A DNA stretch of 63,606 bases, the filler included, from Hausera hauseri (taxonomy: Eukaryota), in assembly GCA_046269625.1 (NCBI GenBank). It is 11 parts of 11 records of this genome, joined end to end, with 100 filler letters (N's around TTAATTAATTAA, not from the genome) between each part and the next. Parts side by side here need not be neighbours in the genome. Positions count along the whole stretch, not along the records: positions 4,275 to 14,647 come from JBJURY010196636.1; 10 more parts are not named here. The stretch is one strand, 5' to 3'. Positions 1 through 63,606 of this stretch are shown piece after piece. The notes beneath the pieces are model-generated. The model was not told the origin of the DNA, did not search any database, and saw only the letters and a list, made by a program, of their open reading frames with translations. Made by a program: the position numbers and the translations under genes. The first letter of the stretch is position 1. Each line of letters opens with the position of its first letter.

Positions 1-1534
1 CCCACATGAGAAGAGATCGAAGGAATACAATATATTGGAGAAGAACACAATTACCACAAAGACATTGGGTATGAAATAGGACGTAGAAAAGGACAATTAC
101 TCATACGATAAAAGAGTTACAGTTGAAGACACAATCACAAAGAGAACATTACTGAGTGCGGTAGCCAAAATATACGATCCGTTGGGATTCTTAAGTTGCT
201 ACACAATAATCGGGAAAATGATAATGCAGGAATTGTGGATCGGGAACTATGAGTGGGACCAGTAACTCCCAAACGAAATGTCGAAAAGGATAAAAACGTG
301 GATGGAGAAAGTCCATCTGCTGGACGATATAAAAATTGAAAGGTACCTGGGATTGGACAAAGACAAAAATTGGGAGTTATATATATTTTGTGATGCTTCA
401 AGACTAGGTTACGGCGCAGTGGGCTACGTCAGAACAAGGAAAAAGAATGGGGATTTCTCCACCACATTGGTAGCAGCTAAAGCGAAAGTGACCCCGGTTA
501 AATCGATAACAATACCCAGGCTAGAGTTTTTTGCGGCATGCGTTGGAGTTAAGCTGAAAGAAAGACTACTAAAGGCACTGGAAGGGAAGAATGAAAAGGT
601 TACACTTTGGACCGATAGCAAAAATGTATTACATTGGATCAGAAATTGTAGTAAGCACTATAAAACATTAGTGGCAAACTGTGTGGCTTATATACAGGAA
701 CACTTTTCGAACGTTCAGTGGAAATATGTGAAAACAAGCGAAAATCCAGCCGACGCATTGTCAAGGGGTCAATCTATACGAGAAATAAAGGAGAATCATA
801 ATTGATGGCATGGGCCAAAGCTCCTGTCTGAAAATGAAGTTAGTTGGCCGGAACAACCCCAAGAATTTGCAATGAAAATGGATATGAAAAGAAGGAAAGA
901 AGCCATTAATTTATTCACACAGTCAGAAATGGGATACGATCGAAGGCCCTGAATAAAATCCTGGGAATTGCTCAAGTCACTGATGAAGAGCTGTTAACTA
1001 TATTATGTGAAATCGAGGGAATAATAAACAATAGACCACTTACAACAACTTCGACCGATAGCAAGGATGACGTCGTTTTTACACCAAACCACTTTATCAT
1101 AGCTGGCCACAATTCTGAGATCAATTCGAGCCTTGTGGGTACAACGAAAAGCAGTGCAAACGCACGATAGCGATATGTGCAGTTAATAAGCGATGAGTAT
1201 TGGAAGAGATGGAGAAAGGAATTACTAATAGCTTGGGAAACAAGGGAAAAATGGCGAGGAGGGGAAACAGATATTAGTCCGGGAGATAAAGTTTGGGTAT
1301 TGGAAGCAATGGAAAAAAGAAATCAGTGGCCAATAGCCGAAATAACTCAGGTATTCCCTGCACAAGATGGGATCGTACGAGTCGTTGAAATCTCACAGAA
1401 TGGTGAGACATATCGGCGACCTATCAACAAAGTCTGTAAATTAGAGAGTGAATCAAACGAATTGAATAACATAAGAACGGAAAACATTGGTGAAGAAACG
1501 TACACCGACCGGATTGCCCCAAGGAGGGGGCAAA
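1..1534 (+). mobile_element. Bel/Pao LTR retrotransposon, 3' part of pol (RNase H/peptidase A17 region and integrase C-terminus), internally deleted and degenerate
   Basis: Motifs IYDPLG, LYIFCDAS...YGAVGY, AKAKVTP, TIPRLE, WTDS, ENPADALSRG, INNRPLT, TPNHF, YWKRWRKE, QWPIAEI...DGIVRVV. The integrase zinc finger and most of the core are missing near 930-950. Confidence 0.92.
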
Positions 1535-1806
1535 TGTTGGAACCCAGTTGTTTAGTTGGGCAATCCAGACAATGTTAAAAGGTTAAAGGGGGGTATAAGT
1601 GCATATAATATATGTATATATAGAGCGTGTGTGTGTATGTATAGATGTATATATACATGTTTGATTGCATTGTTGTGTTTAAAATATTGGTTGTTGGGGT
1701 TGGATTTTGATTGAATAATGCTTGAAAGCGTGTTTGATAAATAAATGTATACAGCAACTCCTAGCGGCATTCGTGGGGATGGGAGAGTGGGCAAATTTAT
1801 GCAACA
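1535..1806 (+). repeat. 3' LTR of the Bel/Pao element, preceded by a polypurine tract (1521-1530)
   Basis: PPT AAGGAGGGGG; TGTTG...CAACA inverted termini; internal AATAAA. A related LTR lies at 34260-34603. Confidence 0.8.
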
Positions 1807-1839
1807 GATATAAAAAATAGCAAACTACAATTGTACAAA

Positions 1840-3100
1840 AATGACAATAAAATCAATAAAATTTAAAAACAAAAAAGAGCGGGTATAATATTAGTTCCAT
1901 GTGAAATATTTGCCGAAACTCAATAGTTCCGGAAAATGATGTGGATATAACATATCGGTTCTATTCTTTATTGAAATACATCCAAAAAGGTAATATTTAT
2001 AAAAATCACCAAATGAAAATCAGTGGAAGCTATTCAAGCTTGGAAAAAGACAGTCCAAGTAAAATAGAGAAAATCGATGTCTAACTGCAATAAAAGAAAA
2101 AGAAGGTCTCAATGAATCTTATTTTACATTCGATAACAACAGTATTTACAGTTCGCTAAGCATAGATAAATCATACATCGTCATAGTGGTGAACTGTTCT
2201 CAAAACCAGTTGTATGGATCTGATGGGCGATTCCTGTTATACATACAGGAAGAATCGTAAGTGCTGGCTGATGTAAATAAAGGAAAGTTCAACATTACTT
2301 TCCATACCGGTTCATAAGATTTGGTAAAAGAAGACAAATTATGCATTGAAACTGGTCGATTGTGTTCAATTGGAGAGGGCTTTCTTACTTTACGATTTCC
2401 AGAAGCAGAAAAAGTGCTAGGCTAATTCGAGATGTAACTACAAGATTTGGAAACCTAAATATAAACTCAATTCCATCCAATAACTATAATACTAATCAAG
2501 GATCAACTATTGCAATTCAGCCATGCAGTTCTGAATCATTCGGAAAAATCAAACACACCAAGTCATTTGATTACGAAACATAAATCAATACGAGAAAATC
2601 GATCATCTAATGCTTGTCCAAATTCAACTGATGTCAACAATACTGACGTGTTGCATTCAGAATCTAATTGTAAAAATAGACCAAGTTTACATTCTCATTC
2701 TAACTCAGCAAAATTACTAATGACAAACGGAAGTACGAAAGCTAAATTATCTGAATTTTCTAGTACAGCGTAAATACAAAACCAACCATTACAATCAGAG
2801 GAAAACGACAGGAATTATATTTCAAAAGCTTCAGTGCAATAACGACGTTCAAGTTCAGTACGTGCTTCGAATAACGTGTATCGTTCAGTAAACGCCTTAA
2901 CAATGTTTGATATTATTCGTCCACAGAACAATTCCGAAACATCCGAAAATGGTCATTCTTCCAGTGAGCTCGCGTCTAACGCGTTGTATCAAGGTCGTAC
3001 AGTGTATGACTGGAGACTTCGTGAAGCCGATTCCACACATCAACAAAATTTTAATGAGTTTGAAGAGATGTTAACTGAACTAGATAACTTAACCAATTAA
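1840..3100 (+). pseudogene. DOK/FRS2-like adaptor with an IRS-type PTB domain, frameshifted
   Basis: Joining frames at about 2290-2420 gives YFPYRFIRFGK/EDKLCIETGRLCSIGEGFLTL, which matches the IRS-PTB consensus WPYxxIRRYG...FxFEAGRxCxTGEG. A low-complexity S/N-rich tail follows. Confidence 0.6.
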
Positions 3101-3386
3101 AATATATTAACAAGATCCGCAAGTAACAAATTACGAAGGGTTATTTTTCGTGATTAAAATTATTATTATTAAATGATTTCTTGTCCAATCAACGACTCTT
3201 CACGCAGCTATACGATTGATATTTATGTGTTGGTTAACAATTAGATTTATTAGCAAATATATACATGAAAAGAATTGTGTATAGAAAAATATATAGCAAC
3301 GAGATTGATTGCAATTGAAAAATTATTGAAATTGAATTAATATATAAAAGTTTAAAAATTTGAAAATTTGTGTTTTGTTTCAAGAC

Positions 3387-4174
3387 ATGGCTGTAAAGTT
3401 ATCGGTTAAACATGTATCTCAGAAAACGTTAAATACAGAGAATTTTGAGTCAAATGAAAGATCGAGATCGAAAATTAGAAGCTTTATCGACGAGAATGCT
3501 GAAGATGCAGTAAAAGATAATCGAGAAGATATAATAAGAATATCGGCCAAAGGCGAATTCATGAATTATATATTTGAAAGAAAACAGAATTTTCACTTAC
3601 TACGGCAAAATTGAAGATGTTTGGTTAACACTACCAATAGTATGGGAGTCGTATTCAAGTCCAATTGTGGGAGAAGTTTTAAATGAAAAGATGTTTGTCT
3701 TCAATGGAAGAGCGATGCTGACATGTGGACAGCTTTGAGGGCAAATAATTATAACGTTGATAATTATATTTATGATTATACTGTAGCACTGGCGATAGAG
3801 GATATCAAAGTGAAAGAAACGACACAAGAAAATTCGATAATTGAGAAGGTACATAGTTTTCAGAACATGGAAAAGAAAATCAAACGTCTCACTACTATAC
3901 TTAAGGACTTCAAAAATCAACTTAATATGGAAAATAAACTGAAAAGAATTTATCAAAAGAAAAATAAAGAAGTAGGGGAATCATTATGCATATTACAAAT
4001 AGATTATTTCACTATCAAAACTCAAATAACAATACTGCAGAAGTCTGTGAATTTAAAGATGATAGAATATAGACGATTAAACTTCGGTATAGAAGGATTA
4101 AAAGATATTGCAAAACGAATTACCAACCCTAACCCAATTCAAATTCAAGCTAAGTCTGAATTGAATGATTACGT
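3387..4174 (+). pseudogene. Frameshifted coding region of unknown function with a coiled-coil-like C-terminus, cut by the contig end
   Basis: Overlapping ORFs 3360-3614 and 3723-4174 with K/E/I-rich composition; no recognised motif. Confidence 0.3.
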
Positions 4175-4274
4175 NNNNNNNNNNNNNNNNNNNNNNNNNN
4201 NNNNNNNNNNNNNNNNNNTTAATTAATTAANNNNNNNNNNNNNNNNNNNNNNNNNNNNNNNNNNNNNNNNNNNN
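4175..4274. other. Artificial contig linker (N44-TTAATTAATTAA-N44). Others at 14648-14747, 19216-19315, 25656-25755, 30364-30463, 34741-34840, 41160-41259, 45454-45553, 49770-49869, 55438-55537
   Basis: The same 100-bp spacer, with stops in all six frames, occurs ten times. Confidence 0.98.
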
Positions 4275-5202
4275 AGTAGCAGATGATACACGATACCAGG
4301 CTAAATTGGAATCTTTACTTGGAGTAAACCATTGCGAGCGAGTAACTACAGAGATACTTTACAAAATTTGGAAAAGACTTTTGATATTTGGACAAGCCGC
4401 ATCTGGATTCTTAGCGATATATTTTCTGATACAAATGATTAAGGTAGTCATCCAAGCAGTAATAAATAGGTACGAAATATTTACATTGACTGGATTTTCA
4501 TGTAAAATACTGACCGCAATTATAACGCATTTTGGAAAATTCTTGAAGGCATATGAAGAAAATAGATGGAAATCGGACGTAGAACGCCATGTCGGCTATT
4601 ATAATCGTAAGCGAAAAGGAAGACCTATATTCTTGCGAAAGCGGAAATTTACAAAACATAATACACGAAGAAATAATTCAGATGATGACAAGCCTAAGGG
4701 TGGAGAAGTACTTCCAGAAATAAACAAACACAAGACATACTCTGTCATCAAAGCACCATTACCCATGTTACCTCCCATCGCTCCATTCTGTGAAGAATGC
4801 GACAAACGATCAATGAGTTTATATCAGACGGAAATCTATAAAAGAACAATTAATGTAGAAGATCCTTATGAAGGAACGAAACGTTACTGGATCCTACGGA
4901 AAATGTGTTACCGACAATCCACAGATGGTTCAAGGATGTTATATTCTACGCGCGAACCTCGGAATATAGAAACTAGATCTACGGTTTGGGGCAACCAAAG
5001 GCTAAAAGCCTTCCAGAATACTGAATTACATACTAACAATCGAGAATCATTAGTTAATACACACGAAACGGAAGGATTTCACGTAGAAAACAACGAGTTA
5101 TATCCAGACGAAGAATTAAGACAATTGTCGGAAAATATAGTATCCTCCCGCAAAATTCGAATCAATGGACTTAAATTTCGGCAATTAAACGTCCAAAAGT
5201 AG
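4275..5202 (+). CDS. C-terminal membrane-proximal and TM region of a chuvirus-like (class III, gB-like) glycoprotein, followed in frame by about 200 aa of basic/unknown sequence
   Basis: KLESLL...ILYKIWKRLLIFGQAASGFLAIYFLIQMIKVVIQAVINRYEIFTLTGFSCKILTAII matches the recalled Jingchuvirales G tail pattern W..F..FG..SAG.L.I..I...IK..I..II.G..L....G.S..LL.A. Confidence 0.72.
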
Positions 5203-5222
5203 CAACAAATTGTTTTAGAACA

Positions 5223-5669
5223 GTGATAGAAGGAAGACATTTCGCCAAAATCACTATCGAAAACTGGGAAGTTTATGCCTTAATCGATACCGGATTCGAG
5301 ATGTCTTACATCAAAAATGATTCAAAACCTCAAACACTGAGAGGTCAATTATACCCGCCGTCTACGGATGATCCAGGAAGTACAGGAGCTTTTGGTCAAA
5401 TCTCACAACCAATGTTTAAATGGAACCCAGAGGTTCAAATAGTTGGACAATTTTTCCATCATGAATTTGCTGTTATGGAACAATTGACCGATGACGTAGT
5501 CCTAGGATGTGATCTACTAAAAAGACTGCCAAATATAGCAATTGACTTACAAACCGGGATGTTGATAGAGATCAGGCCAAATAAAGGCGTGAAAAACGCT
5601 AAGGATAAAAGATTTGGAGAGGTCTGGATANNNNNNNNNNCGAAGATATCCCACCAAAAACAGAAATGA
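5223..5669 (+). CDS. Retroviral-type aspartic protease
   Basis: ALIDTG active site and DVVLGCDLL motif. Confidence 0.9.
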   Translation: MIEGRHFAKITIENWEVYALIDTGFEMSYIKNDSKPQTLRGQLYPPSTDDPGSTGAFGQISQPMFKWNPEVQIVGQFFHHEFAVMEQLTDDVVLGCDLLKRLPNIAIDLQTGMLIEIRPNKGVKNAKDKRFGEVWIXXXXKISHQKQK

Positions 5670-6104
5670 TAATCTATGCCCAGATACAGCAAGACGACGA
5701 TCAACCAGTATATTTTGAACCAAGGGATACGCTAGATCCGAATATATTACTCAGGAATATATTAACAAGAGTACACTCCGGTCGAGTGCCGATCAGGATA
5801 GCTAATAATGCGCAGACTCCCATTAAACTTTATGCTTATACTACTTTAGGAGACACGTATAGAGTATCGTCAATAACTATTGAAGAAAAGTCTTACAAGT
5901 ATGCCAAATTTCCACCTCATGTCGAAACTAAGTTTTCACCTGAGTCTTATTGTCGATTTTACGAATTATTATGCCGATATAAATCGATTATAGCTAAGGA
6001 CGAAAAAGATATCGGTAGAGCGAAAGCATTAAAACTAACTATTCCGTTCAAGAAAAGCCAGGGTCAAACAAGGAAATAGATTTGGAAGACCAGAAGACGC
6101 CAAA

Positions 6105-7364
6105 ATGGTATCCTCCACCACATTCACTGAGACCGAAATAACAAAGGAAGTCGAACGAATGCTAAGGGCCGATATAATTAGGCCAAGCTACAGATCTTGG
6201 TATTCACCAATCCTCATTGTTAAGAAGAAAGGGACCACAAAACATCGATTTTGTATTGACTACAGAGCCCTAAATAATCTTATGATGAAAGATTCCTTTC
6301 CATTAACGTCAGTGAAAGAGGCTTTAGACCGACTCTTAGAAGCAAAAGGGTTTACCACTCTGGACCTACAATCCGGATATTGGTAAGTGGAGATAGAAGA
6401 TGAAGACCGCTATAAGATAGCATTTAAAACACACGATGGTGTTTATGAATTTAATGTCATGCCGTTCGGTATTACTATTGGACCAGCTATATATAAGAGA
6501 ATGATGAATAAACTGTTAATGGGATTGGATCATGCTTTTGCGTACTTAGACGACGTAATGATAGCATCAAGGACCGAAAAGGAAAACTTAAAGGATATCG
6601 AACACACATTGATGAGACTGGAACAAGCCGGATTGAAGTTGAATCCAAAGAAATGCAAATGGCCTCAAAACGCCCTATCCTACCTTGGCTATATAGTTGG
6701 AGAAGGAGGATCAAAACCAGATAAATCATTGCTAAACGAAATGTCAGATTGCATAGAACCACAAAATCAGAAAGAGTTAAGGCACTGGCTAGGACTTTGC
6801 GGATATTACGCAACCCGTGTACCAGATAATTCAAAAATAAATGCACCCTTATATTGTCTACTTAAAAAATAAATTAAATGGAAATGGATAGACATTGAAC
6901 AGAAAGCGTTCGATGAGATGAAGATTTTAACAAGAGAACCTGTTTTACGATATCCAGACTTTAACTTACCTTTTATTATCAAGACAGATGCCAGTAAAGA
7001 AGGCACTGGATATGAATTAGCACAGAAGAGAGAAGACGAAGAACTAGAACACCCGATTGCTTACGGAGTACGTTCCTTAAAGAAGGCCGAGAAAAATTAT
7101 TCCGTTACTGAATTAGAAACTCTAGCCGTAAAGGAAACACTTCGCCATTTTAACGTTTATATACACGGGCAGAAAATTATAATTTTTACCGATCAAAAGG
7201 CCATCACGACTTTAAAGGTCCGAGCAAATAACCCAACATGTAGACTCAACAGATGGATTGAAGAAATATCGAGATACAATATCGAGTTCCAGTATAAACC
7301 AGGAAATAAGCATGTAGATGCCGATGCATTATTGAGACTAAAGACTAAAACAAGCGCAATCTAG
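6105..7364 (+). pseudogene. Gypsy reverse transcriptase and RNase H with in-frame stops
   Basis: SPILIVKKK, RFCIDYRALN, LDLQSGYW, MPFG, YLDD, KTDAS, NYSVTELE, DADAL. Confidence 0.95.
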
Positions 7365-7609
7365 GTAATGAAGAAAAGTCAACTCGAAAAGATAATAGAT
7401 CGCCAATGCGCTCTAACGATGGACAAAGCAATTAAAATTTCAACAGAACAAAGAAAAGATAAGGTTATCCAGCAGATTATAGAATTTGCTAAAAAGGATA
7501 CCATACCCAAGAGACGACAGTTAAAGAAACATTTAAACAGACATGGACATAAATACTGCGTCTTAAACGACAAGGGCAATGAAAATATTTTATATTACAA
7601 ACGGAAAGG

Positions 7610-8700
7610 AAGGAAACTGAGGCTTACATCCCGAAATGCTGATGTCAGAAGGTGACTCATACTTAGCCAGACACATGTCCTGGAAGAAAACGTTAGAAAG
7701 AATACTGAATAAATATTTTTGGCCCAGTATCTATATTGATGTGAAAAATTGGGTAAATGCCTGCAAAGTATGTGCAACTAAACAAAAGAAGACGAAAAAC
7801 TACATAGCTGAACTGAAACCGATTAATGTGCCCGATAGACCTATGCAAGTCATGTCTATGGATATCGTAGGACCGCTTCCGACGACCCACAAGAACAATA
7901 GGTATATCTCAATTTGTACTGATCGATTAACTCATTTTGTTGAGCTGATAGCATTAATTGATCAAAAGGCAGAAACCTTAGCAGAGACCGTTGTAAGAAG
8001 AATAATTTGCCGATATTGACCCCCAGACCAGATACTCACAGATCGAGGAAGACATTTTACAAGTGAACTATTTGAAAAGATAACTAAGATATTCGAGATT
8101 GAACGATTAACAACTACGGCGTATCACCCCCAGTGCAATTAAATAGTGGAGCGAATGAACGCAACCGTCATACGAATACTATCCACAGTAGTTGCCAAGG
8201 ACCAAAAGAATTGGGATGAATTTTTAGAAGGAACTCAGTTTGCTATTAACACCACTCCACACCCAGCAACTGGATTTACGCCATTCTTCAGCATGTATGG
8301 ACGAGAAGCTGTGTTACCCACAGATTTAGGATTGATGCCGAACACAAACAACCTCGAAGATTTAGAGCAAAATTTTGCAGAAATGCTACAAACGCGATTG
8401 CGAAATGCTGGGAAATCACCAAGGACCTATCTCAGGAATATCAAGAGCAGTTTAAAAAGCAGTACGACAAGAAAGCGAAACCGCTTGATTTAGAACAAGG
8501 AAATTGGGTTTATGTGCATTATTCAATAGCAAGGAAAGGCACCTCTTTGAAACTGACTCGTACAGGTAGAGGACCGTACGAAGTTACCCGAGTCACGCCT
8601 ACCACAGTATATATCAACAAAAACGGAAAAGAAGAAGTCGTGTCAGTACAAAGAGTTGTTAAGACGGAGATACGACCCAATAAACGTTACAATTTATGCC
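7610..8700 (+). pseudogene. Gypsy integrase (zinc finger, DDE core, GPY module), frameshifted
   Basis: H...KYFWP...CKVC, MDIVGPLP, TDRG, TTAYHPQC, ERMN, GPYEV. Confidence 0.93.
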
Positions 8701-8738
8701 AACGTGAGAGAAAAACTTCCTCAATAGTTACTAGACCG

Positions 8739-10135
8739 ATATTATACGTTAAAATAGTTTTAGCATTATCATTAATTGCTTCTTATATTCCGAGAGCACA
8801 AACTAAATGGTGGCACGACGAATCTACACTAGAAGATACATACGGAATTCGGAAAGGCGGAGCAAGATTAGAGATTATCAAAACGGAAAAGAAACCAACA
8901 GTCGAACAAAGTCAAAGACAAGAAGGTATAAGATTATTACAATCGATAGCAATTCAGTACTACTCGCCAAACTCCACATACGTTGGATTTAAGGCGCAGA
9001 AACCACACCACGATTTTGGAAGATTCCAAATCGTCTTAGATGATGTAATAACAAAAGAAGCAAAGAATTGTTACGTCGAACCTGGAGATCATATGCAATG
9101 TTGCGACATAGATTTCGGACATACTTACAACCTCACCTATCGTCTGTACCTACCAAACTTATCTAAAATCTACGAAACCAGGCCACCATTTCAGTTAGTT
9201 ATTTCTGCACGGAACAAAAATCATGGAATAGAACCAAACGAAATGTTGCGATCTACCGAACCAGACATACAACTATTAGACGAAAATATCCAGAGAATTT
9301 CGGTTAATAAAGCAATACAATGCATCCAGGTAGACGCCCGGACAGAGTTAACGGTTAGTCCAGAAATTAGTATCGTATTCGAAGCAGCAGTTGGACCGAC
9401 CCCGAAGATAGAATATTGTTCTATTTGCGCAGGTGTACAATGCCCCTGCTGCAAACTGCCTGCGAACCAGAAGTTCAAAATAAAAATCGACTTATACGAG
9501 GTGCGACCAAATAAATCAAGCATACAATTGGAAACTTACTATCCGAAAAATAGGATTTGGAAAATTTCAGTGGAAACCACGACCAAAGAGACGACCAATA
9601 AGGCTAGTCAAACTCTCACAGCAAATAACGTACCTAAAGAGTTGGAAAGTATAATTGTCAAAATTTTCGGCCCACCGGTATAAAATCGTGTTCTTCGTGG
9701 AGAAGAAACAAAGTTACGATATACACAGAAGTTGTCGAACAACATATAATAATCAAATTGTAACGTTATTTAAAAATACTTATCTAACAGTGCAATTTAC
9801 TAAAACCACAATCCGAATACATAGTATAAGTGCACACAAAGAGTAAGCAAAACCAAACAATCACATTACGTACCCTAGACGAAATTCGTATAGTGCCGCA
9901 CTTATATGTAGATAGCGATGATGAAACTACAACTCCGGTTACTACCAAAGCCCCGCTGGGATTAACCGTCTTGCCAATTGTATCCATTGTGGTACTGTCG
10001 ACATTTGTTCTCATTACGTTAACCGCGATTTTTCAATTAGTTACCAAAAATTGTCATTTTAAGCGTCATGAAAATATAGAGCGGGAACTAAGGGAACTGG
10101 GAGATCCCATTGATCCATATGATAAAATAACCTGA
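8739..10135 (+). CDS. Putative type-I membrane protein in frame after integrase (signal-like segment, Cys-containing repeated beta-rich ectodomain, Thr-rich stalk, TM), frameshifted near 9670-9830
   Basis: Hydrophobic ILYVKIVLALSLIASYIPRAQT; paired Cys modules; DETTTPVTTK; TM LTVLPIVSIVVLSTFVLITLTAIFQLV; AATAAA shortly after the stop. Confidence 0.65.
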
Positions 10136-10190
10136 CAATTACAGAACGGGTTATTCTGTCATTTAATAAAGAATTGGTTTTATTTTAAAA

Positions 10191-12659
10191 ATGACCTTTA
10201 TTTCAAGAATAATCCGTATTATTTATTCCTCAGAATCAAAAACAGCGGAACGTCCGAACGACGTAGATTCGACGAACGAGAAGGAAAAAACAATTCCACC
10301 TATCGAGTTAATATCGACAAATTTTTACAGAACCATGCTACTGTGTTCCTTATGAATTCCAATTTGATTTAGAGATACCTAACGAGCTGCACGGAAAGGC
10401 CATCATAAAATACGACCAGGTCCACGCCATACCCAACAACTTAAAAGGAACAACAGAGGAAGATAGAATCGTCTATCTCTATGCTATAAGGGAAGATCGT
10501 GACGTTAGAGCTTATTCATTCCGACAATTGATAAATTTCAAAATCGGTCAAGATTTGTATATCCACTTAGCAGATGGTGAAATCTATTACAGATTACAGT
10601 GTCAAGAATGGATTACACAAAAAGGATGACAGTACAGGTTTAGCACCCTAAAAATCCGAGGCGATGACTTACAAGATAAGGAATTGGAATTTAGAGTAGC
10701 TGCCCTTCCCGTCAAAATAATGATTGAGGTAACAAAAGAGGAAGAGAGGAAAAACATGTTACCACCCTTAGAATTTCGGCATAGGCCGTTAGAAGCGGAG
10801 GTAGCGAAATCCTTGTACTCTTATAGATTGGTGCCGCACGCTAGGAACACTAAAATTATTGCTCTGAGCTGTGGTGAAGGAAATGAAGCGGAAAAAATCC
10901 CGATGGAAATTTCAATCAGGGAAACGGACGGAACGGAAGTATATCACACGATTATTAGCCCGAAAAAACGAGTCAGAGAGACTTTTTTTGACCAAACGGG
11001 AATCCGTAAAGAAAACTTCAAAGAAGGAAGAGATATCAAAATGGTACAAAATGATTTGGCCCATTGCCTGTATGAATGTATCCTTATCGGATATCGAGTG
11101 GAAGAAGCTATATCGTTACTAGAAATTTCTTAGTCAGGAATAGCAGGAATAAGAGAGCATAATACGCATCCACTTATCGCCGAGAAAACAAAGAAATTAT
11201 TACGGGACAGGGACTACCCGATGCCGAGGATTATGGACGCCTACTTTAAAATAATGATAGAAGCGACAACCAATAGTAGGACTAAAATAAGCAATTGTTG
11301 ACCGCGGGCCAGCGTACTCAGTACTTACGAGATGTTTATGCCGGATTATCTTGGGAACACAAATGGGTGCCCCAAGAACCCGAGCATAACTTGATCAGTG
11401 CCACAAACCTAAATCAAATTGATGAGAAATACCGTAAACAATATCAACCCTACAAAATACTCGGAACTGACAATGATCAGCTGCCTAGCACCAGTCAGAA
11501 AGATTCTATAATGCCCCCAGGCAAGGAAGAGGACAATAAATCAGTCTTCAAGATGCCCCAAGTGCAACAGAAGAAACAGAAAATTGATAGGCTACCGCAA
11601 AATACCAAAGGAAAAACTTCCTTATATGATCCCATATTTAAAAGGACACGCAAAATAGATTATATAGAACCAACAACCGAGATAACGCAAAAGGAAGAAA
11701 GGTCCCTACTAGTCAAACAAAAACAAGAAGAAAACATAGTTCAGAAAAGAAAAGGCCTAGAAAGGACTAAATGGTATACGGAAATAAATATTCTTAGGAA
11801 TAGGAACTCGACAGGAAATCAACACTTTGTCATCGTAGGAGACTCACCTAAAATGCTAATAATGACTGAACATTATAGCAAAGGAAAGATCAAAGAAGCG
11901 GCTTTTTACATCACAGTTGCCCAAAAAGGGAAGTATACGAAAACATCTATATATGGGAAAATCTCAAACTAGGAAAATATGTTGCCCAAATTTTCCAATC
12001 AAAGAGAAATGGAAAATTAACGGCGCCAGTGGACAGACAGTTGAAACTTTTGCTTAAGACACAATACCAGAACCACCGAGCAGCTAACCGAATTCCAGAC
12101 CTAGATCACGAGACTATGGCCGATTGGACGTTAGTGGCAGTAAGTTGTGACCCAAGACAAAGCGTCGTGGACCCAAAGCAGAAACGAATCCATGAATACT
12201 TATACCTAGACGAAGAAGGGCTAATATTTGAACAAATTGAGATTACAATCAGAGTAGACTTGGATGATAAAAAGAGGGAAAGAGAAGAAATTGAGTGCTC
12301 AGTCTGTGAGGCTAACCTCCAACAAGAATATGACACTCTGGATAACAAAGATTGAAAACAAATACTGCCGGGAATGCCTAGAAAAGTGGACCCTAGAAAA
12401 TGGTAAGACCACTTGCCCAGTGTGTCGAGCCGAAGCGACCGATTTAAAGTACTTTTCAAATGCAGGATATACAAGAGTGGTACGTATAAAACCTCATTGT
12501 AGCTATGAAATCGAAACCCGACACAATCATACTGATACTGATTCCGGAACTAGTTTACGCCGACGGATAAATTTGTTAAGACAACGCGAGGCTGGCGGTA
12601 CTTTTTCGGATGCAATGGGCACCTCCGAGAATGCCGTTCAGGGAGGAGAAATGTTGTAG
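10191..12659 (+). pseudogene. Accessory ORF with a degenerate DEDDh (REX4-like) exonuclease fold (about 10850-11340) and a C-terminal RING finger (about 12295-12430)
   Basis: IIALSCGE...EISI...GTEVYHTIISPKK.V.....TGI...VQNDL...ILIGY follows the REX4 pattern. CSVC...YCRECLEKW...KTTCPVCR is a RING with a frameshift at the C-x-H position. Confidence 0.65.
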
Positions 12660-13242
12660 AAACGGAATAAGCAGAAAATTGACGAACAAGCACGTCTGTA
12701 AATAAATCATTTCCTCGCAGTTTAATTGTAGATACTTATTGATTTAGAAAAATTTTTGTACTAGCTAAATTAGAAATAGTCCGTATGTTGGAATTTAGAT
12801 AATCATATATGTAATTAGAATATCAATAAAAGAATAACAAATTTAAAAGAACAAAACGAAAATTAATCTATAAAAAGGAAATTGAACGAGAAGGCTGGAA
12901 TATATAAACAGAGACAAAAATGGACAGAGGACAGAGAGCGAACAGCTGAAAACGAGAAGGTCAAAGATTTCAAAGTGTTGCTTAACCTATTGACAATATT
13001 TTTACTGAGTGACTTATTGTGTTGTATCCGTTCAGTACCGGTAATTGTGGTTTATTAAATTTTTGTACGATATAAATTTTCTTATAGTTTTTCATTGCCC
13101 CATGAGGGTAATTAGACTTCCCTAAGTTTTAAAATCACTTTCAATTTATATAGTTAAAAGAGGATCTTATAACCAGCACGGCACAGCATTCAGTCAGTAC
13201 AAGCATTTTAAAATTTTATCAATGCACAATCTGTCTACTTCA
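12652..13242 (+). repeat. 3' LTR of the large Gypsy element
   Basis: PPT AGGGAGGAGAAA directly before TGTTGTAGA; the putative end TCTACTTCA is an imperfect inverted terminus; internal TATATAAA. The right boundary is less certain. Confidence 0.65.
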
Positions 13243-13449
13243 TTACGGTAGACCTTACCTGTAGATAAAGACTAACTTCAACGTAATTATTGTTATATCG
13301 TGGGAGACGCATAAGGTCCACCCCAATATATAACACATGTGAATATCTCATAAATTGCGTATTTTTATTAATTGTATTTTGTTCTTCTAAACATGCCATA
13401 TAGCGAATTTGTTGTTGGTCAAGTGGTCTCAAAGAAATCTTCTGGTAAA

Positions 13450-14418
13450 ACTTTTAGAGAAATTTAGGAAGAACTAAAAATTACATTCCAATCAGTTTTC
13501 TTTTTGCAAAAATTTTTTGTGAATCGGGTCTATCAAAAAGGAAAGCTGGATCAAGTAGAAAAAGAAAAACAAGTAAGAGAGATAAAAGGCATTTAAAGAA
13601 GACGGTTAAGAAAGACCGAAAATAAGCACCAGAAATCTTTCCACTCAATTAAGGTGAAGTAACAGGGACAGAGATATCATACACAACAGTCCAAGGATGT
13701 GACATGGAATTAAAGAAGAGGAAGACTTTNNNNNNNNNNTTTCGTAAAGATCGTTTAGAAAACTTTACAAAGAATGCAGATTATCTTGGGCCATAGAATA
13801 TCGTCATTGTACATATAAAAACAGTTAATCAAAAGTGATTTTCTCGGATGAAAGGAAATTTGTTTGTTATGGTAACGAGGCAAGATTATGACTTTGGATG
13901 AAAGACAAAGAGAGGTTGCTTGAAGAATGTATTGTTCAAATGGAGAAGTTTCCTAAATCGGTCATGTTACGGGGATGTATAATAGCACATTGGGTTGGTA
14001 GATTGAAGGTTATTGAGAAAACCATGAATAGAGAAGATTACATCGCTAATTTCAAAAAAAGAATTGCAGTGGACAGTACATGATTATTTTGATAGAGATT
14101 CAATATACTGTATTTTCCAGCAAGACAATGCTAGATGTCATGGAGAAAAATCCGAACAATCATTCCTCACGATAAGAGGTTTAAATGTATTAAAGTGGCC
14201 CGCTAAAACAGCTGACTGTAACCCAATGGAGAATCTTTGGAATTTTATGTCAAAAACTGTCAGGTGAAACTTTTGATGGCAAGAATGTCTTAATAATCAG
14301 GTTGCACCATTTGTGGAACAGATAAATTAGTCAAAAACTTTGTGCGCCACTAATTTCAAGCATGAATCGCAGATTGGAAGAAGTCATCAACATGAAGGGT
14401 GGAGTGACCAAATATTAA
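13450..14418 (+). mobile_element. Tc1/mariner (DD34E-type) transposase pseudogene
   Basis: VIFSDE, FQQDNARCH, WPAKTADCNPMENLW, C-terminal KGGVTKY. Confidence 0.9.
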
Positions 14419-14747
14419 TCATCCTTATCATATTTGTTTGTTTGACATATATTCCTAAATGTTCATTTGTAAATATAACCCTTATCATGTAAAATTATAA
14501 AATAAAGAATTTTGTCTGAATTTTCAGCTTTGTATGAAAATGTTGCATCAATCTGTATCATTGTGGTTTTATGTTTTAGCATATTTTACATATATAAATC
14601 AATACAGTTTTTCAAATGTGTAAAGTTGTTATTTTTCGCACCCAAATNNNNNNNNNNNNNNNNNNNNNNNNNNNNNNNNNNNNNNNNNNNNTTAATTAAT
14701 TAANNNNNNNNNNNNNNNNNNNNNNNNNNNNNNNNNNNNNNNNNNNN

Positions 14748-15287
14748 TTAATTGCAAGGTTTTCTTCCGAACTTCCAAATCAGAAGAGCCCAAAATTCGT
14801 AAAATGTCCATAACAAGACATCGAAGATCTTTTTCTTAGTTTTCTCGAAGTCATATTAAACAGTTTAGTACAATTAACTTAACGTTATTGTCACTTTCCT
14901 TTAAAATTAGATCAATATGACAAGTAGCGACAGCTTTAATAGCAGCGACAGCATATGTTAACGTAATTAGTGTACCAGCAGCTTCATATCTAACCGTCGG
15001 ACTGCTGGATTGTAGAAGATTGTATACACAATGAATGAACCTTCCGCGTTCTTGTGGATTTGAATGGCAGACTTTGTAAATCGGTTCAACAATAATCTAC
15101 TGTAAAATATCACCAATGAAATTTCTTGACTTGCATGAAGTAGCATCATAAAAGCATTTAGTTTACATGATGCATCTTGTTCTTGTTCACGAAATTTGTA
15201 AATTTTTTTAGGAGCATCGTGAATGAGAAAATTAAAATTCCTATACATTGCAAAAATAGCGAGCACGGCATTTCGTCTAACATGAAA
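14748..15287 (-). pseudogene. COPB1: Coatomer subunit beta fragment
   Basis: [11 protein letters not shown]...[14 protein letters not shown], then after a frameshift [53 protein letters not shown]. Confidence 0.92.
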
Positions 15288-16362
15288 TCGTGATTTTAGA
15301 ACGTTATCTAACGAAACGTTCTTAAACCCTTCATTCTGTCGAATATCGTCGTAATTCGGAATGTTAATTCCAACTGGCATGCCGCTGTTGGCGAAATTGA
15401 TTATATCCACTGATGTTAAATGGGGTTGAAGAAAGTTGTTCTTTTCGTATTCTATCGGCCAAAGGAGTACTTTAAGAATGGTTGGAGCCGATACGACGAG
15501 TTTGTTAAATTTCTCCGACATTTTCTTATTGATGACGGTAATGAACGCTTCGAATTCTTCATGAACACCGAGCGGATAACGATATGATTCAATAAACCCG
15601 ATATAGTTTTGCATAACTGTTTCTTGTCTTTTATCCTTATTCTCAATCCGAGTTAGTGGGCATCAGTGGAACCAGTTCGAAAACTGTCAATATAAAGCTT
15701 TAATTCAACACTTATTTTGCTCCTATGACGCTTGTCTAACAGTGAAATTTGTTATTCCGTTGGAAACAGACATGAAAACTCGGGTATTGTACGGACTTAT
15801 ATTTTCATTCAAATATTCCTGTGCAATATTCGCATCATTCATCGTACAGTTGTGCGAATAATACGCACTGATTCCTTCTTCATCCAAGCCAAATTGTTTA
15901 TATTTATTTGTTAACCAATAAATTGTCGGTTTGATTATTTTATAAATCGTCATGACAAGATCGTCTTCCTGGTGTGCTTTAGTTGCCGCAATTATTGAAT
16001 AGAATTTCTCCTCGTCGATTCTTGGAATAAATTTCGAATCACCGAATGATTTGTAATTTCCCAAATTGTCGTAAATCATTACAAAATAATTCAAAAAATT
16101 CCTGAAATCCACTTCATAACCAAGTGAGTGAACTGAACATTTTATATCATCAGGCGACTGCTTTCTAAATATTCACTGAGCAATTATAGAGACCAGGCGA
16201 CTCTGGGGAGCATTGCACTAAATCAATAAGTCCGCCATACCATCCAGCCTTGATTAAAGAATGCGCATAATCTTGTTCTTCTGTAGATAAATTTTGAAAA
16301 GCTACATTACAGTCAAGGAAATATATAGGAAATTCTTCGTATAAAACAAAAACTTTATCCAT
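15288..16362 (-). pseudogene. DPP3: Dipeptidyl peptidase 3, N-terminal half, apparently intronless, with stops and frameshifts
   Basis: [43 protein letters not shown]...[25 protein letters not shown]. Confidence 0.93.
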
Positions 16363-16425
16363 AACTGAATATCAAATAATTTACGAGTGACGAAGCAAAT
16401 AATTCCTAACTATGACAAATAATAA

Positions 16426-16435
16426 TCTGACACCA
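16426..16435 (-). promoter_or_regulatory. Primer-binding-site-like TGGTGTCAGA directly after an LTR-like ...TACA end (16437)
   Basis: CA-T-TGG junction, an AATAAA about 40 nt upstream, and similarity to the PBS at 63489. Confidence 0.55.
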
Positions 16436-16709
16436 ATGTAGGTTCAAAATAACTAACATAAAATTCAATAACATTTTTTATTTCAAATTCAAAATTCAAA
16501 GCTGTTTTTTTTTCGTTTATATCATTTTATCTATGTAAACAAATCATCCAACAGTTATTATAATGTTACAAATGTTGAAATTTTCCAATTTGGCACAAAA
16601 GTATAAACCCCTAAAGGATCTGAACTAAGCTTTGAACAACGGAGACTGATGCCGACAGCTCCTTTCACGAATGCAAAATAACGCAAGTTGCTTCCCAAGC
16701 CCATTTCGG

Positions 16710-16928
16710 TGTAGTATTTACTGGAATAGAACATTTCACAATTTCATTTTCTTTCACTGGTATAACATAATGGTAAAATGGTTTAGAACAATAAAATCAG
16801 AGAAGAAAGTTGTACTTTAAACATTTAAATCTGAAGTTCAAAACTAAGAAACATAACATTTTCAACAAGAGTATGTATATGTATTCACATGGTGGGAAAA
16901 TCTCACCGACCACCCTTCACGCACTACA
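16710..16928 (-). repeat. Short LTR of the adjacent Gypsy element
   Basis: TGTAGT...ACTACA inverted termini; the same TGTAGTGC start follows the PPT at 62183. Confidence 0.55.
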
Positions 16929-19215
16929 GTTATGCTGGCGTAAACGTTGAAAGAGTGATCTGAGGTGTTCCTCGTGTTGTTTGGTTGAAGAAGAAACAAC
17001 TAATATGTTATCAATATATGAATGAGCATATGAAAAATCAGAAAGTATAGCATCAATGTGGCGTTGAAAGGTCTGCGCAGCGTTCCATAGGCTGAAAGGC
17101 TGTACAGACATTTGTAAAGGCCGAAAGGAGTAGTTACGGCTGTTTTTTCGATATCTTCAGGTGCCACCGGAATTTGGTGGTAGGCTTTGAATAAATCAAT
17201 GGTAGAATAAATTGTGGTGTTATTAAGATGGTGTAAGATATCCTTAATGAGTGGTAGCGGGTATGCATCCATTATTATCAAAGTGTTCAAATGACGATAA
17301 TCATCACATAGTCTAAAAGTTCCGTCCTTCTTTTGCATGACATGTAATGGTGACGACCATGGGGATTTGGGGTGATGTACTATTCCGGAACGTTTGAGGT
17401 CTAGAAATTCGACTTCAACGGCCATTCTACGACGAGGAGATAATAGACACACCTTTTGACGGACAGGTCTTTGATGTTGTGTTACAATGTGATGAAAAGT
17501 GGTATTGGCTTGTGTAAAAGACCTGTCTTTTTGAATTATTCTAGAACAGGGTACGTTAATGAATTGCTGCAGACTTTCAGGTAATTGTGAAAAGTTTGTT
17601 GGAAGCGAAATGGCTTTATCGGTAACTGTTGCAATTTGGGCGTTATTTGGTTATCTAAAATGAAGCGGTATTCGATGCAGGATGATAGTATTGAAGATGG
17701 TAGTGTAGGTGGTAATTTTATGTAATGATTTGGCAGTGGTAACCGAATCATGCTCATCGTCGTGCAAAATCCAACCGTCTGTAATATTGTTCTTCAATAA
17801 CTTATAAAACAAGGCACCATGATTGCAAAAAAAAGTTTTTTTCAACGGTTTATTTAATATCGGTTTTCGAGTTGCATTCATCCGCACGACAGCCGAAATG
17901 GTATCGGCGTGATCGATTCGATCCTTATTGCAACCACTTGTTAAGCAACGTTGTTTGCAATCGACAAGAAGATTATAGTGCGAAAGAAAGTCGGATCCTA
18001 ACGTGGGTGTCTGGATGTTTGCAACGGTAAACGTCCAGTGGAACGCCGAAGTAAATTTTGAAAGGGTAAAAGAAAGCCTACATATACCGGAAACGTTTAT
18101 CGGTTGTCTGGAAGCTGTAGATAGAGGTTTATCTTTGAATGAAGTGTGTTGAGTTGGAAAGATGAGCGGCAGTAAAGAATTCGCTGCACCTGAATGAATA
18201 AGCAAGTCTATGTGGCGAGTTGTTGGTAACATAGTTACTACTTTTACTGTAAATACGGCGAAAGAAAGTTTTCGGCTGGTAGAAACTGGAGAAAGGCCTT
18301 CGCCAGGACTCGCCGTAAGCTCTTGCGGCGGAACTAGTTTCTTGACATTGGTGAACTTGGACGGCTGTTAGAAGATACGAGAAAACGTCCTACGTTCGTA
18401 TGTTGAGTGTTGCTACTAAATTTACAACCAGGGATGCACTTATGTGAATCATTCTTAAACTTTGCGTGGTAAATGCAAAAAGAGTTGTTAATTTGATATT
18501 TTTGGATGCAAAAGCGGCACCCGACATGACACTTTTGTTCTTTATGAGCAAACCTATCATGGTAAAACAGATCAGCGATCGCATAGGAGAAGGTAACTGA
18601 CCTCTGGGTACAGAGCGTGTGCGGTCGGAGGCGGAACCTTTTCGTTGAGTCATAGAGATTTCATTTAATCTATGTTGATATTGTTTATTGTATTATGTAG
18701 GGCTGCGTTTTCGGCCCGCAACTGTTGTATTTGATATTTTAATATGCTGTAGTTTGCTGTAAGCGCTGCAGAAACAATAGGTTGTGTTTAGGTTTAAAAT
18801 CTCGTACCTTTTGTCTGCAAGTTCGGCTAACTTATCTAGCGCCATCGATTCCTCGACGACGGTAAACAGGGCCATGATCTGAATCGGTAATGCGTTTAGA
18901 AAGTATCGTTGTAAGAGATCGGAATTATTTTGTTTTGTAACGCCGAGTGTTTGCAGTTGAGCGAAAGAGGTTCTGAGAAAATTGGATGGTTTTGTGTACC
19001 GATAGCGTTGTCATTGAAGAATCTATGGATTATGGAATACATAGGCGGTTCCATGAATTTTAAAACTGCATTATAGAGATGGGTTTACGGGTCTGATTGT
19101 TGAAATATGTCTAAAATAACGTGCAGAGAAGTCTTTACTGTGTTTGGTAAGAGGCAAAGTAAGCTATGAGCTTTGGCTGATGGATCAGTAATGTTGTTAG
19201 AAAAAAAGTGAAAGT
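16929..19215 (-). mobile_element. Gypsy element (gag-PR-RT), truncated in RT; same family as 57220-62190
   Basis: SPWSSPLHV..KKDG, DAYPLP, IDLFKAYHQIP, KTAVTTPFG; gag LDKLAELADK. Clearly homologous to the copy in the last contig. Confidence 0.9.
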
Positions 19216-19315
19216 NNNNNNNNNNNNNNNNNNNNNNNNNNNNNNNNNNNNNNNNNNNNTTAATTAATTAANNNNNNNNNNNNNNNNNNNNNNNNNNNNN
19301 NNNNNNNNNNNNNNN

Positions 19316-22300
19316 GTGGAGGCGCGTAGAAATAGAGGACTAGAGAGACGCAAGAAAGATCGCTTGGAGAAAGAAGGGAGAGGCAGGCGGTGAGTAGAAA
19401 AGTCAGTGGAAGTGATAGAAGGAGAGATCGCATGCAAGGGGATGGAGACAAAAGCAGGTTAATGAAAGGAGAGATGAATATTAAGACCGTTAAGAGCAAG
19501 ATTGTTAAAGTTGTGCGCCAAGCGGTGTTCCACTGTGCGGCCAGCTTTCTTGTCGGAAAAGCAAAACCTGATAGAAGTGACAAAAACATGTGCAGTCGTG
19601 GAGTGGCAGGGGCTGTTGAAGTGGCTGCCCGCAGGCATGGATAGTTTTTGTTTGATGCTACGTAGGTGCTCACTAAAATTGTCAGCAACCTCCTACCACT
19701 TTCACCGACAAATTTCATGTTGCAATGCCTACAGATGATAGCGTAGATGATGTTGCGTGATAGACATGTGAAACTATCCCGAATGGTGAAGGGGCCACAG
19801 GGAAGTACAACGAATCGACAAGTGTCACAAATGGACACGTAAGGCAGGGTCTGCCACAAGAAGGATTGCCTCTAAGTGAGTCATGGGTGGTCCAGAGAAG
19901 CTATGGACCACGAGGTCCTTCAAATTACGAGCACATCTGTACGCCACCATTGACCTGTCCCGGAAAATCTCACGTGTGCGGGGATCAGAGAATGGAAGAG
20001 AGAGATAATGAAAGAGGACCCATTTGACCAAGGTACCGTGGGGGTGGAAGGTGAGGGCAAGTTTAATCCTGTCAGAACAATCCGCCCGACTAGAGGTGAA
20101 GGCAGCTTCTCGTGAAAGAGAGGAGACTCGGGAGAGAGCTCATGATGCGAATATGTTCGGGGTATAACCTTCTGCGGGAGAAGTCCATCATCTGACGGGC
20201 GTGTGCCATTAAGTCTTTGTCGGCCTGACAGTGGCGACATAAGCGGAGAAGTTGGGGAGTATTGTAGGGAGTAAAGACAGGAGGGATGAGATGTAGAGAA
20301 AAGCTGTGGGCATCAGTTGGTCTGTAGAAGACAGTGGTGGAGAGTTTGGTAGGTTCAATGGAGAGGAAGTTGACAGAAGTGGACACAGTGCGGGGTAAAC
20401 TTACTGGCTGGATGGAAGTTGCTGACGAAGGAAATGAAGCGGTCGAGGTCAACCTTGGACATGTCCGTGATGCCGATGACATCATCTATGTATCTGCGAT
20501 ACAGAGAAGGGAAGGGACCCTGGTACTGATGCCACACTGGGTGTTCCAAGTGACCCATGAATAAACAGGCGTAGCAGGGTCCCATTTTGGTGCCCATGGC
20601 AACCATACTGATCTGGTCGAAGAATTTACCGTTAAGCTTAAATGAGTTAAGAGTCAGAACCAGCTCAGTGAGGCGGAATAGGACTGATTAGTCTTTGATC
20701 AAGGAAGAAAGAGAGAGCCCGAAGTCCATCCGCATGGGGGATGGAGGTGTATAGAGAAGTGACGCCAAGAAGGAAGAGTTGGTAGGTCCGAGAGGTGGAA
20801 AGGGATACTGAATCAAAGATACGTAGGGCGTGGTTGGTGTCCTTCAATAATGTCTGAAGGTTCTCTACAATAGGTTGAAAGATGCCATCCAGGAAGTCAG
20901 ATATGAGTCCCGTCGGGCAAGAGCAGGCAGAGACGATAGGCCTTCCCGGGTTACCCTGTTTGTGGATTTTAGGCAGCATGTAGAATACTGGCTTGCCTAA
21001 ACAACTGTTGTGGATAAGTAATTGCTTTGCATTGGCGGGGAGGAGGCTATCGGAAATGAAGTCCTTGACAGCAACCTTCTTGCTATTACCAACAGTGGCG
21101 TCGTTATTACGGGGGCTGTAAAAAGTGGCGTTGGAGAGTTGCAGGTAGAGATCCTTACTCCAAACCACAGTTGCGCCACCCTTATCCGCAGGTTTGATGA
21201 CAATATCGTCTAGACGCCGCACTTGGGAGAGAGCCATAGATTTCAGCGGAGGACATATTAGAATATTTGAGGCGGTGGAAAGAGAGTCGCCGTAAAGCCT
21301 GGACAGTGTTGTCAGTATAGAGGTCTAACGCCCGAGAGGCGCCTGGAGAAAGTGTCCAGTTAGACTTACGGGAGAGAAAGCGGGAGAACAGGTCACCGGG
21401 ATCGGGGTCAACCGTAGTGGTGCGGGAGTGGAAATGAAATTTCAGACGAAGACGCCGATGAAAGTGATGGACATCTCTGAGGAGGTTCGAAGGGTCAAGG
21501 GAGGATTGAAGAGGGACAAATTTAGGGCCTTACTTAAGAGAGAGATCTCACTCTCAGAAAGTCCGGGGGTATGCAAACCACCTGAGTGTAGGGGGAGGTG
21601 CAGACGGAATGGGGTTGGGGAGGGGGGCCTGAGGTGGGTAAATTTGTACTCTTTGATAGATGATAAAAAGTCATAGAGTTGTCGGTTGAGAGTATGGACA
21701 ATGCATCTGAGTAAGGGGTACAGACCCAGATAGACAGAATCCGCAGAATAAAATGGCGAAGGAACCACCAGGGAAGCGCAACGAATCGGCTACCTGTAGT
21801 GTGACAGATGAACACGTAATGCAGGGTCTGCCACAAGCAGAAGTGCCTCTATGTGAGTCAGCGAGGTAGTTTCTTACTTGTCCATTTGTCACACTAGCCG
21901 ATTCGTTGCACTTCCCCGGTGGCTCCTTTACCATTCAGGGTAGTTTCACATGTCTATCACGCAACATCATATAGGCTATCATCAGCAGGCAGTGCGACAT
22001 GAAGTATATCGGTGAAAGTGGTAGGAGGCTAGCCGACCGATTCAGTGAACACCCGCGTAGCATCCACGACTGTGAGTAACTACGTCAACACCTCCGGGAC
22101 TGCAGATGTTCTAGTCACTGCTATCAGGTTCTGCTCTTCCGACGAGAAAGCTCGCCGCACAGTGGAACAGAAGTTGGTACACAAACTGAACAATCTTGTT
22201 CCTAACGGTCTCAATATTCACCTCTCTTTTCTTTGACCTTCTTTTGTCTCCATCCCCTTGCGTACGATCCCTCCTATCACTTCCACCTACTTTCCTAATG

Positions 22301-22660
22301 CACCGCCTGCCTTACCCTTTTTCTCTCCCAGCGATCTTTCTTGCATCTCTCTAGTCGTGTATCTTTACGCGCCTCTACACCCCCCTCTCTTCGCGTTAGT
22401 CAGTTCGTGTGCTGATGCGCGACCCCATTCGTCGGATCTATCATTTGACTCTGTTGAGTCCAGGAGGCACTAGTTTCTTAGCACATACGTCTTCATTCTC
22501 CAGATCGACAACGTGTGTGGCGTGCTGGACGTATTGGCTAAGTTCTATTTTCTTAGTTTTTTCTTTTATTTTATCATGGTCTTGGATTTTGTAGTCACGT
22601 CTGTTTTTGTGTTGTGTTTGTTCCTGATGAAGACCTAGTGGTCGCAACGTAGTTTGTTTG
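19316..22660 (-). mobile_element. Penelope-like element (RT and GIY-YIG endonuclease) with an inverted pseudo-LTR copy
   Basis: IKPADKGGATVVW, LPKIHK.GNPGRPIVS, SLYTSIPH, AMGTKMGP.YA.LFM, RYIDD, and C..C...NIIYAI.C..C...VGES.RRL. The GIY-YIG/3' region is repeated on the + strand at about 21880-22385. Confidence 0.92.
22622..22652 (+). ncRNA. Degenerate minimal hammerhead ribozyme in the Penelope pseudo-LTR
   Basis: CTGATGA-A-GACC-TAGT-GGTC-GCAAC-GTA. Stem II is intact, but GAAA is changed to GCAA and stem I is weak. Confidence 0.55.
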
Positions 22661-22849
22661 TTCATTACTTTTCCTTACGTGAGACTTACCCTACCCTACC
22701 TTTGTATTCCTACTCTACCCTACCTTTGTATTCCTACTTGTACCTTCGTAAACCACCCTGAGCGCCCTTGCTCATGTGGGTGTTTCCCAACAGCCTGAAA
22801 TACCTTGACTGCAAGACAATCCGCGCAGAACCAGAGTGCATGACGTAAC

Positions 22850-23490
22850 GATCCCTTTGACAGATCAATGCAAGAGACTCAACTAGGATAAAGCCATCAG
22901 AACTCTGATCAAACACACGATGAAAACACAGAAAGCCAATAACAGCATTTTATGAAGAATTCAATTTAAGTCTAGTCTCGTCAAGATGAAACTAAAAAAG
23001 CCCCAGGGCCCGACCACATCACCAATGAAACTGGTAAAAAAAAAAGAATGCTGACAAGCCTAAATTGTATCAACTATACATGGAGACAAGGTATTGTACC
23101 TGCAGGTTGGAAAATAGCCAACAACATACCCATCCTCAAAAGAATTAAACCACCTGGTGAAATGAATATCCACCGGCCTCTGTAACATCCAGTATTAGAT
23201 GTAAGAGAGATAAACATACAGCTTTAATGGTGTTAAAGGGAAAGGGAATATCCTCAACCAAACACAAATCTTCATATTGAGAACTGGTCACTCTACACTA
23301 AATGCTCACAGAAACAAGACTACAGGAAGATGCAGACATTGTACATACCAAATTAAGACAGCGAAGCACCATCTACTACCTGACAACCCAAACATGGACA
23401 GCCCACATCAAATCATTAAAACTGCCCATTACCACATAATGGCATCAAAGTCAACAAGCGCTGACGCTCGATTACTGTGGATCAAAGACA
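22850..23490 (+). mobile_element. Internally deleted LINE remnant (RT N-terminus and C-terminal CCHC region)
   Basis: KAPGPD, WKIA..IPILK, LRTGHSTLNAH...CRHC. Confidence 0.65.
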
Positions 23491-23859
23491 AAGCATGGAT
23501 GCATTCTTGGTCGGGTTAAGCAATATTTTACGATACTTATATCATCTAATGTGCTCAGAATACATATCCAAAGACTTTGTGGAAGAAAATGCTGCAACAC
23601 TTGCACAAAAGAGAAGGTGCTACTAATTTACAAATACTTTACCAAAGCTCCATTGAGAAGGTTTGTGGTTTAAACCTGTGATCACTGGGCTCCATTTCAT
23701 TCAGCTGTAACTGGGCAGCTGGTGATTTTGTCTGGGACGGCCAGGCATGGTTATAACCACATCATCCTTTCATGTACAATGTAGTTTCAAGAAAATATAG
23801 TACTAAGGCCACATATATAGGTACCTCAAGGTGTTTAAGGAGTTAGATTTAAAGTTTCA

Positions 23860-24032
23860 AGGTCTTTTCGACAGAAGAAACAATGGGAGGATAATATCAA
23901 GGAATGGACAGACCTGACCATCAGCGCACCAGAGAACACAGCAAAAAACTGAGATGAATGGAGAAGGGTCGTTCGGGGGTCATGGAATGTGGCCCAACGA
24001 CTACCATACGTTTTGGGACTGATGATGATGAT
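23860..24032 (+). mobile_element. RTE-like LINE 3' end with a (GAT)n tail
   Basis: RQKKQWEDNIKEWT followed by TGATGATGATGAT. Confidence 0.55.
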
Positions 24033-24349
24033 TCAAGGTCTATGGCACACAAAATCCAAACACCAACTGGAATCCAGGAGGTGTGGAAAAAGAATACAGG
24101 ACACTATAAAACAATAACTGAAACATCTATAAACAGAAACAGTATACAGTAAAAACTTGCTGGTCCAACATTTTGATAATCTGGACCACTTGATAATCCA
24201 ACATTTTGCAGTTTCTCTCTCCACATAAAAAAAAAAAAATTTTATCCGGAAAAGATAGTGACTGAAAAAAAAAAAATCTGAATTTCGGTTCGAAAGACTC
24301 GAGCGTGGAAAAAGTCAAAACATTATTTGGGTACAGTACATCAAAACAC

Positions 24350-24770
24350 TCAAAGGAAAGTCTATAATGGGACCAGTGCTGGAGAAAAAAAAGCAAACAC
24401 TCAATTCTTTACAAATGAGTTTAATTGACAGCTATAAATAACTTGATGGCTGGCTTGCTAATTTTGAAGAAGGGCATGGTAGAAAAATAGACATTAACAT
24501 ACATTTTATATCATGTGCGAATTGGTTGGTGTTTGGGAGGAGAGGGGGACATGGTCCTATATTGCACATAGTTATGATGCAGCCTAAGAAACTAAAATAC
24601 CCACAGCACGCTGCTGTTTTTAGGTGAAAAATTCAGAACAGGGCAAGCCTATAGTAGGACCAATGCTGAAGGAAAAAAGCGAAGACATTGTACGTATAAA
24701 TGAACTTTACTGACAGATGTAAGTTCTCCAATGGCTGGCTTGCTATTTTTAAAGTATGGCATGGTATCAA
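24350..24770 (+). repeat. Diverged direct repeat of about 130 bp (24350-24480 and 24640-24770)
   Basis: Shared GGACCARTGCTG...AAAAAAAGC and ATGGCTGGCTTGCTA...GGCATGGTA. Confidence 0.55.
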
Positions 24771-25369
24771 AATTACCTCATAAACAGTTAATTCAGAGCA
24801 CTCTGAGCCCAAATCAGTCTCAAGAAATGGAGGATGAGGAAGAGCCTTCCAAAAAGTATGCATGGCAAGAAGCTGCTGAATTCACTGAAAAGTCTGTCAA
24901 CTTTGCAGAAACCAGCAGCAGTTACTCCACTTCTGAGACCTTAAAACTCTATGTAATCTTCTGTTAAAAAAATCTGCAAGAGTCAAGCCAGCTGAAATTT
25001 GAAAAATGTTTAAAACAGCTGATGTGTCTCACATTCTACCTACCTCTTTAGCTGCAGAGTATCACAGATATTAATAATCCCTTACCTAAGTGTACAAGTG
25101 ATGTATTAGGGAGGATGTGAAACAGGACAATCATGATCAAGAATCTCAGCATGCAAAAAGTAGATGTGAACTGAAGCAGAACTGAATTTTGTTTCATTTT
25201 ATCTCTTCAAAATTTGAACAATACTTAGCTGCTGATTGATTTTATCAAAAGGATTATATAGTTTAAGGATATTAAGACTGAAATACAAGACCAATTACAT
25301 CACAAGTAGTGTGTAGGGAAATTTTCTGTGTGACATTAACTACTGCATTTCTAATTGTCTTTTCTTGAA

Positions 25370-25655
25370 TCCATAGTCATCGAGCGTCAGATCTTATTGA
25401 CTTTGATGCCAGTATATGGTACTGTGCAGTTTTAATAAGCTGCCATGGGCTGCCATATAGGATATTGTCTATGTCAGGCTGTCTTAGCTCCTGGAGCTCG
25501 GGGCAAGAGAGCAGGTGGTGATTCACTGTCTCAGTTTGGTGTGCACAATGTCTGCATCCTGCTGTAGTCTGCGGGTCTAGTCTGTTTCTGTGAGCATTTA
25601 ATGTAGAGTGGCCAGTTCTCAACCTAAAGATCTGTGTTTGGTACTTGCGTTCAAT
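25370..25655 (-). mobile_element. LINE 3' fragment with a CCHC zinc knuckle; same family as 23240-23490
   Basis: LRTGHSTLNAHRN...CRHC..QTETVNHHLLSCP. Confidence 0.75.
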
Positions 25656-25799
25656 NNNNNNNNNNNNNNNNNNNNNNNNNNNNNNNNNNNNNNNNNNNNT
25701 TAATTAATTAANNNNNNNNNNNNNNNNNNNNNNNNNNNNNNNNNNNNNNNNNNNNTCTCTAAGTGCGACTGCGAATGTAACCGTAAAGGTGACTTAAAA

Positions 25800-28700
25800 A
25801 TCCACATGTTGACTCCCCCGGAGTATGCTCACCTTGTCGACTGGTGGGGGAGCTCGCCGGGATACGGTTTTGCTGTGAGTAACAGCCAAGCCGTGTCCTG
25901 GGGCGAAGAAGCTGCAACTGGTGTTAAACCAAGAATATGAATGAAGATAAAAGAAAAAATTGCCAGGAAATTCGGAAACCTGGTCCCGGCCCCTTGTCAT
26001 TTATGGAGAGAGGTGACGGGGGACGGAGCTCTCTAGAGCACATCACTCGATCTCTCCACCCACGACCCGAGACTCAATGCAGTCCATTAAGCGTCCTGTC
26101 CAACGAGGCGCGTCCTTCACATGGGGTGTTGTCTGGCCTTCTTGATGAAGGCCCCAATACTTCAGATAATCACCAGGACCGAAGACACTTCACCTATAAT
26201 GAAAGAGGTGCAAAAAGAGCGGCCTGGTCAGTGGAGGAAAAAAGTGAAATTTATTGGTGTGTCTTATACGCAAGACACAGAAAATTCCCAAAAAAAGGAA
26301 CCACGAACAGAGTACTAGAAATGATACTGAGAAGAGGTAAAATATGTAAGGAAAAGGTTGAAAGTACACCAGTGTGTAGATTTAGTAGTATAGCCACCAA
26401 TATTAAATTGGGTAAAACAAAGATAAGCAAGGAAGAAATAAAAAAAATTGAAAATGACGTTGAAGCTTATATGGAGGAATTAGAGTTAGATGAAGGTAAG
26501 AGTAAGCACGATAAAGATGAACAATCTTGGAGATGGTCATACGAAAGAAATTTATTTTTAATGGAATGTGTGTATGTGGGTGAATTTTTTAGTGAAAAGA
26601 TGCAACAAAATGAAACATGGAAATATTATTTGGAAAAAGAAAAAATAAAAGTGAATGATATTATGGAATTTTTCTTCCATAAACAATATAACAATATAGA
26701 TAGGAAAATTTTGATTGCGCTAAAGCAATGTATATTAAATTTTAAAAATGAAAAGAAAAGAAAAATAAGAAAGGAAAAAGATACATTACCTACACCTGAA
26801 GAATTAGACGAGATCAAGGGGAAAGCAAAAGAAAAAGTTGAGAAAACGGAAATATCAGCGACATTGATACAAGAGATAAAAAGAATAAAAGAAAAACAAT
26901 ATAAAACACAGAAGGGAAAAATAGGTATGGGAGCAAAACGTTATACAGAAAAAGAAGAAAGAACAAAAATACCGGAAAAAGAAGAAGAAATGGGTTTGGA
27001 AATGTATGTTCATGAAGAGCCACCCGTTCTAATTGGGGATCAGCATGAAGATCTGAATGAAACAGAGAGAGATTCAGAATCTATGGAGAGTACAGTGGAT
27101 GAGGAAGAAATGGACAGAATAGTCATGATGGAGGAGGAAAAGCATCAGGTACAAAATAGACAGGAGATTGAAACTGATGAGTGAATGTTAAGGAGAATAG
27201 CTAACTACCGAGCAGAAGACCTAATAATGGGTATGGAAAGGCGAAAAAGAATAAAGAAGATTAACAATTGGTTTGGAATGAATAAATACATTGGGCAAGT
27301 GAATAGAGTACTACTAAGAATTATTCCTGAAAATTGTGGACTAACTGAATTAAATAGGCTATATTATGCCTCAAGTAGAGCAGTGGAAGAAATGATGAAT
27401 GGAGGAATTTATCGAGAAAACATATCAAGAAAAAGAAAAGGAAAACAAAAATCACCATGGAAGATTAGGTTGGAAAGAAATATAGAAAATCTGCGTAGAG
27501 AAATATCACTGTTGACGATGTTTAGACAAGGACAAGTCATCAATGAGGAAAAGAGGAAGATAGCCCAGAGAATGATTAATAGAGAAAGAATTACAAGAGG
27601 GGATAAAATGATACACGCAATTGGAAGAAGGAAGTTATTATTAGCAGCAAAGGCAAAAAGACTGAGACATTATTTAAGAATAGAAATGGAGAGAAGACAA
27701 AATAAAATATTTAAAGAGGACCAGGGAAAGTTCTATAAAGAACTGAGGGGAAATCAGAAAATCATTGAGACAACCCCAAGAAAGGAAGAAGTCGAAAGAT
27801 TTTGGAGGGATATATATGAAGATGAAGTACAGCACAATCATGATGCCCAGTGGATTACAGATATAAAGAACAACCCAGGAAATAGAGAATGGATGGAAAT
27901 GCCGTGGAGAAGAATAGAGGAAGACGAAGTAAAGAAAATAGTAAGGAAGACTAATAACTGGAAAGCCCCTGGAGTGGACAAGGTGCAAAATGTGTGGTTG
28001 AAAAAGATAACGGTGCTTATTAAACTACTCACCGAGTGCTTTAACAGGATAATGGAAGGAAGAGAAGAAATGCCTGAATGGTTTACGAAAGGTGAAACTG
28101 TACTTATTTCAAAAAATGGAGATACTGAAGACCCAAGTAAGTACAGGCCAATAACCTGCCTTCCAACTATGTATAAAATGTTAACAGCTGTGCTCACACA
28201 AAGGGTAAATAGTCATCTTCAAAATAATAACATAATTAGTGAGGAACAAAAAGGAAATAGTTTGGAATCGCTGGGAACAAAAGAACAGTTATTAATAAAT
28301 AGGATGGTTTTAGAAAACAGCAGGAAAGCTCAGAAGAATCTGTGTATGACATGGATCGATTATAGAAAAGCTTATGATAGCGTACCTCACTCCTGGCTTA
28401 TAGAAATAATGAAAATATATAAAGTAAATGAAAAAGTCCGAAGGTTTTTTGAGAGAGCCATGCCAAATTGGAAGGTAAATCTTAAACTAATACATAAGGG
28501 AGGAATAATGAGAATAGAGAACATCAAAATAAAAAAAGGTATTTTTCAGGGGGATTCCATCTCCCCGTTGCTCTTTGTAATGGCCATTAATCCGCTGAGT
28601 GTACTTTTAAATGATCTGGGTAATGGATATAGGGTAAACTCCAGAAAAGAAAAAAAGCCAAAACAGATAACCCATCTCTTATACATGGATGATTTGAAAT

Positions 28701-30340
28701 TATATGCCCCAAATAAAGAAGAGACAGAAAAGCAAATAGAAATAGTCAAAAGGTTCTCAAGAGACATTCGAATGCAGTTTGGGTTGGATAAGTGTGCATT
28801 TGTAGAATTGAGGAAAGGAAGAAAAGTGCACTCGGAAAACATTCAAATTGAAGATACAGAAATAAAAGAACTCGAGGGGATAAATACCTACAAATACCTC
28901 GGCATAGAAGAATCGGAAAAAATAGAAAACGAAATTATGAAGAGAAAATTAAAGAATGAATTTGTAAAAAGACTAAAAATGGTTCTCAAGACGGAATTGA
29001 AACCAAAGAACAAGATAGAAGCAATAAGAACTCTGGCTGTACCGGTACTTACTTATAGCTTTGGGGTATTAGATTGGTATCAATTTGAAATTAATGAACT
29101 AGATACGCTAATTAGAAAGCTTCTACATGCCCATAAGATGATTTACAAAAACCAGTGTGTGGCAAGGATGTATATGCCCAGAGAAGAGGGGGGAATGGCA
29201 ATACCATTAATTGATGAGATTCATAAAAAAGAAATAATTGGAATATCTGAATATGTGAAAGGAAAAGGAACAAAATACATAAGATGGGTGAGAGACCACG
29301 AAGAAGAAAAACCATCAGTTACATCAATTAGAAAGAAAGCGGATGACTACTTGAGAAATATGGAATTTGAGGGTGCAGTGAACACTGAGGTTAGAGGAGA
29401 AGATTTAAAAAAGAGAATAACTATTATAAAGGAAAAATACAAGAAATATAGAAAATTAAAAAATGATCAAGAATGGAAACAACATAAACGTGCTGGACTT
29501 TTCAAACAGGAAGTATTGGAGAAGTCTTATATACACAAAGAAAAGACAATAGAGGCAATTAGTAAGGGGTATTTAAGGTTTGAAGATGAGAGAATGGTAC
29601 TGGCAGCTCAAGATAGAGGGTTGAGAACCAACTGGTCAAAGAAACATTTAGAAAAGAAAGGAGAGACAGACAGGTGCAGGCTGTGTGATAGTGAGGTTGA
29701 GACGGAGATTCACATATTGTCGGGGTGTGAGGTTCTGTTGAAGTTACATTTTTATACGGAGAGGCACAACTCGGTCTGCAAACTGTTACATTACAAACTC
29801 TGCAAAAGATATGAGATCCCACTTCAAACAAATAGTCATAAAAATCATCAAGCGCCATCAATAGTAGAAAATGAACTAGTACAGATATTATACGATTACC
29901 CCATACCTACAGGAGCGGTAGTACCTTGTAATAGACCGGATATAGTTGTAATCGATAAACAAAGCAATAAATGTTACATAATTGAGGTGGGAGTCCCGTA
30001 TGATGGAAAAGTGGCAATGTATGAGAGAGAGAAAGAGATAAAGTACCAACAATTAAAATATGAAATATTGAGGATGTGGCAAGTTGAGGAAGTGGTGGTC
30101 ATTGCGGTTGTTGTAGGGACACTGGGTACAGTAAAGAAAAGTGTAATAAAAAGTTTGAGTATGTTACCCTTCGAAGTAACAACAAAAGAAATAGTAATGG
30201 AAGTTCTTACGAAAAGTATCAAAATTCTGAGAAGAGTTTTGGGAGCATGAAATGACCTCAGCCTTTGAATCAAGGTTTGATTCCGGTTGAAGGAATTTTT
30301 ATGTACCTCTAAGTAGAGAAAATTAAAAAAAAAAAAAAAA
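25800..30340 (+). mobile_element. Near full-length RLE-type non-LTR retrotransposon (R4/Dong-like) with a poly(A) tail
   Basis: Structured 5' UTR, a single reading frame, a short 3' UTR and A16 at 30325-30340. Confidence 0.9.
25937..30250 (+). CDS. RT and restriction-like endonuclease polyprotein, with one in-frame TGA at 27182-27184
   Basis: WKAPGVD, YRPITCL, DYRKAYDSVPH, GIFQGDSISPLLF, HLLYMDDLKLY, YKYLG, CRLC...HILSGC, RHN, RPDIV, IIEV, EK..KY. ORFs 25937 and 27185 are in the same frame. Confidence 0.93.
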
Positions 30341-30463
30341 TGTAAAGTTATTTAAGTGTTCAGNNNNNNNNNNNNNNNNNNNNNNNNNNNNNNNNNNNNN
30401 NNNNNNNTTAATTAATTAANNNNNNNNNNNNNNNNNNNNNNNNNNNNNNNNNNNNNNNNNNNN

Positions 30464-30497
30464 CCGGATTACCCAACTAGTCAGTCGGGTTCCAACA
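30464..30497 (-). repeat. 5' end of a Bel/Pao LTR inserted into Gypsy pre-RT sequence
   Basis: 33/34 identical to 34570-34603. There is no PPT; the flank translates to KYPEVF...PINIKSHRQPVNLEKKIDKTI. Confidence 0.75.
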
Positions 30498-31589
30498 GAT
30501 GGTCTTGTCGATTTTTTTTCTAAATTTACTGGTTGCCTGTGAGATTTGATATTAATCGGCTCTCTTGTAGTATCTATTCGGTGTTTGATGAGAGATGTAC
30601 ACCCTATGTTTCACTAAACGGCCATGAATACCTCTGGGTATTTCTGTATAATGTTGAGTAGCTCATTGTTGTCACTTACGTGAGGAGCTTCCATCGTCCT
30701 GTTGACTCGTTCCTGGTTAGTCACCTTACGGCCGAACTTGGCTTCATGGTTGCATATGTGATAACATTTGGCACTAGTTCAAACTCCTCACACTATGTTT
30801 CAGACCTTGAAACTTTGAGAAAATTACCATAACTTTTGTCGAGCCAATGTTCTTTTAATAGTCCATTTATAGTATTCTGTTTATTTAAAATTTATTCGTG
30901 TACTTAGAATAAATTTTAGCTACACACATTGGTGACAATGGACTATAGTCTGAATATTAGATAAATATTTTTTATTTCAGCAGAACATCAAGAAAACACT
31001 ACAAATCGAATATTGAAAGAACATTAGCTCGAGATAATGAATAAAATTTTATAAAAGTTTAAAATTCTAAACGTAGTGGCGAGACAAATGCAAAATGTTG
31101 ACATATTTAAAAGTGCCAGTTGCGTCATTTTGGCTTCATTGTCAAAACGTCTTTTTGATATTAATCATTATTATATTTTGCACGTCTCAACAATGTTTTT
31201 CACATATCAACTCAAAAGTGATGTGAATGATTTTATCAATATGGTGTTTTAAAATTCATAGAAATCGAGATGGGTAAGACTTGATTGATAGCTCTTCCAT
31301 ATATGGTTGCTTTTATTTTCACTATATTTACGGATTCGAAACATTTTAAATTTCAAAATACGTTAAGTATAAATTTCAGAGAGATACAAAGAGGATATTG
31401 AAAAACGTATTGTCGTCCTACAAAGGGAGATGCGAGATACCGAAGATAAAGTTGAAAAAAGTCGAGAAAAGATTGTAGAAATTGAAAATAAGTTAAAAGG
31501 TTATTTGTTGACTTTTGTCAAAAAGTAATTAAGAATTTTTATACACTACATCAAAGATTAGTATATCATCTATGTATACCACTGTTTAT

Positions 31590-31985
31590 TTAGTGTCCCC
31601 TAGTACTTTATGCATTAGTTCTTAGAACGTGCCAGGGGCTGCTGCTATACCGAGTGGCATCCTGTTGAAACAGAATGTTCTAATTTGGTTGAAAACGCCG
31701 TCTTCGGTTTGAAGTCTTCCTCCAGCTGAACTGGTTAATATGTTTTCCCTATATCGATTGACGTGAAAAACATGGTCCCGTATAACCTGTCCAATATCTC
31801 CACCATGTTAGGCATGGGGAATGCCTGCCGTTCCGTGATAAGATTCAGGTGTCTGAAGTCCAGTCAGATTCTGAGATTGTTCTTTTCTTTCGTCCATACT
31901 CATATCATTGGTATATTCCATGCTGAGTTGCATTTCATGATAATGTCATTTTCCTACAGGTTTTGGATGGTGTTAGAACATTATC
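31590..31985 (-). pseudogene. Gypsy RT fragment
   Basis: LDFRHLN...AFPMPN..EILDRL, KTAFST, FNRMPLGIAAAPGTF. Confidence 0.85.
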
Positions 31986-32995
31986 ATAATATTTAAATGA
32001 TAGCATCGTGGATCGGAACCACGCTCTGCTACCATTTGTTGGAAATACATGACGTACTTTATTTAAAGAATCCGTTATGTCATTAATTTTATCACCCTGA
32101 ACGCTATCCTTGATCCCCCGTGTTCTTATATACACGGAACTATTAATTATAGACTTTCTCTTATTTTGTTCCTCCTTTGATATCATCTCAAATCTTGTCC
32201 CAGCTCCCATGAAACTCAGCCCCCAATCTTCCATAACCTTCCCAAAGCCCTTATTCAATATATAAAAATATAAAAAAACATTTAAATTAATTTTCTCACC
32301 ATACTTAGCCATTGTTGACGGAGTGCTGCTCTCCGGGGGATTCTCTCCACCATTAATTTGGCCTTGAACATACAAACGGATTTTATCAGTCATACATACA
32401 TCATGACCCCTGGCCGGGTCCATCAAACCAAAAAGGCAACAAAAGTAACTGATAACAATATTATTAACGTGACGCACAAATACCTTCTTAACATCACCAT
32501 TCTTTAAGTCCAGAATTATTGGAGTTGACTGTATTTCCTTGGAGTACTCTGAAATTTCTTCATAAACCCTTTTACTACACTCATACCAATATAATCGGTT
32601 ACAGTTATCCCCGATTGGTACTACCATGCTTCGATGGCTATACGTGACGAAAATAGGTTGACCATATTCGTCTTTCAATTTGACGATCAGCAGATTAATT
32701 GGAATAGTCAATAGCTCTTGACGTTGTTGGATAAATTCCACTGATTGAAAATGATACATTTGTTTTCGTAAATAGAACATTGGGACAGTTTTGATCGTCT
32801 ATATTTTTGAGGCCTCTCCTGGCCTGAATTTCGCAAACTTTTTGGTGAGGAGCCAGAGGCATGGCCCTCGAACTCGCCCGTATCTATTAATAGTTCATTT
32901 TCTTGAAATTTGTTTATATTCTTCATGAAATTCAGTTTCTTCGATTTCGTCCATAACAGGACATTTTGGTCAATCATTGAAATTTTCAATTCCAT
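31986..32995 (-). CDS. Orphan ORF of about 330 aa, apparently intronless, with one frameshift, running into the RT fragment
   Basis: ORFs 32708-32995 and 31935-32780; protein-like composition; no recognised family. Confidence 0.4.
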
Positions 32996-33049
32996 AATTT
33001 TATTTCAATTCAATATTTATTGAATTCCTTAGCTGCCTAGCAGCTTATA

Positions 33050-33195
33050 TTATTTCTTATTATCGCTGTTGATGGCAAAATATTGGAAGAACTGCATTTA
33101 AGCTGTACGACGATGTTCCAAAAACAATCGAGAATTTTCGGGCTTTGTGCTCTGGTGAAAATGGATTTGGGTACAAGGGAAGTAAATTCCACCGT
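33050..33195 (+). pseudogene. Cyclophilin-type PPIase N-terminal fragment; its start is repeated at about 33283-33312
   Basis: [32 protein letters not shown]. Confidence 0.9.
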
Positions 33196-34259
33196 GAAAA
33201 ATATAATTATATATCGATATTCATATAAATTTATATAAGTGGGAATTCCCACAAATTCAAGTCTTTTCTAAAAACGGTTCAAACTTTCTTGATATCGCTG
33301 TTGACGGCAAATATATAAATTATTATTGCTCTTATCTATTTTGCAATCGGTTGTCATTACATCTTGCGAACTATCTCATTTTCGTTCCAGCTTTATATCG
33401 TTTTGTATAAAGACTTGACGTTGTTTCAAACATCTTTTCAATTTTATTCATTTCTTCAACGAATCGTCTAGTTTCGAAAATCGACTGGCAACCTCCTGAT
33501 GCGTTCGATACCATTCTTTTACTGGAACTGCATCAAAAGAATCTGAACTGCTTCGGATAAAAAACACAATATTGAGAATTTTCAAACATGCTTTCTTTGA
33601 CAGCTTTGTATTTCTTTAAATTTTTTCTTCGCCCTATACAAAGATTAATCGGATCAATTTGTTCGACTTTCATTTTGTTTAACGTGTATTTTCGAATTTT
33701 CGCTTCTTCTTTTACTTCTTTACCGAATTCCGTTCCAGCACCAAATGCTTGTGGTTCGATAACTTTTGCCTTTTGACTTCGATCTCGTTGAACAAACATT
33801 TCTTTAACGCTTAAGTTTTGATCGAGGCTCCCATCATTAGTAAATTGCAAAATATCAATACGTTTTTCACAATCGTGACTACGGAATTTCACAAATATTT
33901 CTCGGTTATACTTTTTATAAAATTCATGATTAACATTATTGCTTGGTGCAACGATTATAGTACCAAACACCCACCGGTGCCCTCTGACGTAATACAACTA
34001 TCATGAGAATTCGTTTTTGGTTTTCTCTAACTAAAACTGTTACTTCTCATCACTCGTCCCCATCATCATTGGCAAATTTTGTCCATTATGACTAGAAAAG
34101 TTATTGCTTAACAAATCATTACCACTCATCAATGCATGAAGTGATTTCAAATGAAATTTTCCCGGATCTTGTACTTCCAGTCGCTTCCACCGATGGCGGT
34201 TTAAATCTCCGTTGAATATCGTCGATGAGACTTTCCGATTTGGACACATCTATCTCGAA

Positions 34260-34740
34260 TGTTGTCATATAGAGATAAAAATATTCATGCAATTATAAAA
34301 CAATAACGACCGTCTACATCTTACTACTCTCGGTGAACTATGATTATTGTCATCTTTCAGTCGTCTGAACCCTGCCAGGGATCATGCTTCCAATATTCTC
34401 CATGTTTTGTTTTTACATCACACACACCTACTTTACAATTCCAACCCCCCAACAACTAATATTTAAACACAACATGCGCAATCAAATATACATGCCTATA
34501 TACATATATGCAATTACATCTATATATACACACTATTTACATCCCTTCCTTTATAACTTTTCATGCTTCCCGGATTACCCAACTAGTCAGTCGGGTTCTA
34601 ACATTTCCCCCTCCTTGGGGTAATCCGGTCTTTAAATATATCACAATCCACCCAATCTTCTAATTTCTCATCGATCCTGCACATTTTATTCACAGGTCTT
34701 GTCATTATCTCGGACCCGATTTTTAATTCGACTACTCGAA
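34260..34740 (-). mobile_element. Bel/Pao 3' end: integrase tail, PPT and LTR (34260-34603)
   Basis: RVVELK...RPVNKMC; PPT AAGGAGGGGGAAA; TGTTA...CAACA termini; homologous to 1535-1806. Confidence 0.82.
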
Positions 34741-34840
34741 NNNNNNNNNNNNNNNNNNNNNNNNNNNNNNNNNNNNNNNNNNNNTTAATTAATTAANNNN
34801 NNNNNNNNNNNNNNNNNNNNNNNNNNNNNNNNNNNNNNNN

Positions 34841-35704
34841 GATAGAAACCAGTAGTTGTTTACGTCCTCCACCAACGAGTACGGATTCGGTTAAGTCCGT
34901 TAAAATGTTTATTCTATGAAATGCTCCATAGAGTTGCGGTTTGCATTTGGCAATAGTAGATCTTCCATCAATGTTTTGATAGAAACAGTGTTTTGAAAAA
35001 TCCAGATTTCGAGCCAATAATTCATCAAAGGCAAAATACGTAACACTGACATGGCGTGTACGCGAAATATGAACATCTGCGTTTACTTCACATGTCCTTA
35101 AGACTAATGTAGCCGTTTTCTTGACGTATTCACACAATTCCAGTTCCGTTTCCATCAATGAATCGTAAGGTATAATATAATAGCGGATGACTGCTTCTGA
35201 CTTAGTCCACTTTACTATAATATCAGATTCCGCATCGGATAAAAGGTCCAATTTTTCACCAACTGTAACATGTTTACCTAGCCGTAGTCGTTTTTCGTGT
35301 ACATTGACTGATTGAAAACTCCGTGCATGAGCATCAGCTATAGATTTAAACTGCATTTCAATGGGATTTGGGTGTATTAGTTTCATACGGTAGTTTGAAA
35401 AATAAGCATAAACCGAGAAATTTTCTCGCGAATAATTGCAAAGTGTATATCGGTTATTGTGTCGGATAGCCCGCAAACCACTTGAAATAGGGTACGTTTC
35501 TTGTCGGGCAAAGTAAATACCACTGTTCTGACGTATTGTCACTGGTGACAATGTAAAAGTGCATTCCGTCAAAGCCACTTTCCAGACTACTTGGCGTAAA
35601 TCGACCGGGCGGTCCAAGTGCATGGTAAACTGTTGAGCTGTATTGTCATTAACGTCATGTAATAATGATCTATTACTATCAAGTACCAAGTAAATGCTGC
35701 TCAT
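34841..35704 (-). CDS. Polinton minor capsid (penton) protein, truncated by the contig end
   Basis: IYLVLDSN.S....DNT..QFT..L..PVDL...WKVALTE and INILTDL.E..LVG....LL. Its ATG overlaps the integrase stop (ATGA). Confidence 0.8.
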
Positions 35705-36751
35705 TGAATCTGTGATGCAAAAATCCAACTTGGTGCAGTGTATCCGTGCAACTTGACGACATATTGTTTATTCGAAACTTTGCCACGTAAACGTAGAATT
35801 TCCTGAATACGATACACATCGGGTTTTTCGGACAGTACCTGCAAAAACTTTCGTAGAATTTACCGCGTATTTAACGTAACATGACAGGTGTTTGTTTTGT
35901 GTTGATTGCCGAAATGCGGAAAACCTCGTCGTTCCAGTTCTGATTGAAATTTTTAATGAATAGAGTCGTACTTATTTTCGAAATACGTACATAATCACCA
36001 ATTTTATATTTTGGGCGTTTAATTGTCTGTATTCTGTTTTGATAAAGCCACATGTCCAAATCATCGATTACGTCAACTGGCCGTAATCCACTGATGCCAC
36101 GATGTGCCGAATGATTGTATGCATGAATAATATCCGACAGTACATCTCCCCAGCGTTTGTTGTTTTTCTTCGTAAAGAATTTGTTTAGGCGACCGCACAA
36201 TGTTCGATTAAGTCGTTTAATAAGTGCAGCATTTACTGTGAAAACACCGAGTAGTGATTTACGCCGAACCGTTTCAAAACCGCTGCAACGTGGGTGTTGT
36301 AGAATTCCTTACCGAAACTCGTTTGTAAATGCTTCGGTTGTTGTTGTTGTTGTTGTTGTTGTATCAGTGTCTGAACAGCGTCGGAAATCTCTTTACCGGA
36401 TTTAGATTTCACCGCAATTTCACGTGCAAAACGACTAAACACATCAACGCATGTCAACACGTACCGATACCCATCGTTAATGCTGGCGTACGGAATCACT
36501 TCCATCAGATCCATTTGCCATACATTATTTACTCCGGCAGCACGGTATGCACGAGTTGGGAACCGCCTTCTTATTGGTTTGTTTAGGCCGTATGCTAACT
36601 GTTTCCCGAGCCAACGTTGGGTCTGTTGCCGATTCTGTTTGACAGTCTTTGCCAGTTTGGTGACGCCCGTATACCCGACGGGATGACGCGGGCTGAATTA
36701 CACGTCGCCCATCGGTGTTGTCGTCGTCGATGGTGCCGGTTTTGCTAGCAT
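35701..36751 (-). pseudogene. Polinton retroviral-like integrase with a C-terminal chromodomain-like region
   Basis: WQMDL...NDGYRYVLTCVDVFSRFA, K.LQT..GKEFYN, YNHSAHRGI, YKIGDYVRISK, NWNDEVFRI, YVVK..GY. Confidence 0.92.
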
Positions 36752-36872
36752 TGAAACAATTAGAACGAAACGTAAATGAAAGATAGGGTAAACTTTGGCA
36801 AAATTATGAATAACATGCATCCATATCGCCGAATCACCATATACTTACTATTTTTTACTTACTATGTTTATA

Positions 36873-37199
36873 CTATGCTGCTGTAGAACCAATGAATCCG
36901 CCCAGTAATGACGTGACAATTGGTAGAATTGCACCAAGGAATCCGCCGTCTTGCTGGTACATAACCTCTCGTTTCTGTTGTTTACTACGGACGTTGGCAA
37001 GGCCAATGAGTCGTTTTCGGTACTTTAGTAAATTCCGCTTTCCAGTACCCATGCCAACGTGATTCACAACAATATTCTATAAAATTTTCATCAAATCATC
37101 TATGGCAAATTGTGGAAATGATCGCAGCATGTTTCGCTTATGTCTCGTAGGTGCCTTGAGCAAAGCAATAAAGTACGGTTAACTACATTTAAATCGCAT
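36873..37199 (-). pseudogene. Small Polinton/adintovirus core (X-like) protein
   Basis: Basic protein ending QQDGGFLGAILPIVTSLLGG (QxGGFL adenain-site-like motif plus an amphipathic helix). Confidence 0.7.
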
Positions 37200-37434
37200 G
37201 CTTTTTGGTGGACGTATTGATGTTGATGAGACGTAGTTGTTTATAACCTGTGCAACTGTGACTGTAATTTGCGTCTAGCTGCTGCTGTTGTTGTTCGACA
37301 AAGAACAAAATTGGTTAGTCGCTTTACTATAGCGGTGATTTGTTTTGATACACGCTTCTTGCCACCAGACACCTGCTTGGTAGTAGGTTTACGTTTAACA
37401 TCTGATTTTCGGAAATTCGTCATTTTTCATTATA

Positions 37435-38095
37435 ATCATGTCGTCGATTTTAGAATTTGTTTATAGATACATACCCGACCGTTCTAATTGAAAATGTTTA
37501 TTCGTACACGCATGTCATCGGGACACTGTTGAGTAAAGTCGATGAACAAGTATCCGTGTGGCTCAGTCGTAGCATCATGATATGCATTTATCAAGTAAGC
37601 TCGATTGTAAATAAATGCTTTTCGTGCAACATAATCAATGATAGTTTGATCACGGGGATTTTTGAACAACATCAAATAGTGTACGTTTAGATTTCGTGTT
37701 CGTTGCTGTCCACCCTAAAAAAACATGTTTTGCGTAATGAAAATAACCGTCACACCATGGTGCCGTGCAATCTTCGTGAACAGGTTGTTGAAGTCCGATT
37801 GTTTCGCGGCTTCTTGAAATAAATGGTCGATGACAATAACGTCACCGTTGCGTAATCTCTCTGACCAGTTCTCATCAAACCCATCAATTACCGTTATCGA
37901 TTTCAATTTATAAAATTCCCGATGTGTCAAACCGGACTCACCATCATCACCAACACCCTGATGTCAGTATATGTGATTGTACTGCGGTGAATGGAACATA
38001 TCATGGTAGTTCTGCAGCAATTTGCAAACAAAGTGCGTTTTGCCACTTCCACCGGGGACTACAATCTGGAAAATTGCATAATTCTTCAGCTTCAT
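37435..38095 (-). pseudogene. Polinton A32/FtsK-like packaging ATPase
   Basis: Walker A GGSGKT, Walker B VIVID, LFTKIARH..VTVIFITQN.F, LFKNPRD, PHGYLFID. Confidence 0.92.
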
Positions 38096-38179
38096 CTAAT
38101 AATAATACAACCTTTCCTCACCATCACATGATTTATTTATAATCATGTTACACACACATAAATAGCTATAGTATAAACA

Positions 38180-38700
38180 ATGTTTCCATAATGTTAGCTA
38201 ATATCAACTATCGCGGACATGTTGCCGAGTGTGACATTATTAGCCCACTACCTTTTAATCAATGGAAGCCGACGAAGTATGTTACACAAGTGTCCACCGG
38301 ACTTTACATGCATCGTATTTCAATCAGGAAAGTGTCGTATTATGGGTTGTCGCAAACCAATCACAGCTGACAGTAACAATAAACTACTGCCATCCGGAAT
38401 TGTCATTGACCGAATCCAATCAGTAGCGGTAACGACTCAGTTAGACTTCCATCACCACCTTCACCAAACAATCAATCTGTACAAATTAGCAATAGCCACT
38501 GAATGTACATATGAACCCGAACTGTTCCCTGCACTGAGATTGACATTGTTTTGCCAACGTTGTGTCAACGTGTTTAGTAGTGGAAAAATTGTTGTACTCC
38601 GTATTCGGACAATGGACTATAAACGGATTATTAATCCAATTAAATACCACATAAATATTTTAGTGAATCAAAATAATGTACTCTGCACAACAACAAATTA
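38180..38700 (+). CDS. TBP: TATA-binding-protein homolog (two TBP repeats), with a frameshift near the 5' end
   Basis: Repeat 1 TCIVFQSGKCRIMG; repeat 2 IQSV...INLYKLA...YEPELFPAL...VNVFSSGKIVV (cellular TBP: YEPELFPGL...LIFVSGKVV). Confidence 0.85.
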
Positions 38701-39551
38701 TAAATACCATTCCCAAGCTGATTCAGATATTATGGCCATGGAAGACGACGACAAAACGATTCTACTCAATGATGATAATGATGGTGGTTGTGAGAATGAT
38801 GAAAGTTCAGATTGGTCATGTTTGGCTACAAAAAGGACAATTCTAATATCAAATTCCTGGAAAGGAAAACAGACCCTTTCCAACAATTAGAAAAACCTTC
38901 TAATGGCGATTGTCTGCAGGGTGATTATGTTGTCCATTGTCTGGAAACGATAAAGGAACTTGCTCAGAAATCATCAGCAAAACCGACGTTAAAAAGGCAA
39001 AATGCAATGATTGTAATACGTAAACGAAAATCAAAACCGTCGCGCCAAACACAGACATTTTACCGAAACGAATTTTTTGCAAGTATGAAATGCATTTTCT
39101 GCCAAGGCACGTACTAATTTCATTGAATGATCCCGTGTAACTATGCACACCCAAGTACAGCTATAGTTTAAACCACTTTGTGTGAAAGTTTGGATAAACC
39201 TTCTGACGCTCTACATGAATTAAACGTGAATTTAAAGTTGAACGAAACGACCATGTAACAGAAATCTGTCGTTTTTCCGGCTCAGAAAATCAAATTGTTT
39301 GATTTTATCGGTCGCGAAATATATAATGTACCCAATGATGATTTAAAGTGTCGACTAAAAATTAAATTGCAAGGATACAAGGAAAAAGCTGGTATCAAAA
39401 GCCCGATTTGGCGTGTAGCTGAAGCACATTTTAACTATTAATAAATATTGTTGTTGTTGTTCCTATTTTGTTTTACCGTTCTTCTTCTTCTTTCATCAAT
39501 CCAATTAACGAGTATAAATAGACGTGTAATTTTAATATTGGTATTAGAATA

Positions 39552-40027
39552 ATGATAATGAATGATGTAAAGATTTTCTTAACGGACGAAAATGCCTTTG
39601 TACCGAGAGGTGTTACAGAAAACAGCGCAGGCCACGATGTGTTTTCCAATGTCCATACGACAATTTCGGACAGTACAATCAAATGCATAACGACCGGAAT
39701 TTCATTGGCGATTTCACCCGGTTACTACGGCCAACTTTTATCGAAACGCGGACCGGCAAAATTCGGATTGACGGTTGTGGGAGCGGTGGTGTCACTGATT
39801 CAGACTTTCGTGGTGAAATTAAGGTGTTGCTGGAAAACCAATCCGAAGAACCGAATGCTTTTTCGAAAGTCAGTGCAATCGCACAAATCGTTTTTCTTCG
39901 ATGTGAGGAGGCGGAATTCAGTGCAATGTCACCGGAACAATGGGGATTGTTTTGTGTCAATGAAACAACACGAAATGAACGTAAAGAATTCGGCTTTGGT
40001 GATATGGATAAAGCCACTTATGTTTAA
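39552..40027 (+). pseudogene. DUT: Trimeric dUTPase, frameshifted
   Basis: SAGHD, TGISLAISPGYYGQ, GGVTDSDFRGEIKVLL, IAQIV, R..K.FG. Confidence 0.9.
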
Positions 40028-40094
40028 TGATAATAAAAATAATTGGTTGTTTTGTGTCATAAGCAAAAATGATTGTGTACGTAAAATTATAATA

Positions 40095-40580
40095 ATGTGG
40101 ACAGGATTTATCGATATTGGGGCTTTCCAGGACAACAATGCTCAGTACATAATAAAGGAAACTGTGTATTATGGACGTGTGTAATATTTTCAAACTGCTT
40201 ATGTATGTATTCGAACCGAATGTTTCATGGATCGATTTAACAGAATCGGTAAAAATTACCAATGCGTTTCTCATACAACATCGCCAGAGACTTTATTAAT
40301 ACGAGGGCAACGCATACTTTTGCGCGTCATGTATCATGAGACATTCGAGATCGTTTTGACATTTCAAACACAATTTTTTTACGTTAAAGATCAAATAAAC
40401 GGTCAGACATTTACGCAATTATATTTCCAGTTTGCTGACTTGCGAATGACGACGTACTCAACCTCGATCGACTACTCAACAATGGTGATATCTGACAACA
40501 TTCAATGTCCGTATCGTGATCATGGACCGCATTGTGCCTATAGAAAATGTTTACAGCTTTGTTTAGACTGTTTCATGTAA
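40095..40580 (+). pseudogene. Small Polinton-type protein with a DEDD-like N-terminus and a Cys/His C-terminus
   Basis: FIDIGAF.....YIIKE and CPYRDHGPHCAYRKC. Confidence 0.45.
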
Positions 40581-40773
40581 ATAAATGTTTTCTCATGTTT
40601 GATATAAATCCGGGCGGGTTACTATAATATTAGTGCTCATCACGGAAATAAGAGATCAATTGAAGCAGTTGCAAAATTTTGATGGATTAACACTTTCAGA
40701 GTTGACACGATGGTAGCGAGTACTCGATAGTGACTTAATTACACTTGCAGATTGTTTTGGCTAAAACGAAGAT

Positions 40774-41120
40774 TTGGCGTCAATAGCATTGATGACGACA
40801 ACAGATTGCGACTCGATAGGAATTTTAATTCTTGCGATATATCAAATGTGCATTCGGCAATTGTGTGAAACAGATTACTTTGATGCCATTGAAAATTTGC
40901 GTGACGAATTAAACAAAAACAACTTGAAAGAGAAAATAACGAACAAGGTACAAAACGGACAGTTTTTGTGTGTACTATGTAAAGAAAGAAAGGTGGGTAC
41001 AGCGTTACTAATATGTGGGCATGTTGTTATATGCCAAACTTGCTCTTCCAACGTAACACAATGTCAAGAATATAAATCCTCAATAATGGAAATTGTACAT
41101 ATTTTCTGTGAATTACTTTT
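40774..41120 (+). CDS. IAP-type RING finger protein, degenerate
   Basis: CVLCKERKV...LICGHVVICQTCSSNVTQC....I..IVHIF. Confidence 0.75.
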
Positions 41121-41259
41121 AATACGGACGGCGTCACCGCCGTTATTGACCGTTTGTCTNNNNNNNNNNNNNNNNNNNNNNNNNNNNNNNNNNNNNNNNN
41201 NNNTTAATTAATTAANNNNNNNNNNNNNNNNNNNNNNNNNNNNNNNNNNNNNNNNNNNN

Positions 41260-41705
41260 GTCTACCGAAATTTGTATTGGTAACATTTCAGACTAGTAGT
41301 AAAGTCAGTGGTGAATACACTTTATACTGTTCAGCACTTGATCACTGCAATATTAGTTTCCTAGTCTTGTCTCGAGGAATTGACTATAGGGATAGATATA
41401 GAGTAGACTTTGAAAAAAATAACTTTATTGAGGCATATTATCGGCCCATAATACTAAACATGGGATTTGTGAATAAAAATATGAATAATGGCATCACCAT
41501 GGATGAGTTCAAAGAAAAGCACCCCTTCTTTACATTTGTTCTAACACCTGACTTTGATGTTGATCAACCACAAATGCTACAAACAGGCAATTTGAAACTA
41601 GATTTAAGATTTCATAAGGCATTGGACAATGCAGTTACAATGTATGTATATGAAATTTTCGATAGTGAAATACAAATTCGCAAAGATGAACTAATTATTG
41701 CATAA
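41260..41705 (+). CDS. Polinton major capsid protein (double jelly-roll), C-terminus
   Basis: NNGITMDEF...FFTFVLTPD...GNLKLDLRF.KAL...VT.YVY..FDS.I.I. Confidence 0.85.
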
Positions 41706-41788
41706 ACAGTATTTGTAATTGATGTTGAATATTGATATGAAGTAAGTTTTTATATACTTGTATATTTTATACATGTAGTACATTTCAG

Positions 41789-42109
41789 AATGAAAATGCC
41801 TTGGTCAGACTCAACTATTTTCGTGGAGTATATCCATTGAATAAAGTCCCCGACTATCTGCTCAATGGAGGATATGGGATTAACACACATTGTGCTAATC
41901 TACCACAAGAACACTGGATAGCAGTATATGTATCACCAGATAATATTCAAGTGTTTGATCCACTTGAGATGTATTGCCCATCATCGCTGGTGACAAAATT
42001 GGAACGTATGCGACAACTCGTCATATACAATGATATTATGCATCAGAATCCATTGATATTTCTACGTGGGAATTATTGTGTGGACTGGCTTAGACGCCAA
42101 TGTACATAA
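41789..42109 (+). CDS. Adenain-like cysteine maturation protease; catalytic Cys apparently mutated
   Basis: FRGVYP, INT....P.EHWIAVY, FDP, HQ....LRGNYC (CG.YC expected). Confidence 0.82.
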   Translation, partial: NENALVRLNYFRGVYPLNKVPDYLLNGGYGINTHCANLPQEHWIAVYVSPDNIQVFDPLEMYCPSSLVTKLERMRQLVIYNDIMHQNPLIFLRGNYCVDWLRRQCT

Positions 42110-42619
42110 AATTGTTATAAACGTTGTTGTATTAATAAATGCTTTGTTGAAATAATATATGTCTTATTTATTTATTTGGGGGATTTGTAGATAATAATAA
42201 TGAATACATCATAAAAGAGCTATGTATAATGCCAGTGGATAATATGTTTTACCCACTACCCTATGTATTTGCGTAAGTGAATTTTAGTATAGTACATGTG
42301 ATTTATGCTATTTTATGCCTACACTGCATTGTCGCACAAACAAGGCTCAAGCAACAAGTGCTTATTTGACAAATTATACCAAAGAACATTACATGTATTT
42401 ATCGTGAACATGGTTCAAATTGTGCATAAAAAATGTTTAGCGTTATTTCAAAGTTATATTGTTACTAAATAAATGTGTTATGAAATTAGTTGGTCTTATC
42501 CTATATGGCAGTTACTTAATTTTACTTGGTCTTATCCTATATCCCACATTACTTGATCAAGAAGACAACACGATATTTCTATACAACATTTATTGAACAA
42601 AGAATAACAATATGTACGT

Positions 42620-45453
42620 TGTTACAATAATGCCACATGTCCATGAGGTAGTGTGTGGATTTTGTCTTCAAGAATGTGTCACTTCTCATCAAACTAATCA
42701 AGGCTTTTCTTCCGCAACGCAACCGTGACAATCTGATGTTCCCAGGACTGGATCCTTTTCATCTCGCTGATTATGTGATTTTGCTCCCGCAACACTGTCT
42801 CAAAATCTCCAAAGCAAATTTCTTTAGCTAATGTGGCCCTTTGAACTCCCTTGGCCCGCTTCTTTACTTGACCACTTACATCGATGGCGTACATTTTTTA
42901 TCTCAATGCCACGATACGGGTGATGATCTTCCCATTCACCTCATCTTTAAACTTCCCGAGGACCTTCTTGTTAGTAATTGAATAATTTAAATGATTCTTT
43001 GTATAGTCTGAGGTATCCATATACTGAGCCAATTTTTCATACTTTTCAAAGACATCATCTATGCGGATCTGGTATATGAAACTGTCCGTGTCCATGTACA
43101 TTAGCTGGATCTCCTTGAATGAGGGGACCATGATGTTGTAATGAAAGTCATGCATCAAGGTCTTATATATGGACATGCACACATATATAGGCTTGTTGAA
43201 TTCAAGAGATGTCATGAGCATATGGATGCTCACCAGATTCTCCGTGTAGATTGTGCTGCTGTGGAAGTTGGGCTTAGCGATGAGTATCTTTGCCCTCTTC
43301 CAGTTACATACCAGCTCAATGTTTATCCGGTTCCGGATGTTCTCCATAGTTTTGCCAAAGACCAAGTTGTTATAAAACTTGAATTGGTCCTTTTCAAACT
43401 CGTTCTTGGCATTGGCCCTCAATTGAGTATTGAGGTTTATGTATGAATTCAGCCATTTGGACTGGCTGAACTGCAGAGTCCGATAAATCTTGACGATTCC
43501 AAGTCCATTTTGGATGGCCTGTTGGAGATTGATGTAGTGGACTACATACCTCTCCCTGTTTTCCAGATGGCAAAGCAGCTTCGTATGCTTATCAGTTGGT
43601 GGCCTCTTGCTCTCCGGAAGAAATGGCAGCTGCTCATGCCTTGTGTGAATGTTATGTGGGTATTGCACACCCACCTCCAGTATATAGCTCGTATCTCCAG
43701 TTGGATCTAGGTCCAATATTGGGATGTCTTCAGGATTCTCGACCCATTTGAAGTTATCATAGGGCAATGGGTTGCTCATTGCCCATCCCTACAAGTTGTT
43801 GGCATCCAGATATGATATATGTGAGGATTCATTTGATGGTCATAATCTGCTATGTATTTGTTGTTGGTCTCACTGTACCTGTGAATGGCCTGGCATATTT
43901 CACCCTTGATGCCTCTCTCAACCATAACGACTATATTGTAATCACTCAATATCTGAAGCCTTATGCCGGCATAGCGCAGCATCGCCGCACAGTTCATTCC
44001 TGGAGCTGTAAAAAATGGGCTGGATCTAACTTGTGGCTCTTAAGGGTCACATCCCTGAAGCTTTCGAAAACATCTGTAAGTAGCAGCACATCTGTGAGGA
44101 GATAGATATCATTGTATTCCCCTATTGTCATACACTGGAAGGTTTGCCATACCCTTTGGACATGCTCATAGTCAGCATCGCTAATATGACTGGATGACAA
44201 CTAACTATAAAAGTCCTCCTTGACCGGTAATGCTTCTTTATCCAGTGTTTCCCATGACGTTATATAGTCATAGGGGAACACGTCTTTCCTCTTGACGAGG
44301 TCAAATGCAGTGGGAAAGAACCGCTTTGTCTCCTTGAGTTTTTGTGCAGGGAGGTTCTTCAGTAAACTATCCAGTGAATAGCTCATGAAGCGGAAGCTGT
44401 CTATGAATCGAAGTCTAATGCGACCCACATGCTTGGTGAAAGTGATGTATTTTTCCTCACTATTGGGAATGACATCAATGTTCCCCTCAATATTATCCAG
44501 TTCCCAAACAATGAAGTGAAAATCATAACCACTGAGATTGGGGAACACTACATGCACATATGTGCATGTTTTGCAACGTAGATGGCAGTTGTTGCATGCT
44601 GCACCTGGACATGTGCCTGTAAAATGGCAATGATCCTTGACTTTATAACTATCCTTGGTGAATGACTTGTCGCACAAGTAACATGTTGTTGCCTTGCGCC
44701 ATTTATCTTCTTGCTGCTTTGACATGTTTATTGTATCCTTATGTGGCTAAAGCATGTTTTCAAGCCTATGAGCCATGTCTTCTAATATCTTCATAAAATG
44801 CGCTGCTGCGTCTGGCCCTCTGAATAGAAATGGTTCATTGTCCAGTCCTTTGGCAAAAATACAATACGATGATAATTCATGATATTGGTGTGCTGTTGTG
44901 CTGCTATGTTGGGGATTCGGGCTGCAGCTGTGAATTAGGCTAAGGATGGCTTCAAAATTGCAATAAACAACAATCGGCACATTCTACATCTTCTCGAACT
45001 CCTTGAATTCCAGGTAATTCTCCTTGGGGAATTCTTCTTGGATGCAATAGTTTGTATTACAGTAGGTCTTGTGCCCTTCCAGCTTTTCTGTGGCAGTGTC
45101 CCCATTAAAATGGGTAAAGCATCTCTTACATATTATCAGCCTTGATTTATGCTTGGATATTTGGGATCCTACGAGGCGGTCAAAATTCTTGATCCAGATG
45201 AAATGCCTCTTTTCTCCATCATCTAGCAGGAGCAGATCCCTATAATTCTCCAATTCCTCCTTGCACACATGTAGTAGATAAAATTTGTCCTCCTCCTATC
45301 CGAATACGTTAATTGAGATGTTGTTTCCGCTTTCAAATTTCACGACTTCATCTAGGCCCGGTAAAAATAAAATACAGCTGAAGTCGTATGTGTGCTGCAC
45401 TTTGTCATATATCCAAACTCGGAAAGCATTATGTTGGTCCTGGACTAGTTTTG
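42620..45453 (-). pseudogene. Protein-primed family B DNA polymerase with an endonuclease VII-like domain
   Basis: HFIWIKNFDRL, CYLC...VKDHCHFTG...GAACNNC, NLSGYD, FIDSFRFM, FPYDY, YLLTDVLLL.DVFE.FR, NN.VFGKTMEN.R, YMDTDS, LGKFKDE. Confidence 0.95.
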
Positions 45454-46349
45454 NNNNNNNNNNNNNNNNNNNNNNNNNNNNNNNNNNNNNNNNNNNNTTA
45501 ATTAATTAANNNNNNNNNNNNNNNNNNNNNNNNNNNNNNNNNNNNNNNNNNNNTCAGATTTGGAATATTACTTTAAAAATTTAATTCGGTAATTTTAATT
45601 AAATTTTTACATTACTCCAAATTATAATCTCAATTTAAATTTAAAATTGTATCTGATTTAAATTCAGAACTTCTGTTATCAATTATATCCTCACAAGACA
45701 CATACGCTACTACCTTTTCTACATTTCCTATTTGTTAGCTTAGTGTGGTGCTCACATCAGTCGAAGAGAAAAAGCAGTTATATATGGGTGCAATTTAATT
45801 TTATTTAAATATACTGGATTATTTTTAGTTGCATGAAATATTTTTTGTAATATATTGCAAATTTCTGTATTTGTGTAATGCGTTGTATCTCAACCGTAGA
45901 TTTTATATTTTGCTTTAAACGAAATGGTGTCTTAACTTTTCGTACGTAATGATTTTTGTGTTGACAAATTGCAGGATTCAAGGAATATCAACAATGAACA
46001 TCAGTAACATAATAAAAACACCAGCCAGACGCATACTGCTTCGCCAATTTCGGCGTTGGGAAATATATTTCAACTCCATCGTAACCCATCACTAATATTT
46101 AAAGTTAATGGTGGTTAGATTACTGCAATACCGAGTTCCCCGAAGAATAATTCAACTCAAGAGCAGTCAAATACCCAACTTAACACATTCAAAAATGTAC
46201 CTTCTTAATCATATCAGAATTCTCAATCAAACCAATCATCAAACTCATCATCAAAATCTTTTAATCAACTCATTCAAGATCCCATTTAACATATCAAGCT
46301 CAACAGGAAACTATCTTAGATAACTATTAAATACAATTTTCTTTTGAAT

Positions 46350-48231
46350 ACAATGAAAAAATTGTTATATGATGTAAAAACAATGTTGAGTCGTCTCTAC
46401 TAGCTCTTGGGATTTCACAAAGAACCAATAAAGTAAAACTCAATCAACTCAAACATGTAAACTGCCCTTCTTTCATATCAGATGGAGTCGTTCCTATGAT
46501 AAACCAACCTACTGTGAGTACTGCTCCCATTGCACAAAATGATGCGTCTGTATCCAAAATAAAATTTTTCACGGGATCAATGAAGGTTAATACTGGTGCG
46601 TCACATAGCTTCAATTTTAAATGTTACCAATGACCACACACACTTTTGGAAATAATGGATCTCTCTTACTTTTAGTTGATTTGCTGACACTCCATGATTA
46701 TTAATTGTATGCCCGAGAAATATCAACTCCCATCCATCGAATTTACATTTTTGGGATTCACTTTTAGATTTGCATTTTCCAACCTTTTTATCACCTCTTG
46801 TAGTAATCTGTGATGTAAAAATCAGCACGTCACAAATATATGACAACACCCGCAAACTGTAAGTCTCCTAACGGTGTATTCGTCAGTCACAGAAAAATTC
46901 CCGTTGCCCTTGAGAGGTCAAATGGTATTCGACTGAAACAATATTGCTGTGATTTTGTGCAAAAGGACGTTTTGTCTTGGAAGTTTTCATTCAATGCGAC
47001 TTGGTGATATGCTTTACCGAGGTCTACATTTGAGAAAATACTTGAACCGCCTAACGTATCAAATAAGAGTAGTAGGAAAGAAACGCACTGCCCCAATATA
47101 AATTTCCTATCTCGAAGACCCCTCCCATGAAGGGAAAATTTTCTTTCCCGGATGAATCATAGTAGGATAAGAAAATTGGCCAATGGGAAACAAGATATGA
47201 CTCCCCCCAGTTTGGGATAAAAGCTTCCTGTGCCTTGGTGTGTCTTGGTGTGCCTTTGTGATAGTGCGTTGTCTTATCCAGTGAAGAATTGATATCAGTA
47301 TTCTGCTTAATGACATCTGCGTCTAATCCGGGAAAATCGGTAATCGAATTAGACTGAGAGTTATTAAACGTTATCGGTCCGATTGAATTATCCTGATGGC
47401 TCGTACCTTGATATGGTATAGTTGAAATGATCTCAGACTTAAGCGAATCGACAAAATACGAAGTAGATAACCGAGATTCCAAAAGATTAGTTTGATTTGA
47501 ATTAAGTACAAATGCACTGTAAGTGCTTCTGTTGGGCAGGAGTGAATTGAGATCAGTCATTTCCACAATCGGTGGAGTTGAGAGTTCATCACAAACATTG
47601 TTGGAAATTGATCTTAGATAAGGTTGAAGATCTTCTCCGATTAATTCGGGTACGAATGACATGTAACTTGTTGGAAGATTCAGAATACCAAAAAATGTCT
47701 TTTCTTGAGGTATCAAGGACACATTATTTGTCGCTTGATTATTAGCTTGAGAATAAATTATGTTACCATAAGGCTCATACTGACTAGACCTTCTAGTTTT
47801 GCAATAGTCAATTCGTTTAGAAAAAGTTAGTGCGTCATCATCGTCATCAAATTCCAAAAAAAATGAATGCACACCAAAATTACCAATTTTCTACGTTTCA
47901 CTTTCAATTAAAACTCGATGTGTGCCAAGACGATACGAATTAATCCAATTTAAATCGAATTTCACGTGCAATGTTTCGCCGCTTTTAATTGCTATGCACA
48001 GAATAAACTCGTGAGGTAAAATATCAATTTTGAGATCAAGATTATCAATAACTAAATCGAAAAGTTTGGAACCCTCATTCTATCTTAACAAAACAACGTC
48101 TTCAAAACACTAGGCCATCAATTAAAATGGTAAATCCAATATCATTAAAAAATCAAAATCCGCATTCTGTATTTTATATTCAAACAACCACAATATTTTT
48201 ACATTAGTAATTTCACATATAGTTCACCAAT
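46350..48231 (-). mobile_element. Highly decayed, internally deleted Gypsy element
   Basis: DLGKAYHQV, KTSF, F.RIPF, FILDTDAS. A PBS-like TGGTGAAC follows ...CACA at about 48230. Confidence 0.7.
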
Positions 48232-48251
48232 TGTGTGAATGTGGGCACCAT

Positions 48252-48392
48252 AGCCTTGCTTTGGCTTTGTGTGCCTTGGCTTTGCTTGGTGTGGCTAGGT
48301 GTGCCTTAGTTTAGCTTTGTTTGGATTGGTTTATCTTGGTGTGGCTAGTGTTTAGCTTTGTTTGGCTGGGTTTGTCTTAGTGTAGCTTGGGT
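48252..48392 (+). repeat. Degenerate 10-bp tandem repeat (GTGTGSCTWG-like), probably inside an LTR; a short copy lies at 47230-47260
   Basis: GTGTGCCTTG GCTTTGCTTG GTGTGGCTAG GTGTGCCTTA GTTTAGCTTT GTTTGGATTG... Confidence 0.7.
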
Positions 48393-48649
48393 TTCCCTAT
48401 TTCCACTTTAGGGATCAAGTGCTTTTAGGTGCATTTATGTTTCCCTCCCATAGATTACCTTTATATGTATATTGTTTTCTTAATGTGTGATTATGTAGTA
48501 GTATGTTCAAACATAATGCTGTATCTGGTGTGGAAAATAACGGAAATTGAACGTATTTACTAAAAGGCTTAACTAAAAAAACAACAATACAGATTAAAAC
48601 TTTTATTAATAAAACATACAAATAAATCGAAATATTTACAATTAAATAC

Positions 48650-49769
48650 AATAATGTCCGTAAGCAACTGATTTGATTTTCTAAATCCACTGCCGTTTGT
48701 CGTCGAATAGATCCAATGCTTTGTTTTTTGTGCTGATCGATATAAGTTAATAGTTTTTAGTCCCGATTCGTTCCTGGTATACCATGGTCCCACAACCGCA
48801 TTCATAAGCGTGTAAATAGCTGTCGAATTGCAAGTCCGTCTGCTTGAGATTTATGCACTTGCATTTGAGAACTGGTTTGCATTGAGTTTTGAGAGCATAA
48901 GATTTTGGCCGTAGAAAAATCCCCTCTTCATACTGAACGCAGTCCTCACTTTCGTCTTTAAATTTCCCAATTACAGCTGCGAAGCGAGTCGAGTATAGAG
49001 GATCACTCTTGTCGTAGTTCGATGTATTTAGCTGTTCATTATCTATCATTGCTGCTAACAGATTTGATTTTAAGTCAACACCGCGACACTCAAGAAATAA
49101 ACTGTCAGTGTCACCAGTAAGAACATTAAGTTATCAATTAAACTGGTGCCTATAAGTCTCCAACTCGATATAATTCAGCTCATACATCCGTAACTTGGAC
49201 AGATCAAGTACGGCCTGACCGATGTATGAGGGCCTATCTAAGGTGACTATGTCTTTATCGAGGAGAACGGCAACCATATCATCGGCTATAATAATTCTCT
49301 CTTTAAAATGGGCCTTACTAGCATACGTAATTAGCTTTTCAGGATTATTAGACAGTCTCAGGTTTGACCTATTAAGCAAATTCTCTACTGTTTTGCCGTA
49401 TAAGCTGTTGCTCTTAAGCTTATAAAGTCTTTTTCAAAAGGATTATTTGCTGCAACCCTTTTAGCAGTATTAAGATTGATGTAATATTTGAAGACATAAC
49501 CCTGGTCAAACTCAATGGCCCGATGTACCTTCTCAACTACAGCACCTAACTCGACGTATAACTGTACGAGCTAATAGTGAACAACATATTTGGACTTTCG
49601 CTCGTGTCAGCAAGAGTTTTTTTACTTTTGAACCAGGAGGACATTTATTAATTGGTGCAAGAGGCAGTTGGTCCAACTTATCATGTTTGTCAGCTGGAAT
49701 GCTTAAGTCAACTTCAAAGACTAAGCCTCGTTTTTCCTTAACACAGTCAATGTAAGGTAATTGTTGGAT
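48650..49769 (-). pseudogene. Second, divergent Polinton protein-primed DNA polymerase (C-terminal part)
   Basis: YKLKSNSLYGKTVEN, GDTDSLF, IGKFKDE, FLRPKSY. Confidence 0.9.
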
Positions 49770-49869
49770 NNNNNNNNNNNNNNNNNNNNNNNNNNNNNNN
49801 NNNNNNNNNNNNNTTAATTAATTAANNNNNNNNNNNNNNNNNNNNNNNNNNNNNNNNNNNNNNNNNNNN

Positions 49870-49994
49870 GGATGGTTTGAAAGAATGGCTCGGAAGTAGG
49901 TCAACAGCAGAGATGATTGGAGACACCAGGAATCGCGAGAGGTGGAAATCCATGACAGCCTGTTTCGCAGCACGGCACCTGATGATGATGATGA
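49870..49994 (+). mobile_element. RTE-like LINE 3' end with a (TGA)n tail
   Basis: DGLKEWLG...NRERWKSMT followed by TGATGATGATGATG. Confidence 0.6.
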
Positions 49995-52900
49995 AAATGC
50001 CGTACAAAATAATCGGGTCGTTACCGCGATTGTTATAAATAGTAACATGATTCATGTCTAAAAATAGACAAACACATTTTCATCCGCTTGTGCAAGCCCG
50101 ACTGTCACACAATACAAAATCCGGCTGGCTTGCCCTATATAAAACTTTAAATCTAATGGGCATTATGGTTAAAACCTTGAGCCCAGTGAGTTATCAATAT
50201 TATTTAGCTGTGCAGTAATTATATTAACCTGCTGGTAAGTACGTATACTGTATGGCACCGTATGCTAAGGCAGTTGCATTTTATTTAGTTTGTGGTGTTT
50301 AGTATTTTTGAACTACTGTTAATTATACGTCTGAAATAATAAATTAGGCTTCTGACAACATAACCACAAGAGATATGTATGTATGTGTGCGTGTGTGTGT
50401 TGCATGTGAGGGCTCTCTGCGACTGATAAACCTACGACCTTAGCCAGACTCATGGGCAACGGTGAGGAAATCTACCGACCAATGGCAGGGGATGGAGATG
50501 GCCCCTGTTGAGTGGTGACTTTGAAATACCACCTGAAGGATTTACACCCCCCCCCCCCGACCCCAATGGGACAAGAGGGGGAAAAAAACCACTCCACAGC
50601 TGTTTTCAGGACTAAACTGTCTCTGTCACTGTTCGCACAGAAGAGCTAATCGGTCCGACGAATGGAAGCTACCAACAACATCAAGCCATGTCTAGTAGAC
50701 AACGATCTAGTAGCCCATTATTACGGGTTTTCAGTAATGACTATTCCACCATTATTTTATATGTATGGGTTTTAATCAATAGTTGCGTAAATTCGCCTTT
50801 AAGTTCTAGAGACAAATAAAGATTCGATGTTTGGGGTCTATTTTTCGTAACATTACCAATAGTTATAATATGTGTGTGTGTGTGTGTGTGTTCTTTTTTT
50901 CTACCCCTAGTAGACTCACATTTACTAGATTCACTTTCGTGCCGTTGCGTGTTTTATTTTGTTTCTAGTACCTTAAGTTGACAGTTGTGAGCACAATATA
51001 ATTCTCAGCTGAATTAATCTGACACGGAAGCAAACATTCACTCATTTAATAGTTGTATGCGCACCCATGCCGTCATACATGAATTTGAATGTATTTTACA
51101 AGATCACCTGCCATTCCAGTGATTTTCAATGGCTAGGCGATTTGTATCGCATAGTTTATGCGCAGCATAAGCCTATCCTTTTAGCTTACCTGTTTCCAGG
51201 AAGGCTAGATCCGATATCTGTAGACAGGATATGATGGGAAATTATATAGCCACTTTAAGGAAATTCCTACGAAGAACATAGCCCATGAACGTCACCAGGT
51301 TATTTTGGTACATCTTCCTTGTTACGCATCTTCAGTAGACCGTTGCGCAGTTTCAGAATCAATGTTTGAAGAATTAAAGAGTTGTCAGTGAAATAAATGC
51401 ATGTCACTAACATCTCAAGCTATCAAAGATCGAAATTAATATAAAACTGTTGGTAAATAAGACATAGCAATGTATAGACATTATAATATATACCGGAAAA
51501 AAAATATGTAAAAGTGACTCCACATTACTGACAAACAACTTTACAAATGGTCGCACACGTTCGTTCCAAATAGAAACAAAAAAACCACATCATTTATGGA
51601 TGGTACCACACTCTGCTGTGGGGTTTTCTGATCAGTAGTATCCCACTGATCACCGAAGAGTACCGGAATACATATGGCATGTAGACATACTACTAACGAA
51701 ATTTTGCTATGAAATGAAAGGAAAACAGCCCTACGTAATAGTTCTTTATCAGGTATACAAAAAATACATAGACATCGTATAGATTGGGGGGGGGGCGACA
51801 AAGTTACTACTAAACAAATATTAATGGGGTCACTATCATCAGGTGCCAAGCCGTGCAGACAAAGATCCAAATAAAAAATGTCCCAGCGTTTGAGTAAGCT
51901 TTGTTAGGTCTTGTTGTTGCTGGTATGGTAGGCCGTCATGGACCTCCACCTCTGCCGCTGACCGCCTTCTGAGCCATTCACGCAGACCATCCAGTTGAGC
52001 TATTTAATTCTCTGCAAGTGAACGTGCTATAGCAGCATTCTATGAATTGGTACATTCCAGTATTCAGCTGATGTGACGCAATCGGTCAAGATCTGCCCAC
52101 CTCCCAGTGGCGGCTTCTAGGCAACGGAGGAGAACGCTATTTTGGCGCTGTAGCAGAGGGTTGGCAATGGTTTGCCATGAGCCATCACAACAAAACAGAT
52201 GTGGCTCCCTTGTTACAAATAAGATCGTCGCTATTTGTAAATGAATAAAATCATTAAACAGCACTTTATGCATTTGAATTTGTTGACAGAAATGGCCACA
52301 GACTCCGGTGATGAAACCTTTAAACCCTCCACGCTTAGTGTCAAGGCTGCTATTAGGATGTGCACAGACACAACAGATATTGACGTCATCATTGACTTAA
52401 CCAGGCATCCGAGTCCTCAGGTAAAATACATGTTATTCTCTCATCTCGTCTTATAAGTTAATGATTATCTCTGAATCACCAAGGGGGTAACCCCTCTGGG
52501 TGAGTACTGGTATGGATTGTTGTAGTCCTAAAGGAATGTGGAGAGTGTAGCTGAGCTTTGATGTCATACCGGTGGTGTCTAGGAGATGGACTGAGGTGCT
52601 CCAGGCGATGGTGCACATAAAATGATACACCACTCAACCGAGGTCAAAGCCGATCTCTACCCCGATACACGGCGTGGAATGGGCAACGGTCTTAGCTGCA
52701 TTCGGAGTTCTGATAGCCCTAATAAATTATCTGTGAGCAAACAAATCTGTATACACAGTACAAGCAAGTCACGAATAAAACATAATTATCATAGACAATA
52801 CACTTTAAAACAATTTACACAAAAACCGCCACGGAAGACGTTGAGAGTAGCCATTTACATGCTTCTGTGCATGCATTTATTGTTAGGTAATTCATCACCT

Positions 52901-55219
52901 TTCAGTGTAAGAGTTAAACTTGTTGTTTGCAGTCTACTTTTATTATGCAACATAAATAAATTTGACGTGCGACAGGTTTGCCTGGTGGTAGGTTCATGTT
53001 GTGTGTAACATATACCAGTAAACATGTATGCAGTATAACAGAAGGCGGCTTCCGCTGTAAAACCACCATTACTCTTTGCTGTTCACTTACACCTGTTTCA
53101 ATGATCATTTGGTTATGTCCCCTAATACAGGAGAGATAGTTTCGCATAAAACATCATTTTTAAACTTAGCATATAAAATAGTAATTATATTACCAGTATT
53201 CCGAATTTGTGGTACAGACAGGTCATCATTAATCCGACAATCAGCCATCCGGGATTATTTATTGCCCAGTGTTCTTCGGCAATGGTTTAACATGGTGAGA
53301 AACTTGGTCAGAACGACAGAACTTTGTATCAAACCACAAGACATGACGAACATGTATGAGACACAACATAAATGATCATGAATCAACCGCCGAGCTGGAG
53401 TTTTCAGCTGATATACGGTGAGGAGGCAGTGACGATATCCTTGCTGAAACCTACATATGTTTTCAATTAATCACAAGTCTTTCCCTGTCTGTGTTGTTTC
53501 CTAGAATTGTGACTAGTTCAGTGCGTTTGACTCTGCCGAATGATGTTTCGTATAGTACCAGTATATGTTGGTGGTAGATCTCTCTCTAGCTGCGAGCTAT
53601 GAGCTCTTGGCAGCTGACGCCATAGTGAAGAACTTGCATGTCTGCTGCATTTGTAGCGCATAAGCATTATCGACTGTTGGGTGCTTAGAAAGAATCTGTG
53701 CCTGTATATAAAGTAGCCTTACACGTAGGTCTTTTGGAAATTCTGAATCTCATCTTATTAATGCTCATAATATATACCCGGTACATAAGTTTAAATGTTT
53801 CTTTGTTGTCTACAAATCCAAGGTTATATTCCGTTGTTTTTTTTTTTAATTCTCCTCACAATAATTTAAATAAAAATATTTTCGTCGCACAGACATGTCA
53901 CCTTCACATTCGATGGCACTAGTTTTCTTGTGCCAGACTATGGTTATTTTGACATTAATATACATTTTTGTTTCTTGGTTTAAGTTAACAAGAACAGAAA
54001 CAAGTAAACTCTGCTGTGAGTTGGATGGGCCAGAGCATGTCATCGGCTGAATCGAGAATGAAATAATAATAATAACAGTAATGAAACGAACTCATCAGTA
54101 GGAGTTGCTGTGTACACTTTTTTTTTTGGTTTACCTGTTGTTTTTTTTTTAAACATGCTAATATAAACGCTACACACCTTGGTCTCAAATTATATCCTGC
54201 AACGTTACCACAAGGTATCTAAGCATTAACGCATGTAATAATATAAAAGGAATTTATTTACACAGGTAAGGCAGCGCGCCCTTCGTGAGATGTGCCCGTG
54301 TCGTGTAAAGAAGGACATAACTGACTTCTGGAATCGTGTGTTTGAGATGATGAATGACCCAGACCCCATTGTCAGGTGAGTTGTTTGCTAGTTTAACAAT
54401 TTACTGCTAGCGTATATGTTGTTATTCGATCTCCGCGTGACATCTTCTGGATGAGCCCCGAGAAGGGCTGTTGCAGTCCTAAGGACGAGGGCAGCTGAGC
54501 TCTCCCGCCGTCCCGGTGGTGCACCAGGTTTTATTGCAATGCTTGCCCTCCTAGAAGTGACCCACCACTCAACCAGCAGGTTTCCCAGGGCAGAAATGTA
54601 AACAGGCAATACTGCCTATTTCTCACCCTGGTTAAAGATCTTATCTTCCCAAGGGGACAAAGACATGGGCTGAGGATCTTGGGTGACTATGATTCGGCAG
54701 CCCTGGCACTGTGTATCAGGGTCGGCTATGGGTTGCCGACCACACAGCACGTCCGTCCCCACCGTATAGATTAGGATAATGCAGTTAGAACCTATTAAGT
54801 TTGCTTTTCGTTTTGTTTTTTTTTTAAACTCCGACCTTACAGAGAGGGACTTGACCTATCAAGTGAGCGAATGTGAGAAAGCGTTTATGGCTTTAGCTGT
54901 TCACTTGTTTCAACTGATCATATTACTTATGTCACAATGGAAGAAACCCAAGGACAGAGGGGGTTAGGGACCAACAAAAACCTGGAGAAGAACCAAAGGC
55001 AAAGAATGCAACACAGCAAATACATTACGGAACGATATAAAGATTTAGGCATCAGAAATGGAGAGAAATCATTAGACAAAATCGCAAAATATAGATGGGG
55101 AAGTTCTACGGGTACCTGGATATCGTACATATAAGATCTTGAAATCAGTGTTGTTTACAAGGTACATTGGCATCAAATCATAATTGTTTCACATTCAGAA
55201 AGCAGGAGTTAAAACAGCA

Positions 55220-55437
55220 GTTTGATTGGGCGACTGTTTTTTCCTATACGAGTATCGAAGTTTCTCTTGCATATGGGATTTTTTCTCCTGCATCTTGCAG
55301 TAAAAAATTCCCTTGATATCTGGCTAGTGAGATCGGACGTCCGTGTACATTGTCGTGCATGTTAAAAATCCCTTGGCAGTTGGAAATCGAAAAAGAGTAG
55401 GCCTAACGGCCGCTGTCCGGGAAAAATTCTAGGAAAA
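55220..55437 (+). repeat. Probable SINE with a conserved central domain
   Basis: GTGCATGTTAAAAATCCC...TCGAAAAGAGTAGG resembles a recalled conserved metazoan SINE core (MetaSINE-like). Confidence 0.35.
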
Positions 55438-55537
55438 NNNNNNNNNNNNNNNNNNNNNNNNNNNNNNNNNNNNNNNNNNNNTTAATTAATTAANNNNNNN
55501 NNNNNNNNNNNNNNNNNNNNNNNNNNNNNNNNNNNNN

Positions 55538-56160
55538 ATCGTTGATGGATTATGTTTACCGCAACCATTCTTTTCCTCTAAAAATCCGTTAACAACCTAA
55601 TGACATATGTAAAGGATCCTAGATGACCTCTTGTGGAATTGCAGGAACTCATGTCACAAATATCTGTTCGAATACCTACGAATGTTGAACGAAACATAAA
55701 GCAACAAATGTCTGTATATGTAAGCAATGTTACGTCGGTGTTGTCACAGTTTTCCAGTGCTAAAATCATGCAAATACTCATGTCATATGATAATAGACTT
55801 AACAATAAATCCGATCGAGATAGTTAAGTGATGATCATACAAAGCTTAGTGTCTCTTGTTGGAAAGTATTCGTTCGGTGTTAGAGGTCACATGAAATCCG
55901 TGGTTGAAAATCTATTTAATAATTACTTTAACGTTGAGATGGAGTTCCAAGTAGGACACTTTGACAAATGTGTCAGTAGGCTTCTGGAACAGTTTTCCAA
56001 GGACAAGAATCTGACAGTAATGAATATCATCTTTTCTCATCAGCATGGCCAGTTAAAAAACAAACTAATTCTACTGTTGATTGATCATCTTGTTCAAAAC
56101 GAATCTGGTCTTGTCAAAGGTCTAAGTAATACGACGGTAAATTATACTAATCTCAATAAA
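55538..56160 (+). pseudogene. ACC: Acetyl-CoA carboxylase central-domain fragment, apparently intronless
   Basis: DP..PLVELQELMS.IS.RIP.NVE..IK, SNVTSVLSQF, GVRGHMKSVV, FQ.GHFDKCV, IFSH....KN.L...LID.L. Confidence 0.9.
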
Positions 56161-57219
56161 CCAGGACTTCTTAAAACCTATATATCCGCCATTTTAAGGT
56201 TACTGCCTTCAGATATGAAAAATCTGAGGTTATTGATTTAACCCCACTTTTGAGTATTTAACTTGACAAGGTTATGAAAATCACACTCTATCAGATCCTG
56301 ATGAGTACCATACAAAAATTTTCAAAACGGCGATTTAAGATCATTCAAACACTTCTTAGTTTTGTCCGTAAGGACATGCCCGAAGCGCAGGACGTATGGG
56401 ATAGTGTTATTTATCTCATTTCTTTTATTTTTTATGATTCCGTCAAAAATCCGTTTATGATTCCGCCATAGATTTTTGAAATACAACTGCTATCTAGCGA
56501 ATGCGTTTTTTGGTAACACATCTTGCTCTTATTCTGGCATGACTTCTGCTGACGTTGGAATTCTAGATCATACCAGCAAAACACCTTTTTTTTATTCCTC
56601 AGACCATAAATTTCGTATATTCCATTTCACAGTTGTTTCACTTTAGCCCCTGACTACGACATAGTCTTCCGAGATATCTTACTACTGTTGATAAAGTTAA
56701 TCAGCCTCCTTCGAAATTTAAATTGGCTTCATTGGGGAAAATTGGTAAACTACGCTTTTCCGTTCTGAAGTATTTTACACTCGTAGGAAGTCGTGAACTC
56801 AATGATGGCCACATAGAAATTAATGAAATGGCCCAGTCATTTTGTGGCATTGTTAATTGCACATCACCCGTACCTTGTCTCGACAAACCGAAAAACTCAA
56901 CACCGAACCATCTGCGAAATTCGATAAATCTGTAATGAGACGAAGGGGAATTAAGGCCCTCTTTCGCAAACTCAGCCCGATTTACTCTTCTGATCACAGA
57001 GAGTTTCGGACTAGAATTTCTGACTATGGACAGAATCAGTTCCCTTCTGGTTATTGCCGACTTTATTCAGTATACATCAGTTATAAACGCAATAGATCCA
57101 ATAACCATAGGTAGTCCACAGATTGGACATATTCTTCAAAAGAAACTGCAACCCTTTTAACTTCGAATGACCACATCGATGTACCACACTACCCGGTTTA
57201 CCGTATATCACCACCATTT

Positions 57220-57432
57220 TCCCTCTACCTTTATGTTAATAACAATCTAATACAAATAGTACACGTCACACAACGTATCGAGACATCACAACTATACTCT
57301 TTCATTCATAATACCCCCGCCTTCAGCGAATTCTACTTGACTCACAATGGCTTCATTTTAACTGACCTTCCACACATCATGTCTTCACAATCCTACCTAT
57401 GTATTCATATCCATCCTAGAATCCGTGGAGGT
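57220..57432 (+). CDS. Divergent ubiquitin-like domain in frame immediately before Gag
   Basis: 71 aa: SLYLYVN...IQIVHV...TSQLYSFIH...FYLTHNGFILTD...IHIHPRIRGG, followed by M. Confidence 0.6.
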
Positions 57433-60400
57433 ATGAATTCTTCACCCACCATCGACACCACTGATAAAAATGCTTCTAAAACATCACATTTTGCTTTTTA
57501 CCAAAAATCGTCGACCGTCACCACGCCATCTACTTTCAGTAGTTATACATCCTCCATTCCTCCAGCCAAACACACTTCTTCTCAGTGCACGGAGTATTTT
57601 ATAGACCACGAAAAATCCAGTAAAACCTGGCTTAGCTTTCACAAACTTTGGCTGCAGTCTAACAACATCCCTGATCCGCTAACCAAAGCTCATAACCTAC
57701 TTTGTCTTTTACCGACAAACGTAAAAACGTCCATTCATGATTTGCTAGACATCTTCCAACAATCAGATCCATACACCCATCTTCACAATGTTGTTTTAAA
57801 GCTTACCGAACCATCTATGGAATCCATAATTCATCGATTCTTTAACGACAATGCTATGGGGACGCAAAAACCATTAGATTTCCTCAGAACTTCACTCGTT
57901 TAACTTCAAACACTTGAAGTGACTAAACAACATAACTCCGATCTTTTGCGACGCTACTTTCTGAACGCATTGCCAATACAAATTAGGGCCTTACTAATTG
58001 TCGTAGAAGAATCGACAACACTTGATAAATTGGCTGAACTGTCAGACAAAACATACGAGGTTTTAAAAGCACACACCCAACCAGTCATTTCGGCAGCCGT
58101 TAATACCAACAACGTTACATTCGAACAGCAGTTAAGTTAACTACGAGCCAAAAATGCGGCCCTACAAACAACAATAAGTAATATTAACAATAAACTGAAC
58201 GAGATTTTATTGACTCGTCGAGGAGGATGTTTCATACGTGACCGTAACCGTTCAATATCCCGTGGTCGTTCACCTTCACCTGGACGATCACTGACCTACT
58301 ATTACCACGGTAAGTTTGACAATAATGCACAAAAATGCCACATAGGGTGCAAATTTTACAACCAAAAATATCATACAGATAACGCAATTTGCATATATCA
58401 TGCAAAATTCTGATATCATGCACGCAGATGCATTCCTTGTTGTACTTTTAAAAACAAATCTCATCATGCAAATGAAGAGCACACAAACCTCTCTTCTAAC
58501 AGCCTTCTTGTTCCTCCTTTTTCAAAAAACTAATTTTGTCACCAGTACTCACGGCAGAGTCTGGCAAAGGCAACTTCTCTAATATTACCTTCCGACACTC
58601 GTCTTTTGCAGTCTTTACACTAAAGGCCTCGATAACCACACCAACAACTCAATTCATAGATTTCCTTATCAACACAGGCGCTGCGGTTTCTATGCTACCA
58701 CTCACTTTTCCTGTACAAAATTCACCATTCAAAGCCAAATCGTTATTCACGGCTTTAGGCGAACCGCTAGATATTTCGGGTACATCTAAATTGTCGTTCA
58801 CCTTACCAAACTTTCAGTCCACGTTTCATTGGACGTTTACCGTCGCTAACGTCCGCACAGCAATCCTAAGTTTGCATTTCTTATCACACTATAATCTTTT
58901 AGTTGACTGCAAACAACAATGTCTGAAACGTAACACTACTGGATATCTTACCGAGCAAATAAATAGTATATCCGCTAAGGCACAAGCGATCTCGCCGCAG
59001 AAGCCTATACTCAAAAATCCTGTAAGTCATCCAAATCTCTGCAACAAGCATTTTTCATTTCGTAAATTTTTTAATGATAATATCAATATTCAATCGAAAT
59101 TTGGTCCTGAAAACTACGATTGTGTTGGTTCAGTATATTCGCTAGAGAAAATTACTTCTTCGAACACTATTTTTAATACCACTATCCTACACCAAATTCC
59201 TCTTGATTTCAATAACTTGCAAACATCATTCGTCACAGCACACATTGATGCAACACCACAACCAACACAAAATCTCTCGAAATTGTCTAAAAGTCTTCGG
59301 CAATACATACACAATTCATGTCCTTACTTAATTCAGAAAGATCGAACCTTCACATCTACAAACAGCACTTTTCATCACATTATAACGCAACACCAAAGAT
59401 CTATTCGTCAAAAGATACGTCCATTGTCACCTCGTCGTAGGCAAGTTGTCGAAGCGGAATTTCTAGACCTTGATCGCTTCGGAATCGTACGCAGATCTAA
59501 ATCACCGTGGTCTTCGCCTTTACACGTAGTTCAAAAAAGGATGGATCTTTCCGACCATGCGGTGATTACCGTCAGCTGAACACTTTAACTGTTATGGACG
59601 CATATCCTTTACCACTAATTAAGGATATCCTGCATCGGCTCAGTTCCACTACAGTATATTCAACCATTGACTTAGCCAAGGCATATCATCAAATTCCTGT
59701 AGCATCCGAGGATATCGAGAAAACGGCTGTTACGACACCTTTCGGCCTATACGAATACATTTATATGCCTTTTGGTTTACGCAATGCTTCTGACTTTCCA
59801 ATATTACATCGACTCCATCCTCTCGGATTTCACTTTCGCGAATCCATATATCGACGATATCTTGATTGCCCCGTCTTCAACCAAACAGCATGAGGAACAC
59901 CTTCGCTCCGTTTTCAAACGACTTAACCATCGTAATTTACAAATTAATTTTACGAAGTGTCACTTTTTCCAAAAGCGTATTAACTTCCACGGACACATCA
60001 TTTCATCAAATGGCCACCCTCCTCAGACAGAACGTGTTGAAGCTCTCAAATGTATAAAACTACCCCGAACAACATCAGAAATGAGGAGCCTTTTGGGAAC
60101 CTTGCACTTCATGCACAAGTATGTGCCGTAGTGATCTGAACTTACTGCACCATTCGCCAACCTAAGCGGTGGAAAAAAACATCAGCCAACCCAGTGGACA
60201 CCTTACCTGATCGATAAATTTGACAAGCTTCGTGAAGGAATTAAGACCGCCGACATTCTCGCTTTCCCTCAGCCTGACGCGGAACTCATTCTTACTACAG
60301 ACGCTTCAACAACTGCAATAAGTGCTGTGCTTCATCAAATATACAAAGGAGAAAATCAATCACTAGAATTTTTCTGTCGTAAGCTGACATCCCCTGAAAA

Positions 60401-62190
60401 TAGATATTCAACATTCGATCGAGAATTATTAGCCATCGTACTCGTTTTAAAGCATTTCTCCCACCTACTTGTCTCTCGCCATTTTACCATGCAGACCGAT
60501 CACAAGCCTTTGCTAAACATTATGACTATGAAACATCCTTCCTCACGCCAAGAACGACAAATATCATATCTGTCGACATTCAACTTCGACATAAAACATA
60601 TTAACGGTGTCAATAATTTGGTTGCCGATTCCTTACCTAGGACGGTTGGTTCTATTAATTTTTCACAATCTTCTCTCAAGTACAACTCCAACAGTATCAG
60701 CCACCTCCGGACATGCTTAAATCTTTTAAGTCTTACACAACTGTTGACGGCATGGCTTTAGACACTTCTAAACCAGGTCATTACATAATAATTCTCGCAC
60801 CATCTTTACAACGGCAAGCGTTTAACAGTATACATTCACTGCACCATCCTAGCTCTAAGGCAACTTTTCGCTTTCTCCACCGGCAAGTAATATAACCGAC
60901 TATGCGTTCTGATGTGCAAGCGTGGGTTAAGGAGTGTGTGGCTTGCCAGAAATTTAAAATCACCAAACATTTTAAGCCACCACTTTATCATTTCCCTTGC
61001 ACATCGCGTTTAGAGTCAGTTCATATTGATCTCGTTGGCCCTCTTTCTCCTGACAATGGCCATCAGTTCATTTTGACAATGATGGATCATTCCTCACGTT
61101 GGCCAGAAGCTGTCTCACTACGAATCACTAACACAGACACTATAGCCAACCTTTTCGTACGCACTTGGGTCAGCAGATTTGGATCCTCTAGATTCATTAT
61201 TACGGAACAAGGTACTCAGTTTGAGTCCAATTTATTTAAATCTCCACACATCACCGTATCACCCTCAATCGAATGGTCTTCTAGACAGATTCTACAGAAC
61301 ACTAAAAACGTCATTGAGAATCTTAGCAGAATCAAATAGCAGTTGGACTACTCTCCTTCCGCTAGTTCTTCTGGGTTGGCGTAACACCCTTTCTACTTCT
61401 ACAGGTTGTTCACCTACAGAAGCCCTTTTCGAAACACTTGTACGTTCATTGTTTGAGTTAACGGCCTTCGAAGATACACCGACAGACGAAGCTATCCGAT
61501 CGGTACAAGACCATTTTGTTGCCATCAGCAAAGATTCCTTCTGTAGGATCTTGAATAACAATAAAACATACTTACCGGAGGATCTATATTCGACAAAATT
61601 CGTCTGGTTGAGAAACTAGACACCGTGTGGTTTCCAACCATGGTATTTGGAACCTTACAAACTCGTTCAATTGCACTCCCATAATGCCATTATTCTGAAA
61701 GACGGCAAGGAACTAGCAGTGCACATCAACAACGTAAAGCCCCTTTTTTCGTTGATGATACACCTCAAATTGAACTTTCTACACCTTCTCTGACGACACC
61801 GCCTTTTCCTATTTCTATTCCTCCAAACCCTACACCTACACCGTTACTAGAACCTACCCCTAAAACCCCTTCCACTAATCTCACCACTTTTCTTCCAAGT
61901 TCTCCTACATTTTCCCCTCCAGCCCAATTCTCGTTTTTGAACGATGTACCATCTTCAACGACGACGTCCGACATAATTTTGTCTCAATCTACTCGTCAAC
62001 CAGATTCAATGACACCAAAAAATTCAAATCGGTCACCTTCAGTACCTACAGTAGAGTGCTAAATACTGAAGGAATACAAGGCCTTGTACATACGAAGTTC
62101 ACATAGTTAGTCCACACTGTTTTGTTTGCATTCGTTATATTTCCTTTCATCATTACAGTTCACATCTTGTCACGGGGGGTATTGTAGTGC
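57433..62190 (+). mobile_element. Gypsy element, gag-PR-RT-RH-IN, decayed, with a PPT (62174-62179) and LTR start (62183)
   Basis: Gag with two Y-H..F...A.xC...C modules; FLINTGA; RPCGDYRQLN; YIDD; TTDAS; RYSTFDRELLA; HIDLVGPL; YHPQSNG. Confidence 0.93.
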
Positions 62191-63100
<910 letters not shown>

Positions 63101-63187
63101 AAGACACTTACAATATTGAATACGTTAATATAGAGTTTCTAAAATAAACATTTCTTTATCTTTTATCCTTAAATTATGATATTGACA

Positions 63188-63506
63188 TGTAAATCGCGAT
63201 GCGTGTGGGTTATGCGGAGAGGGACCGGATTTAGTACGTGATAGACACTACAGTGTTTATAATGTGATATAGTAAAAAATTGGTTTTGTTTATAACGCAC
63301 GATAACTAATAAAAAATATAAATACAGTTTGAACGTGATAAAGTTTTTTTGTGTTAAAAATGATTGCTTTATTTGGCGATATTTCCATGCACCAACAAAA
63401 GGTGGTTATAAATTTTGATCATTTTATCCTTGTTATTTACTTAAAAGGGGCAGTAACGAATGCTGATATATTACGGACGAACCACAATTGGTGTTAGAAG
63501 TGGGAT
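63188..63506 (+). mobile_element. 5' LTR (about 63188-63486) and tRNA-Leu-type PBS (63489-63506) of another LTR element
   Basis: TGT...ACA followed by TGGTGTTAGAAGTGGGAT. Confidence 0.65.
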
Positions 63507-63606
63507 TACACTGTCAAGTCAGGTTGAGGTCGGGATGGTAGAGACGCGATCTACTCACATGGCGATCAACGCTTCAAGAGACTTCTTCGAGAAGAAATTG
63601 ATGCCA

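Follow-up and report, generated by a model that had tools for sequence, protein, structure and literature searches.

The stretch at 4275–13242 of the window (the whole 63,606-nucleotide stretch of Hausera hauseri DNA analysed here) is a decayed copy, on the + strand, of a virus-like Gypsy element whose lineage has been little studied. We read it, at a probability of roughly 0.6, as a broken, 5'-cut Burro-like Gypsy element that had Gag, a gB-type fusogen, Pol and a fibronectin type III-like (Fn3) membrane protein in one frame, the Fn3 protein being the likely attachment partner of the fusogen. The architecture is the firm part of this reading; the attachment role, argued from topology and analogy, stands a little short of even odds among the functional options. 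Along the copy lie, in order, the tail of a gB/chuvirus-type env, a protease (PR), a spacer, reverse transcriptase (RT), RNase H (RH), integrase (IN), a signal–Fn3-like–transmembrane (TM) protein, a pseudo-exonuclease, a RING, a polypurine tract (PPT) and an LTR. The sequence-only reading had proposed these parts on one strand, the spacer aside and with a type-I membrane protein after IN, and every part was recovered, the RING as a remnant only. The window consists of separate contigs strung together via N44-12nt-N44 linkers; one contig begins at 4275, which is why neither gag nor the 5' LTR is present. The adjoining upstream contig (to 4174) is unrelated, is joined by the linker alone and has no match to the intact relative P0131, in which Gag is seen. 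The complete element is larger than the contig, as had been supposed. The copy is dead: 8 stops fall in frame, and the frame changes about nine times from one homology segment to the next (a count that leaves out one at a 10-N gap). Its env and PR are adjacent yet in different frames.

The upstream glycoprotein is represented by its C-terminal end (4276–4590), which matches the gB/chuvirus-type (Monjiviricetes) fusion glycoprotein family PF24664 over nt ~4300–4566 (Pfam E 5.4e-15) and has a TM at 4408–4464 (hydrophobic window 2.19); the remainder of env falls outside the contig, 5' of 4275. This tail is 34% identical to the env tail of P0131 (E 9e-14), and a PDB sequence search with it gave no match. 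The linker that follows in the env frame (4591–5200) is free of stops and has neither a family match nor a significant match to the linkers of P0131 and P0043; a zinc-finger remnant considered there was not supported. Next comes the Ty3/Gypsy (Metaviridae) pol order PR-RT-RH-IN: (i) an aspartic protease with a DTG motif (5235–5627; Pfam PF13975 E 2e-4, RVP over the cut-off), colinear with P0131; (ii) RT with YLDD and RNase H (6135–7346; Pfam RVT_1 E 2.8e-32, RT_RNaseH E 1.7e-29), interrupted by in-frame stops at 6384 and 6870; and (iii) a broken integrase comprising zinc finger, DDE core and C-terminal domain (7624–8723; Pfam rve E 1.6e-14, Integrase_H2C2 E 3e-13), colinear with P0131, P0043, L001 and L002. 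The spacer between PR and RT (5642–6061), which had no match in a Pfam search, scored 29.1 bits under a profile of the spacer of four relatives (0 of 200 shuffles as high). The same profile weakly matched the dUTPase-bearing POL P0035 (8.8 bits, 0 of 200 shuffles) and did not match a free dUTPase located elsewhere in the window; by analogy with Burro, the spacer may be dUTPase-like.

In frame with the IN C-terminus follows the type-I membrane protein (8724–10135), which is composed of an internal signal sequence (8724–8800), three Fn3-like domains (~8913–9182, ~9264–9536 and ~9661–9880), a Thr-rich stalk, a TM (9977–10033) and a short tail terminating in YxxI, and is broken near 9660, 9790 and 9827. 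It matches the intact 479-aa P0121 colinearly over its full length (E 3.6e-46; also by tblastn). The model of P0121, built from two sequences with a mean pLDDT of 46 (51–69 in domains 1–2 and 31–36 in domain 3), resembles Fn3 folds (Foldseek E 2e-5; domain 2: VIA Z 8.8, rmsd 2.2, 84 residues), and the post-IN protein is predicted to be built from fibronectin-type domains. That is to say, the two envelope-like genes of the sequence-only reading become, judging from the modelled fold of the relative, one gB-type fusogen and one Fn3-type receptor-like protein. In L001 and L002, Pfam Fn3 matches are weak (E 0.006–0.13, none over the cut-off). Comparison of the whole ectodomain with theirs by profile was not significant (E 0.16); 7 of 11 single-domain comparisons scored better than shuffles and the four involving the second domain did not, and this domain-level likeness may be generic Fn3 likeness. 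Wider searches with the ectodomain returned none of 1,464 candidates in a word-index protein search, four matches in a full HMMER scan (P0121, which is real, and three repeat-rich proteins judged spurious) and no usable match in the ESM Atlas, in which P0121 as query gave sub-0.9 leads alone, mostly fn3. PDB sequence searches with P0121 and with query A1 were blank, and a metagenome scan with A1 was empty.

Natural intact relatives (P0131, L001 and L002) indicate that the cargo is integral to the element, since the modules they share with it follow one order, which bears out the earlier proposals that the extra ORFs are its own and that the lineage is a complex, cargo-rich one. P0131 is a single 3,735-aa ORF that runs through Gag capsid, CCHC, env, PR, RT, RH, IN, signal, Fn3-like region and TM; its env, present whole (PF24664, E 1e-91), sits behind gag and ahead of PR in this one open frame. 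A ubiquitin-like stretch in P0131 was noticed by eye and has no Pfam match. L001 and L002, the best 2 of 80 RT loci, have POL, ankyrin repeats (E 1e-11), signal, three Fn3-like domains and TM in one ORF, with ORF2 (pseudo-exonuclease) and ORF3 behind it; a PF11976 match is weak (E 0.095). Env and Fn3 on one molecule were seen solely in 4275–13242 and P0131 (L001 and L002 being 5'-cut, and P0043 starting without env). A TM in frame after IN occurs in only 4 of 102 POLs, P0131, L001 and L002 among them; these are 4 of the 5 POLs with the highest identities to the 4275–13242 element, and they form a clade (support 100/98) in an RT-RH-IN tree of POLs other than Burro. Our element is the long-branch sister of this clade (91/94 and 86/89, never starred), although its position was a different one in one FastTree run. 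The cargo frames of L001 and L002 are still open across 372–461 aligned codons, even though the two differ at 56–74% of four-fold sites; at equal silent distance, Fn3-TM is 36% identical and RT-RH 91%, the pattern expected for a host-facing surface protein. Four of five viral-contig scans were empty and the fifth led to L081, an ordinary gag-pol-env element that falls outside the clade.

We propose that two internal signal sequences would pass the polyprotein through the ER membrane, which would leave Env and the Fn3 ectodomain outside and Gag and PR-RT-IN in the cytosol. Signal peptidase and the element's own protease would then free these products in equal amounts, and both glycoproteins would be displayed on budding particles or on producer cells, where the Fn3 protein may provide the attachment function on which the fusogen depends for cell entry. 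Herpesviruses (gD and gH-gL with gB) and paramyxoviruses keep the receptor-binding glycoprotein separate from the fusogen, and the likeness of a separate surface glycoprotein beside a fusogen is offered as an analogy of working, not as homology. The 3' genes (pseudo-nuclease and RING here; an active ISG20/REX4-like nuclease and a ubiquitin-like ORF in the relatives) would be expressed from a separate RNA, and their products would likely target host RNA-silencing or ubiquitin defences. A broader proposal, held more tentatively than the attachment role, is that of a deep unnamed invertebrate Gypsy clade with herpesvirus-like two-protein entry (a gB-type fusogen and a captured Fn3 glycoprotein), a membrane-threading Gag-Env-Pol-Fn3 polyprotein, and nuclease and pseudo-nuclease counter-defence.

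With the same integral architecture, the Fn3 protein could instead be a host-manipulating accessory on the producer cell, such as a decoy cytokine or growth-factor receptor, an immune modulator or a superinfection block. We consider this rather unlikely. Cytokine-receptor ectodomains and herpes- and adenovirus membrane proteins are among its best fold matches, but a match to an Fn3 fold does not tell one function from another. The YxxI tail end, present in both our protein and P0121, is consistent with such a role, and the rapid amino-acid change is equally compatible with it. The nearby cargo is regulatory (ankyrin, ubiquitin-like, RING, nucleases), as it is in Burro; however, the Fn3 protein forms part of the structural polyprotein, so that its output would match that of Env, and the nuclease genes have ORFs of their own.

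Burro had been named as the comparison and is the proper one. In the available part of its description, Burro/GYPSM1, the planarian giant Gypsy, encodes a giant polyprotein in which env follows gag and precedes PR without leaving the frame, a dUTPase-like region between PR and RT, and regulatory cargo (PMC6431247). P0131 shares the giant polyprotein with in-frame env. The PR-RT spacer may be a further likeness, and so may the regulatory cargo, given the ankyrin repeats and weakly matched PF11976-like domain of L001 and L002. Differences are that (i) that part of the description mentions neither an Fn3 membrane protein nor a DEDD exonuclease or true RING behind IN (PMC6431247); (ii) of the Burro cargo, searches of P0131, L001 and L002 gave no BIR, BCL2 or MATH, and in 4275–13242 none of these, nor ankyrin or SUMO-like cargo, was seen; and (iii) our LTR is 591 bp. 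GAG-ENV-POL errantiviruses with HSV/gB-type env, an arrangement termed polyphyletic, are reported from Nematoda, Bryozoa and Platyhelminthes (PMC13524379). They resemble our element in the Ty3/Gypsy pol and in the gB/chuvirus-type env upstream of it (the tail here, the whole in P0131), and differ in that the ORFs of our copy are not intact. That survey, as far as its available text goes, annotated three ORFs in candidate regions of <=10 kb, sought no other arrangements and mentions neither a further glycoprotein nor accessory genes at the 3' end (PMC13524379). Most gB-type errantiviruses are described without an attachment partner, an observation that counts against that role. The Juno/Vesta LTR elements of bdelloid rotifers, according to the accessible part of their account, likewise have additional ORFs downstream of pol, for a DEDD exonuclease and for small TM proteins, and a dUTPase between PR and RT (PMC5408684). 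Their nucleases, of DEDDy type and with all residues intact, stand in place of env (PMC5408684), unlike the ISG20/REX4-like family described here, whose conserved dead paralogue accompanies both env and the Fn3 glycoprotein.

Already known are an env placed between gag and pol (planarian Burro, GAG-ENV-POL errantiviruses) and DEDD cargoes (rotifers), and the earlier premise that typical Gypsy env stands solely after IN ignored the former (PMC13524379, PMC6431247). The openly accessible literature yielded no Gypsy element that has an Fn3 glycoprotein or a second attachment protein, though Burro's post-IN region may be annotated elsewhere. What is undescribed is narrower than the sequence-only reading had it, namely the Fn3 glycoprotein fused to POL and the pseudo-exonuclease with its conserved defect, neither of which was found in the literature searched. 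The 2026 survey, in its available part, states cell entry of gB-env errantiviruses as open because herpes gB requires partner glycoproteins (PMC13524379). The Fn3 glycoprotein lineage offers a predicted candidate gB partner in the same reading frame, and P0131, L001 and L002, as natural intact examples, make the entry question testable. The data also suggest that Burro-like giant polyproteins form a wider clade sharing a 3' module, which surveys restricted to gag/pol/env and 10 kb would overlook. If the broader, two-protein entry proposal is true, there are complex invertebrate retrovirus-like agents equipped with an attachment protein.

Behind the Fn3-TM protein, in our element as in L001 and L002, lies a pseudo-exonuclease gene. 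Here it is a broken, separate gene (10191–11290) with an N-terminal domain and a DEDD-fold exonuclease (PDB DnaQ E 1.1e-3), homologous to L002 ORF2 over 259 columns (E 1.7e-6) and scoring 29.4 bits under the L001/L002 ORF2 profile vs 13.3 bits under that of ORF3. The first Asp of the ExoI Asp-x-Glu motif is Ser in this gene and in ORF2 of both L001 and L002, and the motif is intact in ORF3 of both. Judged by these residues, the product is a catalytically dead DEDD exonuclease, its first catalytic Asp/Glu missing, and ORF3 is predicted to be an active ISG20/REX4-like paralogue; a conserved dead exonuclease next to an active one would be a possible retroelement counter-defence. A word-index protein search with the exonuclease block, covering longer proteins only, matched 0 of 1,836 candidates, and a single-sequence model of 10312–11286 (pLDDT 31) gave an uninformative fold search. 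The next stretch (11286–12295) is coding-like and stop-free in two frames (0 then 2), without family or structure match (a PDB sequence search with 11972–12352 was blank); it possibly continues the pseudo-nuclease gene, the continuity test not being significant. Assignment of 11286–11420 as the last exonuclease helix was not supported (241 of 500 shuffles as high). The RING remnant (12296–12659), split over two frames, shows six Cys, 6 of the 8 zinc ligands of the C3HC4/C3H2C3 spacing. Its assignment is weak: the Pfam zf-RING_2 match has an E of 1.4e-4 and a score of 22.5 bits, below the cut-off of 27.3. Every one of 20 PDB matches with an E of up to 1, the best at 0.004, is a RING protein.

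The cargo would be foreign if it comprised nested insertions, host gene pieces captured in one copy or an assembly chimera, which we regard as very improbable. Although the contig lacks a 5' LTR, a second LTR and a target-site duplication, modules and order are shared with elements only 43–45% identical in RT, neither introns nor nested termini were found, and no terminal repeats of a nested element occur within 8700–14647. A content and skew are common to cargo and pol. ORFs of 100+ codons cover 84% of 9684–12659 (simulated mean 7%; 0 of 500 Markov simulations as high). Diverged contigs (about 81–88% alike, two runs) cover 8671–9071, 9026–9468, 9638–9886, 10198–10592 and 10263–10776, the first bridging IN to the ectodomain; among the contig pieces listed, none bridges 10135–10191 or RING to LTR. 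Summed depth drops from thousands to 55–535 across 10157–12578 and three X2 contigs diverge away at 10162; therefore, the 3' block is different or missing in many copies. The RING has no counterpart among the relatives seen, but its frame passes through the PPT and ends 8 bases inside the LTR; a foreign origin is conceivable mainly for 11290–12659. Least credible is a second genuine envelope fusogen behind IN, since the type-I topology, cysteines, N-glycosylation sites and position of the post-IN protein at the usual env site are set against the lack of any fusion-protein family match, a model and listed fold matches of tandem beta-sandwich Fn3/Ig-like domains, and no internal hydrophobic fusion segment.

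The element closes with a PPT of 12 purines (12640–12651) immediately 5' of the TG of the 3' LTR (12652–13242, TG...CA), which has TATA- and polyA-like motifs and 6 of 8 terminal bases inverted-complementary. The coding signature and AT skew fall off within this LTR.

The Gypsy copy at 4275–13242 is a real, decayed copy whose cargo is integral to the element. Pfam placed the C terminus of a Monjiviricetes fusion glycoprotein (PF24664, E 5e-15) first on the + strand, with PR, RT, RH, and IN behind it, which bears out the order proposed in the sequence-only reading. The IN frame continues into a hydrophobic signal (8724) and then a Cys-bearing ectodomain, with a TM downstream (9977, +). Further 3', 10822–11286 weakly matched DnaQ/DEDDh structures (4 matches, best E 1e-3), and a weak RING remnant lies across two reading frames; the stop codon of the RING frame falls within the first bases of a 591-bp LTR (TG...CA, +), which is directly preceded by a PPT of 12 purines. 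ORF cover of 9684–12659 is 84% versus 7% in simulations (0/500 reach it). With 8 in-frame stops and roughly nine changes of frame, the copy is dead; three of the frame breaks coincide with small length differences in other contigs, which marks them as lesions specific to this copy. Gag and a 5' LTR are absent from the contig, as had been noticed, and the explanation is the contig boundary: the window is composed of unrelated contigs strung together with 100-base linkers, the element's contig is 4275–14647, and the sequence before 4174 belongs to a different contig. A Tc1/mariner transposase remnant (DDE_3, 13641–14411) forms the 3' flank of the element.

When the post-IN membrane protein was scanned with HMMER against the full set of 1.84 billion representatives, 4 proteins were returned, one of them real (P0121, 479 aa, 37% identical). 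P0121 is colinear with 8727–10132 through two frame changes to the final residues, so that these pieces make up a single gene. The AlphaFold model of P0121, built from two sequences and with a mean pLDDT of 46, has three β-sandwich domains, a stalk, and a TM. Its best-resolved domain resembles fibronectin type III modules (Z 8.8, rmsd 2.2, 84 residues); in Foldseek against the PDB, 64 of at least 500 matches reached E 0.001, the matches listed being nearly all Fn3-type, and a viral structure library search returned Fn3 and membrane proteins. As modeled, the post-IN protein is receptor-like and no fusogen, and the earlier designation of "two envelope-like genes" is not supported.

None of the 120 proteins listed or the 80 loci retained is a close relative of the window RT (best identity about 45%). 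The window exonuclease matched only 2 of the 80 loci, L001 and L002, which are also the two best RT loci, in a small control where 14 of 81 loci extend 3 kb past RH. Both loci are intact, with a single ORF encoding PR, spacer, RT, RH, IN, a second protease, ankyrin, a signal, three Cys-bearing Fn3-like repeats, and a TM, followed by ORF2 and then ORF3. An in-frame TM behind IN occurs in 4 of 102 POLs that have RT and IN in one frame: L001, L002, P0011, and P0043. P0131, a cluster-mate of P0011, is a natural 3,735-aa ORF ordered capsid, zinc knuckle, signal, env, TM, PR, RT, RH, IN, signal, Fn3-like repeats, and TM. It contains a whole PF24664 env (E 1e-91), its env tail is matched by that of the window (E 9e-14), and the two are colinear in every part of pol. 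Between sub-lineages, the whole-profile comparison of the Fn3 modules was not significant; domain comparisons exceeded shuffles in 7/11 cases, and the shuffle tests gave 0/300 for P0011 and 2/300 for P0043, so that confidence in homology of the modules is moderate. The second aspartic-protease-like domain and the ankyrin lie in frame between IN and the Fn3 module (L001:3300–5200, L002:3700–5600), and in P0131 and P0043 the protease is duplicated ahead of PR instead; such duplication seems to characterize the clade. By contrast, L081:948–8111 is an ordinary errantivirus-type gag-pol-env ORF of 2,387 aa with env behind IN.

The tree comprised 30 of 103 rows: the four TM-bearing POLs, the window, and 25 others chosen for high identity or nearness in fast trees. 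The four POLs form a clade (support 100/98) with the window, on a long branch, as sister (91/94 with 30 rows; 86/89 after leaving out 12 further rows). FastTree on RT-RH gave a similar, weak grouping, and on RT-RH-IN placed the window differently, a long-branch placement.

ORF3 is ISG20/REX4-like (E 3e-16) with an intact DxE; ORF2 is its paralogue, with the first Asp replaced by Ser. The window gene is nearer ORF2 than ORF3 (29.4 vs 13.3 bits) and has in common with ORF2 both the N-terminal domain and the Ser, so that loss of catalysis was likely ancestral rather than a product of decay. The tandem dead and active exonucleases (L001:6861–9923, L002:7268–10374) have an unnamed N-terminal domain in common, and both are open in two diverged elements. 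Where the window has the RING, L002 has a 3'-open ORF (10906–11517) that weakly matches a ubiquitin/SUMO-like domain (PF11976, E 0.095), the family reported for Burro.

Between L001 and L002, 56–74% of four-fold sites differ and every cargo frame is still open; identity is 36% in Fn3-TM and 91% in RT-RH. The element is present in two sequencing runs (X1, which may be the source sample, and X2), with 21,609 and 1,498 contigs placed on it and all 30 bins covered. Among the 16 pieces listed (23,312 more), five diverged ones span the junction of IN with the ectodomain, the ectodomain itself, and the 3' gene start. Summed depth, which here is no copy number, is much lower over 10157–12578, and three X2 contigs diverge from the element at 10162. 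We read the 3' cassette as variable among copies, which fits the different genes carried there by L001 and L002. The RING is supported by the window copy and by local cover near 12400 only.

In the working that we propose, one polyprotein would thread the membrane via two internal signal/TM pairs, with Env and the Fn3 ectodomain on the outer side and Gag and Pol kept inside, and signal peptidase and PR would free the products in equal amounts. For the fast-evolving Fn3 glycoprotein, which would be produced in step with the gB-type fusogen, the best reading is a partner of that fusogen in attachment or adhesion, and the chief alternative is a decoy or immune role. The separate 3' genes likely act against host RNA and ubiquitin defences.

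Env is known to lie between gag and pol in Burro (PMC6431247) and in the gB-type errantiviruses of nematodes, bryozoans, and flatworms (PMC13524379), as in P0131 and the window lineage, and DEDD cargo, in common with the window lineage, is already known from rotifer LTR elements (PMC5408684). In the parts available, PMC11410931 and PMC10175614 cite Burro by size only. Our literature searches turned up no Fn3 glycoprotein in any Gypsy element. We call the window element Burro-like, a likeness by description.

Elsewhere in the window, 1–1600 is the 3' end of a BEL/Pao element (Peptidase_A17, DUF5641), and 3390–4172, at a contig end, is a decayed ORF of coiled-coil character that matched neither a family nor P0131. 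At 14967–16172 (-), dipeptidyl peptidase III and coatomer/adaptin fragments are joined in a single frame devoid of introns and may derive from host genes by capture or retroposition. A near-intact non-LTR retrotransposon (25928–30250) has a 1,021-aa RT ORF ending, by eye, in a restriction-like endonuclease motif. Several contigs at 31900–49200 carry, also by eye, Polinton/Maverick-like genes (DNA polymerase B, integrase, protease, and capsid-like), and Pfam identified a dUTPase at 39566–40027 and a RING at 40765–41157.

Follow-up and report, generated by a model that had tools for sequence, protein, structure and literature searches.

Adintoviruses, Polintons and Mavericks are described as sharing an ATPase, an integrase, a capsid, a protease and pPolB (PMC8502044). 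In the available text of that source, adintovirus virion genes appear to be animal-restricted, and a TATA-binding protein (TBP) is named once, as a label in the Fig. 5 legend for MELD virus (Starrett et al. 2021); that text is silent on any TBP family, mechanism or promoter motif. Neither TBP nor TATA was found in the available portions of vertebrate, nematode and structural surveys (PMC8097293, 10.1101/2023.08.22.554363, PMC11161782), the first of which reports that no particles of vertebrate Mavericks have been observed. TBPs of other viruses are better known. Two-lobe TBPs are encoded by Nucleocytoviricota and mirusviruses, and beta- and gamma-herpesviruses encode TBP mimics (KSHV ORF24, EBV BcRF1) with a TBP fold, kept Phe residues and a polar DNA face (PMC12529657), features that recur in the protein described here. 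A viral TBP for late genes is a known kind of system; in Polintons it is uncharacterised according to our literature search, which lay outside subscription journals and Repbase and found no published description of the family or the motif reported below.

The TBP-like gene and its contig

The window, that is, the whole stretch of Hausera hauseri DNA analysed here (1-63606), consists of 11 short contigs without relation to each other, and between them stand N44-TTAATTAATTAA-N44 linkers, across which there is no linkage. The host is probably an animal, judging from the apparent restriction of adintovirus virion genes noted above. The TBP-like gene lies on the contig at 34841-41159 (6,319 bp), which has the following features:

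34841..35704, minus strand: probable minor capsid (penton-like) gene, truncated by the contig end (E 7e-7 to the post-integrase ORF of L012)
35704..36712, minus strand: retrovirus-like integrase in three frames (Pfam rve, 3.5e-12)
36865..36872, minus strand: TATAAACA, upstream of the integrase region, with ATGs 32-56 nt further
36888..37199, minus strand: pX/GasderminX-like virion gene, broken (37% to L012/L034 ORFs, E 1e-22)
37238..37245, minus strand: TATAAACA, 46 nt upstream of the ATG of the pX/GasderminX-like gene
37457..38095, minus strand: packaging ATPase (A32/FtsK type), divergent from the TBP gene, with stops inside (65% to the intact L012 ATPase; P-loop visible)
37458..37465, minus strand: TATAAACA, 35-42 nt upstream of ATGs of a small basic ORF
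38096..38190, both strands: bidirectional promoter gap between the TBP gene and the ATPase
38191..38704, plus strand: TBP-like gene, short subtype, with a frameshift around 38273-38290 (Pfam TBP; tblastn with the intact P0001)
38732..39438, plus strand: decayed acidic ORF and weak pieces of a small conserved gene (tblastn E 0.001-0.007)
39513..40024, plus strand: canonical TATAAATA, then a dUTPase gene in two frames
40116..40577, plus strand: conserved Polinton accessory gene (Maelstrom-like), broken (E 3e-9 to ORFs of L023, L058 and L069)
40792..41157, plus strand: RING-finger ORF near the contig end (Pfam zf-C3HC4_3, 2.6e-8)

Maelstrom-like is a presumed label for the accessory gene at 40116..40577; like GasderminX, Cupiennin and penton, it was assigned from gene order, PMC8502044 and general background rather than from search matches. 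The minor capsid label at 34841..35704 is probable and comes from gene position in relatives. The intact L012 ATPase matches Pox_A32 below the curated cutoff.

A preliminary description of this DNA had proposed a two-repeat TBP homolog without introns, starting about 90 bp from the packaging ATPase in the divergent direction and within one contig, and this held well. Both repeats are present, no intron appears in the alignment with P0001 (an intact relative of 160 aa), and the two starts are 95 nt apart, the ATPase running from 38095 on the opposite strand; three contigs of run X1 cross this gap in one piece. The dUTPase and RING genes are likewise confirmed by Pfam matches. The frame at 38198-38887 matches Pfam TBP at E 1.5e-12 and PDB TBPs at E 1e-8. 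P0001 aligns by tblastn in two frames, 38191-38289 (73%) and 38273-38704 (67%), which puts the gene start at the ATG at 38191 and a frameshift near 38273-38290; the ATG at 38180 opens only three codons. The reading frame is thus not open, a point that the preliminary description had missed.

The neighbouring genes are broken as well, including the ATPase (stops, several pieces), the integrase (three frames) and the dUTPase (two frames). In two public runs, 38,117 and 1,744 contigs match the stretch, mostly 90-99% alike, covering 30 of 30 and 29 of 30 bins, and some of them differ from the window at the break. Judged by these matches, we read the window as one decayed copy of a high-copy family, and it is very unlikely that the window copy makes the protein. 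Integrase and packaging ATPase of Polinton/adintovirus type are both present on the TBP contig, both broken; pPolB, the major capsid protein and the protease are absent from its 6.3 kb and occur on other window contigs, which need not belong to the same element, as well as in TBP-bearing relatives (L012, L023, L058, L063 and L069). No terminal inverted repeats or target-site duplication were found on the TBP contig, which ends inside genes.

Other parts of the window hold further mobile DNA. A second Polinton fragment (41260-45453) carries the end of a major capsid gene, a protease and a convergent broken pPolB, with YATAAAC at 41701 and 42116; it need not belong with the TBP contig. The third (45554-49769) has a different PolB piece at 48645-49757, a 279-aa ORF without a label at 47054-47890 and a 10-bp tandem repeat near 48253-48409. 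On the contig at 30464-34740, a 34-nt direct repeat lies near both ends (30464 and 34570), and the ORFs carry no assignment, the one at 31938-32798 having no Pfam match. There are also pieces of LTR/non-LTR retroelements (278-1578, 4435-9683, 17000-18367, 19316-21934, 25937-30250 and 57379-61616) and host-like fragments of Peptidase M49 (14970-16079) and acetyl-CoA carboxylase (55831-56238).

A TBP family carried by Polintons

With the unbroken 3' piece as query, 144 relatives were obtained among 149 candidates, mostly of 145-170 aa and at least 120 of them listed; among the matches listed, intact relatives are 68-69% identical to this piece. Our alignment comprises 109 of 120 listed relatives, 11 short ones being left out, and a profile built from it matched 72 clusters (50% identity) at E < 1e-30 and 842 clusters, cellular TBPs included, at E < 1e-10. 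Metagenome contigs yielded 364 candidate stretches, of which 170 could be confirmed; the best 80 of these 170 served as loci. A Polinton core gene accompanies the TBP-like gene in 39 of these best 80 loci, some queries having been derived from the loci themselves, and in 35 of the best 80 with window-derived queries alone. The share rises with contig size, from 3 of 29 below 2 kb to 16 of 28 at 2-4 kb, 10 of 13 at 4-6 kb and 10 of 10 above. In IMG/VR, a core gene was found in none of 16 TBP loci; the search there gave no family member, one giant-virus-type TBP only, and no animal Polinton ATPase or capsid, and the phage set contained none either. Scans of single proteins for reference TBPs gave no match. 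Archaeal-type TBPs unrelated to the Polinton family were seen on IMG/VR contigs (L162, L163, L165-L167, L170 and L174), three rows of which group with support of 100/99 in the careful tree described below.

The preliminary description had considered that a terminal inverted repeat might separate the ATPase from the TBP gene. None was found between them, and in relatives the TBP gene lies inside the element: in L058 and L063 it sits in the PolB-ATPase interval, in L012 and L023 upstream of the ATPase, in L028 and L034 after the protease, and in some relatives between protease and PolB. By a pattern test, the two gene ends share a frame in 70 of 80 loci; the remaining loci are mostly truncated at a contig end or deviate from the pattern. 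The median dN/dS of 0.17, from 48 non-independent pairs, indicates purifying selection on the family, and TBP identity varies together with ATPase identity (rho 0.86, 22 loci), an association largely driven by two groups. Going by these sequence comparisons, the window gene is a broken copy of a TBP-like gene that many Polintons carry intact.

Long TBPs pair with PLA2X-type virion modules (L058, L060-L063, L067, L069, L071, L072, L074 and L079) and short TBPs with Cupiennin-type modules (L012, L023, L028, L034, L037 and L038); L028 was mis-sorted by the subtype pattern and groups with L034 in the quick tree. Other cargo includes genes for a ubiquitin-conjugating enzyme, a dual-specificity phosphatase, KilA-N/DUF3627 and C2H2 zinc fingers (L023:225-719, L006:4008-4316, L058:7136-7993 and L080). 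A small conserved gene flanks TBP in many relatives and stands beside short-type TBPs in L012 (1502-2135), L001, L002, L005, L006, L011, L017, L018, L025 and L026. GT...AG-like stretches upstream of it suggest a spliced two-exon gene. Its Atlas look-alikes, a lead only, are giant-virus hypothetical proteins, some with Pox_I3, which points weakly to a possible viral ssDNA-binding protein. It has no convincing PDB match and no Pfam family, and its candidacy as a viral TFIIB was dropped.

For phylogenetic analysis, 99 rows were aligned, of which 80 entered a quick tree and 54 a careful mixture-model tree; TRF2/TBPL1 was not included. The family forms one clade in the careful tree (27 rows, 100/100, stem 1.7), within which the short subtype and the window piece form a clade of their own (100/99), and seven cellular eukaryotic rows group separately (92/90). 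The nearest outside rows, P0198 and P0447, are weakly placed, and rows tagged 'vir' come from protein searches, their genomic context not being known. In AU tests (36 rows), whose groups were chosen after the trees had been inspected, union of the window piece with animal TBP was rejected (p=6e-77), and the whole family was narrowly rejected with animal TBP (0.047) and with insect TRF (0.033).

These results bear on a rival origin of the gene, as a recent retrocopy of host TBP/TRF, a possibility raised at the outset, or as a passenger that diverged by decay. The broken window copy would suit such an origin, as would a tree without TRF2/TBPL1. Against it stand the intact relatives with their low dN/dS, the single long-stem clade outside cellular TBP/TRF, the AU result for the window piece, and an invariant Phe at N-lobe F116 (N.L5.1), where TBPL1 carries Trp (PMC7221094), although the tree held no TRF2 sequence. 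We consider this explanation extremely improbable, and a recent retrocopy origin is excluded on the sequence comparisons; an ancient capture of the viral TBP from a eukaryote may have occurred.

The DNA- and TFIIB-contact residues, which the preliminary description had singled out, give a mixed picture of three of four Phe and both Glu kept and a rewired DNA face. The family proteins are 145-180 aa long, and the structure model of the intact P0001 has the two-lobe saddle fold. Phe at L5.1 of each lobe (yeast F116 and F207) is invariant in 109 rows and present in the window piece. The intercalating Phe that is lost is F99, whose position is mostly P/K/R in either register, with an aromatic residue in no more than 21 of 116 short members and no more than 3 of 63 long ones. 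The TFIIB-binding C-lobe glutamates E186/E188 are found in 97%/98% of the 116 short and 80%/100% of the 63 long members. Changes on the DNA face (V71N, V122R, T124M, N159S/T, I194R, V203C and L205N) include all three positions that alter yeast TBP specificity; I194R occurs in only 52% of long members, although the motif described below stays constant. The short subtype is without both N-lobe helices (about 10 and 11 residues fewer), so that the P0001 model has no helix at residues 12-27 or 51-60 and just a three-residue turn after; the second loss, a segment about 11 aa shorter, is that of helix H2 with its basic patch.

Two promoter-like classes upstream of TBP genes and virion genes

DNA upstream of homology-labelled genes was examined in the dereplicated TBP-bearing loci (L001-L079) with automatic ATG choice. 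ATAAAC lies 8-90 nt, mostly 30-60 nt, upstream of the ATG in 90 of 110 genes, compared with 7.5 in shuffles and one in antisense; these motif counts are not independent, because many loci come from few datasets. By gene, it precedes the ATPase in 24 of 24 cases, pX in 13 of 13, MCP in 10 of 10, PLA2X in 10 of 11, the Maelstrom-like gene in 17 of 22, the penton-like gene in 7 of 11, the integrase in 5 of 8, the protease in 3 of 5 and the Cupiennin-like gene in 1 of 6. Outside this count, it also precedes 1 of 2 PolB genes. The consensus of the virion-gene element is YATAAACR. Of the 94 sites separated from the ATG by 24 nt or more, all keep a distance of 29 nt or more, and 75 fall within 29-62 nt; sites nearer than 24 nt, additional or sole, occur in 12 genes. 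TBP genes, in contrast, have ATAAAC at chance level (3/52) and a canonical TATA in 29 of 52 (8.5 expected), with an initiator-like TCA 30-32 nt downstream of it in 21 of 36 spacings. At the position following YATAAA, C stands in 74 of 83 virion-gene sites and in 0 of 19 TBP-gene sites. Of the 129 YATAAAC sites in 12 longer elements, 57 are followed by an ORF start, compared with 5-14% of the sites of six look-alike words. As controls, the motif is found at 7 of 162 ORFs in other viral TBP loci and at 0 of 29 ORFs on the non-Polinton contigs of the window. Two promoter-like classes are present: TATA plus initiator upstream of TBP genes, and YATAAACR upstream of virion genes. The counts cover TBP-bearing elements only, and the motif might be shared by Polintons at large, with no relation to the viral TBP.

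Two other identities for the motif were rejected as unlikely. It does not behave as a poly(A) signal, the preceding base being T or C in 95 of 98 cases and AATAAA not being enriched, nor as a forkhead site, as it occurs on one strand only, GTAAAC is not enriched (3/110) and G is tolerated at the last base.

In the window, TATAAACA occurs on the virion strand at 37465, 37245 and 36872, three copies being reached in 0 of 200 shuffles; YATAAAC in the window alone is not above chance (3 vs 1.1; 30 of 200 shuffles reach 3). The ATPase site, on the minus strand about 45 nt upstream of the ATG, is imperfect in the window copy, a decay that was predicted and agrees with the full motif in nearly all other copies from both runs. 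The TATAAA hexamers reported ahead of the TBP, dUTPase and RING genes do exist, at 38172, 39513 and 40603, but they are weak evidence with 14 TATAAA on the contig and 104 in the whole window (80 by shuffling). No ATG follows the one at 40603 within 75 nt, and the one at 38172 reads TATAAAC and lies only 19 nt upstream of the TBP ATG; a TATA-like site is found on the plus strand about 34 nt upstream of that ATG. The canonical boxes are likely to be host-TBP (early) promoters, and the informative sites are those on the opposite strand, upstream of virion-module genes, which the original list did not contain.

In the mechanism that we think probable from these sequence patterns, the viral TBP, made early, would recognise YATAAACR as a late promoter and work through host TFIIB and Pol II. 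Host TBP would transcribe the viral TBP gene early. The rewired saddle would then accept C at position 7 of the box, a base that is avoided there in host TATA boxes, so that virion genes would be selected, and an intact family member is predicted to bind YATAAACR better than TATAAAAG. Host TFIIB is the proposed partner because a search of 60 hand-picked ORFs from incomplete elements gave no match to a viral TFIIB; the kept C-lobe glutamates would bind it, and the viral TBP would bring host TFIIB and Pol II to the virion genes. Loss of the N-lobe helices would free the protein from TFIIA, TAF1, Mot1 and NC2. Redirection of host Pol II to the element's own promoters, as the preliminary description suggested, would fit the evidence. 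The TATAAAC only 19 nt upstream of the TBP ATG, which is seen in the window's family, speaks against a clean early/late split. The genes that lack the motif (5 of 6 Cupiennin-like, 4 of 11 penton-like, 3 of 8 integrase and 2 of 5 protease genes), its occurrence at a PolB gene and the incomplete conservation of I194R count against this mechanism as well.

Alternatively, YATAAACR could be a late promoter of ancient standing in Polintons that host TBP or some other factor recognises, the viral TBP being accessory, for example in TFIIB sequestering or host-promoter blocking. We take the C(-25) of described TATA variants to be position 7. Since wild-type TBP can bind the C(-25) variant (PDB 1QN3 title), with a Hoogsteen pair in the bound complex (PMC8643651), a host factor could read the motif. 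Many Polintons may also lack TBP and yet express capsids, given that TBP has no occurrence in the available text of the three surveys cited at the beginning, and a decoy too would need the TFIIB glutamates. On the other hand, a site read by host TBP would not be expected to have become fixed for the very base avoided in TATA boxes, C at position 7 being omitted from the degenerate eukaryotic consensus YWTAWADN (PMC1935006), and a decoy has no need of invariant new polar residues on the DNA face. We consider this explanation unlikely. Less credible still, and in our view doubtful at best, is a general, regulation-proof replacement TBP serving all element promoters, canonical and variant, with no temporal switch. 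It agrees with the loss of the basic N-lobe helix, the docking site of Mot1, NC2, TAF1 and TFIIA (PMC7221094), with the three kept Phe and with a motif that differs from TATA at one or two positions only, but it leaves unexplained both the split of promoter type by gene class and the TATA-initiator spacing of TBP genes.

Comparison with known systems

The preferred reading, in which the viral TBP reads YATAAACR, has a wider form, for which we see the chances as even: a large part of animal Polintons would run a herpesvirus-like early/late cascade with a single re-specified TBP of 150 residues, a private C7 TATA box and host TFIIB. If true, the TBP-motif pair would be older than the divergence between the two adintovirus virion modules and would represent a natural orthogonal TBP-promoter pair and sequence evidence for a timed virion programme in these 'transposons'. 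A conserved, strand-specific virion-gene motif together with an element-encoded TBP variant can be tested with one small protein and an 8-bp site, and the family is a natural experiment on which TBP surfaces are dispensable and by what route C at position 7 comes to be accepted.

Compared with cellular TBP/TRF (Pfam PF00352), the Polinton TBP is 21-26% identical, has lost F99 and is carried by a mobile element; the site of canonical TBP is TATAWAWR. The PLA2X-type and Cupiennin/GasderminX-type virion modules of the adintoviruses in PMC8502044 both occur among TBP-bearing elements. The best BFVD matches in Foldseek are giant-virus TBPs (E 7e-8, 17% identity). However, almost all viruses surveyed in the available part of PMC7221094 also encode TFIIB, unlike the Polinton ORFs searched; C.L3.2 is conserved in about 40% of the viral TBPs surveyed there, whereas the Polinton TBP keeps E186/E188, and the TBP-bearing Polinton genome is just ~15-20 kb, unlike those of giant viruses. 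The herpesvirus mimics act at late promoters with host Pol II (PMC12529657), as is proposed for the Polinton TBP, and V122, T124, V161 and L205 are changed in both. Their late motif differs from YATAAACR. KSHV ORF24 has 752 aa and acts in a viral Pol II-binding complex, and a section heading of the same source calls its model incompatible with TFIIB, whereas the Polinton protein, of the much smaller size given above, retains the TFIIB glutamates. With a Foldseek match of E 6e-3 only, a separate origin of the Polinton TBP from the herpesvirus mimics is likely.
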